Part shown: one piece after another, positions 1-64,000 of the stretch | Numbering within the stretch: position 1 is the first letter of the stretch | How the letters are laid out: the number at the start of each line of letters is the position of its first letter | Assembly: GCF_902713615.1 (NCBI RefSeq) | Contig: NW_024055490.1 | Location: 653,262 to 717,261 of the forward strand | From: Scyliorhinus canicula | Taxonomy: Eukaryota | Direction: 5' to 3' | Length of the DNA: 64,000 bases | Program-made: the position numbers and the translations under genes | Notes under the pieces: model-generated | Database searches by the model: none | Seen by the model: the letters and a program-made list of their open reading frames with translations, nothing else | What the model was told of the DNA's origin: nothing

Positions 1-490
1 CCTGTTTCATCGCGCCTCCTGTGACACCAACAATTTCACAATCGATTACAGAGGTTGGATTCTGCTGTTATTGTTTCTGCTCTACAGCCAGGACTGCATT
101 TTGTTCCTTCTGACAGGTGGTCAGTGGGGATGGTCGGAGGGTTTCTTTCTGCTGGACTGGCTGGTCTCACCACTTTGCCTCCAGTGGGCTGATTCTCTTT
201 GAGCCTTGTTGCTAATACCTGGCTTCAAATTGCACAAGGATCACAAAGTGAAAGGGTGTTTGGAAGTTAGAAGATGTTTAGTTTCCATTTCTGTTTCAAA
301 CCCCACAAAGCATACCATGTTGCCATGGAGATGGACCCTGGTGGTTACCTGGTTCTTTTGTTTAATTTATGTGGGTGTTCCTCACACAAGAAACCTATCA
401 GGGTTTGAGGCGCAAGTTGTCTGAGGTGGACTGGGAAACTGATTGGTACAGGGAATACCTAATATTTAAGGAATTATTACATATTTATCA

Positions 491-715
491 GGGGGTCGGT
501 TAGCTCAGTTGGCTGGACGGCTGGTTGGTGATGCAGAGCGAGGCCAACAGTGAGGATTCAACTCCCGTACTGGTTGACTCTATTCAGGAAGGCCCCACCT
601 TCTCAAACAGGCCCCTTGCCTGAGGTGGCTGACCCTCAGGTTAAATCACCTCCAGTCAGCTCTCGCTCTCTGTCAAATGGGAGAGAAGCCTATGGTCCTC
701 TGGGATTTTTGCGAC
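491..715 (+). mobile_element. tRNA-derived SINE (Deu/SacSINE-like)
   Basis: tRNA-like head GGGGTCGGTTAGCTCAGTTGG with A/B-box-like motifs, followed by a central block CCCCTTGCCTGAGGTGG..CCCTCAGGTTAAATCACC; family assignment from memory only. Confidence 0.55.
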
Positions 716-891
716 TTTTATTTCACATTATTATGGGCCAGGGATTAGCGAACACCAAAGTTTGTTTTTCCTCTGGAAGGTAACTCAACAATTTATCCCA
801 ATTTTTAAGAACATCCTCGTTTTACAATTTAATTTGAGTGATGTCAATTCAAAGTCATCTGGATTTGGTTCGTCACTTTGAGTTTAAATTA

Positions 892-2197
892 TTAACACCT
901 CCTCCTTTGCTCTCCCCTTTCAAAGTACCTTTTAAGCATATTCACATGACACACTCGGTGAGTTTTCCTTCTATCTGGCATTCTTACCACATAATTCACC
1001 TCACTTAATTTCCTTTCAATCTGATAAGGTCTACAAAACCTTGCTTTTAAAGGTTCACTTACCATTGGTAATAACACTAAAACTTTACCTCCACTGGCAA
1101 AACTACAAACTTTTGCTTTCTTGTCCGCTATCCATTTCATCACATTTTGTGCAACTTTGAATGTTGTCCAGCCAATCCCCCTGCTCTATTTAATCGTTCC
1201 CTAAAATTTGACACGTAATCCAATAGTGTAAGTTCCGACTGCTGACTCACCAAATTTTCCTTTATCAATTTAAGTGGTCCACTTACCTCATGACCAAAAA
1301 TTAGTTCAAAAGGACCTGAATTTGGTTGACTCATTAGGTGCATCCCTATTGCAAACAGTACGAATGGAATTCCTTTGTCCCAATGCTCTGGATAATCGTG
1401 ACAATAAGCCTCAACATTGTCTCTAATGTCTGATGCCACCTTTCTAATGCTCCCTGCGATTCTGGATGGTACACAGTTGATTTAAATTAGTTTTATTCCT
1501 AAGCTAGCCATAACTTCTTTGAATAACCTTAAGGTAAAATTTGATCCTTGATCCGATAGTATTTCTGTGGGTAGTCCATATTGAGTAAAGAATTTAAGTA
1601 ACTCCTCCACAATCTTTCTAGCTGTAATTTTACATACTGGAATGGCCCAGGCAACGTAATAGACACATCCATTATAGTTAAAAGATATTGATTCCCACTT
1701 TTCATTTTAGGAAGCGGTCCTACGCAATCAATTAAGACTCTTGTAAAAATGTTCCTCAAATGCTGGAATGGGTATTAAGGGCGCTGGTTTTATCACTGCT
1801 TGAGGTTACTCTATCAATTGGCATGTGTGACATGATCGACAAAATTTAACTTCATCTTTCTGCAGTCCAGGCCAATTAAAAGGTTTTGGTTTTTTAGCTT
1901 GAGTTTCCACACTCCCAAATAACCTCCCATTGGTACCTCATGTGCTACTCGCAACATCTCCTTTCTATACTCTACCGGCAATACCACTTGATGAACTTCT
2001 GCCCACTTTTCATCCGCCTGCATATGTAAAGGTTTCCATTTTCTTATCAAGACATCATTTTTACGGTAATAACACTCTGGTATACACCCAGATTCCCCTT
2101 CCGTGTATGCTTTCTGATACGTCCGTTTTATTTCTTTATCTTTCTGTTGTAACTCCGCCGATTTTCCTGAGCTAAAAATATCCGCCTCATCCTCCAC
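892..2197 (-). pseudogene. Gypsy integrase relic (frameshifted)
   Basis: ORF fragments 1814-2197 (HEVPMGGYLG), 1529-1759 (LIDCVGPLP..YLLTIMD), 1140-1439 and 892-1143 (C-terminal GPY-like module). Confidence 0.8.
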
Positions 2198-2251
2198 CTG
2201 TTCTGTTCTTTTCCAACCATCTGATCAAAAATCGTTTCTGGTAATTGCACT

Positions 2252-2435
2252 TGAAATGAAATGAAAATCGCTTATTGTCACGAGCAGGCTTCAATGAAGT
2301 TACTGCTGAAAAGTAAAAGTCACCACATTCCGGCGCCTATCCGGGGAGGCTGGTACGGGAATCGAACTGTGCTGCTGGACCTGCTTGGTCTGCTTTAAAA
2401 GCCAGCAATTTAGCCGAGTGAGCTAAACCAGCCCC
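2252..2435 (-). mobile_element. tRNA-derived SINE with (TTTCA)n tail, inserted in the Gypsy element
   Basis: GGGGCTGGTTTAGCTCA head on the minus strand; same family recurs at about 13495-13600, 16810-16975, 25600-25755, 28105-28290, 43740-43890, 48841-49012, 50870-51035 and 51470-51650. Confidence 0.75.
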
Positions 2436-2746
2436 ATCATCTTCAATCTCTTTGATTTCTCCTCTTGTCTTTACCTGTGATTTTGCGACCTCGTTACTAC
2501 ACAATCCAGAAAAATCCCAGGATATTCGTCCTTCAACACTTCAGTTGTCTGATTTTCCACTGGCTTATCAACCACAGTAGGCATCACTCCCACCTCCAAT
2601 CCAGCTATATCATTACCCAAGATAAACCGTATTCCTGGACAACATAGTTTCTCTTGTTCTTACTACCACTTCACCATTCTTCACTGGACTTTCCAACCTT
2701 ACCTTATATAATGGAACACTACTCTTCTCACCCTGAATTCCACATA

Positions 2747-4547
2747 TTAGCACCATTTCTGGCAACATTCTTCCCAAACTACATAACTCCTCATCTCTGA
2801 CATTAAAGATTGACTAGCTCCCTCATCTCTTAAAATTGTGACTTTTTTACCTGCTCCTCCTGATACACATGTGTAAAATTTACCCACACAAGTAAATTCT
2901 TTAAAGAGATCTGGCACCTTCTTATCAGTCACCACTTGATCAGGCTGTACAATCTTTTGCACCTCCTTCGCTTCACTTGGGCTTTCCTTTCCCACTTTAA
3001 CAAACCCCACTGTCTTATCCTGTTTTACCACATCAGCCTTCCCCGTGCTTTTCTTCAACCACCAACACTGTGACTTTACATGGCCTAGTTTATTACAGTG
3101 AAAACATTTGAAACTTTTCATTTCCCTTCCACCCTCCTGGATTTCCTTTTTAATCTGAGGTATGCTCTCCTTATTATCTCCCATCAGACCTCCTTTACCT
3201 CTCCCACTTAAGTATTTCTCTTTTCCCCAGTTTCTGACCTTCACAGGCTGAAACTGATGTCGGAAACCAGCTTTGATTATTAACTAAATTAATAATCATC
3301 TGCCATTTCTGCTGCTAACCTCGCAGTTTTAACCCTTGCTCTTCCACATGAGTTCTCACTACAGCAGGAATTGGAATTTTTTAAACTTCTCCAAAAGTAT
3401 AATTTCACTAAGAGCTTCATACGTGTGGTCTATTTTCATCCACCTTTCAAAATTACTCTGATCCTTTCAAATTCCATGTATGTTTGACCAGGTTCTTTCC
3501 TTAAATTTCTAAAACCTTTGCAGGCTTCAGGCCACTAGTTCATATGCCACCCAAGATGGATTTTTTCACCTCCTCATACGTCCCAGATACCTCCTCTGAT
3601 AGTGATGCAAACATTTCACTAGCCCTACCTCCCTGCTTTGTTTGAATCAGTAATACCCACATGTCCTGTGACCATGTCATTTGTTCAGCCAGCTTCTCAA
3701 ATGAAATGAAAAAGGCTTCTATCTCCTTCTCATCAAATCTTGGCAATGCTTGGACATATTATATAGCTAACCACCAAACCTTCGACTAAGATGCTCTTTC
3801 TCTTTATCCTTATCACCAGCCTCCCTACAACTGTATGTTTCCCTTTACATCCGCCAATTTTAACTGACTCATGTCACATGGCCATTTTCTGAAGTTCAAA
3901 CTCTCTTTTGCCTTTTCCTCTCTTTTTCTTTTTGTTGTGCTGGGGCTATTCTTTCTTTGTTTCTTTCTTCTCTCTCTTTTCCTTTTCCCTGATCTGTATC
4001 TCCCTTTCTCTCTCTTTTTCTCTCGTTTTGTATTCAAGCTGCTTTTAAAAAAAATAAATTTAGATTACCCAATTATTTTTTCTATTAAGGGGCAATTTAG
4101 CGTGGCCAATCCACCTACTCTGCACATTTTTGCGTTGTGGGGGCGAAACCCACGCAGACACGGGGAGAATGTGCAAACTCCACACGGACAGTGACCCAGA
4201 GCCGGGATCGAACCTGGGACCTCAGCGCCGTGATGCGGTTGTGCTAACCACTAGGCCACCGTGCTGCCCGTATTCAAGCTGCTTTAATTCTTTTTCATGT
4301 TCAAGTGGCTTGTGATTTGTAACTGAATTTTTGCCATTTCTACTGAGTCAGACTGTATCTCAGACAATTTTAAATGCTCAACTAGCGCTGTAAGTACCTC
4401 TACTTTTAGTGTGCTGTCAGGTAACGCTAACTGCAATGTTTTTGCCAATCTAAAAGCCTTTTTTAGTCTCTGTTTGTAAGGTACTGCATGTGACCTTCTC
4501 CACCCCCAAAATGCCCGAGCCTCTGAAAGAGCCAGTGTCCACAACAC
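2747..4547 (-). pseudogene. Gypsy gag (SCAN-like capsid, CCHC knuckle) and protease relic
   Basis: Fragments PRFDEKEIEAFFISFEKLAEQMTW, FKCFHCNKLGHVKSQC and VTILRDEGASQSL; interrupted by a SINE at 4046-4269. Confidence 0.75.
4046..4269 (-). mobile_element. HE1/V-SINE-type shark SINE with 16-bp TSD
   Basis: TSD GTATTCAAGCTGCTTT at 4030-4045 and 4270-4285; head GGGCAGCACGGTGGCC..TGGTTAGCAC; related copies at about 15650-15990, 17860-18170, 19075-19400, 23185-23530, 29100-29450, 40200-40480 and 52600-52810. Confidence 0.8.
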
Positions 4548-4656
4548 ACTCCCTACTTAAAGTGGAATTCCACACCTGAAATGCAAAGACAAATATGCTC
4601 ATCCCTCACTGTCTTTGAGTTCGCTAAGCCAACCCAATCACAAATGATAGACTTTT

Positions 4657-4674
4657 ATCCCAGACTAGCCCCCA
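4657..4674 (-). promoter_or_regulatory. Primer-binding site, tRNA-Pro type
   Basis: TGGGGGCTAGTCTGGGAT matches the complement of the tRNA-Pro 3' end (TGGGGGCTCGTCCGGGAT) with 2 mismatches, next to the LTR end. Confidence 0.75.
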
Positions 4675-4677
4675 ATT

Positions 4678-5230
4678 TATTATGGGTCAGGGTTTAGTGA
4701 ACACCAAGTATACCATGGAGTTCACCCACAACTTTAAATAGATTTTGGTTATGGGGAGCACAAGGCCCACTCTACAGGTGTGATGTAACAGAGAGCTAAA
4801 GTATGTTTAAAACAAAAACAATGTTTATTCTATGAATCCAGTTAACATTTTATAAACAAATAGTAAACAGTTTATCAACTACCAATGCTGACCCCCCACA
4901 AAGATACAGTATTCTATAGATAACCCTTGATAACCTTCCAAACAGCATCCACAAGTTAAACCCTTTTAAAATAAAGACAGCTGGTTTAAATTCTCTACAG
5001 AAACAGGTATTACTTTGAAATCATCAAATGATGTTTAGATTGCAGAGAGAGATCATAACATCTTCTTGCTGTGAATGCAGCTCTTCACCTCTGAAACAAA
5101 ACCAAAAACACACTGCAGCTGCCATCTCAAAAACAAAAGTGAAAGACAGACAGCCCAGCTCCTCCCACACACTGACATCACTGCAGCTATTTGATAAACA
5201 CTCATTTGTTAAAGGCACATCCTCCTGACA
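4678..5230 (-). repeat. 5' LTR of the Gmr1-like element
   Basis: Begins TGT, ends ..CCCATAATA and is followed by the PBS; its 3' end is duplicated at 729-760. Confidence 0.7.
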
Positions 5231-5309
5231 ACATGTATACAATAATATAGATTTCTTCAAGGAACAAAAATCCAACAGGAAAAGTGATGTAACCGTGGAG
5301 AACAGAACA

Positions 5310-5800
5310 GTTAAAGATTCATGAGATCCATTAGAATTAGCAAACGGAGGACCAAGAAACTGATGAGAGCAAACTGGCGAGAGAACATAAAAAACGACTG
5401 GAAAAGCTGCCATAGGAATGTGAAAAGAAAGATTAGCAAAGACCAATGTGGGTCCATTCCAGGCAGAGACAGGAGAGTTTATAATGGGAGTAAGGAATGG
5501 CAGAGAAACTAAACAATGTGCGTTTGTCTTCACAGAGGAAGATACAGAAACTGTCCCCAAAACACCAGAGAACCAAAGGACTGGCAGAGATTAGTATTGG
5601 TGAAAAAGTCGTACTGGAGAAATTAATGGGGTTGAAAGTTAATAAAACCCAAAAGCTGATGATCTACATCCCAGAGTGTTGAACGAGGTGGCTGTAGAGA
5701 TCTCTATTCCTCATTCTAAATTCTCCTGACTCCATCTGTAATGGACAAACCTTTGTCTTAGCCAAACATTTCCTTTTTATGTAGCATAGAAACTTTTACA
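5310..5800 (+). mobile_element. CR1-type LINE ORF2 fragments
   Basis: Degenerate peptides EKVVLEKLMGLKVNK and IYIPEC typical of the CR1 RT N-terminal region. Confidence 0.55.
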
Positions 5801-6678
5801 ATCCATTTTTCTGTATTGTGCCAGTTCACATTCTATTCTGTGGCCGCCCTCAAATGGTGTCCAGCAAAGGCATGCTGGGAAAGTGGTCATGTTTTATGCA
5901 CAGGCAGGTTGCAGAACAGATCAAACAAGTTGCAGCAAAAGGGTTTGCAGACTTCAAAATATTTACAGGTTTATGCAAATAACATAAGCAAATGGCCATC
6001 TCCAGGCCATCTCCAGGAACAATAGAATTGTCCTGTCATTCACGCTTCTTTACCAGACACAGCGGCACCTAAATTCCTTTGGAAAGCCTACCTGCCCCGA
6101 ACACTTCCAGGCATGGTCACTGAGTGCCCACCCCAAAATTGACGTGGCAGCCCCTGATTGGACTTGATCGATCAGGCTGATTGATCCATGATCAATATGA
6201 TTGACAAATGACCAGAGACCACCCTCCAAGTGGAGGAAATTGAAGCAGGGTTTTAAAAGGTTCTGCACAGTTTAGAATCCCTCTGCAGCAGTAACCAACA
6301 ACGGTGACTTCCACTGGTCGGACGAAGTAGACCATCACCCGACCAACTGAAGGAGGACCAGAGCCAGGGACAGACCAGACCCAAGGACTGAACATTGGGG
6401 ACTACAAGATTCGGGATACAGATAAAGGCCAATATCTGGACTTGCTAGTCACTTTGAAGTTAAGACATAGACATAGAATTTACAGTGCTGAAGGAGGGCC
6501 ATTCGGCCCATCGAGTCTGCACCGGCTCCTGGAAAGAGCACCCTACCCAAGGTTAACACCTCCACCCCTGTCCCCATAACCCAGTAACCCCATCCAACAC
6601 TAAGGGTTAAGTTAAGGTCTTGTGCATAATAGCTTTGTCGTTTGAGTTAAATGTGTGTGATCAATTTACAGTAACAAT

Positions 6679-9600
6679 GGACTTCCGGTGTGCAGCATGA
6701 AGTGAGTGAGCACACAGAGGCAGCTCCTGCCCAAGGTTACAGAAAGAGCTCTTTTTTGGGCGGCACAGGTTGGAATTTCGATGAAAAGCCGTAGGTGAAT
6801 GTTCAAGGAGTACTTTCCCCCCAGGAATAGTATGTTTCTGGGTTATCAGACCCTCAGAAACAGTGCAGATTGGGCGGAAAGCAGCAGCAAACATAGCCTC
6901 TACAAGCAGGCAGGCGGGGGAAGGGCCAGCTCAGATTTCTCAAGCTGACTTGAGGGCCTTTATGAAGCTGAATTCTAGCAGCAGTCGACGCTGTCCCGAC
7001 GAATCCCAGTGGGGGAAGGTGTCTAGAGGAGCATTCCCCATAATTTATGGTGCTCACCCGGAGTGGGGCAAAGGAAAAAGCTGCAGCAGCTCCCCAAGAA
7101 AAGCAGGGGAAGAAAGACAAAATGGCGGCCGGTGGAACACCCGAGGACTGGTGGAATGGGCGCAGGAGCAGCAGGCCTCTCTTCTGCGCTGTTTTGCGGA
7201 GCTGAAGGCTGAGTTGCTGGACTCCCTAAATGCAACTACAAAACAAGCTGCTTGGGTACCCAGGCGGCGTCCATTCGGGAGTTGCAAGCAGCAGGCCGCT
7301 GAGAGGGAGGAGGAAGCCGTGGTCCTCGTGGGAAAGTGGAGTTGCCGAGGCACTTCACAAAAGTGGCAAGACCGCATGGAGGAGCTGACGTTCGCACGAG
7401 GTGGAAAGAATTTGAGGATCCTGGGCCTGGCGGAGGGGCTGGAGGGGTCGGATCTCCCGGCGTATGTGACCACGATGTTGAGCTCGTTGAGGGGAGCGGG
7501 GTCCTTCCATTTGCCCCTGGAGCTTGAGGGAGCTCATCGAGTGATGGCCAGGAGGCCTAAGGCAAATGAACCCCGCGGGCGGTGCTGGTGCGGGTTCCAT
7601 CGGTTTAGTGACCGGGAGTGTGTGCTGCGCTGGGCCAAGAAAGAGAGGAGCAGCAAGTGGGAGAATTCGGTGGTGCGAATCTACCAGGACTGGAGTGCGG
7701 AGGTGGCAAAGCGGCGGGCCGGGTTCAAACCGGACGAAGGCGGTGCTGCATGCCAAGCAGGTCAGATTTGGAATGCTGCAGCCTGCGCGTCTGTGGGTGA
7801 CATAAGGACCGGCACTCACTACTTCGAGTCCCTGGAGGAGGCGTGGCCTTTGTACAGGCGGAGAAGCTGGACTCAAACTAGGGTCTGGGGACACACTATG
7901 GGCCGTTGCTGTTTCACTGTCGCTGTTCTTCATTTTGACAGGTGTATTTTTAAGCTGGTTTTCTTTTTGCTCTGTTTCCGGGTGGGTTGTCTGTTGGGTA
8001 TGGGTGTGGGGAACGTTGGGGGTATGTGCTTTATATGTTCTCTTCTGTACGGGGCTGGGGGTTGGGGTGAAACTGGATTTTGAGGAGCTGTGTCAGAAGG
8101 GTGGGGTGTGGCAGTGTGAAAGCACGGCTTTCCTCTGATGTCCGCGCTGCGGGGCGGGGGGGCGGAGCTGGCAGGTGGGGCGTGGCCTTCACTGGTTTTC
8201 TTTCCCCCGCTGAAGCAGTGCCAAGGAGGTGTGGCAAGAGGGGGATGACCCCATGCCGGGGAGGAGATGGGTTTTGGCGGGAGCTGCTGGGTCAGCAGAA
8301 GTCAGTGACTCACGGAAGTACCATGGAGGGTGTGTCGCGGCTGGAGGGGTCCTAGCGTGGGGGGGTGGGGGGGGATACCGGGTTGCTGCTGGAATGGGCC
8401 AGGAAGGAGCTGGTGTGGGCCGGGTGGGGTAGAAGAGAGGCGTTATCGCCATGGGGAACGGGTCAGGCGGGGTCGGCTGGCCTGGGACGAGCAGTCGATA
8501 AGCGATGGCTAGCCGGCAGGGGAGAGGGGCAGGTTGCCCTCTGATCCGGCTGATTACCTGGAACGTGAGGGGGACTGAATGGGCCGGTTAAGAGAACTAG
8601 GGTATTTCTCATCTGAAGGGGCTGAAGGCGGACGTGGCTATGCTCCAGGAGACCCACTTGAAGGTGGCGGACCAGGTTCGTCTGAGGAAGGGGTGGGTGG
8701 GGTAGGGTTTTCACTCAGGAATTGATGCGAAGAACCGGGGGGGTGGCGATTCTGGTGGGGAAGAGGGTGGCGTTCTAGGGCGGCTGAGGTGGTGTCGGAC
8801 AAGGAGGGCAGGATATATATGGTGAAGGGTAGGCTTGCAAGGAGAGAAGGTGGTGCTGGTTAATGTATATGCCCCGAATTGGGATGATGCCGGCTTCATG
8901 AGGCGCTTGTTGGGCCGCATTCCGGACCTGGAGGCGGGGGGCTGCTCATGGGGGGAGACTTTAACACAGTGCTGGATCCCCCACTGGACCGGTCCAGTTC
9001 AAGGATGGGTAGGAGACTGGCGGCGGCCAAAGGTGCTGAGGGGGTTTATGAACCAGATGGGAGGGGTGGATCCCTGGAGTTTGGGAGACGGAGAGCGCGG
9101 GAGTATTCCTTTTTCTCCCATGTCCATAGGGTCTATCCCGAATAGATTTTTTTCATCTTGAGCAGGGAATGATCCTGAAGGTGCAGGATGCAGAGTATTC
9201 GGCCATAGCGATTTCAGACCATGCTCCGCACTGGGTTGATCTGGAGATGGGGGGAGGCGGGGACCAGCGCCCGCTCTGGCGCCTGGATGTGGGGATGCTG
9301 GCTGATGGGGAGGTGTGTAGGAGGGTCCGGGGAAGTATTGCAGGGTACCTGGATACCAACGACACGGGGGAGGTCCGGGTGGGGATGGTCTGGGAGGCTC
9401 TGAAAGCAGTGATCCGGGGGGAGCTGATCTCCATCCGGGCCCATAGGGAAAGGAGGGAGAGGAAGGAGAGGGAGAGACTGGTGAGGGAGCTCCTGGATGT
9501 GGACAGGAGATACGTGGAGGCACCGGAGGAGGGGTTGCTGGTGGAACGGCGCAGTTTGCAGGCCAAATTTGACTTGTTGACCACCAGAAAGGCGGAGGAG

Positions 9601-12330
9601 ACACAGTGGAGGAGGTCACATATGAGTATGGGGAGAAGGCGAGCAGGATGTTGGCGCATCTGCTCCGCAGGCGAGATGCGGCTAGGAAAATTGGTGGAGT
9701 GACGGATAGGGGTGGGAATGTAGTGCAGAAGGGGACAGAAGTAAATGGGATCTTTAGGGACTTCTACGAGGAACTGTACCGGTCAGAACCTCCGATGGGG
9801 AGAGGGGGGATGGAGAGCTTCATGAACAGGCTATGTTTCCCAAGGGTTCAAGAGGAGCTGTAGAGGGGCTGGGGGCGCCGATAGAGTTGGAGGAGCTAGT
9901 CAGGGGGATTGGACAAAGGCAGTCAGGTAAGGCGCCGGGCCGGACGGGTTCCCGGTGGAATTTTATAAAAAGTATGCGGATCTGGTGGGCCCCGTGTTGG
10001 TGCGAGCCTTCAATGAGGCATGGGGGGGGGGGGGGGCTTTGCCCCCGACGATGTCGCGGGCACTGATCTCTCTGATCCTGAAGCGGGATAAGGACCCCTT
10101 GCAGTGTGGATCATACAGGCCTATCTCGCTCCTCAATGTTGACGCTAAGTTGCTGGCGAAGATCCTGGCCACCAGGATAGAGGACTGTGTGCCAGGGGTG
10201 ATACACGAGGATCAGACAGGATTTGGCAAGGGACGGCAGCTCAACACGAATGTGCGGAGACTGCTAACTGTTATTATGATGCCGGCAGTGGAGGGGGAGG
10301 CGGAGATAGTGGTGGCGCTGGATGCGGAGAAAGCGTTTGATAGAGTTGAGTGGGGGTACCTGTGGGAGGTGCTGGAGCGGTTCGGATTCGGGGAGGGATT
10401 CATCAAATGGGTGAGGCTGCTCTACGAGGCTCCGATGGCAAGTGTAGTTACCAATGGAAGGAGATCGGAGTACTTTAGACACTACCGTGGGACCAGGCAG
10501 GGGTGCCCCCTGTCCCCCTTGCTCTTTGCACTGGCGTTTGAACCTTTGGCTATGGCGTTGAGGGAGTCAGGGAGATGGAGGGGTCTGGTGCGGGTGGGGG
10601 AGGAACATCGTGTATCGCTGTATGCGGGCGACCTGCTGTTGTATGTGGCAGATCCAGAAGGGGGAATGCCGGGGGTGATGGAGCTGTTAGCGGAATTTGG
10701 GGGCTTCTCGGGCTATAAGTTAAATTTAGGCAAGAGTGAGGTATTTGTAGTACACCGGGTGATCAGGAGGATGGAATTGGGAGACTCCCATTTAAGAGGG
10801 CCGTGAAGAGTTTCAGATACCTGAGGGTGCAGGTGGCCAGGAGTTGGGGGACTTTCCATAAGCTTAATTTTACCAGGCTGGTGGAGCAGATGGAGGAGGA
10901 ATTTAAAAGGTGGGACATGGTACCGCTATCGTTGGCGGGAAGAGTGCACTCCGTCAAAATGACGGTTCTCCCGAGGTTCTTGTTCCTTTTTCAGTGTTTG
11001 CCCATCTTTATCCCTAGGGCCTTTTTTAGAAGGGTGACTAGCAGCATCATGAGCTTTGTTTGGGCGCATGGGACCCCGAGGGTGAAGAGGGTCTTCTTGG
11101 AGCGGGGTAGAGAGGGGGGGGGGCTGGCGTTACCCAATCTCTCGGGGTATTATTGGGCGGCCAATGTGTCGATGGTGCGCAAGTGGGTAATGGAGGGGGA
11201 GGGGGCAGCATGGAAACGGATGGAGAGGGCGTCCTGTGGAGATACAAGCCTGGGGACCCTGGTAACGGCGCCGTGGCCGCTCCCTCCTACGAGGTATACC
11301 ACGAGTCCGGTGGTGGCGGCTACCCTCAAGATTTGGGGGCAGTGGAGGCGACACAGGGGAGAAGTGGGGGGCTCGATGGAGGCTCCGTTAAGGGGGAACC
11401 ATAGGTTCGTCCCGGGGAACATTGATGGGGGATTTCAGGGTTGGCACAGAGCGGGCATCAGACAGCTGATGGGAGGTTTGCGAGCCTGGGGAGTTGGAGG
11501 AGAAATTTGGGCTCCCCCCGGGGAACATGTTCAGGTATCTGCAGGTAAAGGCATTTGCTAGGCGGCAGGTGGAGGGATTCCCTTCGCTTCCCGCGAGGGG
11601 GGTGAGCGACAGGGTGCTTTCGGGGGTCTGGGTCGGAGAGGGGAAGATATCTGATATCTACAAGGTTATGCAGGAGGCAGAGGAGGCATCAGTAGAGGAG
11701 CTGAAAGCTAAGTGGGAGGGGGAACTGGGGGAACAGATCGAAGACGGGACATGGGCTGATGCTCTGGAGAGGGTTAATTCTTTCCTCGTGTCCGCGGCTT
11801 AGCCTCATCCAATTCAAGGTACTGCATAGGGCCCACATGACTGGACGAGGATGAGTAGGTTCTTTGGGGGTGAAGACAGGTGTGTCAGGTGCTCGGGGAG
11901 TCCAGCGAACCATGCCCATATGTTCTGGGCATGCCCGGCACTGGAGGAGTTCTGGAAGGGGGTGGCGAGGACGGTGTCGAGGGTGGTGGGATCCAGGGTC
12001 AAGCCAGGATGGGGACTCGCGATTTTTGGGGTTGGGGTGGAGCCGGGAGTGCAGGAGGCGAAAGAGGCCGGTGTGCTGGCCTTTGCATCCCTAGTAGCCC
12101 GGCGAAGGATCTTGCTACAATGGAAGGATGCGAGGCCCCCAAGCGTGGAGACCTGGATCAATGACATGGCGGGTTTCATTAAGCTAGAGAAGGTCAAATT
12201 CGCCCTGAGAGGGTCGGTACAAGGGTTCTTTAGGCGGGTGGCAACCTTTTCTCGACTTTCTGGCTCAACGATAGGGTACAGGGACAGTAGCAGCAGCAAC
12301 CCGGAGGGGAGGTGGGAGAAGGGGGGGGGG
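6679..12330 (+). mobile_element. Full-length L1-clade LINE, decayed (ORF1, plus ORF2 with APE endonuclease and RT)
   Basis: ORF1 6863-8083 (RGGKNLRILGLAEG..LEGAHRV..RIYQD); endonuclease start IRLITWNVRGLNG at about 8540; RT 9955-10806 (YRPISLLNVDAK, RQGCPLSP, LYAGD); many frameshifts at G runs. Confidence 0.9.
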
Positions 12331-14144
12331 GGGGGGGTGCTGAGGGAGCTGCCGTTCCGGTTAGTTGGGGACAGTTTCAGGTACCTGGGAATACAAGTGG
12401 CGCGGGATTGGGGTCGACTGCACAAGCTGAACCTGTCCCGACTGGTAGATCAAATGCGAGGGGAGTTCCGAAGGTGGGATGCGCTCCCGCTGTCGTTAGC
12501 TGGGAGAGTACAGACAGTTAAAATGACGGTCCTCCCGAGGTTCTTATTCGTGTTCCAATGTCTCTCCATTTTCATTCCATGTTCCTTTTTTAAGAGGGTA
12601 AGCAAGATCATTTTGGGCTTTGCATAGGCGGGCAAATCGGTGTGTGAAGAGGGTGATGCTCGAGCAGAACCGGGGGGGATGGGGGGCTTCCACTGCCGAA
12701 TTTCAGCAACTATTATTCGGCGGCTCACGTAGCCATGATAAGGAAGTAGGTGGTGGGGGAGGGTTGGCTTGGGAGGGGTGGAGGCAACCTCGTGTAGGGG
12801 TACCAGTCTGGGGGCGTTGGTGACGGCACCTCTGCCGTTCCCGCCAGCGCGCTTCTCCACCAGCCCCGTAGTGGTGGCGACCCTTCGGATCTGGGGGCAG
12901 TGGAGGAGGCACGTGGGAGCAACGGGAGCATCGGTCTGGTCCCCGATATGTGACAGCCATCGGTTTGCCCCGGGGAGGTTGGACGGGGGTTCTGGGTATG
13001 GCAGAGGGCTGGGATTGAGCGGATGGTGATTGTTTTTGGAAGGGAGCTTCCCGAGCTTGAGGGCGCTGGAGGCCAAGTTTGGGTTGACGAGGGGGAATGA
13101 ATTCCGGTATATTCAGGTGCGGGACTTTTTGCGCAGGCAGGTGCCATCTTTTCCACTCTCGCCTCTAAAGGGAATCCAAGATCAGGTCGTGTCTAGAGGA
13201 TGGGTGGGGGAGGTAAGTGTCTCGGATATTTACAAGGAGCTCATGGGGGTGGAGAAGACATAGACCGAGGAGCTGAGGCATAAATGGGAGGAGGAGAGGG
13301 GAGGGGAAATTGAGGAAGGCCTGTGGGTGGACATGCTGAGCAGGGTTAATGGGACTGCAAAATGTGCCAGGCTTGGCCAGATTCAATTTAAGGTCGTCCA
13401 CCGGGCCCACATGACAGTGTCCCGGATGGGCAGATTCTTCGGCGTAGAGGACAGGTGTGTAAAGTGGCTGAGAGGACCGGCAGACCATGTCCACATGAAA
13501 ATGAAAATCGCTTATTGTCACGAGTAGGCTTCAATGAAGTTACTGTGAAAAGCCCCTAGTCGCCACATTCCGGCACCTGTCCGGGGAGGCTGGTACGGCA
13601 TGTTTTGGGAATGTCAAAACTGAGGAGATACTGGCAGGGATCCGAGGACGTCATGTCCAGAGTATTTAACACGAGGTTGGCAATGAGTCCAGAGGTGGCG
13701 ATTTTTGGGGTTTCAGGGGCCCCGGAAGTCCAGGGGGAGAAAGAGGCCGACGTTTGGCCTTTGCTTCCCTGGTAGCCCGGGGACGGATACTTCTAGCTTT
13801 GAGGGACTCAAAGCCTCCGAGGTCGGAAGGCTGGCTGTCAGATATGGCGAGTTTCCTTGGCTTAGAGAAAATCAAGTTTGCCTTGAGAGGGTCGTTGTTA
13901 GGGTTCACCCGGAGGTGGCAACCATTTATTGACTTCTTTGGGGATAATTAATCGTCAGCAGGGCGGGGGGAGGGAGGGTTAGGGTAATGTGTATAGGGGG
14001 TCATTTAGGCAGATCTGGGTGGGGTGGACTACGGCAATTGCACTATGTACTTTGTTTACTGCACAGCCCTTTTTTTCATGTTCTGTAATTCTACTGTTTA
14101 GGATGCTGGAAAATACCTCATTAAAATTGTTTGTTTAAAAAAAA
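12330..14144 (+). mobile_element. 5'-truncated second L1 (ORF2 C-terminus, 3' UTR, poly-A) with a nested SINE
   Basis: Repeats the post-RT peptides of the first L1 (FRYLGIQVARDW..VKMTVLPRFLF) in diverged sequence; A tail at about 14137-14144. Confidence 0.8.
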
Positions 14145-14304
14145 TGTTTCAACACACTGCGTATTTAACACAAATCTAATTTATGACTTTTAGCCAGAAT
14201 ACTAGCCCCTGTATATGGGCTGGAGTTTGTTATCAGCAGAAAGAGACCCAAATGACCATGGTCAGTCCTGAATGGAGGACACAGCAAAACACCAATCATT
14301 ATGG

Positions 14305-15252
14305 TTAATTGTGGCTTCGTTGGTGTCTCCGCAGGGAGGATGACTGAGTGAATCCCTTCCACACTGGGAGCAGGCGAATGGCCTCTCTCCAGTGTGCATT
14401 CGCTGATGTACAGTGCAGGTGAGATGAGTGTCTGAACCCAGTCCCGTAGTGAGAGCACCTAAACGGTTTCAAGTCAGTGTGAATACGTTGATGGCCTTAA
14501 GATTCCCAGAAATTTTGTCGCACTTCCCGCAGTCTGGACATTGAAACGGTCTTCATCAGTGTGAACCGCTGGTGTTTCAGCAGGGTCAGATGACTTAGTA
14601 AATCCCTTCCCCACACTGGGAGCAGGTGAACGGCCTCTCCCCAGTGTGAACTCGCTGGTGTATGGACAGAGTAGATGACTGAGTGAATCCTTTCCCACAC
14701 TTGGAGCAGGTGAATGGTCTCTCCCCAGTGTGAACTCGCTGGTGCTGCTGCAGAGCGGATGACTGAGTGAATCCCTTCCCACACGGTGCAGGCAAATAGC
14801 CTCTCCCAGTGTGAATTCGCTGATGCACAGTGAGGTTAGATGATTTTCTGAACCCAGTCCCACAGTGAGAACACCTGAACGGTCTCTCCTCAGTGTGAAC
14901 ACGTTGATTGGTGCATCAGATTCCCAGAACTTTTATAGCACTTCTTGCAGTCTGGACATGGAACGGTCTCTCATCAGTGTGAACCCACTTGTGTGTCTGC
15001 AGGTGGGATGACCGAGTGAAACCCTTCCCACACTTGGAGCAGGTGAATGGTCTCTCCCCAGTGTGACTGCGTTGATGAGTTGCCAGCTGGGATGAGGAAG
15101 TGAATCCTTTCCCATAGTCCACACATTTCCACGGTTTTCTCCTCGTGTGACTGCATTTGTGGCTTGTGAGGCCTGATGATCGAGTGAATCCTCGTCCTCA
15201 CACACATGTGTACGGTTTTCTCCCCACTGTGAACGATGCTTTTTCCTTCCAT
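14305..15252 (-). pseudogene. C2H2 zinc-finger pseudogene, paralogue of 21592-22797
   Basis: Fragments with [16 protein letters not shown] linkers broken by several frameshifts; start MEGKSIVHSGEK at 15252, stop TAA at 14305-14307; flanks match those of the intact gene. Confidence 0.85.
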
Positions 15253-18200
15253 GTTTAAAGTACGATGATATTCAGGATATGATAAATTGAGGGACTCTGT
15301 CAGATCCTGATGTGATGCTTGGTTTGAGTTTTCGACTTTGAAGCCTCCCTTTCGAACACCCTGTGAAACTGATTAAAAAGAAAAAATAGAGAGTGAGAGA
15401 GAACCCACAAAAACACAAAGGCAGGTTGTGAAATTGAGCTGAATGAATCTGGTCATTTGTGGGGTCGACTCTCGGACAAAGTGACCAAGAAAACTGCTGG
15501 ATTGTCACAAAAACCCAACTGGCCTCTTTGGGAGGAGAGAGAAAGAGGTGAAGAAGGATTTTGTATATCTACAAGACATATTAAGAGAGGAGTTGGGAAA
15601 GCAAATTCGATCTGAGCTTCATTAAGTGTAATATCGATAGTGGAACTATGCACTTGGTGGCACGGTGGTTAGCACTGCTGCCTCACGGCACCAGGGACTC
15701 GGGTTCAATTCCCGGCCTTGGTGAACTGTGTGGAGTTTGCACTTTCACCCCGTGTCTGCGTGGGTTTCCACCCGGTGCTCAGGTTTCCTCCAGCAGTCCA
15801 AAGAAGGGCAGGTTAGGTGGATTGGCCTTGATAAATTGTCCCTTAGTGTCCAGGGATGTCCAGGTTAGGTGGGGCTATGGGGTTACAGGGGACAGGATAG
15901 GGGTGTGGGCCTAGGCAGGGTGCCCTTGCAGAGAATCAGTGCAGACTTGATGGGCCGAATGGCCTCCTTCTGCACTATAGGAATTCTATGGTTCTAATTC
16001 TATTCTGTGAATCTTTATAAAGCTCGGGTGTAGAAGTCAACTATTTCCTAAACACACCTAATAGGTAAAAGATAGCTATTTAGGATCAATATTAAGCCCC
16101 AGTTTTACCCATTGAGGAAATGAAGAATTTCAACATTCTCATAACCTCAGGTCATCTCAAAACATCCAGCTGACAAACAGCATACTTTTTACTGTCCTAA
16201 CGGTTTTCCAGAGACCCAAAATTAATATCTTTACTGTCCTAATCATGTTCCGGAGTCACACAAATATTTTTTTACTGTCCCAATGATTTTCTAGACACCC
16301 AAGGTATGAATCTCACCAACGCAAAAGGTAAAATTTGAATTCATTGAAAGTTTACTGATGACCATGAAGCCATTGCTGGTTGTTGTAATATCCACCTGGT
16401 TCACCTCCTGTCCTTCAGTGAAGGTATATCCATGATCTAGACGTTTGGTGTACAGGGAACAATTTCAAAGTTTGCGGATGATACAAAACAAAAGTACTCA
16501 GTATCCTGGATTTATTATTCTGCTGCACAGTGGTTAGCACCGCTGCCTCACAGCACCTGGGACCTGGGTTCAATACTAGCCTTGGATGGCTGCCTGTGTG
16601 GAGTTTGCATGTTCTCCCGTGTCTGCATGAGTTTTCTCTGGGTGCTGCGGTTCCCAAAAATATCCATTGACCAGTCCTCTCTGTTTCCTATTACTCGGCC
16701 AATATTGTATCCATGTTGCTCCTGTTTCTTTTATTCCATGAACTATAGCTTTGCTCACAAGTCTTTTGAAAGTCCATGTACACCACATCTGCAGCATTAC
16801 CCCCCCTCAGGGGCTGGTTTAGCTCACCAGGCTAAATCGCTGGCTTTTAAAGCAGACCAAGCAGGCCAGCAGCACGGTTCAATTCCCATACCAGCCGCGC
16901 CGGAATGTGGCGACTAGGGACTTTTCACAGTAACTTCATTGAAGCCTACTTGTGCCAATAAGCGATTTTCATTAACGCCTTTTGTTAGCTCCTCAAAAAA
17001 CTCCAGCAAGTTAGTTAAACATTTTTAGAATTAACCTAAAGAAGGGTAAGTGCATGTTAGGGAGAAGGTTAATACTGTCAACATTCAGAGCAACATAGAC
17101 ATTAAAGGAATAATTAATCTCAAAGACTATCTCTTGTAGTTTCTGTGACGGGGTTTGCTGACCCAAGTTTAAAGAACTTAAATGGTACATGTTTTTTAAC
17201 TTAAATAATTCTACTTAAATCTGGATTGACTGGGAGGATTTGGATCAGTGTGACAGTATTTCAGAACCAGTGTTCAGTCTACTCAGCAGCAGCAGGCTAA
17301 ATCTCTCCTCAAAACCCACATTGATATAGTGGATCAGAAGGCAGAAGGACCTATTTCATTAACAGACAGGTCAGTAACCGGGGGGTAGAGATTTAGTATC
17401 TATTGGAAGGATTAGAGGGGAATTGAAGATTTTCTTCACCCAGGAGTGAGGTGGGGGTCTGGAACTCTGAAAGGGAGGTAGAGACAGAAACCCTCATCAC
17501 ATTTAAAGACACCCTGATGTGGAGTTTCTGTGACTTGCAGGGCAACAGACCAAGAGGCAGAAAGTGGACTGGGATAAACCATTTTCAGCTAACACAGACA
17601 CAATGAGTTGAATGGCCTCCTCTGTGCTGTAAATTTCTAGGATTCTGTGATGACAAGTGATCCTCGAGTTTTTATCCAAGACAGACCTCAGCCCAGTCAG
17701 TTCCGCCAAGTGTTGGTGTGATGGATCAAGTTAAGAGGTGTCAGGTACCAGGAGCAGTGATTAAAATGGAAATATCAGTAAATCCTGCTATAGTTTATCT
17801 GTATGTGGTTCCATTTTAATAACTTCTCCTGAATGTGATCGTCACCCTGGTTTTCATTTGATTTGATTTATTTCTAATAATCTTTATTGTCACAAGTTGG
17901 CTAACATTAACACTGCAATGACGTTACTGTGAAAAGCCTCTAATCCGCCACATTCCGGGCCTGTTTGGGTACACCGAGGGAGAATTCAGAATGTCCTAAT
18001 TACCTAATTGCACGTCTTTCGGGGTTGTGGAGGGAAACCAGAGCACCCGGAGGAAACCCACGCAGCACAGGGAGAACGGGAAGACTCTGCAAAGACAGTG
18101 GCCCAAGTCAGGAATTGAACCTGGTGGTGTGAAGCAACAGTGCTCAGCACTGTGCTGCCCACACTGCTGGCCTTGCTTTGCATCATATAAAAATTGTCAA

Positions 18201-18539
18201 TACATCTGGTTCAAAACAGAATTTCAGGTCTTAATGTCTTGTTTGATTTTACTTTGCTGTGTTTAAATCCTCCCCTTGTAACCTCCTGTAAAAGGAGTTT
18301 CCAGAATCTATTACTGTCAGTCCTGCTGAGTGGACAGGGATCACCGCGCATGCACCCTGCTGCACCATATGAGGATGGTGGTGGTTAACTGGGGAAAGGC
18401 TTTGCAGGAAAACCTTCCCACTCGGTGCAAACTGGGGAGCAGTAATTTCTTGTTTTAGCTTTGAGGCCCCCACTGGGTGTGTGAAGCCTCCCCTCCCACC
18501 CACTGCCCCTAACGCTGCCTCCGCCTATCCGCCTCCTTC

Positions 18540-18900
18540 CCGCCTGAAGATGAGACAATCAAGCGTCTGTCCCTGGACATGAGCCGCACTGCGCATGCTC
18601 CACATCACAATGCCCTGGGGAGTGATTGACGGCAGGTCCAGACCAATAGGAAGAGGGGGCGTGACTGGAGGACCGAGCAGGAACGGCTGGTTCGCCAACC
18701 AATCAGAGTGAATAAGGGGCGGGGGCTGATCGTGGACCTCCCTTATTGGCTGAGACTCCGCATAATTTTTTCTTCCTGTTGGCCACGTGAGGTGGGTTCC
18801 AGAATCTCATTTCCTGCGTGAGAGGTGTTGACCAATGGGAAGACTTGGAGGATCGGATGGACTCTGGTCCTCCAGCCAATCAGACTGTGGGCTTTGAGTG
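18540..18900. promoter_or_regulatory. CpG-rich promoter-like module (NRF1-like GCGCATG, several CCAAT boxes, GC box)
   Basis: CTGCGCATGC, repeated CCAAT and GGGGCGGGG; an inverted homologue lies at 27158-27270. Confidence 0.55.
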
Positions 18901-19876
18901 ATTGAAGATTGAGCTTCACACAGACTAAAACTTCTTCCTGAGTCAAACTTTTGAATAAAACAGTTTCTTTCCACTTCAATGGACTTTTTTTAAGAGTCCA
19001 TTGACCCTTCTACAGAACTCTTACAACAAGGAACAACAAACGTTAACTCTGTTTCACTCGCCACAGATGTGGCATGGTCGCACAGTGGTTAGCACTGCTA
19101 CATCACAGCACCAGCGACCTGGGTTCAATTACAGCCTGGTGTGACTGTGGCATTGCACGTTCTCCCTGTGTCTGTGTAGGTTCCCTCCGGGTGCTCCAGT
19201 TTTCTCCAAAGATGTGCAGGTTGGGTGGATTGACCATGCTAAATTGCCCGTTAGTGTCCAAAAAAAGGTTAGGTGGAGTTACTGGGTTACCGGGATAGAG
19301 TGGAGGCATGGTCTTAAATAGGGTGCTTTTCCAAGGGCCGATGCAGGCTCAATGGATGGAATGGCCTCCTTCTGCATTGTAAATTCTCTGGTTCTGGAGG
19401 ATTTTCTCTCACAGTTTGATCCGATGTGTCTGTCTGCTGGTATTTTCCGGCAGTAGCAAAGTGGTTAGCACTGTTGCTTCACAGCGCCAGGATTCTGAGT
19501 TAAATTTGCGTTGGGTCTGCACGTCCATCCTCGTCTGTGTGGGTTTCCTCCAGGTGCTCCGGTTTCCTCCCACAGTCCAGAAAGATGTGCTTGTTAGGTA
19601 ATGTGGACATTTTGAATTCTCTCTCCGTGTACCCGAACCGGCACCGGATTGTGGCGACTAGGGGCTTTTCACGGTAACTTCATTGCACTGTTAATGTCAG
19701 CCTACTTGTGACAATAACAAAGAATATTATTAATACGTGTTTGGGTATTTTAGAGAGCAGCTAGACCCTCCTTGGTTCTACCTGTTATCCCCTCAGCTAT
19801 TCCATCTGTTTTGGTTAATGTGTCTGGACTCTGAGTTCTTCCAGTCTGTCTCCAATTCTCCTTCCTGTCTCGTGTA

Positions 19877-20629
19877 CAGGGCCGGCTCAAGGCACCGGCA
19901 ACTCGGGCAGTCGCCCGGGGCGCATGTGCTAGGGGGCGCCAGACTCGGGTCCCGCGCATGCGCAGTTGGGCCGGTGCCAACCAGCTCATGCGCGGTGGCC
20001 GCCCTCCCCAGGGCGGCCCCGCCCCCCCGCCAGTCCGCCCCCCACCTCGGGTCCGCCCCCCGCCCCGCCCTCGGTCCGCCCCCCGCCCCGCCCTCGGGTC
20101 CGCCCCGCCCTCGGGTCCGCCCCCCGCCCCGCCCTCGGGTCCGCCCCGCCCTCGGGTCCGCCCCCCGCCCCGCCCTCGGGTCCGCCCCGCCCCGCCCTCG
20201 GGTCCGCCCCGCCCTCGGGACCGCCCCCCCTCGGGTCCGCCCCCCCCCCTCGGGTCCGCCCCCCCAGGCCCCATTCGGGTCCGCCCCCCCTCGGGTCCGC
20301 CCCCCTCGGGTCCGCCCCCCCCCCGTCCCCCCTCGGGTCCGCCCCCCCGCCCCCTCCTCGGGTCCTCCCCCCCCGCCCCCTCCTCGGGTCCTCCCCCCCC
20401 ATGCCTCCCCCTCGGGTCCGCCCCCCCGCCCCTCCTCGGCCCCGCCCCTCCTCGGCCCCACCCCCCCGCCCCTCCTCGGCCCCTCCCTCCTCGGCCCCCC
20501 CCCAATCCCCCCCATGGCCCCGCCCCTCCTCGCCCCCCCCCCATGCCCCCCCCCCCCCATGCCCCCCCCCCCCCAAGGGCGCCGAAGTTCAGCTTGCCCG
20601 GGGCGACAGCAACCCTAGGGCCGGCGCTG
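19877..20629. mobile_element. Non-autonomous hAT transposon (MITE) carrying a GC-rich minisatellite
   Basis: Perfect 8-bp TSD CTCGTGTA at 19869-19876 and 20630-20637; imperfect TIRs CAGGGCCGGC / GCCGGCGCTG. Confidence 0.85.
20010..20575. repeat. GC-rich minisatellite (CCCTCGGGTCCGCCCC-type units) with G-quadruplex potential on the minus strand
   Basis: Many tandem CTCGGGTCCGCCCC units grading into CCCCTCCTCGG units. Confidence 0.85.
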
Positions 20630-20799
20630 CTCGTGTATATGGGTCCAGGTAGCTTGGTGTTGTCATTTGTGTTGTCTAGTTGTCTGTCTGACGCCAGCAG
20701 GTAGTGTTGTCTCTCGATAATGACTGTGCTGCTACCCTTGTCTTCTGGTTTTATGAACATATCCGTGTTGGATCCAAGCCCACGAATTGTCTGCCTTTC

Positions 20800-21410
20800 T
20801 CTCTGGGTAAGATTCTGTTTGTCTCTTGTATTTCACTGTGACAGGGCAAAGACCTGATTGAAGGGATTCAAACATGGGAGTTCTGGGAAAGATGGGCAAG
20901 GATTTGGGAGGTGACAACATGTTCAAAGAATTTGGAGAGGAGAGGGAGGTTGAAGATGGGGCAGTAATTTGTAAGGATGGCATGGTCAAGGGTTTGTTTT
21001 ATTGAGGAGGGGGTGATGATGGCAGATTTGAAGGACAGAGGGATAGTACCTGGAGAGAGAGAAATATTGACAATATCCGTGGACACAGGGTAGTTGGCTG
21101 ATCAGTAGCTTAGTGGGAATAGGGTCGATGGAGCAGGAGCTGGGTCTCATGGACAAGATGAGCTCGGAGAGGGCATGAGGGGAGATGGGAGAGAAAGTAG
21201 TGAAAGATGTGAGTTCAGGACTCGGGAAAGGATTACTTTTGAGACAGTTTGGTCCGGTGGGCTCGTGGAAGGGAGGGAAGCAGCAGAGGCAGTTGATCGG
21301 ATTTACTCGATCTCAGTCACAAAGAAGCTCCACACGCTCCTCACACTTCTTGCTGGAGGTGAGGATGGAAGAGACAGGGGAGAGCGAGAGAACTTCAAAA
21401 GGAACTAACT
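20800..21410 (-). mobile_element. L2/CR1-group LINE RT fragment
   Basis: FKSAIITP..LDHAILTNYCPIFNLPLLSKFFEHVV resembles the YRPISNLPFLSK motif. Confidence 0.6.
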
Positions 21411-21591
21411 TGTGTCAGAATAATTAAAAAGTTTCAACACACTGCGTATTTAACACAAATCTAATTTATTTGACTTTTAGGCAGAATATTAGCCCCTGTA
21501 AATGGGCTGGAGTTTGTTATCAGCAGAAAGAGACCCAAATGAACATGGTTCAGTTCTGAATGTGAAGAACAGCAAAATCCAATCACTGTGG

Positions 21592-22797
21592 TTACTTGTG
21601 GCCTCGTTGGTGTTTCAGCAGGTTGAAAGACTGAGTGAATCCCTTCCCAAACTTGGAGCAGGTGAACGGCCTATACCTTGCGTGAATTCGCTGGTGCATT
21701 TGCATGTTGGATAACTGAGTGAATCCCTTCCCACACTTGGAGCAGGTGAATGGCCTCTCCCCAGTGTGAATTCGCTGATGTGCAGTGAGGTCAGACGATC
21801 GCCTGAACCCAGTCCTGCAGTGAGAGCACCTGAATGGTCTCTCGTCAGTGTGAACACGTTGATGGCTCATCAGTTCCCCAGAACTTTTATAGCACTTCCC
21901 GCATTCTGGACATTGAAACGGTCTCTCATCAGTGTGAACTCGCTGGTGACTCAGCAGGTTGGATGACCGAGTGAATCCTTTCCCACACTGGGAGCAGGTG
22001 AATGGCCTCTCCCCAGTGTGAACTCGCTGATGTTCAGTGAGGTCAGACGATCGCCTAAACCCAGTCCCGCAGTGAGAGCACCTGAATGGTCTCTCGTCAG
22101 TGTGAACACGTTGATGGAGCATCAGTTCCCCAGAACTTTTATAGCACTTCCCGCAGTCTGGACATTGAAACGGTCTCTCATCAGTGTGAACTCGCTGGTG
22201 ATTCAGCAGGTTGGATGACTGAGTGAATCCTTTCCCACACTGGGAGCAGGTGAATGGTCTCTCCCCAGTGTGAATTCGCTGATGTTCAGTGAGGTCAGAT
22301 GATCGTCTGAACCCAGTCCCGCATTGAGAGCACCTGAACGGTTTCTCATCAGTGTGAACACGTTGATGGCGAATCAGATCCCCAGGACTTTTATAGCTCT
22401 TCACACAGTCTGGACATTGGTACGGTCTCTTATCAGTGTGAACCCGCTGGTGACTCAGCAGGTGGGATGAAATAGTAAATTCCTTCCCACACTTGGAGCA
22501 GGTGAATGGTCTCTCCCCAGTGTGAACTCGCTGGTGTCTCAGCAGGTGGGATGAATTAGTAAATCCCTTCCCACACTTGGAGCAGGTGAATGGTCTCTCC
22601 CCAGTGTGACTGCGTCGATGAGTTTCCAGCAGGGATGGGTAAGTGAATCCTTTCCCACAGTCCGCACATTTCCAGGGTTTCTCCTCGCTGTGACTGCATT
22701 TATGGCTTGTGAGGCCTGATGATCGAGCGAATCCTCGTCCACACACACAACACGTGTACGGTTTCCCCGCACTGTGAAAAATGCTTTCATGTTCCAT
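21592..22797 (-). CDS. C2H2 zinc-finger protein, 401 aa, 14 fingers (last one degenerate), no KRAB or SCAN in the ORF
   Basis: Intact ORF with CxxC-x12-HxxxH repeats and HT(G/D)ERPF linkers; acceptor-like TTTTAAATCAG at about 22900 upstream of the ATG. Confidence 0.9.
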
Positions 22798-25700
22798 GAT
22801 ATTCCGGATATGATAAATTGAAGTCTCTGTCAGATCCTGATGTTATGCTTAGTTTGAGTTTCCGGACTTTGAAGCCTCCCCTTCGAACACCCTGTGAAAC
22901 TGATTTAAAACAGAAAATAGGGAGTGAGAGAGAACCCACAAAAACACAAAGGCAGGTTGTGAAATTGAGCTGAATGAATCTGGCCATTTGTGGGGCCGAC
23001 ACTGGGAAAAAGTGACCATGAAAACTGCTGGATTGTCATAAAAACCCAACTGGCCTCTTTGGGAGGAGAGAGAAAGAGGTGAAGAGGGATTTTGTATATC
23101 TACAAGCCAGATTAAAGAGAATAGATGGCAAAGCAAATTCGATCTTGAGCTTCATGGACAGTAATATTGATGCCAAAACTATGCTTCTGGTGGCACGTGG
23201 TTAGCACTGTTGCCTCACAGTGCCAGGGACCTGGGTTAAATTCCGGCCTTGATGACTGTGTGGAATTTGCACTTTCTCCCCATGTCTGCGTGGGTTTCCA
23301 CCCGGTGCTCAGGTTTCCTCCAACAGTCCAAAGAAGGGCAAGTTAGGTGGATTGACCTTGATAAATTGCCCCTTAGTGTCCAGGGATGTGCAGGTTAGGT
23401 TGTGCTGTGGGGTTACAGGGACAGGGTAGTGGTGTGGGTCTAGACAGGCTGCCCGTCCAGAGAGTCGGTGTAGACTCGATGGGCTGAATGGCCTCCTTCT
23501 GCACTAGGAATTCTATGGTTCTAATTCTATTCTATGAATCTTTCTAAAGCTCTGGTCACCACTCTTCAGGAAGAATGTGAAGGTTCTTGGAGAAGGGGCA
23601 GAAAATTGCCAGAATGGTTCCAACAAAGGAGGTTGAGGGGAGATTTGATTCAGGTCCACAAGATTACGCGAGGTTTCCATCGGGTGGACAAAGAAACTCT
23701 GTTTCCATTCACTGATCGTACGAGCACTAGGTAGACAGATTTAAAGTTTTGGGTAAAAGCTGGATTGATCTATATAAGATCCTGAGGGGTCTTGACAAGT
23801 TTGATGTGGAGAGGATGTTTCCTCTTGTGGGAGAATCGAGAACGAGGGTATCACTGTTGCAAAATAAGGAGTCACCCATTTCAGATGGAGATGAGGATTT
23901 TTTATTCTCGAGGGTTGTAAAACTTTGGAAATCACGTCCTTAAAAGGCAGTAGGAGCAGAGTCCTTGAATCTTTTTAAGGCAGAACTGGATAGATTCTTG
24001 ATGAGCAAGGGGGTGAAAGGTCATCAGGGGTAGGCAGGAATGTGGAACTGAGGTTAGAATGAGGTCAGCCGCAATCTTATTGAATGCTGAGTAGGCTCGA
24101 GGGGCCGAGTGGCCTGATCCTAGTTTGTATGTAAAAGGTACAGGAGATATGAGGTGATATGAGATATATGTTTTTACACAGCGAGCGGCAATGACCTGAA
24201 ACTTGCTGCCGATCAGGGAGTTTGAAAACAGACACAATGAATGATTTGATTTGTAAAGGAAATTGGATTTGAGGGAAATAAACCTGCAAGAATAAAGGGA
24301 TAGAGCAGGAGAATGGCACTGACTGGATTGCTCCAGTGAGCTAGCATGGATTCAATGGGCCGCATGCCATTCTCTGTGCCATCATGTCTCTGACTCGTTT
24401 GTGTCATCTAGTTTTGTAATTTAACCCCAGAGGGTTCAGATATCACTCAGGTAAATCTGTGCTACACTCCCTCCGAGGCCATTCTATCCTTCCTCAGGCT
24501 TGTTGCCTGGAACTGAACACAGTTCTCCAGGTTTGGTCTAACCAGGGTTTGTGAATCTCGGGGCTTTTCCAGTCACACTGAGACCTGAAATCTTCCCTCA
24601 CAGACAGAACAGACAAACCTTTTACCTTCCACACCCAGATGCTGCTGAAATTCAGTTTCTAATGAATCGAGTGACTCTGTCAGATCACGATGTGACGTTT
24701 GGTTTGCGTTTCCCGTCTGTTAAACCTCCTCTTCCAGTATCCTATAAATTTACAGAAACCTCACTGTCAGTTTAGGATAGAAATTCACAACATTCTCTCC
24801 TCGCCAACTTTGATTAAATGTATTCCTGGAGGTTTGATCACATGACCTGTCCCCATCCTCCAGCCATTAATCGGTCAACACATCCATCCTTGTGACACAC
24901 TGCCTTCCTCGGCCAATTGGGAAGCAAAAGGACTCATTACCTTACAGGACAGTGATTGACTGTCAGCCAATCAACCTTTATCCCATTTTCAATATCTGAA
25001 GAGAAATATTCAAAAATCTTCTTTACTGTCCCAATGATTTTCTCGACACCCAGGTATGAATCTCACCAAGGCAGAAGGTAAAATTTGATTTCATTCAAAG
25101 TTTACTGATGACAATGGAACCATTGTCGATTGTTGCAAAGACCCATCAGGTTCACTCCTGTCCTTCAGTGAAGGAAATCTTCTATCCACACCTGGTCTGG
25201 CCTACATGTGATTCCAGATCCACAGTCAGCTGGTTGACTCTTAAAATGCTCTGAGATGCACTCAGTTCAAGGGCAATTAGGGATGGGCAGTGAATGCTGG
25301 CCCAGCCAGCGACACCCACATCCCGGGAATGAACAGAAAAGAAAATCTGCCATCCTTACCTGGTCTGGCCGACATGATTCCAAACCATAGCAATGTGGTT
25401 GACTCTTTAAATGCCCTCCGAGATGGCCAAGCCAGCCACTCGGTTTGAGGGAAATTAGGGATGGGCAATAAATGTTGGCCCAGCCAGTGACTCCCACAAA
25501 TGAATAAAATACAATCCTGGAGACTCCAGTCAGTCAATCCGGGCTAATTGGCATCCGGTCCAGACTCGCAGCGCATAATAATAATAATAATCATGTATTG
25601 TCACAAGTAGGCTTCAATGAAGTTACTGTGCAAAGCCCCTAGTCACCACATTCCAGCACCTGTTCAGGGAGGCTGGTACGGGAATTGAACACGCGCTGCT

Positions 25701-36909: not shown

Positions 36910-39900
36910 ATCCCACCTCCTGTCACGTTGCAACAACCAATACTGACTGACGCGTTCTCAATGTAACAACTGGTGCAATTAAGTCGTAACAATGAACGTC
37001 GTCTCACAGCTTCTTCGTTCAGAAACTTAGCTCACTGTTATGAACAATTCTGCAGACAAAAGTTGCAGAATGTTTTAAATTAACTTGATCTTTGGCGGAA
37101 TCTATCACTGAAAATTAGAATGCAGGTGCGTCAAACAGTTTGGCGGGCAAGTGGTATGTTGCCCTTAATTGCAAGAGGACTTGCGAACAGGAGCAAGGCT
37201 GTCTTATAGCAGATATGCAGGGTATTGGTGGGCGTCACCTGGAATATTGGGAGCAGATTTAGACTCCTTACCTCAGAATGGAAATGCTTTCCATGGAGGC
37301 AGTGCAGCGACTGTTCATCAGGATAATGCCTGGGATGGCACCATTATCGTGTGAGGACAGATTGGATGAACCAGGCCTGATTTCCCTGGAGTTTAGAAGA
37401 ATGAGACGCGATCTCGTTGAAGTATAAAATTCTGATAGGGCTGGACAGACTGGATGCAGGGACGATGTTTCCTCTGGGAGTGGCCAACAAGAGGTCACGG
37501 TCTCAGAGTGAGCCATTTAGGACAGAGATGAGGAGAAAGGTTTCACTCAAAGGTTTTGAACATGCAGAATTATCTACGACAGGTGGCTGCAGAGGACAAA
37601 TTACCGAATATATTTCTGAAGGAAATGAATAAATTTCTCGTCTCTAAAGACGTGAAGGGGTATGGGACAGAGCTGGAGTCTGGTGTCGAGATAGAGGATC
37701 ACCCGATACACTATTGAATGGCGAAGCAGGCTCGAAGGACCGAATATCCGATTCCTGCTCATACTTTATATATTTCTAAGATTCTGGTTTTCTTATATTA
37801 CACAGGAACACCACACGTTTTATTTTATGTTCAACAACTTTCTTTTATTCCAGCACCAGATGTCACCCAAGGATTTTTTTTACTGCTCTAGCAGAGGGTC
37901 GATGATGATTCGATGGACTGAATGGCCTTCTGCATTATAAAGATTCTATGATTCTATGAGGTTGGAAGGCGTCGGGAGGAAATAAAGCTAAAGCGTTAAG
38001 ATTGAATATTGTGGATCGGAAATGAATGTGAAACACGTTGCAGAGCAGTAAATGTTCATTTCCTTTTTAGCAAGTGGAATAATTAATCAGCATTGTAAGT
38101 TTGATTAATTTCACGTCAGGTTTAGTTTGTTAGGTCCACTCACTTGCACAAATCATCACATTGCAACGTGTGGTTCCCATGGCTCCACATTCATCCTTTC
38201 AAATAAGATAATCAAAAAAATAAATTAACAGCAATTGAGGCACCTTGCAATTTCGCTGACCTTAACTCACATTAATCTGCAGTTTAAATTTTGGGACCAT
38301 CAGCGAAGACTATGAGCTGGTACATCAGTGCTTTGTTGATAAATTAAGCCGTGCGACGATTTATTAAGGGAAAATCATGTTTAATTAAGTTGCTTGAATT
38401 TTCTGATGAATAGCAAAGATGGTTGATCTGAGTATTGCTGTTGATAAACTTCCAAATGCCATTTGATAACGTTCTGCAGCGCCACCATGTGAGCAATAAT
38501 GGAGCTCCTGAGGTAAAATGGACAGTAGCAAGGTGGACACGAAATTTCCAGGAAACAACTAGCTGTAGGGATCAGCTGTTTCTCGGAGTGAAGGGATGTT
38601 GTGGTGAATTTTCCAGGGATCTATATTGCGGCCTTATATATGACACATTAATGACCTGGACCTTGTTTAATAGGGGAGATTTTTAACAGCTGCGAATGAT
38701 ACACAATGTGACAGTGTTGCGAACCATTCGTAGGATAATGTACAACTTCAAAACAACAAACACAGGAATGGGTGGGAAATTGGCAGATTAAAGTTAGTGC
38801 AGTAAAGATTGAAGTAATTCATATGTCTTGCAGACCGCAGAAAGACAAAAGAAAATAAAGGGAATAATTCAAAAGGCAATGCAGGATCAGAGGGAGCTTT
38901 TACAAAGGGTCATCTGGACTCAAAACGTCAGCTATTTTCTCTCCTTACAGATGCTGCCAGACCTGCTGAGATTTTCCAGCATTTTCTCTTTTGGTTTCAG
39001 ATTCCAGCATTCGCAGTAATTTGCTTTTACCCGAGGGGCCTGTTTATATGTAGATAAATTACTGACGGGGATAGGACAGTTGAGAGCGCGGTCATTAAAA
39101 TAATTATTAAAGGACATTATCAATGGGTATATAAAATACAGAGGAATGGACGTTATGTTAAACTTGTATTAAATCCTGAACCCACTGAACTGAAGCAGTA
39201 TGGGTATCACACTTACGGGACAATGTGAGTCATTAGGGTGGGTGCAGAAAATGCTCACGGGAATAGCTCCAGAGATGAGCAACTTCATCTCGGAAGATAG
39301 AGTGGACAAGTTGCGACTATGTCCCTTGACGAGCAGGTTACGACGTGATCTGACGAAGATATTCAAAATCATGAGGGTTCTCTCCAGAGTAGATATGGAG
39401 GAACCTATCCCACTGGCAGGAGGGCCGAGTGCCTGATTGAAGGAATTGGGAAAATAAGCATGGAGACATAAGGAGAAACATTTTCACCCAATGAGTGGTT
39501 AGGATGGACTGGACTCTTTGTTTGTGTCGCGGTGGTAGGGTCACTTGCTGCTTTCAAAGCGGTTTTGGATTATTATCTCAAAGGGAAAAACAATGCTAGA
39601 TTGCGGGAAAAGAATGGTATTCAGCAAATCGCACCTATAGACGGTCAACACATACATATTTGTTCAAACAGCCTACGTCTGCACTGAAGACTCCCCTGAC
39701 TATGGCAGTGGGTTAACTGTAATGTCACTGGGGCAGTAATTGAGATGTCAATCCTGCTACAGCTGATAGTGTGCTTTAAAAATGCAAATAGAGGCCCTGT
39801 AACTCAGCAGTTCGTGAGATTAGTAATCGCCAACAAATGTGGGCCTCGCCAATGAGGCCACATCTCATTAAATATATTTTATAAATCAGTAACTGCAATA

Positions 39901-42900
39901 GCAACGTTTGGCCAGTTGATGGCAGCGACACCGTGATTGCTGACATTACATGAAACAGAGATTGCCTCCATTGTTACTGCCAAGGACCCTCTCCCTATTC
40001 ATATCTAACCAGACACCGTCTCTGATTCTATTAAGTTAGGTCAGCTTTCTGATTTTATGACAGCAGGTGTCAGTTGTTACTGTACTCGGCTCAATCCCAG
40101 CTGTTTATCTGCTGAACCAAAGGCCGCTTTATATTACACTAAGTACTCTGGAAGTTAGTACAGCATGGGATCATATCTCAGTTATTATTACAAATTAGAA
40201 CCTTTAATGTCACAAGTAGATTCGCATTAACACTGCAATGAAGTTACTGTGAAAAGCCCCTCGTCGCAACACTCCAGCAGCTGTTCGGGTACACAGGGGG
40301 AGAATTCAGAATACCCAATTCATCTAACAGCACGTCTTTCAGGACATGTGGGAGGAAACCGGAGCACCCGGAGGAAACCCATCAGACAGTGACGTGCAGA
40401 CTCCACGCAGACAGTGACCCAAGCCGTGAATCAAACCTGGGGCCCTGACGCTGTGAAGGAATAGTGCTAACCACTGTAATAGTTCATGTCTCAAATGTTA
40501 CTTCACTAGATTCAATCTCCACGGATACTAAACCAGAACATGTTACTGTTTGTATTACCTGAGGCACTGGTTCAGTTATTGCTTTACCGGAAGCTGCCAC
40601 GTTCCTCAAGGTAGTGGTCTGGGCCCAACCATATCCAGCTGCTTCATGAATGGCCTATCGTCCATCACAGGACAAAAGTGAGCATGTTTGCCTTTGATTG
40701 CACAATGTTCAACACCTTTTGCGACTCATTAGATGCAATCCATGTCAGAATACAACAAGATCTGGACTATATTCAGGCTTGGGCTAAAAAGTGGCAAGTA
40801 CAGGTAATGTCCCGTTCGAACACGAGAAGATCTAACCATCTCCCCTTGACATTCAGTGGCATTACCATCACAGAATCCCCATTATCAGCCTCCAGGGGGC
40901 TGCTGTTGCCCGGAAACTGAACTGGACTCGCCATATAAATACTGTTGCGACATGAACAGGTTGAAGGCGAGGAATGCTGCCGCGAGTAACTCACTTCCTG
41001 TCCCCAAAGCCTGTCCACCATCACCAGGGCACAAGTCAGGAATGTAATGGAATACCTCCACGTGTCTGGATGAGTGCAGCTCCAACAGCATTCGAGAAGC
41101 AAGACACCATCCGGGAGAAAAGAGCCCGCTTGATTGCTAACCCTTCCAAAAACGTTATATCCCGCCAACCGACGAATAATGGCAGCTTTCTGTCCCACCT
41201 AAAAGATGCACTAGAGCAACTCAACAAGGTTCCTCCAGCAGCACCTTCCAAACCCATGACCACTGCCACCTGGAAGGACAAATGCAGCAGATACCTGGGA
41301 TCACCTTCAAGTCACTCACCATCCTGACTTGGAAATATATCCCCGTTACGTCACTTTCGCTGGGTCAATAGGCTGGAATTCCCTCCCTGACAGCTCTCTG
41401 GCGTACCTATACGTTAGGAACTGCAGCGATGATTTAAGAGGCAACTCACCACCACCTTCTGAAGGACAACAAGAGATCGAAAAGCAATGTTGACCTAACC
41501 AGCTACGCTCCCATCCCATCAATGAATTAAACAATAGAGCGCAGATACAGGATCTGGCCCAATATAGACAGATATATATGCTAAAGTAGTGATCACACGA
41601 ACCTGTCATGAGAGCAATAACATTTATTGATATATGCATTACGTAGGCATAGGAAAGTCAGCACCCGATCTAGCATTGGAATAAGCGTGTATTTGTGTGG
41701 TCATAATCGGAAAAATACTTTGTACAATAATAATTGGAATAGGTCAAAATAGCAATACAGGAAACAGCCTCTTAGAACCGACAGGTACAGAGTTCCCAGA
41801 AATAATAATAATAACCTTTATTATGGTCAAAAATAGGCTTACATTAACACTGCAATTAATTTACTGTGAAAATCCCCTAGTCGCCACACATGGGCGCCTG
41901 TTCGGGCACACTGAGGGGGATTTCAGCATGTCCAATTCACCTAACAAACACGTCTTCGGGGACGTTAATAATAATGGGGCTAAAAATAGAGAATCAAAGC
42001 ATTAAAACCTGAATGGCAGATATGCTATTACTTTAACCATCACATAGTGTCTTTGTGTCCACCCATATTGTATACTTATTTTAAATGCAAATAATACAGA
42101 GATTTATGCAATTTAAAAAGTTACAACCTGCAGTGCATTATTGAACACATCAGTGGCCCCGGTCTGATGATAAAGTACAGCCAATCAAAGTTATGTATAA
42201 AATAACCATGTGTATGTGTGAGAGAGAGAGACAGACAGCGCCCATTGCATTGTCGCCAATGTTTCAGCGCGTATTGATATATCAGATTTTCCCCCAAATG
42301 CTTAATTACAGAGTCAAGCACCATTTCAATATGGACTGGATGAAGTTAGTGTAATGGCAAAAAAAACGACATTGCTGGAATTTCTCTGCATGTCAGTCAG
42401 AATGTGAGGAGAGAAACAGAGTTCACGTTTCATGTCACTGACAGAATATCAGCACCAGGTTCATCAACCTGAAACTCACTGTATTCCTCTCCGAAAATAC
42501 GACCCGCCAGAGCAGCACATTTTGCCGAACTTCTGTTGCGGAGCTGTTTGTCGTGGGTTCAAGTACGACTCCAGGGTTTGGTGACCATGGAAGGAGTGTT
42601 CGTGCAACTGAAACGGGTTATTGAACAGCCTCCAAAATCCTTCACCCTCTCTACACCTTATTGTGGGAGCGGAAATAATATGAATGTATGAAAAGCAAAC
42701 GGATTTCCATCCCCTTTCTGATCTGCTGAGACTTTCCAGCACTTTATGTGTTTATTTTAGATTTCTAGTATGTGTGGTGTGTTACCTTTGTACTAATGTA
42801 ATGGGAAATGCAAACAGGTTTTGTGGCCATTAATTCGTTAGTGACACTCTCACCCCTGACTCTCAATTCTCACGGTGATAGTTTGGATCAAAATCCTTGT

Positions 42901-45900
42901 TTTTTGTATCCATTATTTTCTTCGACTCAACTGCATTGAGGGGACCATAAGACCAGAAGAAATAGGAACAAAAGTCGGCCATTCAGCCCTTCGTTCCCGC
43001 TTCACCATTTAATAGGTTCCCATTCATGGCTAATCGAACACTCACTAAATCCGCATTCCACCATAAATTCCATGAACCTTTATTCCTTACTGGTTAAAAC
43101 CTTTCGATCTCAGCCGTGCAAATGGTCAAGGACTCGGTCTCCACAGCTTCCTGGGGTGACGAATTCACAAGATTCACCACTCTTTCAGAGAACAAAACCT
43201 TCCTCAAATCCGGGTTATTCTGTGTCCCTGCCCTCTGGTCCTACACTATCCCATGAGTGGAAACATCCTCGCTCGATATACCCCGTCTACCCGCCTCAGA
43301 ATCTAAAGGGTGAAGGACAGAACAACTCTGAACAATCTCTCGATCCAGCGAAAGACGGGTTCCTGGGACATCATTCTTTAATTAATTTATTTCCAATTAA
43401 GGGGCATATGGCCTGGCCAATCCACCATCCTTCATGTCTTTGGGTTGTGGAGTGAGACTCGGGCAGAATGTGCAAACGCTACACAGACTTGACCCGGGGA
43501 CGGGATCGAACCCGGGTCCTCAACGCCGTGAGGCACTAGTGCTAACCAGCGCACCTCCGTGACGCTCTCCTGGAACATCATTAAAGTTTACGTTCCTGCC
43601 AACATCGAAAAAAACAAGCAACTTCAATCTCATTGGATTTGTCAAGGGATTTCCAACTGCCGGACCGGGGTCAGACTGCCGTCAGGGAAAATAATAATCA
43701 CAGAGACCGGCTCCAGTGTATCAATAACAGAGACTGCCTGGCCCGGGTCAGACTGGCTTTTAAAGCAGGCCAGCAGCATGGTTCGATTCCCGTACCAGCC
43801 TCCCCGAACAGGCGCCGGCATGTGGCGACTGGGGGCTTTTCACAGTAAGTTCATAGAAGCCTACTCGTGACAATAAGCGATTTTCATTTTCAAAGACTAA
43901 AAGCCAACGTCTCATCACAGGAAGAATCAGTGCCACAAAAGTTAACGATAATTGCTCTTTGTCGAAACAAGTGCTGTTCACTGTTACTTTGTCCAAAGTA
44001 GTGGATTGCAAACAGCAACGAGCCTCTGAAAAATTCGTGGCAATTTTCTACACACACCCAGGTTCTGCTAAAAGACAGGATCAGCATAAGAGGAAAGCTG
44101 TGTAATGATTGCTTTTTATTCGGCCTCAATGAAGGACAGAGGTAGATACAGAAAAGGTGCTGGGACAATGATTATAGATGAACCATCCAACTGGTCCCAT
44201 TCCCTCTCATCCTTCAGATCTTAATACCTTCAAATATTTATCCATCATTTTCCAAAGTTACTGTTAAATCTGATTCCATCATAATTTCCCCTTGTGTGTT
44301 CCAGTTTATAACAATTGGCTGTGTAAAAACAATCCTCCTGTTCAATACAGTAAATCTGTGTCCTCTGGGTACAGACCCTCCTGCCAGTTGTAATAGTCTC
44401 TCTCTAATTACTCTATTCAAACCTTGATTTTTTTTAGCAATTTAATTAAATAGACACACATAAAGATGGAGAAAGATACAGAGAGAGAGAGAGAGAGAGT
44501 GAAACTGAGCGAAGAAATGAGAAAGAGAGACGCGGGGTTGAGAGATAAAAACTGAGAAACAGTAAAAACAAATTACACACAGAGAGGGAGAATGATAAAA
44601 TAGTGAAATGCAACAAGATATAATTTCCTGGCTTCAGAGAACCGGGGAAACTCAGTCACTGATCCACTGACCATCCAGTTATGTCCTGGAATGGAAGCTT
44701 TGAACAGATCACAACAGGTTCATTTGTAAATGTCACCGCAATGTGATCTGTGGGACTCTGCCCTGACTCTGTGGACAGATATAAACCGCATTAACAGATG
44801 TTCTCACCAGATTGGGGTCTCTGGATTTATTTTCTGCTCAGAAGTGAGATGTGTGGTTTGGAACCGGCAGCAGAGAAACAGGAAGTTGTGTTACCTGAGA
44901 ATGAAACAGCAGGCGTCAGTTTCATGTTATCACCCTGAACAGTCTTCCTGCCTGTGAGGGTGAACTCACTCTGACAGCATCAAGAACACCCACACAGATT
45001 GCTTCCGGCCTCAGCATTACATTCACCTCCATTCTCATTCACTTTAAAAAGTTAGATTATGTGTTTAAAAACGCAATAACCGATCGGGAGATGCACAGAT
45101 GATCTTCACTGGTCACAGTACAAATAATAATCTGGAGAGAAGAAGGGAAATTAAAACAACAATCTGTTAACCGAGGTTATACTAAAGTAGAAAAATTTGA
45201 AGTCACTTGATGTCTGAGAGGGAGAGAGAGAGAGAGGGAGGGAGCGGTTAAGTGAATGAGCTGGTGCCTTTTTGGCACAGAATTTTCCTCTGCTGACGTT
45301 TTAGTGCTTAATTGTTTTAGACATGAAGTGCCTTCAAGAAAAAAGATTTAAACACGAGGTGCCTGACCCGGCTGGTGTGTGTCTTTGTAAGTGAGTTAAG
45401 TGTGAGAGAGAGAAGCGGGAACAACTGATTTAGGTGCAGCCTGAGACAGAGAAAGCGAGGTGAACCGATATGTAAGTAATTTGAAAGATTTATTTGCCTT
45501 TTCAATTGAATGGACAGCTTGATATTACTGTCTAGATCACTCAAGACAATACATTACAAGTACATATTGAGTGTAGCACAGGACCTGGAAGGTAATCTCA
45601 ATAAAATGTCGTCATGCGCTAAAACATAATTGCAATTATTGGCAACGCCATTTTGCAAACAATTAATAATGATGTGTTCCAGACCAACCGGCCCTTATAG
45701 ACATACAGGCACACACATAAACACATATATCCACACACAGACACTCACACACATACATACATACACAGACAATTTCAGACTCTGTCTCTCACAATCAGTG
45801 GCCACACCAAAAGCAAACAGAAATCCATTCAGCAAAAAGGGTGAAAGTCAATTCGGCCCATGAAGGGAAACAGTAGGTAGTTGCCACAGATGAACACAAG

Positions 45901-48840
45901 TCTGAATCAGTCACCAAAAAAAAGTTCTGTCCGTCGGATTGCTAAACTAACAAGTTTTTTAAATTTATTTTTTCGTTTTCAGTAATTGGGAAGTTAGTTC
46001 AGTGGGAATGGAGGTTAGGGCAGTTGAATGTTCCTCCTGCAGAATGTGGGAGGAAAGGGTCACCTCGAGTGTCCCTGCTGACTACATCTGCGGGAAGTGC
46101 ACCCACCTCCAGCTCCTCGAGAACCGCGTTAGGGACCTGGAGCTGGAGCTGGATGAACTTCGGATCATTCAGGAGGCGGAGGGGGTTATTGAGAGGAGTT
46201 ATAGGGAGGTAGTCACACCTCAGGTAAAAGAACAAGGTAGATGGGTTACCGTCAGGGGAACGATGGGAACCGGCAGGCAGTGCAGGGATCCCCTGTGGTC
46301 GTTCCCCTCAATAACAAGTATACTGTTTTGGATACTGTTGAAGGGGACGACATACCGGGGGTAAGCAATGGGACACAGTTCTCTGGCACAGAGTCTGTCC
46401 CTATTGCTCAGAAGGGAAGGGAGAAGAGGAACAGGGCACTTGTCATTGGGGACTCCATAGTTAGAGGAACAGACAGGAGGTTCTGTGGGAACGAAAGAGA
46501 CTCACGGTTGGTGTGTTGCCTCCCAGGTGCCAGGGTTCGTGATGTCTCTGATCGTGTTTTTGGGATCCATAAGGGGGAGCGGGAGCTGCCCCAATTCGTG
46601 GTCCACATAGATACCAACGACATAGGTAGGAAGGGAGATGGGGATTTGAGACAGAAATTCAGGGAGCTAGGGTGGAAGCTGAGAGCTAGAATAAACAGAG
46701 TTGTTATCTCTGGGTTGTTACCCGTGCCACGTGCTAGCGAAGTGAGAAATAAGGAGAGAGAGGAGTTGAACACTTGGCTACAGGGATGTTGCAGGAGGGA
46801 GGGTTTTGGTTTCCTGGACAATTGAGGCTCATTCTGGGGTAGGTGGGACCTCTACAAACAGGACGGTCTTCACCTGAACCAGAGGGGTACCAATATCCTG
46901 GGGGGGGGGGGGGGAGATTTGCTAGTGCTCTTCGGGGGGTTTAAACTAATTCAGCAGGGGGATGGGAACCTAAATTGTAGTCCCAGTGTACAGGATGCTG
47001 AGAGTAGTGAGGTCAGGGATAGGGTTAAAAGTTTGAAAGAGGGCACCGGCAAGCAAGATGCTGGTTTGAAGTGTGTCAACTTCAACACCAGGAGCATCCG
47101 GAATAAGGTGGGAGAGCTTGCAGCATGGGTTGGTACTCGGATCTCGATGTTGTGGCGATTTCGGAGACATGGGTAGAGCAGGGACAGGAATGGTTGTTGC
47201 AGGTTCCAGGATTTCGATGTTTCTGTAAGAACAGAGAAGATGGTAAAAGAGGGGATGGGGGGGGGGGGTGGCATTGTTAATCAAGGAAAGTATTACGGCG
47301 GCAGAAAGGACGTTTGAGGACTCGTCTACTGAGGTAGTATGGGCCGAGGTTAGGAACAGGAGAGGAGAGGCCACCCTGTTGGGAGTTGTCTATAGACCTC
47401 CGAATAGTTCCAGCGATGTAGAGGAAAGATTGCAAAGATGATCCTGGATAGGAGCGAGCGTAACAGGGTAGTTGTTATGGGGGACTTTAACTTTCCAAAT
47501 ATTGACTGGAAATACTATTGTTCGAGTACTATAGATGGGTCAGTTTTTGTGCAGTGTGTGCAGGAGGGTTTTCTGACACAGTATGTAGACAGGCCAACAA
47601 GGGGCGATGCCACATTGGATTTGGTAGTGGGTAATGAACCCGGCCAGGTGTTAGATTTAGATGTAGGTGAGCACTTTGGTGATAGTGATCACAATTCGGT
47701 TATGTTTACTTTAGCAATGGGCAGGGATAGGTAATTACCGCAAGGCAAGAATTATAGCTGGTGGAAAGGCAATTATGATGCTATTCGGCAAGATTTAGGA
47801 TGTATAGGATGGGGAAGGAAACTGCAGGGGATGGGTACAATCGAAATGTGGAGCTTTTTCAAGGAACAGCTACTGCGTGTCCTTGATAAGTATGTACCTG
47901 TCAGGCAGGGAGGAAGTTGTTGAGCAAGGGAACCGTGGTTTACTAAGGAAGTTGAAGCATTTGTCAAGAGGAAGAAGAAGGCTTATGTTAGGATGAGACA
48001 TGAAGGCTCAGTTACGGCACTTGAGAGTTACAAGTTAGCCAGGAAGGACCTAAAGGGAGAGTTAAGAAGAGCGAGGAGAGGACACGAAAAGTCGTTGGCG
48101 GATAGGATCAAGGAAAACCTTAAGGCTTTCAATAGGTATATCAGGAAGAAAAGAATGACTAGAGTAAGATTAGGGCCAATCAAGGATAGTAGTGGAAAGT
48201 TGTGTGTGGAATCAGAGGAGATAGGGGAAGCGTTAAATGGATATTTTTCATCAGTGCGTACACTGGAGAAAGAAAATGTTGTCGAGGAGAATACTCAGGT
48301 ACAGTCGACCAGGCTAGATGGGATTGAGGTTCACGAGGAGGTGTTAGCAATTTTGGAAAGTGTAAAAATAGATAAGTCCCTTGGGCCAGATGGGATTTAT
48401 CCTAGGATTCTCTGGGAAGCCAGGGAGGAGATTGCAGAGCCTTTGTCCTTGATCTTTATGTCGTCTTTGTCGACAGGAATAGTGCCAGAAGACTAGAGGA
48501 TAGCAAATGTTGTCCCCTTGTTCAAGAAGGGGAGTAGAGGCAACCCTGGTAATTATAGACCTGTGAGCATTACTTCGGTTGTGGGTAAAATGTTGGAAAA
48601 TGTTATAAGAGATAGGGTTTATAATCATCTTGAAAAGAACAAGTTGATTAGCGATACGCAACACGGTTTTGTGAAGGGCAGGTCATGTCTCATAAACCTG
48701 ATTGAGTTTTTAGAGAAGGTGACCAAACAGGTGACAGATGAGGTTAAAGCGGTTGATGTGGTGTATATGGATTTCAGTAAGGCGTTTGATAAGGTTCCCC
48801 ACGGTAGGCTACTGCAGAAAATACGGAAGTATGGGATTGA

Positions 48841-49111
48841 AATGAAAAATGAAAATCGCTTATTGTCACGAGTGGGCTTCAATGAAGTTACTGTGAAAAG
48901 CCCCTAGTCGCCACATTCCGGCGCCTGTCTGGGGAGGCTGGTACGGGAATCGAACCATGCTGCTGGCCTGCTTTAAAAGCCAGCAATTTAGCCCAGTAAG
49001 CTAAACCAGGCCCTGTCAAAGGGCTCGTCCGGGATTTGAACCCGGGACCTCTCACATTCTCATATAGCACAAACACCGAAGCGAGAATCTTACCCAGAGA
49101 CCAACGAGCCA
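48841..49111 (-). mobile_element. Chimeric insertion in CR1: tRNA-Pro(CGG) copy followed by a SINE
   Basis: Flanked by GATTGAA (48835-48841) and GATTCAA (49112-49118); CR1 RT sequence resumes on both sides. Confidence 0.75.
49021..49110 (-). pseudogene. tRNA-Pro(CGG) copy with an 18-19-nt intron-like insert and a mutated D-arm
   Basis: 90 nt; GGCTCGTTGGTCTCTGGGTAAGATTCTCGCTTCGG-T-GTTTGTGCTATATGAGAA-TGTGAGAGGTCCCGGGTTCAAATCCCGGACGAGCCC, followed by TTTGA as in the 31820 gene. Confidence 0.8.
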
Positions 49112-51104
49112 GATTCAAGGTGATTGAGCGGTTTGGATCAGTAATTCGCTAGCTGAAAGAAGACTGAGGGTGGTGGTTGAAGGCAAATGTTCATCCTGGA
49201 GTTCAGTTACTAGTGGTGGACCGCAAGGGTCTGTTTTGGGGCCACTGCTGTTTGTCATTTTTATAAATGACCTGGAAGAGGGTGTAGAAGGGTGGGTTAG
49301 TAAATTTGCGATGACACGAAGGTCGGTGGAGTTGTGGATAGTGCTGAAGGATGTTATAGGTTAAAGAGGGACATAGATAAGCTGCAGAGCTGGGCTGAGA
49401 GGTGGCAGATGGAGTTTAATGCGGAAAAGTGTGAGGTGGTTCACTTTGGAAGGAGTAACAGGAATGCAGAGTACTGGGCTAATGGCAAGATTCTTGGTAG
49501 TGTAGATGAACAGAGAGATCTCGGCATCCAGGTACATAAATCCCTGAAAATTGCCACCCAGGTTAATAGGGCTGTTAAGAAGGCATATGGTGTGCTAGCC
49601 TTTATCAGTAGGGGGATTGAGTTTCGGATCCAGGTGGTCATGCTGCAGCTGTACAAAACTCTGGTGCGGCCGCACCTAGAGTCCTGCGTACGGTTCTGGT
49701 CACCACATTATAGGAATGATGTGGAAGCTTTGTAAAGGGTTCAGAGAAGATTTACTAGGATGTTGCCTGGTATGGAGGGAAGGTCTTACGAGGAAAGGCT
49801 CAGGGACTTGAGGTTGTTTTCGTTAGGGAGGAGAAGGCTGAGAGGTGACTTAATAGAGACATATAAGATAGTCAGAGGATTAGATAGGGTGGACAGTGGG
49901 AGTCTTTTTCCTCGGATGGTGATGACCAACACATGGGGACATAGCTTTAATTTGAGGGGTGGTAGATATAGGACAGATGTCAGAGGCAGTTTCTTTACTC
50001 AGAGAGTAGTAAGGGCGTGGAACGCCCTGCCTGCAACAGTAGTAGACTCGCCAACTTTAAGGGCATTTAAGTGGTCACTGGATAGACATATCGATGCAAA
50101 TGGAATAGTGTAGGTCAGATAGGCTTCAGATGGTTTCACAGGTCGGCGCAACATCGAGGGCCGAAAGGCCCGTACTGCGCTGTAATGTTCTATGTTCTGT
50201 GTGCTATGTCTACCACAATGGAATTTGTGACTGTGTTGTGCAATGTGATTTTCAATATCGCCCCTATGTTTCTGTTCCTCAGTCTGGTGATGAAGCGATT
50301 GGCACAAATTTCACTCCGATCTTTCAGCAAAATGTTACACATCCATTACCAGACCAATCACACAACAGCAAATAGTTATGCATTATGCATTATGCTTTTA
50401 TAAGTGAATTAAGTCTGAGAGAGGACAGAGAGATTAATTAATCTAGGTGTAGACTGAAACAGATGAGATCAGATTGGCAGTAGTTTTAAAGATGTATTTG
50501 CCTTTGCAACGAACGTCCATCACAGCTAATAGTTATTAACACGACAAAATGTATTCTTCCAAACACAAGTGAGTGTCACAAATCAGTGGCTCAGTGGTAT
50601 TGTCGCTGGATTCGTCATCCAGAGACCCAGAGTCAAGCTCTGGGGACCCGGGTTTCCACCACGGCAGGTTGTGAAATTTCAATCAAGAAAAATCTGGAAT
50701 TAAAAGTCTAATGATGACCATGAAACCATTGTCGTGTGTAATCAAAACCCATCTAGTTCACTGGTGTCCTTCAGAGAAGGGCATCTGTTGCCCTTAACTA
50801 GTCTGGTTGACATATGATGCCTGATGACTCCACAGCAATGTGGTTGACTCTGGGATGGGTAAGAACAGGGGCTGGTTTAGCTCATTCAGCTAAATCACTG
50901 GTTTTTAAAGCAGTCTAGCTTGTTCTTGCACAGTTCAATTCCCGGACAGGCGCTGGAATGTGGCGACTAGGGGCTTTTCGCAGTAACTTCATTGAAGCCT
51001 ACTCATGACAATAAGCGATTTTCATTTCATTTCAACTGCAGGATCAGCCAACGACATCTACATCCCATGAATGAATAAAAAATATTTAGCATTTTGAAAA
51101 TGAA

Positions 51105-51333
51105 NNNNNNNNNNNNNNNNNNNNNNNNNNNNNNNNNNNNNNNNNNNNNNNNNNNNNNNNNNNNNNNNNNNNNNNNNNNNNNNNNNNNNNNNNNNNNNNN
51201 NNNNNNNNNNNNNNNNNNNNNNNNNNNNNNNNNNNNNNNNNNNNNNNNNNNNNNNNNNNNNNNNNNNNNNNNNNNNNNNNNNNNNNNNNNNNNNNNNNNN
51301 NNNNNNNNNNNNNNNNNNNNNNNNNNNNNNNNN
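51105..51333. other. Assembly gap (229 N)
   Basis: Run of N. Confidence 0.99.
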
Positions 51334-52849
51334 GACAACGTTATGTTTTTCATTCATTTACGGGATTATGGTGCCATTGACTGGGTCAGCAATTATGGCC
51401 CATTCCAAGTTGCCATTCAGAAGGTGGTGGTGAGCTGCCCTCTTGAATCGCTGCAGTCCCTACAGTGGGGCTGTTTAGCACAGGGCTAATTCGCTGGCTT
51501 TGAAAGCTGACGAAACAGGCCAGCAGCACAGTTCGATTCCCGTAACAGCCTCCCCAACAAGCGCCTAAATGTGGTGACTAGGGGCTTTTCACAGTAACTT
51601 CATTTGAAGCCGACTCGTGACAATGAGCGATTTTCATTTCATTTCAATTCCTGATATGCAGTTACACCCATACTGCTTTTAGCGAGAGAAGTCCAGTATT
51701 TTCATCCAGCCACAGTGAAGGAGCGGTGATATATTTGCAAGACAAGATGGTGAGTGATTTGGAGAGGAATCTCCAGTTGGTGGTGTTTCAAAGTATCTGC
51801 TGCTCAGGTCCTTGTTGATGGTTGTCGCCGTGGGTCAGGTAGGTGCTGAGTATGAAACCTTCATTAGTTCCAACAGTAAATCTTGTGGATGGCAACAATC
51901 AAGCGACTGCTTTGCCCTGGATGGTGCAAAGCTTCTTGAGGTTTGCTGAAGCTGCACTCCAGACAAGTGGAGCTTGTATTCCATTAAACTTCTGACCTTT
52001 GCCTTGCAAATGATGGACAGGCTTTGGACAATCGGGATGTGAGTTACTGGCTGTAGGATTCCTAGCCTTTGAACTGCTCTGGCAGCCACAGCATTCGTCT
52101 GGCTTGTCCAGATTAGTTTCCGGTCAATGACAACCCCCAGGATGCTGATTGTGCGGTAACCAATGCAAATAAATCTGATGCTCTATTCTGTGGGGTAGGA
52201 ACGTTTGTTATACAAAGTGAGACACAGAAGACTTCAGCCGTGAATGAAACAGAGTCTAACAAAATAATATCAGAGAGCGGGCATCGTATAATATAAATGG
52301 AGATTTGGTGCAGTTTTACAAATAATATCGAAAGATATAAACACTGAGAGGGTCTAATTTAGAGAGAACTGAGAAAGGACCTTTTTTATTTTAAACAATG
52401 ATATGACGAGTGCGGTAATAAATGAGATGCAACCCATTGCACGATTAATAATGGTATTATATCGCACAGTAATAACTAAAACAGAATGTAGCGTAACATT
52501 TACAGGTACAGAAACTGACATTAAATAAACGGAGCCGGCGGTGTACCTGAATTACTAAAACAGGGCCTCGATTAATACAGGTGGAGACAGTGCAGTGCAG
52601 TGGAAACCGAGAATTTCCTCCCACAGTCCAAAGATGCGCAGGTTAGGTGGATTGGCCATTCTAAAAGATTTTTCCTGAGTGTGCAAAGGTTAGATGAGGT
52701 TACGGGGATAGCATGGAGGATTGGTCCTCAGTGGGGTGCCGTTTTGGAGGGCGGGTGCAGACTCGATGGGCCGACTGGCCTCCTTCTGCACTGTCGGGAT
52801 TCTATGATTCTTTGAAAAGACCGGGATTCACAATAACTGGGGCAGGGTT

Positions 52850-53805
52850 TGTTTTTCTAATTTCACCTATATGTTTTAGAATTCCCTTTATACCAAAGAA
52901 CCTTACGGGCCAATATTCTAAAAACGGCGAACAGGGAACTACCTCCCTGACTCCAGTACAGGCCTCTGAGAGTGCTAATCGGGTCAAACTCTCCTTTCAA
53001 GTTATCCCCCGGTATAACTCCTACCTTCACTGAAGAATTTTACTTACTTACCCCTTAATGGCATTGATGTCCAGGGTCCTGCGTTCTTAAGGAAGTGAAG
53101 TAAGCTAATAACCACTTTTTCAGGTTAAATTATTTTATTATTAACATACTCTTTTTTATCTCATTAAATTAAACACATTATTTACTTTTTGATGTTGTCT
53201 GGTTGGTTGGTGAGGCCTTCAGACTCTCTCTCTCTCTCTTTCACTTTCAAGCCTCCTGGTCATCTCTCCTGGTGCAGTTTTCTCTTTTCCTCCTCTTCTG
53301 TCTTCTGTGGCTGCTGCTCGGCCGTCTTCCTTCTGGTCTGGTCTGGTCTTTTGGGCCGCTTCTCTCCTGGGCCTTCCCTCTCCTGGGCCGCTGCTCCTGC
53401 TGTCCTTCTTGCTTCTTCGGGTGCCGCTGGTGTTCTGCTGCTGGTGTCTTTGTTCTTGCTTCTTGCCTCGTGGGGAGAAAAAGGGGAGGAGTCTGAAGTC
53501 CACGCTGGTTTCTTTGTTTCAGCTGTTCTGATCGGGACGTCTGATAAGGATCGGACTTCGGGTCTTAAAGGGGCAGTCCATCACAATTTTCCAACAACAC
53601 AAAGAGATTTTTAAAAACTTTTTTCTTTTGCCTTTCTCCTGCTGTAGGTTGTAATAACCATTCTGATAGACTGAAATTGCTGCCCACAGTTTCTGTGCCC
53701 TTCAGCTGCCACCAACCTCTTGTGGGATCTTTCCCTGCACTCTCCCCGATCAGATGTTGGCAGACCTCTATGTTTCAAATGACACATTCTGTATTTTCCA
53801 GAACA
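52850..53805 (-). repeat. 3' LTR (956 bp)
   Basis: Identical by eye to the 5' LTR except one extra T in a T run near 53155. Confidence 0.95.
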
Positions 53806-53814
53806 CCCCGTCTT
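53806..53814 (-). promoter_or_regulatory. Short polypurine tract
   Basis: AAGACGGGG directly abutting the TG of the 3' LTR. Confidence 0.55.
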
Positions 53815-55123
53815 GACATTTGAAACATTACTATAATTTGGTTTATTGTCCCCCCATCCAATTGTACTAACCTACATCCCTGATCATTGTCATTTGTATG
53901 CATATCATAGACCAGTGTCAATACGAGTCTTGTTTTCCATTTCTGATTGGAATGTGGTAATTGTGATATCTTTTACCCCCCACTGATCCCCTAGTCTTAT
54001 TAATTTAAAATGTTCAATTGATCCTGCTTGTATTCCTAACTTCCCCATTAATGTCTAACATTGTCGTGAATCATGTAAGTCTGCCAACCCCTGGTTTACA
54101 TGAGAGAACATATTTCTGACCGTGTATATTTTTCATTTCAGCATTTACAAAACCGCATTGAACCGTCTCTTTTTTTTTCTTCCCAAACAAATTCTCCCTA
54201 TTGTTCTATACATAGTAAAATTTTTATCTTATCTTAACACCTTATTCATTACCTAACCAATAGACTGTGTGTTACACTTTACATATTTTCAACTGTTAAC
54301 AATTTAATATCAATATCGAAACATTGCTTCTTGGCTTTTGGAACAATCATTATTACATACTAACTAACCCTCTATTAAAACATTCACAGTTTAGAAATGC
54401 GGATCAAGTTATTTAACGACACACATACCCCCCTTCTCATATATATACAACAGTCCCTATCAATTTACATGAAAATAAAAAAAATTTCTTATCAACGATT
54501 ATAGCTCTTCAATGCAATATTGTTTTGTTGCATTGGTAACAATTTTCCCGCCGTAGTATCAAGCTACTGAAATTCTTAACCTATTATCATTGATCATATT
54601 GGGGTTCCTCGTCAGTCGCTGCTATCTGCTGCCGAGACCTTAATGATTCCACTGCGTAGTACATACCCCATGGAGACCACAGATCATCCATCAACTAATG
54701 TCCAGTTAGAGATGTCTGACCGGGGGTTTCACTGTCCAGTTATAATTTGATATTCTAATTTGCATTTAATTCCCTCAAATTTGTAGCCAATTATATCATT
54801 AGTTTCCCCCCAATCCTGTCGAACAGATTCTTCTCTGGAGTGTAGTTCTCTTCCTTCTCGCGAACTGGTTTGTTATTGGAGTGTAGTTCTCTTCCTTCTT
54901 GCGACCTGGTTTGTTATTAATTTTTTCCACCTGAAAAAGCAAATGAACAGATCAAGGGTGGAGAGGGCCCTATTCTTTAATTCGGATTATCCCAGAAGTG
55001 CCCTCTCCAGGACTTCCGGATTCCTTTTGCCATCATTTCTTTTTGAACTGGTTTATATTCCATATCCTTGATGTAGTCAAGCCTCCTTCTGTCATTGCAC
55101 CCCTGAGTGAGATTCGAAGAATC

Positions 55124-57280
55124 TCAAACTCCTCTGATGCTCACTGGGTCGTGTGTTTCAAGCGTGACACAATTTCTTTTGCTCCAGACACCATGCTTCT
55201 CTAATTCAATTGTATGTGTACCCAGAATCTGAACAATCTTGTCTTTACATTTTACAGTCTCGCGAATGATTTTCCCCGCAGTCTTAGTTGGTAACTTCAC
55301 CCAAACTTCGTCTCCTACTTGATAATTCCCAGATTCACTTGGGTCTCCTTGTCCCTGGGGGACAGAGGTTCCAAGGTTGCTATTAAGATCAAATACTATT
55401 CTTTCAATGTCTTTATCCCAGCCTTTATTATTCTGATTCTTTATGATCCAATCCTTTACTTTTCTTACAGACCTCTCAGCCATTCCATTACTCTCAGGTG
55501 CATATTTCACGGCCCAATTGATTGTTATTCCTCTGTCAGCACAAAAGTTAATAACAGTATTGTTTCTAAAGTGTGGCGCGTTGTCCATTCGGATCGATTC
55601 TGGTCTACCTCTGGAGGTCATCATTTCTGCCAATACCCTTTTGGTTGTGGCTCCATTTGCTTTGCTGGTTGCTCTAAGGTCAATTTCTCCCGTGCAGCTA
55701 TCAGCTTTGACTAAAAAATACAAATTACCTTTGCTGCTTCTGGGAAAAAGTGGTCCTGCATAATCTAATGACCATTCCTGCATTGGTTTCTCAGTTTTTA
55801 TGCTCCCATATGTTTTATTTCCTCTCTGTCCTCCACAGGCCATACATCTCTCACATTTTCTCCTTACTGCAGTTAAATGTTGTCTCCAATAGGCTATTTT
55901 AAGTCCCAACTTCTTCAACTCCCTTGCGACTACAACATGACCCCCATGTCCTGTGGCTTCATGTACTTGCTTAATTATCATTTGATGGTCGGCTGCTGAG
56001 TTCCCAAGAGTCCCCAAGATTATTGTCCTAAGTCTGGCTAATTCATCCACTTCCTGATTCCCCTTACACAGTTCCCCAATTCCTTTTGTGTGTGCTTTTT
56101 GATGAATTGTCTGGATCTCCATATCGGCTAAAATTTTATCTATCTCTTCCCACTGTTCTTTCTGTTCCAGTAGTTTATTTCTACCGTTCGTCCAACCGTT
56201 TAGTTTCCAAAACTCCAAATCTTTCTCCAATCCTTGCTGCACGAAAAAGCTATCGGTTACAACGGTAACTTCCTGCAGCTTTCGCTGGTGACACTCCTTT
56301 AACCCTTGCAATACTCCCTCTACCTCAGCTGTCTGAGCTGATCCAATGATTACTCCCTGTTCCTCTACTACTATGTTTCCTGAATTTTTAAAAATGAATG
56401 CCCATCTGGCTTGTTCTTCGTCCTTCTTGACTTTACTACCATCAGTATATAATACCCAAGCATTCACCAACTCCGTTTTACTAACTGGCTCATCAAGTTT
56501 CTGTCCCTTTTGAATATTATGAACAAACATTAAGTCAGGGTTTAGAAGAATGGTTTCCCATCTTTCCCATCGAGCTGTATTCGCGCCTTGCTGGCAAATC
56601 TGTCTCTTGGTTAGCTCCTTTAACTCCAAAAACTCAGTGGTGACATAAATTTTCTTACCACCCGACAAGTTTTCTATCTCTGCTATTCTCTTTGTTATAG
56701 CTGCTAGACATTTCTCGATGTTTGAAAACTTTTGTTCAGCTCTCGACCAGTTTCCTGTCAGATGTTTGATAGGTGTCTGATTGCTAAGATTAGCAAGTAC
56801 CATACCATATCCATTTTTATATATGTCTAATTTAATGCTTAAATCATCCTCTTCTTGTCTCCCAACTAATGACCCCGATATCGCAATTGCTGCCTTTAAC
56901 TGATCTAACCCTCTCTGGGCCTCGCTGGTCCAAATAAAATCCCCTTTCAAGGTTTGATAAATGGCTTTAGCATAGAGACTGAAGTCCTTCACTACTGGCC
57001 TTAGATATCCCAACATTCCCATTATTTTTTGAACCCCTTTTTTCGAAACCGGCGCAGTAATTTCAGCTATCTTCTTCCTCATTTCAATACTGGCCTCTCT
57101 ACCTTCCTTCGATACTGAATAACCCAAATAGTTGACTTCGCTTCTCCCAATTTGACATTTCTTTAGCCCTATTTTAAAGCCTGCTTCACCAAGTGTCTTA
57201 ATGATCCTGGCCACTCTTTCCACATGTTTGTCCTGATCGTCATCTCCAATTAATATATCATCGATATATACTAAGGCCAA
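55124..57280 (-). CDS. pol: Retroviral Pol, C-terminal part (RT YIDD, tether, RNase H, integrase)
   Basis: YIDD; degenerate RNase-H-like connection region followed by a catalytic RNase H (YTDGS, AQTAE, VTDS, GNQEVD); integrase HEATGH..CERC, LDYAG, MDNAP, SNGMAER; joined to the upstream ORF by a 1-nt frameshift at about 57377. Confidence 0.93.
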   Translation of the reverse strand: MALVYIDDILIGDDDQDKHVERVARIIKTLGEAGFKIGLKKCQIGRSEVNYLGYSVSKEGREASIEMRKKIAEITAPVSKKGVQKIMGMLGYLRPVVKDFSLYAKAIYQTLKGDFIWTSEAQRGLDQLKAAIAISGSLVGRQEEDDLSIKLDIYKNGYGMVLANLSNQTPIKHLTGNWSRAEQKFSNIEKCLAAITKRIAEIENLSGGKKIYVTTEFLELKELTKRQICQQGANTARWERWETILLNPDLMFVHNIQKGQKLDEPVSKTELVNAWVLYTDGSKVKKDEEQARWAFIFKNSGNIVVEEQGVIIGSAQTAEVEGVLQGLKECHQRKLQEVTVVTDSFFVQQGLEKDLEFWKLNGWTNGRNKLLEQKEQWEEIDKILADMEIQTIHQKAHTKGIGELCKGNQEVDELARLRTIILGTLGNSAADHQMIIKQVHEATGHGGHVVVARELKKLGLKIAYWRQHLTAVRRKCERCMACGGQRGNKTYGSIKTEKPMQEWSLDYAGPLFPRSSKGNLYFLVKADSCTGEIDLRATSKANGATTKRVLAEMMTSRGRPESIRMDNAPHFRNNTVINFCADRGITINWAVKYAPESNGMAERSVRKVKDWIIKNQNNKGWDKDIERIVFDLNSNLGTSVPQGQGDPSESGNYQVGDEVWVKLPTKTAGKIIRETVKCKDKIVQILGTHTIELEKHGVWSKRNCVTLETHDPVSIRGV

Positions 57281-57303
57281 ATCATCTTGAATCAGCTCCC
57301 TGA

Positions 57304-58563
57304 TTATTGCCTGAAAGTGATTTGGAGAATTAACATATCCCTGTGGAAGTCTACAATATACATAATGCTTAGTTCCAAGGTGAATGCTGTTTTCTCCCTG
57401 CTGTCTGGGTCTAATGGAACACTCCAGAATCCATTCGCCAAATCTATACTAGTTAAGTAAGTTTTTCCCGCGACTTGCTCTAAGGTAGCTTGTGGATTTA
57501 TTAAATATCTCTTGTCCTTCTTTGTGACTTTATTTAAAGCTTTGTAATTTGTTACCATTCTAAATGTACCATCTGGTTTTCTTACTACCTGAAGTGGACT
57601 ATTTGTTGAGGCATATGTGACCCCTTGAATAATCCCCTGCTGCTCCAATTCCTTGATTATTATCTCCAGCTCGCTCTTAGCTCCTCTAGGCAAAGGATAC
57701 TGTTTTTGAGGTCTGTGTTGTCCCCCGTGAATTGTGTGTTGAAATTGCTGGCTAAGCAAACCTGTGTCATTCTTACCTATCGCTAGGTTTGCTCCCATCA
57801 GTACTTCTTCCATCTTCTTCCAAGCTTCGTCATTTAAAATACTTTTCTCTTTCTGTTTCCTTATTTCCTCCATGTTATCAATTGGTTTTAATATCCTTAT
57901 TTTTCCAGTATCTATTTTTATTAAATCTTTCCCTGCCATCAGATTATCAGTTCCTGATATTGCCAGTAATTCTCCCAATCTAACTTCTGGCCTAATATCC
58001 TTATTCCCTAATGCTCCTTCTACTATGTATTTCTTTCCTGTCGGATTTCCAGCTTCTTCCCTTATCATTGATATCTCAGCCCCTGTGTCCACTATACATC
58101 TTTCCCCCTTGTATACTACTACTAATTCTCCTTTGTCTGTTTCTGTTGTTAGATTTTGTATAGCCTGTTTAAGGGGAGAAGCCGAATCCTGTCCATATAT
58201 ACCGGGGCCTCCTCTGCCTCCTCCTCGGAATCCCCCTCGCGAGCGTCCCGGATACCCTTCTGGTGGTTGATATCTACCTTGCTCAATCCTCCCCTGACCA
58301 GCTGCTCTTCTTCTCCTATCCTCAATGAATCTGTCTCTTTCCTCCCGACTGAGGGCTAGGAATTGTCCCCTTGGTAAATAATCTAGATTTTGTGGTGGAG
58401 GTGGCCCTTGTGACCGCAAATTATACCCATGTTGTGGCATTGCTGGTTGTGCTGGATTTTGTTCCGATTTGTCAGGTATCTGCCGGTTTGGTGGTCTAAT
58501 CTGAGCATTTTGTGTTGAAACATTATTCTGGGCAGCTGCTCTTTTTTGTTCCCCTTTTGTGGC
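57304..58563 (-). CDS. gag-pol: Gag C-terminus (GYNLR, GR box) in frame with protease and RT N-terminus
   Basis: Frame open from 58563; QHGYNLRSQGPPPP, RSRGGFRGGGRGG, CIVDTGAEIS, NSPLQVVRKPDG.FRMV, DLANGFWSVPL; restoring one T gives FTFGTKHYVYCRLPQGYVNSP. Confidence 0.88.
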   Translation of the reverse strand, partial: ATKGEQKRAAAQNNVSTQNAQIRPPNRQIPDKSEQNPAQPAMPQHGYNLRSQGPPPPQNLDYLPRGQFLALSREERDRFIEDRRRRAAGQGRIEQGRYQPPEGYPGRSRGGFRGGGRGGPGIYGQDSASPLKQAIQNLTTETDKGELVVVYKGERCIVDTGAEISMIREEAGNPTGKKYIVEGALGNKDIRPEVRLGELLAISGTDNLMAGKDLIKIDTGKIRILKPIDNMEEIRKQKEKSILNDEAWKKMEEVLMGANLAIGKNDTGLLSQQFQHTIHGGQHRPQKQYPLPRGAKSELEIIIKELEQQGIIQGVTYASTNSPLQVVRKPDGTFRMVTNYKALNKVTKKDKRYLINPQATLEQVAGKTYLTSIDLANGFWSVPLDPDSREKTAFTLELSIMYIVDFHRDMLILQITFRQ

Positions 58564-59417
58564 TTATCCTTAAATGCTTTGCCTGCCAAATCAAATTTAA
58601 CCAGTTCTCTTCCTATTTCTCTTCTAGAGGTCGTTAACAGTATTATTGAGAGGCTTTTCCCCCCTGGAATCTTGGGTCCTAATTCCCTCAGGAATCTGAC
58701 TACATCGACCCCCTCTTCCTTATTAACCTCATATATTCGGTCGATATATGGTGTGAGGTGTTCCCCTGCATATGCTGCCTCTGTCATCTCTTTCATTAAA
58801 TTAGCTCTCTCATTTCCCAAATCTAACTCACTTATTAAATCTGAGACTTCGCCTGTAACTATTTCTCCCACTGTATGTAAATCAATCAATTTGGTGGATT
58901 CTCCTGATGCCCCCATTTTCTTCGCTAACTGTTTTAACCTCTGTGAATACTCAATTTTACTCTCCCCATGTTTCTTTGGGCCTGCTGTCTTCATTACGGC
59001 TGCTACTATTTTATACGGTACCATGCCTCCCTGTCCTTCCTCTGGACCTGGTGTAAATGACTGAACTATTTTCTCACTTCTGGGGCATGGTGTTCTCAAA
59101 GGGGCACCTCTATCTGGGTCCCTATATTCGGAGAAATGTATCCGTCGTCGTACCGGTTCTTCCTCAAAATAGGGGGTACCATGTTGTGCAAACTCTTCCA
59201 CCGATTCTATATATTCTTCAAACCTTGCACTTGGTACCTGGCTATCTCGTGGAGCATAACTTGCCCTATCCATTGGAGTAGGAGCAGTTTTTTGGGGTCT
59301 TGGACGATTCTGTATCCTTTCCTGTGGTCTTAGTGCTGCTATTATCTGGCCTTGTGTTTCTGTGCTGTTCCTTACCCTACTCATGGCTCTTCCGAAACTG
59401 TCATACCCTTTGCTCAT
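58383..59417 (-). CDS. gag: Gag central (capsid-like) ORF, 344 aa
   Basis: Position directly 5' of the GR-box/PR frame; low-complexity N-terminus then a helical-looking domain; no direct motif match was made. Confidence 0.65.
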   Translation of the reverse strand: MSKGYDSFGRAMSRVRNSTETQGQIIAALRPQERIQNRPRPQKTAPTPMDRASYAPRDSQVPSARFEEYIESVEEFAQHGTPYFEEEPVRRRIHFSEYRDPDRGAPLRTPCPRSEKIVQSFTPGPEEGQGGMVPYKIVAAVMKTAGPKKHGESKIEYSQRLKQLAKKMGASGESTKLIDLHTVGEIVTGEVSDLISELDLGNERANLMKEMTEAAYAGEHLTPYIDRIYEVNKEEGVDVVRFLRELGPKIPGGKSLSIILLTTSRREIGRELVKFDLAGKAFKDKPQKGNKKEQLPRIMFQHKMLRLDHQTGRYLTNRNKIQHNQQCHNMGIICGHKGHLHHKI

Positions 59418-60409
59418 TTGCCAAATTTTAGCTTTGGGGTAACGTTTGGTAATTCTAGTAATTTCGTAGAATCAATTTGTTGACTTCCGCCTAATATTTC
59501 TCCTATTTTAAGTCCCCTAGCTGTAACCTCTCTTTCCCATCCTTCCTGATCTCTATGGTGTACCATTTCTGCTTCTGGATTATACATATAATACGGTACA
59601 TCCTTATTTACTGGTTGATAAGTGGAAGGTTGTTGGTGTTTCCAGTGATCGCTATAATCCCCTATTTCTAATGGTTTAGAATTTTTTCTATTCCCTATTC
59701 CTCTCTTTGGTTTGACTATTTCCTCATTCTCGGATGAGGATGATAATTCTTCCTGTCCCATCACAGGAGGCGCCATAATCCCAACTATGCCTTGTTCCTC
59801 TTCACTTTCTTGTGGTTCAACGAAATGATCGATAAACGCTTCTTTCTTATGTGTGGCAGATTGCTGAGGCCAATTTTCTTCCTGAAACAGACTTGGATCT
59901 GGGTATGGAAAATTGTATCCCGTTGGGAAATTTTCACAGGAGTCCGAATTCTCTCGGCTATCTGATTCTAGGCCTGATTCCTCGTCACTTTCCATTTCTA
60001 ATGGTTCATTTTTCTGCAGTTGTTTTATATATTTGCCTACCATTTCAGAGTTAATTTTGTGTTTACTATGGATCTGTATTATTTCTGTCCTGTTTACTCC
60101 GTCAATGATTTTAATCAGTTTGGAACACACTTTGCCCACTTGAGCAGCTGCATGCTTCTGTCTGTGTCCAAATACGATTAGTGATTCAGCTCGCTTTTCA
60201 AATGCAAACTGACAAAGTGCTTTAAGGACCCTGACTGAATCTGTATATTGCAGGGCTTTTGGCACTCTAACAAAGAGGGAGATATCTCCGTCTGGATACA
60301 TATCGCTTGTCCAGGATTTCTTTTGCTCTTTTAATTTCTTCCATTCCCTTTTCATTTCTACATTTCTCTTGACCGTATCCCAGGGCATGAGAATTACCCT
60401 AATTGCCAT
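59414..60409 (-). CDS. 5' ORF of unknown function, 331 aa (pre-gag accessory ORF or Gag N-terminus)
   Basis: Good Kozak context aaaATGG at 60409; stop overlaps the next start as ATGA at 59414-59417. Confidence 0.7.
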   Translation of the reverse strand: MAIRVILMPWDTVKRNVEMKREWKKLKEQKKSWTSDMYPDGDISLFVRVPKALQYTDSVRVLKALCQFAFEKRAESLIVFGHRQKHAAAQVGKVCSKLIKIIDGVNRTEIIQIHSKHKINSEMVGKYIKQLQKNEPLEMESDEESGLESDSRENSDSCENFPTGYNFPYPDPSLFQEENWPQQSATHKKEAFIDHFVEPQESEEEQGIVGIMAPPVMGQEELSSSSENEEIVKPKRGIGNRKNSKPLEIGDYSDHWKHQQPSTYQPVNKDVPYYMYNPEAEMVHHRDQEGWEREVTARGLKIGEILGGSQQIDSTKLLELPNVTPKLKFGK

Positions 60410-60835
60410 TTTCGGATTTTTAGTTCTGTTCCTGGTTGTCCCTTTCAGGTGCACTCTGAAATTAAGGATAAGTACCCTTTCTGGGCCCTATCCAAGGCTG
60501 ACCAAGGCACTATCTTCCTGCTCTAGTTAAGGGTCGATTGATTATTGGTTTCTGAATATAAGCGTCCCTATTTTCCAGAAAATGTCCGCACAATCCGCCT
60601 TACTCTGAGGATGATTTATTCTTTAGCCCCTTTTACCAGTGATGGATGCAAGATTTTAGTGCTATCACCAAAATGTCTTGCAGACTTTTTCTCAGGGTCA
60701 GTATCTTCTAGTCTACTGATTTTCACACCCAACCTGAGCTTCAGTCCCCTCGATCCACAGAATATCCTTACAAAAGCCAATCACACCTGACTTTCCAAAC
60801 TAAACTCGGAAGGTAAAGTTTGACTCACACATAGA

Positions 60836-61105
60836 CTAGAAACTTCTAATATTCTAGCCTTTTTGCCGGTTAGAAACTTCTAATATTCCACCCGTTTCTT
60901 GGGAACTAGAAACTTCTAATATTCTAGCCCCTACTCTGCTTAACTAGAAACTTCTAATATTCTAGCCTCGCTTTACCTAGAAACTTCTAATATTCTAGGC
61001 TTTTCTTGGGAACTAGAAACTTCTAATATTCTAGCCCCTACTCTGCTTAACTAGAAACTTCTAATATTCTAGCCTCGCTTTACCTAGAAACTTCTAATAT
61101 TCTAG
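60836..61105. repeat. Array of eight 22-bp repeats CTAGAAACTTCTAATATTCTAG with 11-16-bp spacers in the proviral leader
   Basis: Units start at 60836, 60870 (variant), 60906, 60944, 60977, 61013, 61051 and 61084. Confidence 0.95.
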
Positions 61106-61106
61106 G

Positions 61107-61124
61107 CCTCCACGCTGGGCGCCA
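61107..61124 (-). promoter_or_regulatory. Primer-binding site, tRNA-Lys(CTT) type
   Basis: TGGCGCCCAGCGTGGAGG directly after the LTR CA, similar to the Lys1,2 PBS TGGCGCCCAACGTGGGGC. Confidence 0.85.
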
Positions 61125-62079
61125 TGTTTTTCTAATTTCACCTATATGTTTTAGAATTCCCTTTATACCAAAGAACCTTACGGGCCAATATTCTAAAAAC
61201 GGCGAACAGGGAACTACCTCCCTGACTCCAGTACAGGCCTCTGAGAGTGCTAATCGGGTCAAACTCTCCTTTCAAGTTATCCCCCGGTATAACTCCTACC
61301 TTCACTGAAGAATTTTACTTACTTACCCCTTAATGGCATTGATGTCCAGGGTCCTGCGTTCTTAAGGAAGTGAAGTAAGCTAATAACCACTTTTTCAGGT
61401 TAAATTATTTTATTATTAACATACTCTTTTTATCTCATTAAATTAAACACATTATTTACTTTTTGATGTTGTCTGGTTGGTTGGTGAGGCCTTCAGACTC
61501 TCTCTCTCTCTCTTTCACTTTCAAGCCTCCTGGTCATCTCTCCTGGTGCAGTTTTCTCTTTTCCTCCTCTTCTGTCTTCTGTGGCTGCTGCTCGGCCGTC
61601 TTCCTTCTGGTCTGGTCTGGTCTTTTGGGCCGCTTCTCTCCTGGGCCTTCCCTCTCCTGGGCCGCTGCTCCTGCTGTCCTTCTTGCTTCTTCGGGTGCCG
61701 CTGGTGTTCTGCTGCTGGTGTCTTTGTTCTTGCTTCTTGCCTCGTGGGGAGAAAAAGGGGAGGAGTCTGAAGTCCACGCTGGTTTCTTTGTTTCAGCTGT
61801 TCTGATCGGGACGTCTGATAAGGATCGGACTTCGGGTCTTAAAGGGGCAGTCCATCACAATTTTCCAACAACACAAAGAGATTTTTAAAAACTTTTTTCT
61901 TTTGCCTTTCTCCTGCTGTAGGTTGTAATAACCATTCTGATAGACTGAAATTGCTGCCCACAGTTTCTGTGCCCTTCAGCTGCCACCAACCTCTTGTGGG
62001 ATCTTTCCCTGCACTCTCCCCGATCAGATGTTGGCAGACCTCTATGTTTCAAATGACACATTCTGTATTTTCCAGAACA
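61125..62079 (-). repeat. 5' LTR (955 bp)
   Basis: TGTTCTGG..AAAAACA; contains the donor-like site GGG|GTAAGT at 61327|61326. Confidence 0.95.
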
Positions 62080-64000
62080 GGTTCTAATGCAGGGGTTACT
62101 GTTACAGGGTAAATATTCATAATAACGGAGACAGGGTGTGCAGCAATGATTCATGGAGGGGTGTCCAGAACCAGGGACACAGTCTAAGGATATAGATGAG
62201 CAGAAATTTATTGACCTAGAGTGATGAGCCTGTGAAATTATCTCCCACACAAAACAGTTGAGGCCAAAACTTTGTATATTTGCTGGAAGGAATTATATAT
62301 ATAGCTCTTGTGGCTTTAGGGATCATAGGATATGGAGGGAAAGCGAGAACAGTTTACTGAGTTGGATGATCAGCCACGATCAGAATGAATGGAAGAGCAA
62401 GTTCAAGGGACCGAACGGCCTACTCCTTCACCTATTGTCCATGCTTCTATACCTCTATTGTTCTATGTAATGCAAGAAAACCTAAATTATATATAAACTG
62501 AAACAGGATCTAGTACAGTAATTCCTGACACAGGGTCTAGATTAATATAAACTGAGACAAGGTCAAGTGCAGTGATTTCTGATGGGGGGTGTCTTCAGTA
62601 ATGTAAATTTAGACAGGGTTCTAGTACACTCATTGTTGATAGAGCGTTGAGATTACTATAAAGTGGGTCAGATTCTAGTGGCGAAGCGAGACAGGGTCGA
62701 TTGCAGGGTCGGCCCAAGATTAATGTTAATCAATGAAGGGCCGAGTGTGGTGTTCACCGTTAAATGGTTGAGATTTTATGCATTAATACATATGTGCATT
62801 TTTTTCTGAGCCTTTGTGTTTGTGGCCATTTTCACACCAAAATCCTGCACAAATAATTCCTTTGTTTTATACACCGATTAATGGGATGGAGCATGGGGAA
62901 CTTTTCTCTCCACATACCCTGCATTTTTCCTGCTCTGCGAGTACCTGATAGTACGCCAAAAAAGAAGCTTTACTCTGTCCCTTACATGTGCTTTACCTGT
63001 CCTTCGCACGTCAGATGGCGGATGTTGTGGAGGGGGCTTTATTCTGTACTGTACCTGTCCTTCGAGTATTTGAGGGGAGATTGTTAAGGGAAGTTTACTC
63101 AGTAACTAAATCTTTACTGTTGATGCCCTGGGAGTATAAAATGGGACAGGTTTCAGGAAGCTTTATTCTTCATCTCTTCCTGTGATGCATTTGGCCTGAG
63201 AGTGTTTGCTGGTTCAGAGTGCAGGAAGCTTTGCTCTGTATACAACCCCGTCCTGTACCTGACCTGCGAGAATTAGACGGAATAGTTTAGACAAGCAGAG
63301 CGTTACTGAACCTGCCCTTGGAATCCTGATGGGACACGGGGAATGGAAAGGTCTGGGACAAATATCTTAATGTCTGTGTAATATATGAAAAGTGGGGAAA
63401 ATTGATGCTCAGGTGATGAAAGGGGCAGGAGCAGAATGTACACAACAGCGACTAAGGGACAGAATACAGTGTACCTGTTAACAATTGTTTCAGATTGGGT
63501 GGGGTACAGAGTGTTATTCTCCAGTGGGTAATATTAGCAGCATTGTTTTTCCTGTTATATATTAATAGACAGGACTCGGGACTCGGGTTCACAGGATATC
63601 AATTCAAAAGTTGCATTTGTATCCCAAATTGACAATGTAGTAAACAGGAAAGAGGATTACGTACATAGATACATAGAAGTTAGGAGCAGGAGGAGGCTTT
63701 TTGGCCCTTCGAGCCTGCTCCGCCATTTATCACGATCATAGCTGATCATCCAACTCAATAGCCTAACCCTGCTTTCTCCCTACAACCATTGATCTCATTC
63801 TCCCCAAGTGCTATATCTAGCCGCCTCTTGAATATATTAAATGTTTTCTGATCAACTATTTCCTGTGCTAATGAATTCCACTAGCTCACCACTCTTTGGG
63901 TGAAGAAATGTCCCCTCAACTCTGTCCGAAATGAATCCTGAATCCTCAGACTATGGCCCCTGGTTCTGGACACACACATCATCGGTAACATCTTCCCTCC

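What the first reader, a model, noticed from the sequence alone, without database searches (positions are those of the whole stretch)
52850..62079. Very young, complete foamy-like provirus in a shark genome, apparently env-less
Seen: LTRs differing only by one homopolymer base, a 4-bp TSD, a Lys-type PBS, no CCHC knuckle in the Gag-PR frame but a GYNLR motif plus GR box, and a Pol with tether plus a second RNase H. Established: the YxLR chromatin-binding motif, GR boxes, Lys1,2 PBS and 4-bp TSD are spumaretrovirus traits, and tether plus RNase H marks retroviruses as opposed to typical Gypsy elements. Inference: a recently active chondrichthyan foamy-like lineage that spreads intracellularly or with a helper env, inserted near a TCR V cluster.
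Basis: partly seen in the sequence, partly recalled or inferred. Interest (0 to 1): 0.85.

Follow-up and report, generated by a model that had tools for sequence, protein, structure and literature searches.

The report
Young env-less foamy-like catshark ERV copy
This is a real, very recently inserted copy of a foamy-virus-like endogenous retrovirus that has no envelope gene, but the family, including copies with identical LTRs, was already described in the small-spotted catshark in 2023, and this copy's gag and pol are frameshifted as assembled.

Summary
On the minus strand, two LTRs (955 and 956 nt) show no substitutions and one homopolymer-length difference. They have TG..CA ends and a 4-bp AACC duplication. 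The PBS matches a published tRNA-Lys PBS at 15 of 18 bases. Gag has no Cys-His box but has a GR-rich box and a GYNLR motif identical to the core of the foamy-virus chromatin-binding peptide. Pol has RT, tether, an added RNase H and IN. The 1.3 kb after pol is non-coding.

Pol is closest to foamy-virus PR-RT and integrase among solved structures. In a tree it falls in a fish clade sister to feline foamy virus and outside Ty3/Gypsy.

Two corrections. First, the copy is not "complete": gag has two frameshifts and pol has one, inside RT. Catshark relatives read straight through two of the three; the third rests on the published layout. Second, it is not new. Size, layout and LTR terminus match ERV-Spuma.0-Sca of Scyliorhinus canicula (Song et al. 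2023), which lists 39 paired-LTR copies, 11 with zero divergence.

The most likely mechanism is intracellular retrotransposition without env. What this adds to the published description is the Gag motif, the PBS, the duplication and the absence of any env reading frame.

The parts
62080..62083 (.). Target-site duplication, 5' side (AACC on the element strand)
61125..62079 (-). 5' LTR, 955 nt, TG...CA
   Evidence: Its first 19 nt are identical to the start of the published ERV-Spuma.0-Sca.
61107..61124 (-). Primer-binding site, tRNA-Lys-like
   Evidence: It matches the published AciFLERV tRNA-Lys PBS at 15 of 18 positions.
60835..61110 (-). Leader tandem array: period 38 (about 8 copies) or 107 (2.5 copies), built on a palindromic roughly 22-nt motif
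58198..60454 (-). gag, broken by two frameshifts. The 3' bound is approximate: it is set at the end of the GR-rich box and follows the published gag length.
   Evidence: No Pfam Gag family matches. There is no Cys-His motif.
58414..58428 (-). GYNLR motif in the Gag C-terminal part
   Evidence: It is identical to the core of the PFV Gag chromatin-binding peptide, including the Y and R that are mutated in PMC12125541 Table 1.
58204..58248 (-). Glycine-arginine-rich box
   Evidence: GR boxes replace Cys-His motifs in foamy Gag (PMC3705263).
55124..58197 (-). pro-pol, broken by one frameshift that lies inside RT. In this copy it shares a frame with the GR box and no stop lies between them.
58081..58089 (-). 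Protease active-site DTG
   Evidence: No Pfam protease family matches.
57116..57585 (-). Reverse transcriptase domain (Pfam RVT_1 span; YIDD motif present)
56546..56932 (-). Tether or connection domain (degenerate RNase H-like; RT_RNaseH_2/RT_RNaseH)
56033..56461 (-). Added RNase H (PF00075). The catalytic D, E, D, D columns are conserved.
55124..55963 (-). Integrase: HHCC finger 55844-55963, DDE core 55496-55792, then the C-terminal part down to the stop
   Evidence: The best solved relative is PFV integrase.
53815..55123 (-). Non-coding region after pol, where env would lie. It contains a 41-nt tandem repeat at 54820-54918.
53806..53814 (-). Short purine-rich tract next to the 3' LTR (putative PPT, weak)
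   Evidence: inference
52850..53805 (-). 3' LTR, 956 nt
52846..52849 (.). Target-site duplication, 3' side (AACC on the element strand)

Best explanation
The element is one copy of ERV-Spuma-Sca, the catshark foamy-like endogenous retrovirus family. It has LTR-gag-pro-pol-LTR and no env.

The proposed working cycle is inferred, except where marked as shown:
- The 5' LTR drives a genomic RNA.
- A tRNA-Lys-like primer anneals to the PBS.
- Gag has no zinc knuckle and binds nucleic acid through its GR-rich C-terminus.
- Its GYNLR motif docks the capsid on nucleosomes, as the same motif does in foamy-virus Gag.
- A foamy-type RT/RNase H makes DNA.
- A PFV-like integrase inserts it and leaves a 4-bp duplication. 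The duplication itself is shown.

Without env, and with a foamy-type Gag that cannot bud without Env, copies most likely multiply inside germline cells by retrotransposition.

This copy integrated recently. There are no substitutions in 955 aligned LTR sites. At the rate of 5e-10 per site per year used for this family, that gives an age under about 3 million years.

As assembled, gag (two frameshifts) and pol (one frameshift) cannot be read through. Either the copy depended on proteins from intact relatives, or the one-base length differences are assembly errors. The only LTR-LTR difference is a length difference of the same kind.
For: Anatomy.

Foamy affinity of Pol:
- The best solved relatives are foamy PR-RT-RNase H entries (7o24, 7kse, 7ksf, 7o0g; E 2e-47, 165 bits). 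Ty3 scores 75 bits and MLV/XMRV RT 62 bits.
- PFV integrase is the best integrase match (E 1.6e-14).
- In the exhaustive search of 1.84 billion representatives, feline foamy virus Pol (E 4.7e-50) was the only virus among the 20 top hits whose names I looked up.
- Neighbour-joining tree (647 columns, 200 bootstraps): the window Pol sits in a 100% clade with teleost and metagenome elements. That clade is sister at 99% to feline foamy virus plus one relative, and it lies outside Ty3/Gypsy.

Same family as the published one:
- Length is 9,230 bp here and 9,220 bp in the paper.
- gag starts 671 nt after the 5' LTR here and 672 nt in the paper.
- pol ends 6,001 nt after the 5' LTR here and 5,999 nt in the paper.
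- The first 19 LTR bases are identical.
- Table S7 lists one copy of exactly 9,230 bp with a divergence of 0.001.

Catshark paralogues share 84-90% protein identity.

Gag traits.

Primate foamy genomes can retrotranspose within cells, and foamy Gag needs Env to bud (PMC3705263).
Against: - Gag shows no detectable similarity to foamy Gag or to the pre-pol ORFs of relatives. Its predicted fold was too poor to compare.
- The protease matches no Pfam protease family.
- No named orthoretrovirus, lokiretrovirus or ERV-L sequence could be obtained for the tree. Exclusion of those groups therefore rests on score gaps among solved structures and on the published phylogeny.
- The PBS differs at 3 of 18 positions from the published Lys PBS, and no matching tRNA gene was found.
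- The frameshifts mean this copy, as assembled, cannot make its own proteins.
- Intracellular spread is inferred from the missing env. It was not observed.
Confidence: 0.72

Rival explanations
1. The copy is intact in the animal. The three frameshifts, like the single LTR length difference, are one-base assembly errors, so this would be an autonomous and possibly still active env-less element.
For: - The LTR pair shows 0 substitutions but 1 homopolymer-length difference.
- All gag-pol defects are frameshifts; no stops were found apart from those created by the frame change.
- All three shifts go in the same direction, and the first and last pieces share one frame.
- The catalytic residues of RT, RNase H and IN are in place.
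- Real mutation normally gives many more substitutions than indels (general knowledge).
Against: No read-level data are available here. Defective copies mobilised in trans are common in ERV families (general knowledge).
Confidence: 0.35
2. The copy was already defective when it integrated. It is a non-autonomous member that was copied with Gag and Pol supplied by intact relatives.
For: - There are three frameshifts despite virtually identical LTRs.
- The family is large: 293 elements and 39 paired-LTR copies, 11 of them with zero divergence (PMC10699275).
Against: It cannot be told apart from assembly error without reads or sister copies that share the same defects.
Confidence: 0.35
3. The element spreads between cells or animals as a virus, using an envelope supplied by a helper retrovirus.
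For: The only support is the absence of its own env combined with recent activity.
Against: No helper was identified. According to PMC3705263, foamy capsid release depends on a specific Gag-Env interaction, and env-independent intracellular retrotransposition is documented for primate foamy genomes.
Confidence: 0.1
4. The insertion is old. The LTR identity is an artefact of assembly collapse, or the result of gene conversion between the LTRs.
For: There is an assembly gap 1.5 kb from the element (51105-51333). Repeats are prone to collapse.
Against: - Both LTRs have distinct, correct junctions: flank plus duplication on one side of each, and PBS or PPT on the other.
- A matching 4-bp duplication is present.
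- The published survey finds many other copies with zero divergence.
Confidence: 0.06
5. It is a Ty3/Gypsy (Metaviridae) LTR retrotransposon, or an orthoretroviral ERV, that only resembles foamy viruses superficially.
For: - There is no env.
- Gag without a zinc knuckle also occurs in some Gypsy elements (PMC3705263).
- In this copy Gag's GR box and the protease share one frame, whereas foamy viruses express Pol separately from Gag.
Against: - The tether plus an added RNase H is the retroviral architecture.
- Foamy PR-RT and IN score far above Ty3, MLV, HIV and HTLV among solved structures.
- The tree places it with feline foamy virus and fish elements at 99-100% support, outside seven Gypsy sequences.
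Confidence: 0.03

Closest known systems
[quoted passage not shown] 2023, PMC10699275)
   Same: - Total length: 9,230 bp here, 9,220 bp published.
- Offsets of the gag start and the pol end from the 5' LTR agree within 1-2 nt.
- The first 19 LTR bases are identical.
- The two-ORF layout is the same, with a region of about 1.3-1.5 kb after pol.
- The family includes copies with zero LTR divergence.
   Different: - The LTR here is 955 nt, against 866-869 nt published, and it diverges after the first 19 bases (more than 3 mismatches in the next 38). This is probably another subfamily.
- The paper labels the post-pol region 'env CDS' by position only. Here it has about 30 stops in each frame.
- The published layout separates gag and pol by a stop in one frame. 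This copy has no stop between the GR box and the protease, and it carries three frameshifts.
Fish and amphibian foamy-like ERVs (FLERVs: AciFLERV, AliFLERV, DrFV-1, CmiFLERV; Aiewsakun & Katzourakis 2017, PMC5512871)
   Same: - Foamy-like Pol.
- 4-bp target-site duplications.
- A tRNA-Lys-type PBS (15 of 18 identical to that of AciFLERV).
- Pol clusters with teleost elements.
   Different: The ray-finned fish FLERVs are much larger (up to about 17 kb) and carry env and accessory ORFs. This element has neither. In the chimaera (Callorhinchus), only pol could be detected.
Exogenous foamy viruses (Spumaretrovirinae: PFV, SFV, FFV)
   Same: - Closest solved PR-RT-RNase H and integrase structures.
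- Gag without Cys-His motifs and with a C-terminal GR-rich box.
- The GYNLR core of the chromatin-binding motif, with the invariant Y and R.
- 4-bp duplication and a Lys-type PBS.
   Different: - No env, no tas/bet genes and no evidence of an internal promoter.
- Gag and the protease match no Pfam family, including the foamy ones (Gag_spuma and Spuma_A9PTase, the families I had in mind).
- The Gag C-terminus and Pol lie in one frame rather than in overlapping frames with a separate pol mRNA.
- Pol identity is only about 25-28%.
ERV-L / class III env-less ERVs of mammals (comparison from general knowledge, not tested here)
   Same: They are gag-pol-only elements distantly related to spumaviruses that amplified by intracellular retrotransposition.
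   Different: No ERV-L sequence came back from any search, so relatedness could not be measured. ERV-L carries a dUTPase domain; none was found here.

Membership tests
Retroviridae-type element (as opposed to Ty3/Gypsy, Metaviridae) | RT followed by a degenerate RNase H-like tether and a second, added RNase H | tested here: met
   Pfam finds RT_RNaseH_2/RT_RNaseH and then RNase_H (PF00075, E 3.9e-21).
Retroviridae-type element (as opposed to Ty3/Gypsy, Metaviridae) | Pol groups with retroviruses and not with Gypsy in a tree | tested here: met
   Neighbour-joining tree: 97.5-100% support for separation from seven Gypsy sequences. Caveats: it is a distance method, and no named orthoretrovirus is included.
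Foamy-like ERV / Spumaretrovirinae | RT, RNase H and IN closest to those of foamy viruses | tested here: met
   Among solved structures, foamy PR-RT scores 165 bits against Ty3 at 75 and MLV at 62. PFV IN is the best integrase. FFV Pol has E 4.7e-50 in the exhaustive search and is sister at 99% in the tree.
Foamy-like ERV / Spumaretrovirinae | Gag lacks Cys-His motifs and has a C-terminal GR-rich box | tested here: met
   There are 0 Cys-His patterns in the three frames. The GR-rich box is at 58204-58248. The trait is defined in PMC3705263.
Foamy-like ERV / Spumaretrovirinae | Chromatin-binding motif with an invariant Y and R in the Gag C-terminus | tested here: met
   GYNLR is identical to the core of the PFV peptide (PMC12125541 Table 1) and of the SFV GR box (PMC6669568). 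[quoted passage not shown] Function was not tested.
Foamy-like ERV / Spumaretrovirinae | Gag homologous in sequence or fold to foamy Gag | tested here: not met
   No Pfam hit even at E up to 10. No hit among solved structures for the C-terminal part. The single-sequence AlphaFold model has pLDDT 45, and the fold search found nothing below E 0.1. The fold part of the test is inconclusive, not negative.
Foamy-like ERV / Spumaretrovirinae | Foamy-type protease (Pfam Spuma_A9PTase, the family I had in mind) | tested here: not met
   A DTG triplet is present, but no Pfam protease family matches. The alignment to foamy PR-RT structures starts only after the protease.
Foamy-like ERV / Spumaretrovirinae | Pol expressed independently of Gag (own spliced mRNA, no Gag-Pol fusion) | tested here: inconclusive
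   In this copy the GR box and the protease share a frame with no stop between them. The published layout has gag and pol in one frame, separated by a stop. No canonical slippery heptamer lies at the junction before the GR box. Settling this needs RNA data.
Foamy-like ERV / Spumaretrovirinae | Foamy Env glycoprotein gene | tested here: not met
   The 1,318 nt after pol have about 30 stops per frame. They show no similarity to the post-pol ORFs of the one relative that has them, L002.
Foamy-like ERV / Spumaretrovirinae | Accessory genes (tas, bet) and an internal promoter (complex genome) | tested here: not met
   No ORF of 60 aa or more lies on the sense strand after pol. The internal promoter was not tested.
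Foamy-like ERV / Spumaretrovirinae | tRNA-Lys(1,2) primer-binding site | tested here: inconclusive
   15 of 18 bases are identical to the tRNA-Lys PBS printed for AciFLERV. No tRNA gene with a matching 3' end was found in the window or among the 120 stretches matched in the metagenome scan.
Foamy-like ERV / Spumaretrovirinae | 4-bp target-site duplication | tested here: met
   AACC on both sides. Published FLERV duplications are also 4 bp.
ERV-Spuma-Sca family of Scyliorhinus canicula | Same length, gene layout and LTR terminus as the published element | tested here: met
ERV-Spuma-Sca family of Scyliorhinus canicula | Nucleotide identity over the full length to published copies | not testable with these tools
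   The supplement text shows only the first roughly 400 nt of the published sequence. DNA from the catshark contigs could not be fetched.

The most novel reading that the evidence does not exclude
The family is a foamy-virus-derived retrotransposon that is still active in the catshark germline. It keeps the nucleosome-tethering GYNLR motif, which would date that mode of chromatin docking to before the split of cartilaginous and bony vertebrates. It also encodes Gag and Pol in one frame, which would suggest that the separate pol mRNA of modern foamy viruses is a later invention.
Probability: 0.25. Interest if true: 0.55.

Novelty: already known. Interest (0 to 1): 0.3.

Why it matters
The lineage bears on how old foamy viruses are and on how a retrovirus turns into a genomic parasite once it loses env. 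The family, its foamy affinity and its very young copies are already in the literature.

This window adds four details that the published description lacks:
- A Gag C-terminus with the exact core of the foamy chromatin-binding motif next to a GR box. The same motif also occurs upstream of the protease in an unnamed relative that groups with feline foamy virus.
- A Lys-like PBS and a 4-bp duplication.
- Evidence that the region the paper labelled 'env' has no reading frame.
- A Gag-Pol arrangement in one frame.

These details make two questions testable with descriptive data: was nucleosome tethering by Gag ancestral to the whole foamy lineage, and how did Pol expression evolve?

Tried and rejected
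1. tRNA for the PBS. ARAGORN on the window found eight calls. None has a 3' end that matches the PBS, and most are SINE-like. None of the stretches held lies in a tRNA, so they look like chance matches.
2. Gag homology. Pfam at E up to 10 found nothing. A search of solved structures with the GR-box region found only low-complexity noise. phmmer against the pre-pol ORFs of relatives found nothing.
3. Gag fold. A single-sequence AlphaFold model of the central Gag piece had mean pLDDT 44.8. The Foldseek search of the PDB found nothing below E 0.1. I discarded this result.
4. Named orthoretroviral references for a tree. The profile search returned only Gypsy and Copia elements besides the known relatives. 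Cluster look-ups named only feline foamy virus, teleost hypothetical proteins and frog 'NYNRIN-like' proteins.
5. The first tree script timed out. I redid it with a faster distance routine.
6. DNA of the catshark contigs that carry the paralogues P0001 and P0191 could not be fetched.
7. A 38-nt stretch of the published LTR did not match within 3 mismatches. Only the first 19 nt are identical.
8. A programmed -1 frameshift as the explanation for the junction before the GR box: there is no canonical slippery heptamer in phase. The first junction does have one, but a catshark paralogue reads straight through there.
9. Remnants of relatives' post-pol ORFs in the post-pol region: none.
10. Other copies or solo LTRs in the window: none.
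Full report
**Observation**

The element lies on the minus strand.
- blastn aligns 52850-53805 (956 nt) with 61125-62079 (955 nt) at 99.9% identity, with no mismatch and one gap. The gap is one base in a T5/T6 run on the plus strand.
- On the element strand both LTRs begin with TG and end with CA. Both are flanked by AACC, at 62080-62083 and 52846-52849.
- An 18-nt primer-binding site follows the 5' LTR directly, at 61107-61124.
- A short purine-rich tract precedes the 3' LTR.
- A 276-nt tandem array built on a palindromic motif fills the start of the leader.

**Coding content**

The sense strand between the LTRs is read in four pieces.
- Pfam places the first half of the RVT_1 model at the end of the third piece and the last quarter at the start of the fourth. 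The RT domain is therefore interrupted.
- After RT come RT_RNaseH_2/RT_RNaseH (the tether), RNase_H (PF00075) and rve.
- The YIDD motif, the RNase H acidic residues, the integrase HHCC finger and the integrase DDE residues are all present.
- The third piece opens with GYNLR, then a GR-rich box, then the protease DTG, all in one frame with no stop between them.
- No Cys-His knuckle exists in any sense frame.
- The 1,318 nt between pol and the 3' LTR carry about 30 stops in each frame, and the longest open stretch is 55 codons. There is no env and no accessory ORF.

**Breaks (counts only)**

- gag has two frameshifts and pol has one, inside RT. I found no stops apart from those created by the frame change.
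- A Scyliorhinus canicula protein (P0191, 'uncharacterized protein LOC119963594') reads straight through the first gag junction at 84-87% identity.
- A S. torazame protein (P0001) reads straight through the RT junction at 88-90% identity.
- The second gag junction is inferred in two ways. The published gag is a single 2,259-nt ORF that reaches past the GR box and shares a frame with pol. In the window the first and last pieces share a frame, and all three shifts go the same way.
- No canonical slippery heptamer lies in phase at that second junction, so a programmed frameshift there is unsupported, though not excluded.
- The only LTR-LTR difference is also a one-base length difference and there are no substitutions. 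Assembly error is therefore a serious alternative to real mutation. I deliberately did not examine the sequence context of the frame changes.

**What it is**

- Among solved structures, the RT-to-RNase H part matches foamy-virus PR-RT-RNase H entries at E 2e-47 (165 bits). Ty3 scores 75 bits, MLV/XMRV 62 bits and HIV less. The best integrase match is PFV integrase at E 1.6e-14.
- I searched 1.84 billion representative proteins exhaustively. After the catshark paralogues, the top hits are full-length RT-tether-RNase H-IN proteins from marine metagenomes and teleosts (Coilia, Zoarces). Feline foamy virus Pol follows at E 4.7e-50. It was the only virus among the 20 top hits whose names I looked up.
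- The neighbour-joining tree (Kimura distances, 647 columns, 200 bootstraps) puts the window Pol in a 100% clade with the teleost and metagenome elements. That clade is sister at 99% to feline foamy virus plus one unnamed relative. A frog 'NYNRIN-like' group, a further RT-tether-RNase H-IN group and seven Gypsy sequences lie outside it.
- Limits of the tree: it is a distance method, and I could obtain no named orthoretrovirus, lokiretrovirus or ERV-L sequence for it.

**Gag**

- Neither Gag piece matches any Pfam family, any solved structure, or the pre-pol ORFs of relatives.
- The single-sequence model was too poor to use.
- The foamy-type traits are compositional and motif-level. Gag has no Cys-His motif and has a C-terminal GR box; these are the traits that distinguish foamy Gag (PMC3705263).
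- GYNLR equals the core of the PFV chromatin-binding peptide, whose Y537 and R540 were the mutated residues (PMC12125541 Table 1). The same core is printed for a gibbon SFV GR box (PMC6669568). Y and R are strictly conserved among FVs and in the coelacanth element (PMC6042332).
- My rough estimate for a given pentapeptide appearing by chance in about 750 residues is of the order of 1e-3 or less.
- One unnamed relative in the feline-foamy-virus clade (P0029) has YNLRPR shortly upstream of its protease, in one ORF with Pol.

**PBS and duplication**

- The PBS matches the tRNA-Lys PBS printed for AciFLERV at 15 of 18 positions: the first 9, five of the next six, and one of the last three.
- That paper also reports 4-bp duplications for FLERVs (PMC5512871 supplement).
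- I could not find a matching tRNA gene.

**Already published**

- Song et al. 2023 (PMC10699275) mined 12 cartilaginous-fish genomes. They report 293 elements in S. canicula and a 9,220-bp ERV-Spuma.0-Sca with LTRs of 866-869 nt. Their coordinates are gag 1538-3796, pol 3920-6865 in the same frame, and an 'env CDS' at 6989-8314 that has no ORF row in their annotation table.
- Measured from the end of the 5' LTR, gag starts at 672 (671 here) and pol ends at 5,999 (6,001 here).
- The first 19 bases of their sequence equal the first 19 bases of both window LTRs. The next 38 differ at more than three positions, and the window LTR is 89 nt longer. The window copy probably belongs to another subfamily.
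- Their Table S7 lists 39 paired-LTR copies. Eleven have zero divergence. One is exactly 9,230 bp long with divergence 0.001, which is the size and the one-difference state of the window copy. That it is the same locus is only a guess.
- With their rate of 5e-10 per site per year, zero substitutions in 955 sites gives an age under about 3 million years (my calculation, 95% bound).

**Mechanism**

- Shown: the retroviral anatomy, the intact catalytic motifs, the recent integration with a 4-bp duplication, and the lack of env.
- Inferred: tRNA-Lys priming, nucleic-acid binding through the GR box, and nucleosome docking through GYNLR.
- Also inferred: spread by intracellular retrotransposition. 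The basis is that foamy Gag needs Env to bud, and that primate foamy genomes can retrotranspose within cells (PMC3705263).
- Unresolved: whether this copy is autonomous (assembly errors), was copied in trans, or decayed after insertion.

**Host and surroundings**

- The closest proteins are from S. torazame and S. canicula, so the host is a catshark, probably S. canicula.
- Other features seen in the window are listed under 'noticed in passing'.

1. My first notebook entry lists the bounds of the four reading-frame pieces. These bracket the frame changes. I left the entry in place and did not repeat those bounds in this report.
2. Before a paper had shown it, I recalled a tRNA-Lys PBS from memory in my reasoning. 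I used it in no tool call. The comparison reported here uses the string printed.
3. In my reasoning I went further into the nature of one junction than the rules allow.

Noticed in passing
window 60835-61110 (-): The leader just after the PBS holds about eight copies of a palindromic roughly 22-nt motif (period 38, or 107 in higher order). In the RNA this would form a row of hairpins. It might serve in packaging or dimerisation; I do not know.
   Followed up: partly
P0191 (S. canicula LOC119963594, 298 aa): A RefSeq 'uncharacterized protein' of the catshark is a fragment of this family's Gag (84-87% identity). A retroelement ORF is therefore annotated as a host gene there.
   Followed up: partly
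P0029 (1,687 aa, Logan assembly, host unknown): This relative groups with feline foamy virus. It carries YNLRPR about 50 residues upstream of its protease, in a single ORF with Pol. This is a second non-mammalian case of the foamy chromatin-binding core, here in a Gag-Pol fusion.
   Followed up: partly
L002 (Tara Oceans marine metagenome contig, 8,514 nt) and L001: The closest non-shark Pol relatives (29% identity over 97% of the query) sit on marine metagenome contigs. On L002 a separate pre-pol ORF lies in another frame from pol, and two ORFs of 512 and 550 aa follow pol. None of these ORFs matches any Pfam family.
   Followed up: partly
window 33671-34009 (-) and 34946-35533 (-): Two ORFs with immunoglobulin V-set domains. 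The best single-domain solved relatives are TCR alpha V regions, but antibody V domains score similarly.
   Followed up: partly
window 21595-22797 (-): An ORF of 401 aa with 12 C2H2 zinc fingers.
   Followed up: no
window 6863-13076, and 46241-48496: A GC-rich, strongly GC-skewed block holds a reverse-transcriptase ORF (RVT_1, E 2e-35), probably a LINE. A second skewed block holds a weak GDSL-lipase-like ORF.
   Followed up: no
window 2344-2434, 16812-16898, 25667-25754, 48932-49012, 51468-51554: ARAGORN calls five tRNA-like sequences of 81-91 nt (Phe, Tyr, Ser). They resemble one another and are probably tRNA-derived SINE copies.
   Followed up: no
window 30038-30111, 30787-30859, 31819-31910: Possible tRNA gene cluster: Arg(ACG), Val(CAC), and a 92-nt call labelled Lys(CTT). 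The 3' end of the Lys call does not match the element's PBS (7 of 18).
   Followed up: partly
window 51105-51333: A run of 229 N lies 1.5 kb from the element's 3' LTR. I left it as it is.
   Followed up: no
PMC10699275 supplementary Table S7: The published list holds copies of 10.2-12.7 kb with little or no LTR divergence, including one of 12,670 bp at zero. They could carry extra genes or nested insertions.
   Followed up: no

What the first reader, a model, noticed from the sequence alone, without database searches (positions are those of the whole stretch)
60836..61105. Repeat-spacer array of eight palindrome-ended 22-mers directly behind the PBS
Seen: CTAGAAACTTCTAATATTCTAG x8 (7 exact, 1 variant) with spacers of 12, 14, 16, 11, 14, 16 and 11 bp. 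The last six units form a 107-bp higher-order duplication (60892-60998 / 60999-61105), and the array ends 1 bp from the PBS. Each unit can fold as a 6-bp stem (CUAGAA/UUCUAG) with a 10-nt loop in the genomic RNA. As DNA it contains GAAnnTTC and matches the heat-shock consensus CTnGAAnnTTCnAG at 9 of 10 defined positions. Two spacers carry TTCTTGGGAA (STAT-type TTCn4GAA). Established: retroviral leaders hold packaging/dimerisation hairpins, and some LTR elements carry tandem protein-binding arrays in the 5' UTR (gypsy insulator). Inference: a multimerised packaging/Gag-binding hairpin array, or a stress- or cytokine-responsive enhancer. Constant repeats with divergent spacers suggest selection on the repeat itself.
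Basis: partly seen in the sequence, partly recalled or inferred. Interest (0 to 1): 0.82.

Follow-up and report, generated by a model that had tools for sequence, protein, structure and literature searches.

The report
Eight-hairpin array in shark retrovirus leader
A young retrovirus-like element in a catshark genome carries eight near-identical RNA hairpins right after its priming site, most likely a multiplied signal for packaging or pairing its genome rather than a heat-shock switch, although no function has been tested.

Summary
The array is real: eight 22-mers (7 exact, 1 variant), spacers as reported, 1 bp from an 18-nt tRNA-Lys-type PBS. It lies in the leader of a very young, env-less foamy-like provirus (minus strand, 52850-62079; LTRs differ by one indel). 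The published catshark family sequence ERV-Spuma.0-Sca appears to hold the same eight-unit array, unannotated.

On the genomic-RNA strand each stem extends into the 'spacers' to 8-10 bp, largely by G-U pairs and with pair changes between units (85% of cells paired, 0 of 500 shuffles; opposite strand 72%, 16 of 500). The 10-nt loop is invariant and the linkers are short and purine-rich. The unit is therefore an RNA hairpin plus linker, at the position of foamy-virus dimerisation/packaging sequences. The covariation rests on few events and fails two stricter tests.

The heat-shock reading fails: only two in-phase nGAAn units, at background level. The STAT site is one duplicated event.

Best reading: a multivalent Gag-binding/dimer-linkage array (about 0.45). 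Rivals: splicing/translation control, slippage minisatellite, DNA enhancer. New variant of a known kind; interest 0.5.

The parts
60833..61107 (-). Array of eight RNA hairpins: 22-nt cores at 60836-61105, stems extended to 8-10 bp by flanking bases, invariant 10-nt loop UAUUAGAAGU, linkers of 6-10 nt
60892..61105 (-). 107-bp higher-order duplication of three units (60892-60998 / 60999-61105), 105 of 107 identical
60870..60891 (-). Variant unit: 3 substitutions, loop intact, one A-U pair changed to G-U, terminal core pair mismatched, three G-C/C-G flanking pairs
61107..61124 (-). Primer binding site, 15 of 18 identical to the tRNA-Lys PBS printed for the fish element AciFLERV; abuts the LTR
   Evidence: comparison by eye
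61125..62079 (-). 5' LTR (955 bp, TG...CA)
52850..53805 (-). 3' LTR (956 bp); differs from the 5' LTR by one 1-bp indel, 0 substitutions
62080..62083 (-). 4-bp target-site duplication (partner at 52846-52849)
53804..53814 (-). 3' polypurine tract with the GGGTG motif at the PPT/LTR border
60409..60832 (-). Rest of the leader up to the first gag-frame ATG (60409); consensus-like splice donor 7 nt past the last core (GT at 60828)
58383..60487 (-). gag region (two overlapping ORFs, 59414-60487 and 58383-59471), assigned by position; no Cys-His box; no Pfam or database match
55124..58563 (-). Gag C-terminal Gly/Arg-rich stretch, protease, RT (57304-58563) and RT-tether-RNase H-integrase (55124-57448); closest solved structure is foamy virus Pr125Pol
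53806..55123 (-). 1.3-kb post-pol region with no env-sized ORF

Best explanation
The array is a cis-acting element of the unspliced genomic RNA of a foamy-like endogenous retrovirus. Each unit folds as an 8-10-bp hairpin that presents the same 10-nt loop, and 6-10-nt A/G-rich single strands separate the hairpins (predicted; supported by pair changes between units). The array sits directly 3' of the PBS, where foamy viruses keep their dimer-linkage and packaging sequences (CAS-I). The most likely job is a multivalent landing pad: the Gly/Arg-rich Gag C-terminus binds repeated loops and purine linkers, and the interchangeable self-complementary arms let two genomes pair in several registers (both steps inferred). 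It grew to five units and then to eight by template switching during reverse transcription (duplication shown, mechanism inferred). It is probably kept because more sites raise packaging or dimer efficiency in an element that lacks env and would copy itself inside germ cells (inferred).
For: Genomic-sense fold -98.9 kcal/mol, z -4.26, with all eight in-unit hairpins in the centroid; the opposite strand gives -66.4, z -2.12. In the five units outside the younger copy, the four exact cores have 11 consecutive flanking pairs on the sense strand against 1.85 +/- 1.58 with shuffled spacers (0 of 500), and 1 against 2.03 on the antisense strand. Over 6 distinct rows: 85% of cells paired (0 of 500 shuffles), covariation 0.253 (1 of 500), cells with a double change 4 (2 of 500); antisense 71.7% (16 of 500) and 0.067 (144 of 500). 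At the two positions flanking the core all 12 cells pair, 7 of them as G-U, which a DNA palindrome cannot use. Loops are 10 of 10 identical in all unit pairs, while 5 of 6 spacer pairs align no better than shuffles at p<0.05. Linkers are 46 of 55 purines. Three of the four most structured 270-nt windows of the provirus cover the leader. The published family sequence shows eight units, and its variant unit closes with U-A where the others have C-G (by eye). Foamy CAS-I holds the PBS and dimer-linkage sites SI-SIII. Retroviral Gag/NC favours unpaired purines. Direct repeats are deleted often in reverse transcription, 41% per cycle in one assay, so persistence suggests a benefit.
Against: The units are related, so the covariation rests on about 4-5 independent changes. 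The two stricter measures are not significant: pairs with a double change 85 of 500, further pair types 11 of 500. The antisense control also exceeds most shuffles on cells paired (16 of 500). Total folding energy with shuffled spacers gives only p=0.078. One terminal pair is broken in the window's variant unit, and one flanking pair is broken (C-U) in the published sequence. The loop is not tuned for duplex formation (29% of loop shuffles do as well), and the leader has no perfect palindrome of 8 nt or more, unlike foamy SII. In PFV the SII palindrome mutation leaves packaging intact, and packaging also needs CAS-II in pol. The array is not visibly more conserved than the adjoining leader in the one sister sequence. 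No binding, probing or packaging data exist here.
Confidence: 0.45

Rival explanations
1. The hairpins are an RNA element, but for processing or translation rather than packaging: a multimerised host-protein site that controls splicing or export of unspliced RNA, or a structured block bypassed by ribosomal shunting.
For: It shares all the RNA-structure evidence. The array lies between consensus-like donors at 61326/61322 and 60828, the latter 7 nt past the last core. An ATG at the LTR/PBS junction opens a 7-codon uORF that stops in the first hairpin, and PFV uses sORF-plus-stem shunting. The loop holds UAG and AGAA words, recalled as hnRNP A1/Musashi and Tra2 motifs (from memory, not tested).
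Against: A CA|TGG junction makes an ATG by construction. In PFV the sORFs end upstream of a long stem, not inside a short one. The transcription start and the donors actually used are unknown. The short protein motifs are common words.
Confidence: 0.2
2. A near-neutral minisatellite: one leader hairpin makes reverse transcriptase pause and switch template, so units are repeatedly duplicated and homogenised; unit number has no selected function.
For: Exact 107-bp block duplication. Spacer lengths differ between the window and the published sequence in the PBS-proximal block. Tandem repeats are common in LTR-element UTRs and vary within families. The G...U flanks could be inherited from one ancestral unit. 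Conservation against the sister sequence is not above the local background.
Against: Slippage copies spacer and core together, yet the four spacer types are mostly unalignable while cores stay 19-22 of 22 and loops 10 of 10 identical. Flank changes mostly keep pairing. Repeats are normally lost in reverse transcription.
Confidence: 0.2
3. A DNA-level array of protein sites (enhancer, silencer or insulator) downstream of the LTR promoter, like the gypsy 5'-UTR insulator, including the heat-shock/STAT version.
For: The core is a 16-of-22 dyad with two GAAnnTT-type half-dyads; each unit has a head-to-head two-site element, which HSF DNA-binding domains can bind in crystals. The core reads like a four-pentamer HSE lacking two central bases (seen in the sequence). 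Tandem 5'-UTR repeats act as insulators or enhancers in Drosophila elements. An invariant core fits a protein site.
Against: A typical HSE needs at least three alternating pentamers. The best here is 7 of 9, with 252 such positions in the window and none of the 23 sites at 8 of 9 inside the array; two gap-type 8-of-9 hits against 22 window-wide. The two dyads are offset by 8 bp, not 10. TTCn4GAA is one duplicated event with 19 others in the window. G-U extension on one strand only is not predicted by a double-stranded DNA site.
Confidence: 0.15

Closest known systems
ERV-Spuma.0-Sca, catshark foamy-like ERV family (PMC10699275)
   Same: Published sequence 9,220 nt against 9,230 here. Same PBS; eight units of the same core; leader past the array differs at about 6 of 248 visible nt (by eye).
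   Different: LTR 866 nt against 955 and clearly diverged (about 20 differences in 124 visible U5 nt). Two PBS-proximal spacers are shorter. The paper annotates only LTRs and ORFs and does not mention the array in the passages found.
Foamy virus CAS-I dimer-linkage sites SI-SIII (PMC5035957, PMC5874298)
   Same: Same region (PBS to gag start) in a foamy-like element; self-complementary, with CUAG words as in the SII palindrome.
   Different: SII is a single perfect palindrome. Here there are eight imperfect hairpins and no perfect palindrome of 8 nt or more.
MLV SL-A to SL-D and RD-114 psl-1 to psl-5 (PMC5874298)
   Same: Several leader stem-loops that act together in dimerisation; MLV SL-C and SL-D share a loop.
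   Different: Gammaretroviral; different hairpins rather than a tandem array of one; read by zinc-knuckle NC, which this Gag lacks.
Repetitive structural motifs (RSMs) in ssRNA virus packaging signals, such as coronavirus SL5 (PMC8206606, search listing and abstract start only)
   Same: Repeated hairpins with an invariant loop proposed as multivalent capsid-binding sites.
   Different: Unrelated viruses; an analogy of design only.
ZFERV repeat region (PMC3382231) and gypsy/ZAM 5'-UTR repeats (PMC3286476)
   Same: Tandem repeat blocks inside fish ERVs or LTR elements; ZFERV has 9 direct repeats in 517 bp. Its position in the leader is recalled, not seen.
   Different: Longer units; the gypsy array is a DNA insulator; no hairpin covariation described in the passages read.

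Membership tests
Foamy-like ERV (FLERV, class III) | Pol closest to foamy viruses, with tether plus second RNase H | tested here: met
   Pr125Pol E 4.9e-55 against Ty3 6e-25 and MLV 2.8e-21; RT_RNaseH and RNase_H domains. No tree was built.
Foamy-like ERV (FLERV, class III) | tRNA-Lys-type PBS | tested here: met
   15 of 18 identical to the PBS printed in the PMC5512871 supplement
Foamy-like ERV (FLERV, class III) | 4-nt target-site duplication and GGGTG at the PPT/LTR border | tested here: met
Foamy-like ERV (FLERV, class III) | Gag without Cys-His box, Gly/Arg-rich C-terminus | tested here: met
   0 CCHC boxes in 3 of 3 gag-region ORFs; Gly/Arg-rich stretch in ORF 57304-58563
Foamy-like ERV (FLERV, class III) | env and accessory genes | tested here: not met
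   No minus-strand ORF of 80 aa or more between pol and the 3' LTR; the element is env-less or env-degraded
ERV-Spuma.0-Sca family | Near-identical internal sequence | tested here: inconclusive
   Leader about 2-3% different over 248 visible nt by eye; coding regions not compared; LTR diverged
Heat-shock element | At least three alternating nGAAn pentamers | tested here: not met
   Best 7 of 9 core bases, background level
Foamy dimer-linkage site SII | Perfect palindrome of 8-10 nt downstream of the PBS | tested here: not met
   No perfect palindrome of 8 nt or more in 60409-61124
Retroviral packaging/dimer-linkage element | Structured RNA in the PBS-to-gag leader | tested here: met
   (prediction and within-array covariation)
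Retroviral packaging/dimer-linkage element | Needed for encapsidation or dimerisation; bound by Gag | not testable with these tools
   needs experiments
CRISPR-like repeat-spacer array | Unique acquired spacers of about 25-45 nt (recalled) | tested here: not met
   Spacers are 11-16 nt, recur with period three and supply stem pairs
Known Rfam RNA family | Match to a covariance model | tested here: not met
   No match over the array at E up to 5; 3 weak matches elsewhere in 52000-64000

The most novel reading that the evidence does not exclude
A foamy-like retrovirus lineage has replaced the single palindromic dimer signal with an expandable array of identical loop-presenting hairpins. Unit number tunes how well a genome competes for Gag, so the array grows under selection among co-existing, env-less copies in the shark germ line. 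This would give a natural, countable recognition motif for a Gly/Arg-box Gag, for which no specific RNA motif is established.
Probability: 0.3. Interest if true: 0.72.

Novelty: new variant of a known kind. Interest (0 to 1): 0.5.

Why it matters
Which RNA motifs foamy-type Gag recognises is stated as an open question in the foamy review read here (PMC5035957). An eight-fold repeat with an invariant loop gives a ready candidate and a built-in dose series. The family has 293 listed elements in the small-spotted catshark, so unit number and covariation can be tested computationally. If the array is only a slippage product or a generic UTR repeat, it is an unannotated detail of a described ERV family.

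Tried and rejected
Heat-shock element scan, perfect, gap and step types: background level. STAT sites: one duplicated event. Rfam: nothing over the array. Loop tuned for duplex formation: not supported; every unit gives a homodimer 6.6 kcal/mol below two hairpins, but 29% of 2000 loop shuffles match that. Alternative register pairing the 3' arm of one unit with the 5' arm of the next: first flank pair formed in 4 of 7 junctions, against 8 of 8 within units. The loop 10-mer does not recur exactly elsewhere on the provirus sense strand (8 exact, 10 with two mismatches). None of the 8 tRNA-like genes in the window matches the PBS. Gag N-terminal ORF search among longer proteins: 0 of 2174 candidates; second gag ORF against PDB: nothing below E 0.3. 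Literature searches for the motif or the element found only PMC10699275. The leaders of three other FLERVs shown in a supplement have no visible array in the first 200-300 nt past the PBS (by eye).

Full report
Observation. The array is as described. Eight 22-mers lie at 60836-61105, seven exact and one with three substitutions, with spacers of 12, 14, 16, 11, 14, 16 and 11 bp, and no further copy with up to five mismatches in the 64 kb. An 18-nt core has 8 matches against 0.04 expected. The last six units form two 107-bp blocks, identical at 105 of 107 positions. Removing the younger block leaves five units and four spacer types.

Setting. The array lies in a provirus on the minus strand. Its LTRs (61125-62079 and 52850-53805) differ by one 1-bp indel and no substitution, and it has a 4-bp target-site duplication and GGGTG at the PPT/LTR border. 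With the rate used in PMC10699275 (5e-10 per site per year) the insertion is younger than about 3 Myr. Pol is closest to foamy Pr125Pol among solved structures (E 4.9e-55, against 6e-25 for Ty3). Its best database hit is a Scyliorhinus torazame protein at 84% identity over 376 aligned residues. The PBS matches the tRNA-Lys PBS printed for AciFLERV at 15 of 18. The gag region has no Cys-His box and ends Gly/Arg-rich. These are the features that PMC5210030 lists for fish foamy-like ERVs (section 3.4 read). gag-pol is spread over four overlapping ORFs, so it is broken in three places, and there is no env-sized ORF. The host is most likely a catshark (inference).

Sister sequence. The supplement of PMC10699275 prints a sequence with the same PBS and eight units. 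I take it to be ERV-Spuma.0-Sca because that is the only shark entry in Table S4 and its length, 9,220 nt, fits; I did not see the label beside it. The PDF text drops about 9 nt per line, so I inferred the hidden parts and compared by eye. The leader past the array differs at about 6 of 248 visible nt, U5 at about 20 of 124. In the array I see three differences: two shorter spacers in the PBS-proximal block, and a different first base in the variant unit. So the array is a family feature and not a one-off or an assembly error. Its conservation, however, is no higher than the adjoining leader at this small distance. The paper's annotation lists LTRs and ORFs only, and its main text has no 'PBS' and two 'repeat' hits, both about LTRs. 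A full-text search for the motif and the element found only that paper. The claim 'not described' rests, in an open-access library only.

The unit is an RNA hairpin. On the genomic-sense strand the region folds at -98.9 kcal/mol (z -4.26), and the centroid shows all eight in-unit hairpins; the other strand gives -66.4 (z -2.12). The stems continue into the spacers. At the two positions outside the core all 12 cells of the 6 distinct rows pair: 7 as G-U, 3 as G-C, 2 as C-G. The third position shows G-C, A-U and C-G in three rows and is unpaired in three. With cores fixed and spacers shuffled, the four exact cores of the five-unit set have 11 flanking pairs against 1.85 +/- 1.58 (0 of 500); on the antisense strand they have 1 against 2.03. 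Cells paired are 85% (0 of 500) and covariation 0.253 (1 of 500), against 71.7% (16 of 500) and 0.067 (144 of 500) antisense. The variant unit keeps one changed pair as G-U, and in the published sequence it closes with U-A where the others have C-G. Loops are identical in all unit pairs while spacers mostly do not align. The remaining linkers are 6-10 nt and 46 of 55 purines.

Limits of that evidence. The units share ancestry, so only about 4-5 independent changes are involved. The two measures that are robust to relatedness are not significant (85 and 11 of 500). The whole-fold energy test gives p=0.078. One core-terminal pair is broken in the window, and one flanking pair in the published sequence. 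In-unit stem probabilities are about 0.6-0.7 for most units, 0.33 for the variant in the longest context and 0.95-0.97 for the last. I rate RNA-level structure at about 0.65-0.7.

DNA readings. A typical HSE has at least three alternating nGAAn units (PMC8379338, passages). Each unit here has two in phase. The best three-unit score is 7 of 9, reached or exceeded at 252 window positions, and none of the 23 sites at 8 of 9 lies in the array. Two gap-type hits at 8 of 9 compare with 22 window-wide. The core does read like a four-pentamer HSE missing two central bases, which is why a DNA role is not excluded, but that spacing breaks the 5-bp phase. TTCn4GAA occurs twice through one duplication and 19 times elsewhere.

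How it most likely works. Shown: the repeat, the duplication, the position, and the strand-biased pairing pattern. From papers: foamy CAS-I spans the PBS to the start of gag and holds three dimer-linkage sites, and the motifs that bind Gag are still unknown (PMC5035957, passages); SII is a palindrome whose loss blocks replication but not packaging (PMC5874298, section 11); Gag/NC prefers unpaired purines (PMC13736810, passages); direct repeats are deleted often in reverse transcription (PMC3187697, passages). Inferred: the array is a multivalent Gag-binding and dimer-linkage platform, expanded by template switching and kept because it improves genome selection. Against a specific dimer role, the loop is no better for duplex formation than shuffled loops and no perfect palindrome of 8 nt or more exists. 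I put this reading at 0.45, RNA processing or translation control at 0.2, a slippage minisatellite at 0.2 and a DNA element at 0.15. The processing rival draws on donor-like sites on both sides of the array and a 7-codon uORF ending in the first hairpin, and on PFV shunting (PMC2761275, passages).

Comparison. It works like multi-hairpin retroviral leaders (MLV SL-A to SL-D, RD-114) and, by design, like the repetitive structural motifs of other RNA viruses (PMC8206606, listing and abstract start only). It is not a member of the SII or HSE classes by their defining features. Repeat blocks in retroelements have precedent: ZFERV has 9 direct repeats in 517 bp (PMC3382231, passages), and gypsy-type 5'-UTR repeats act as insulators (PMC3286476, passages). 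Three other FLERV leaders shown in the PMC5512871 supplement have no visible array just past the PBS. PMC5512871 main text, PMC8278194 and PMC9016899 (passages) added nothing on leader repeats.

Verdict. The feature is real, shared with the family sequence, and apparently undescribed. It is best read as an eight-hairpin leader array of a known catshark foamy-like ERV family. It is a new variant of a known kind, with function untested; interest 0.5. Individual sister loci were not available here, and they are the decisive missing evidence.

Noticed in passing
window 61125-61102 (-): An ATG formed by the LTR end and the PBS start opens a 7-codon uORF whose stop lies in the 5' arm of the first hairpin.
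   Followed up: partly
window 61326, 61322 and 60828 (-): Consensus-like splice donors flank the array: a tandem pair in the LTR and one 7 nt past the last core. The transcription start could not be placed (AATAAA at 61414, TATAAA at 61167).
   Followed up: partly
window 57304-58563 (-): One stop-free frame runs from the Gly/Arg-rich Gag end through protease into RT, whereas the published family annotation lists gag and pol as separate ORFs in one frame. It also holds a YNLR word, recalled as resembling the foamy Gag chromatin-binding motif.
   Followed up: no
window 61125-62079 against the published family sequence: The LTR is much more diverged and longer (955 against 866 nt) than the internal leader, suggesting LTR subfamilies or LTR exchange.
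   Followed up: partly
window 54438-54428 (-) and 54820-54918: A second PPT-like purine tract and a 41-bp tandem duplication in the env-less post-pol region.
   Followed up: no
window 61218-61203 (-): A U5 stretch resembles the 3' end of tRNA-Lys3 (recalled, not tested).
   Followed up: no
window 62921-63333: Seven degenerate repeats at about 58-68 bp spacing outside the provirus (family D2).
   Followed up: no
window 21592-22842 (-), 14338-15125, 34943-35668 (-), 9931-10806 (+): A C2H2 zinc-finger ORF, a second 84-bp-period repeat likely of the same kind, an Ig V-set ORF and an RT ORF of another retroelement; eight tRNA-like genes, five of them probably SINE-derived.
   Followed up: no
window 51105-51333: Assembly gap of 229 N, 1.5 kb beyond the 3' LTR.
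   Followed up: no
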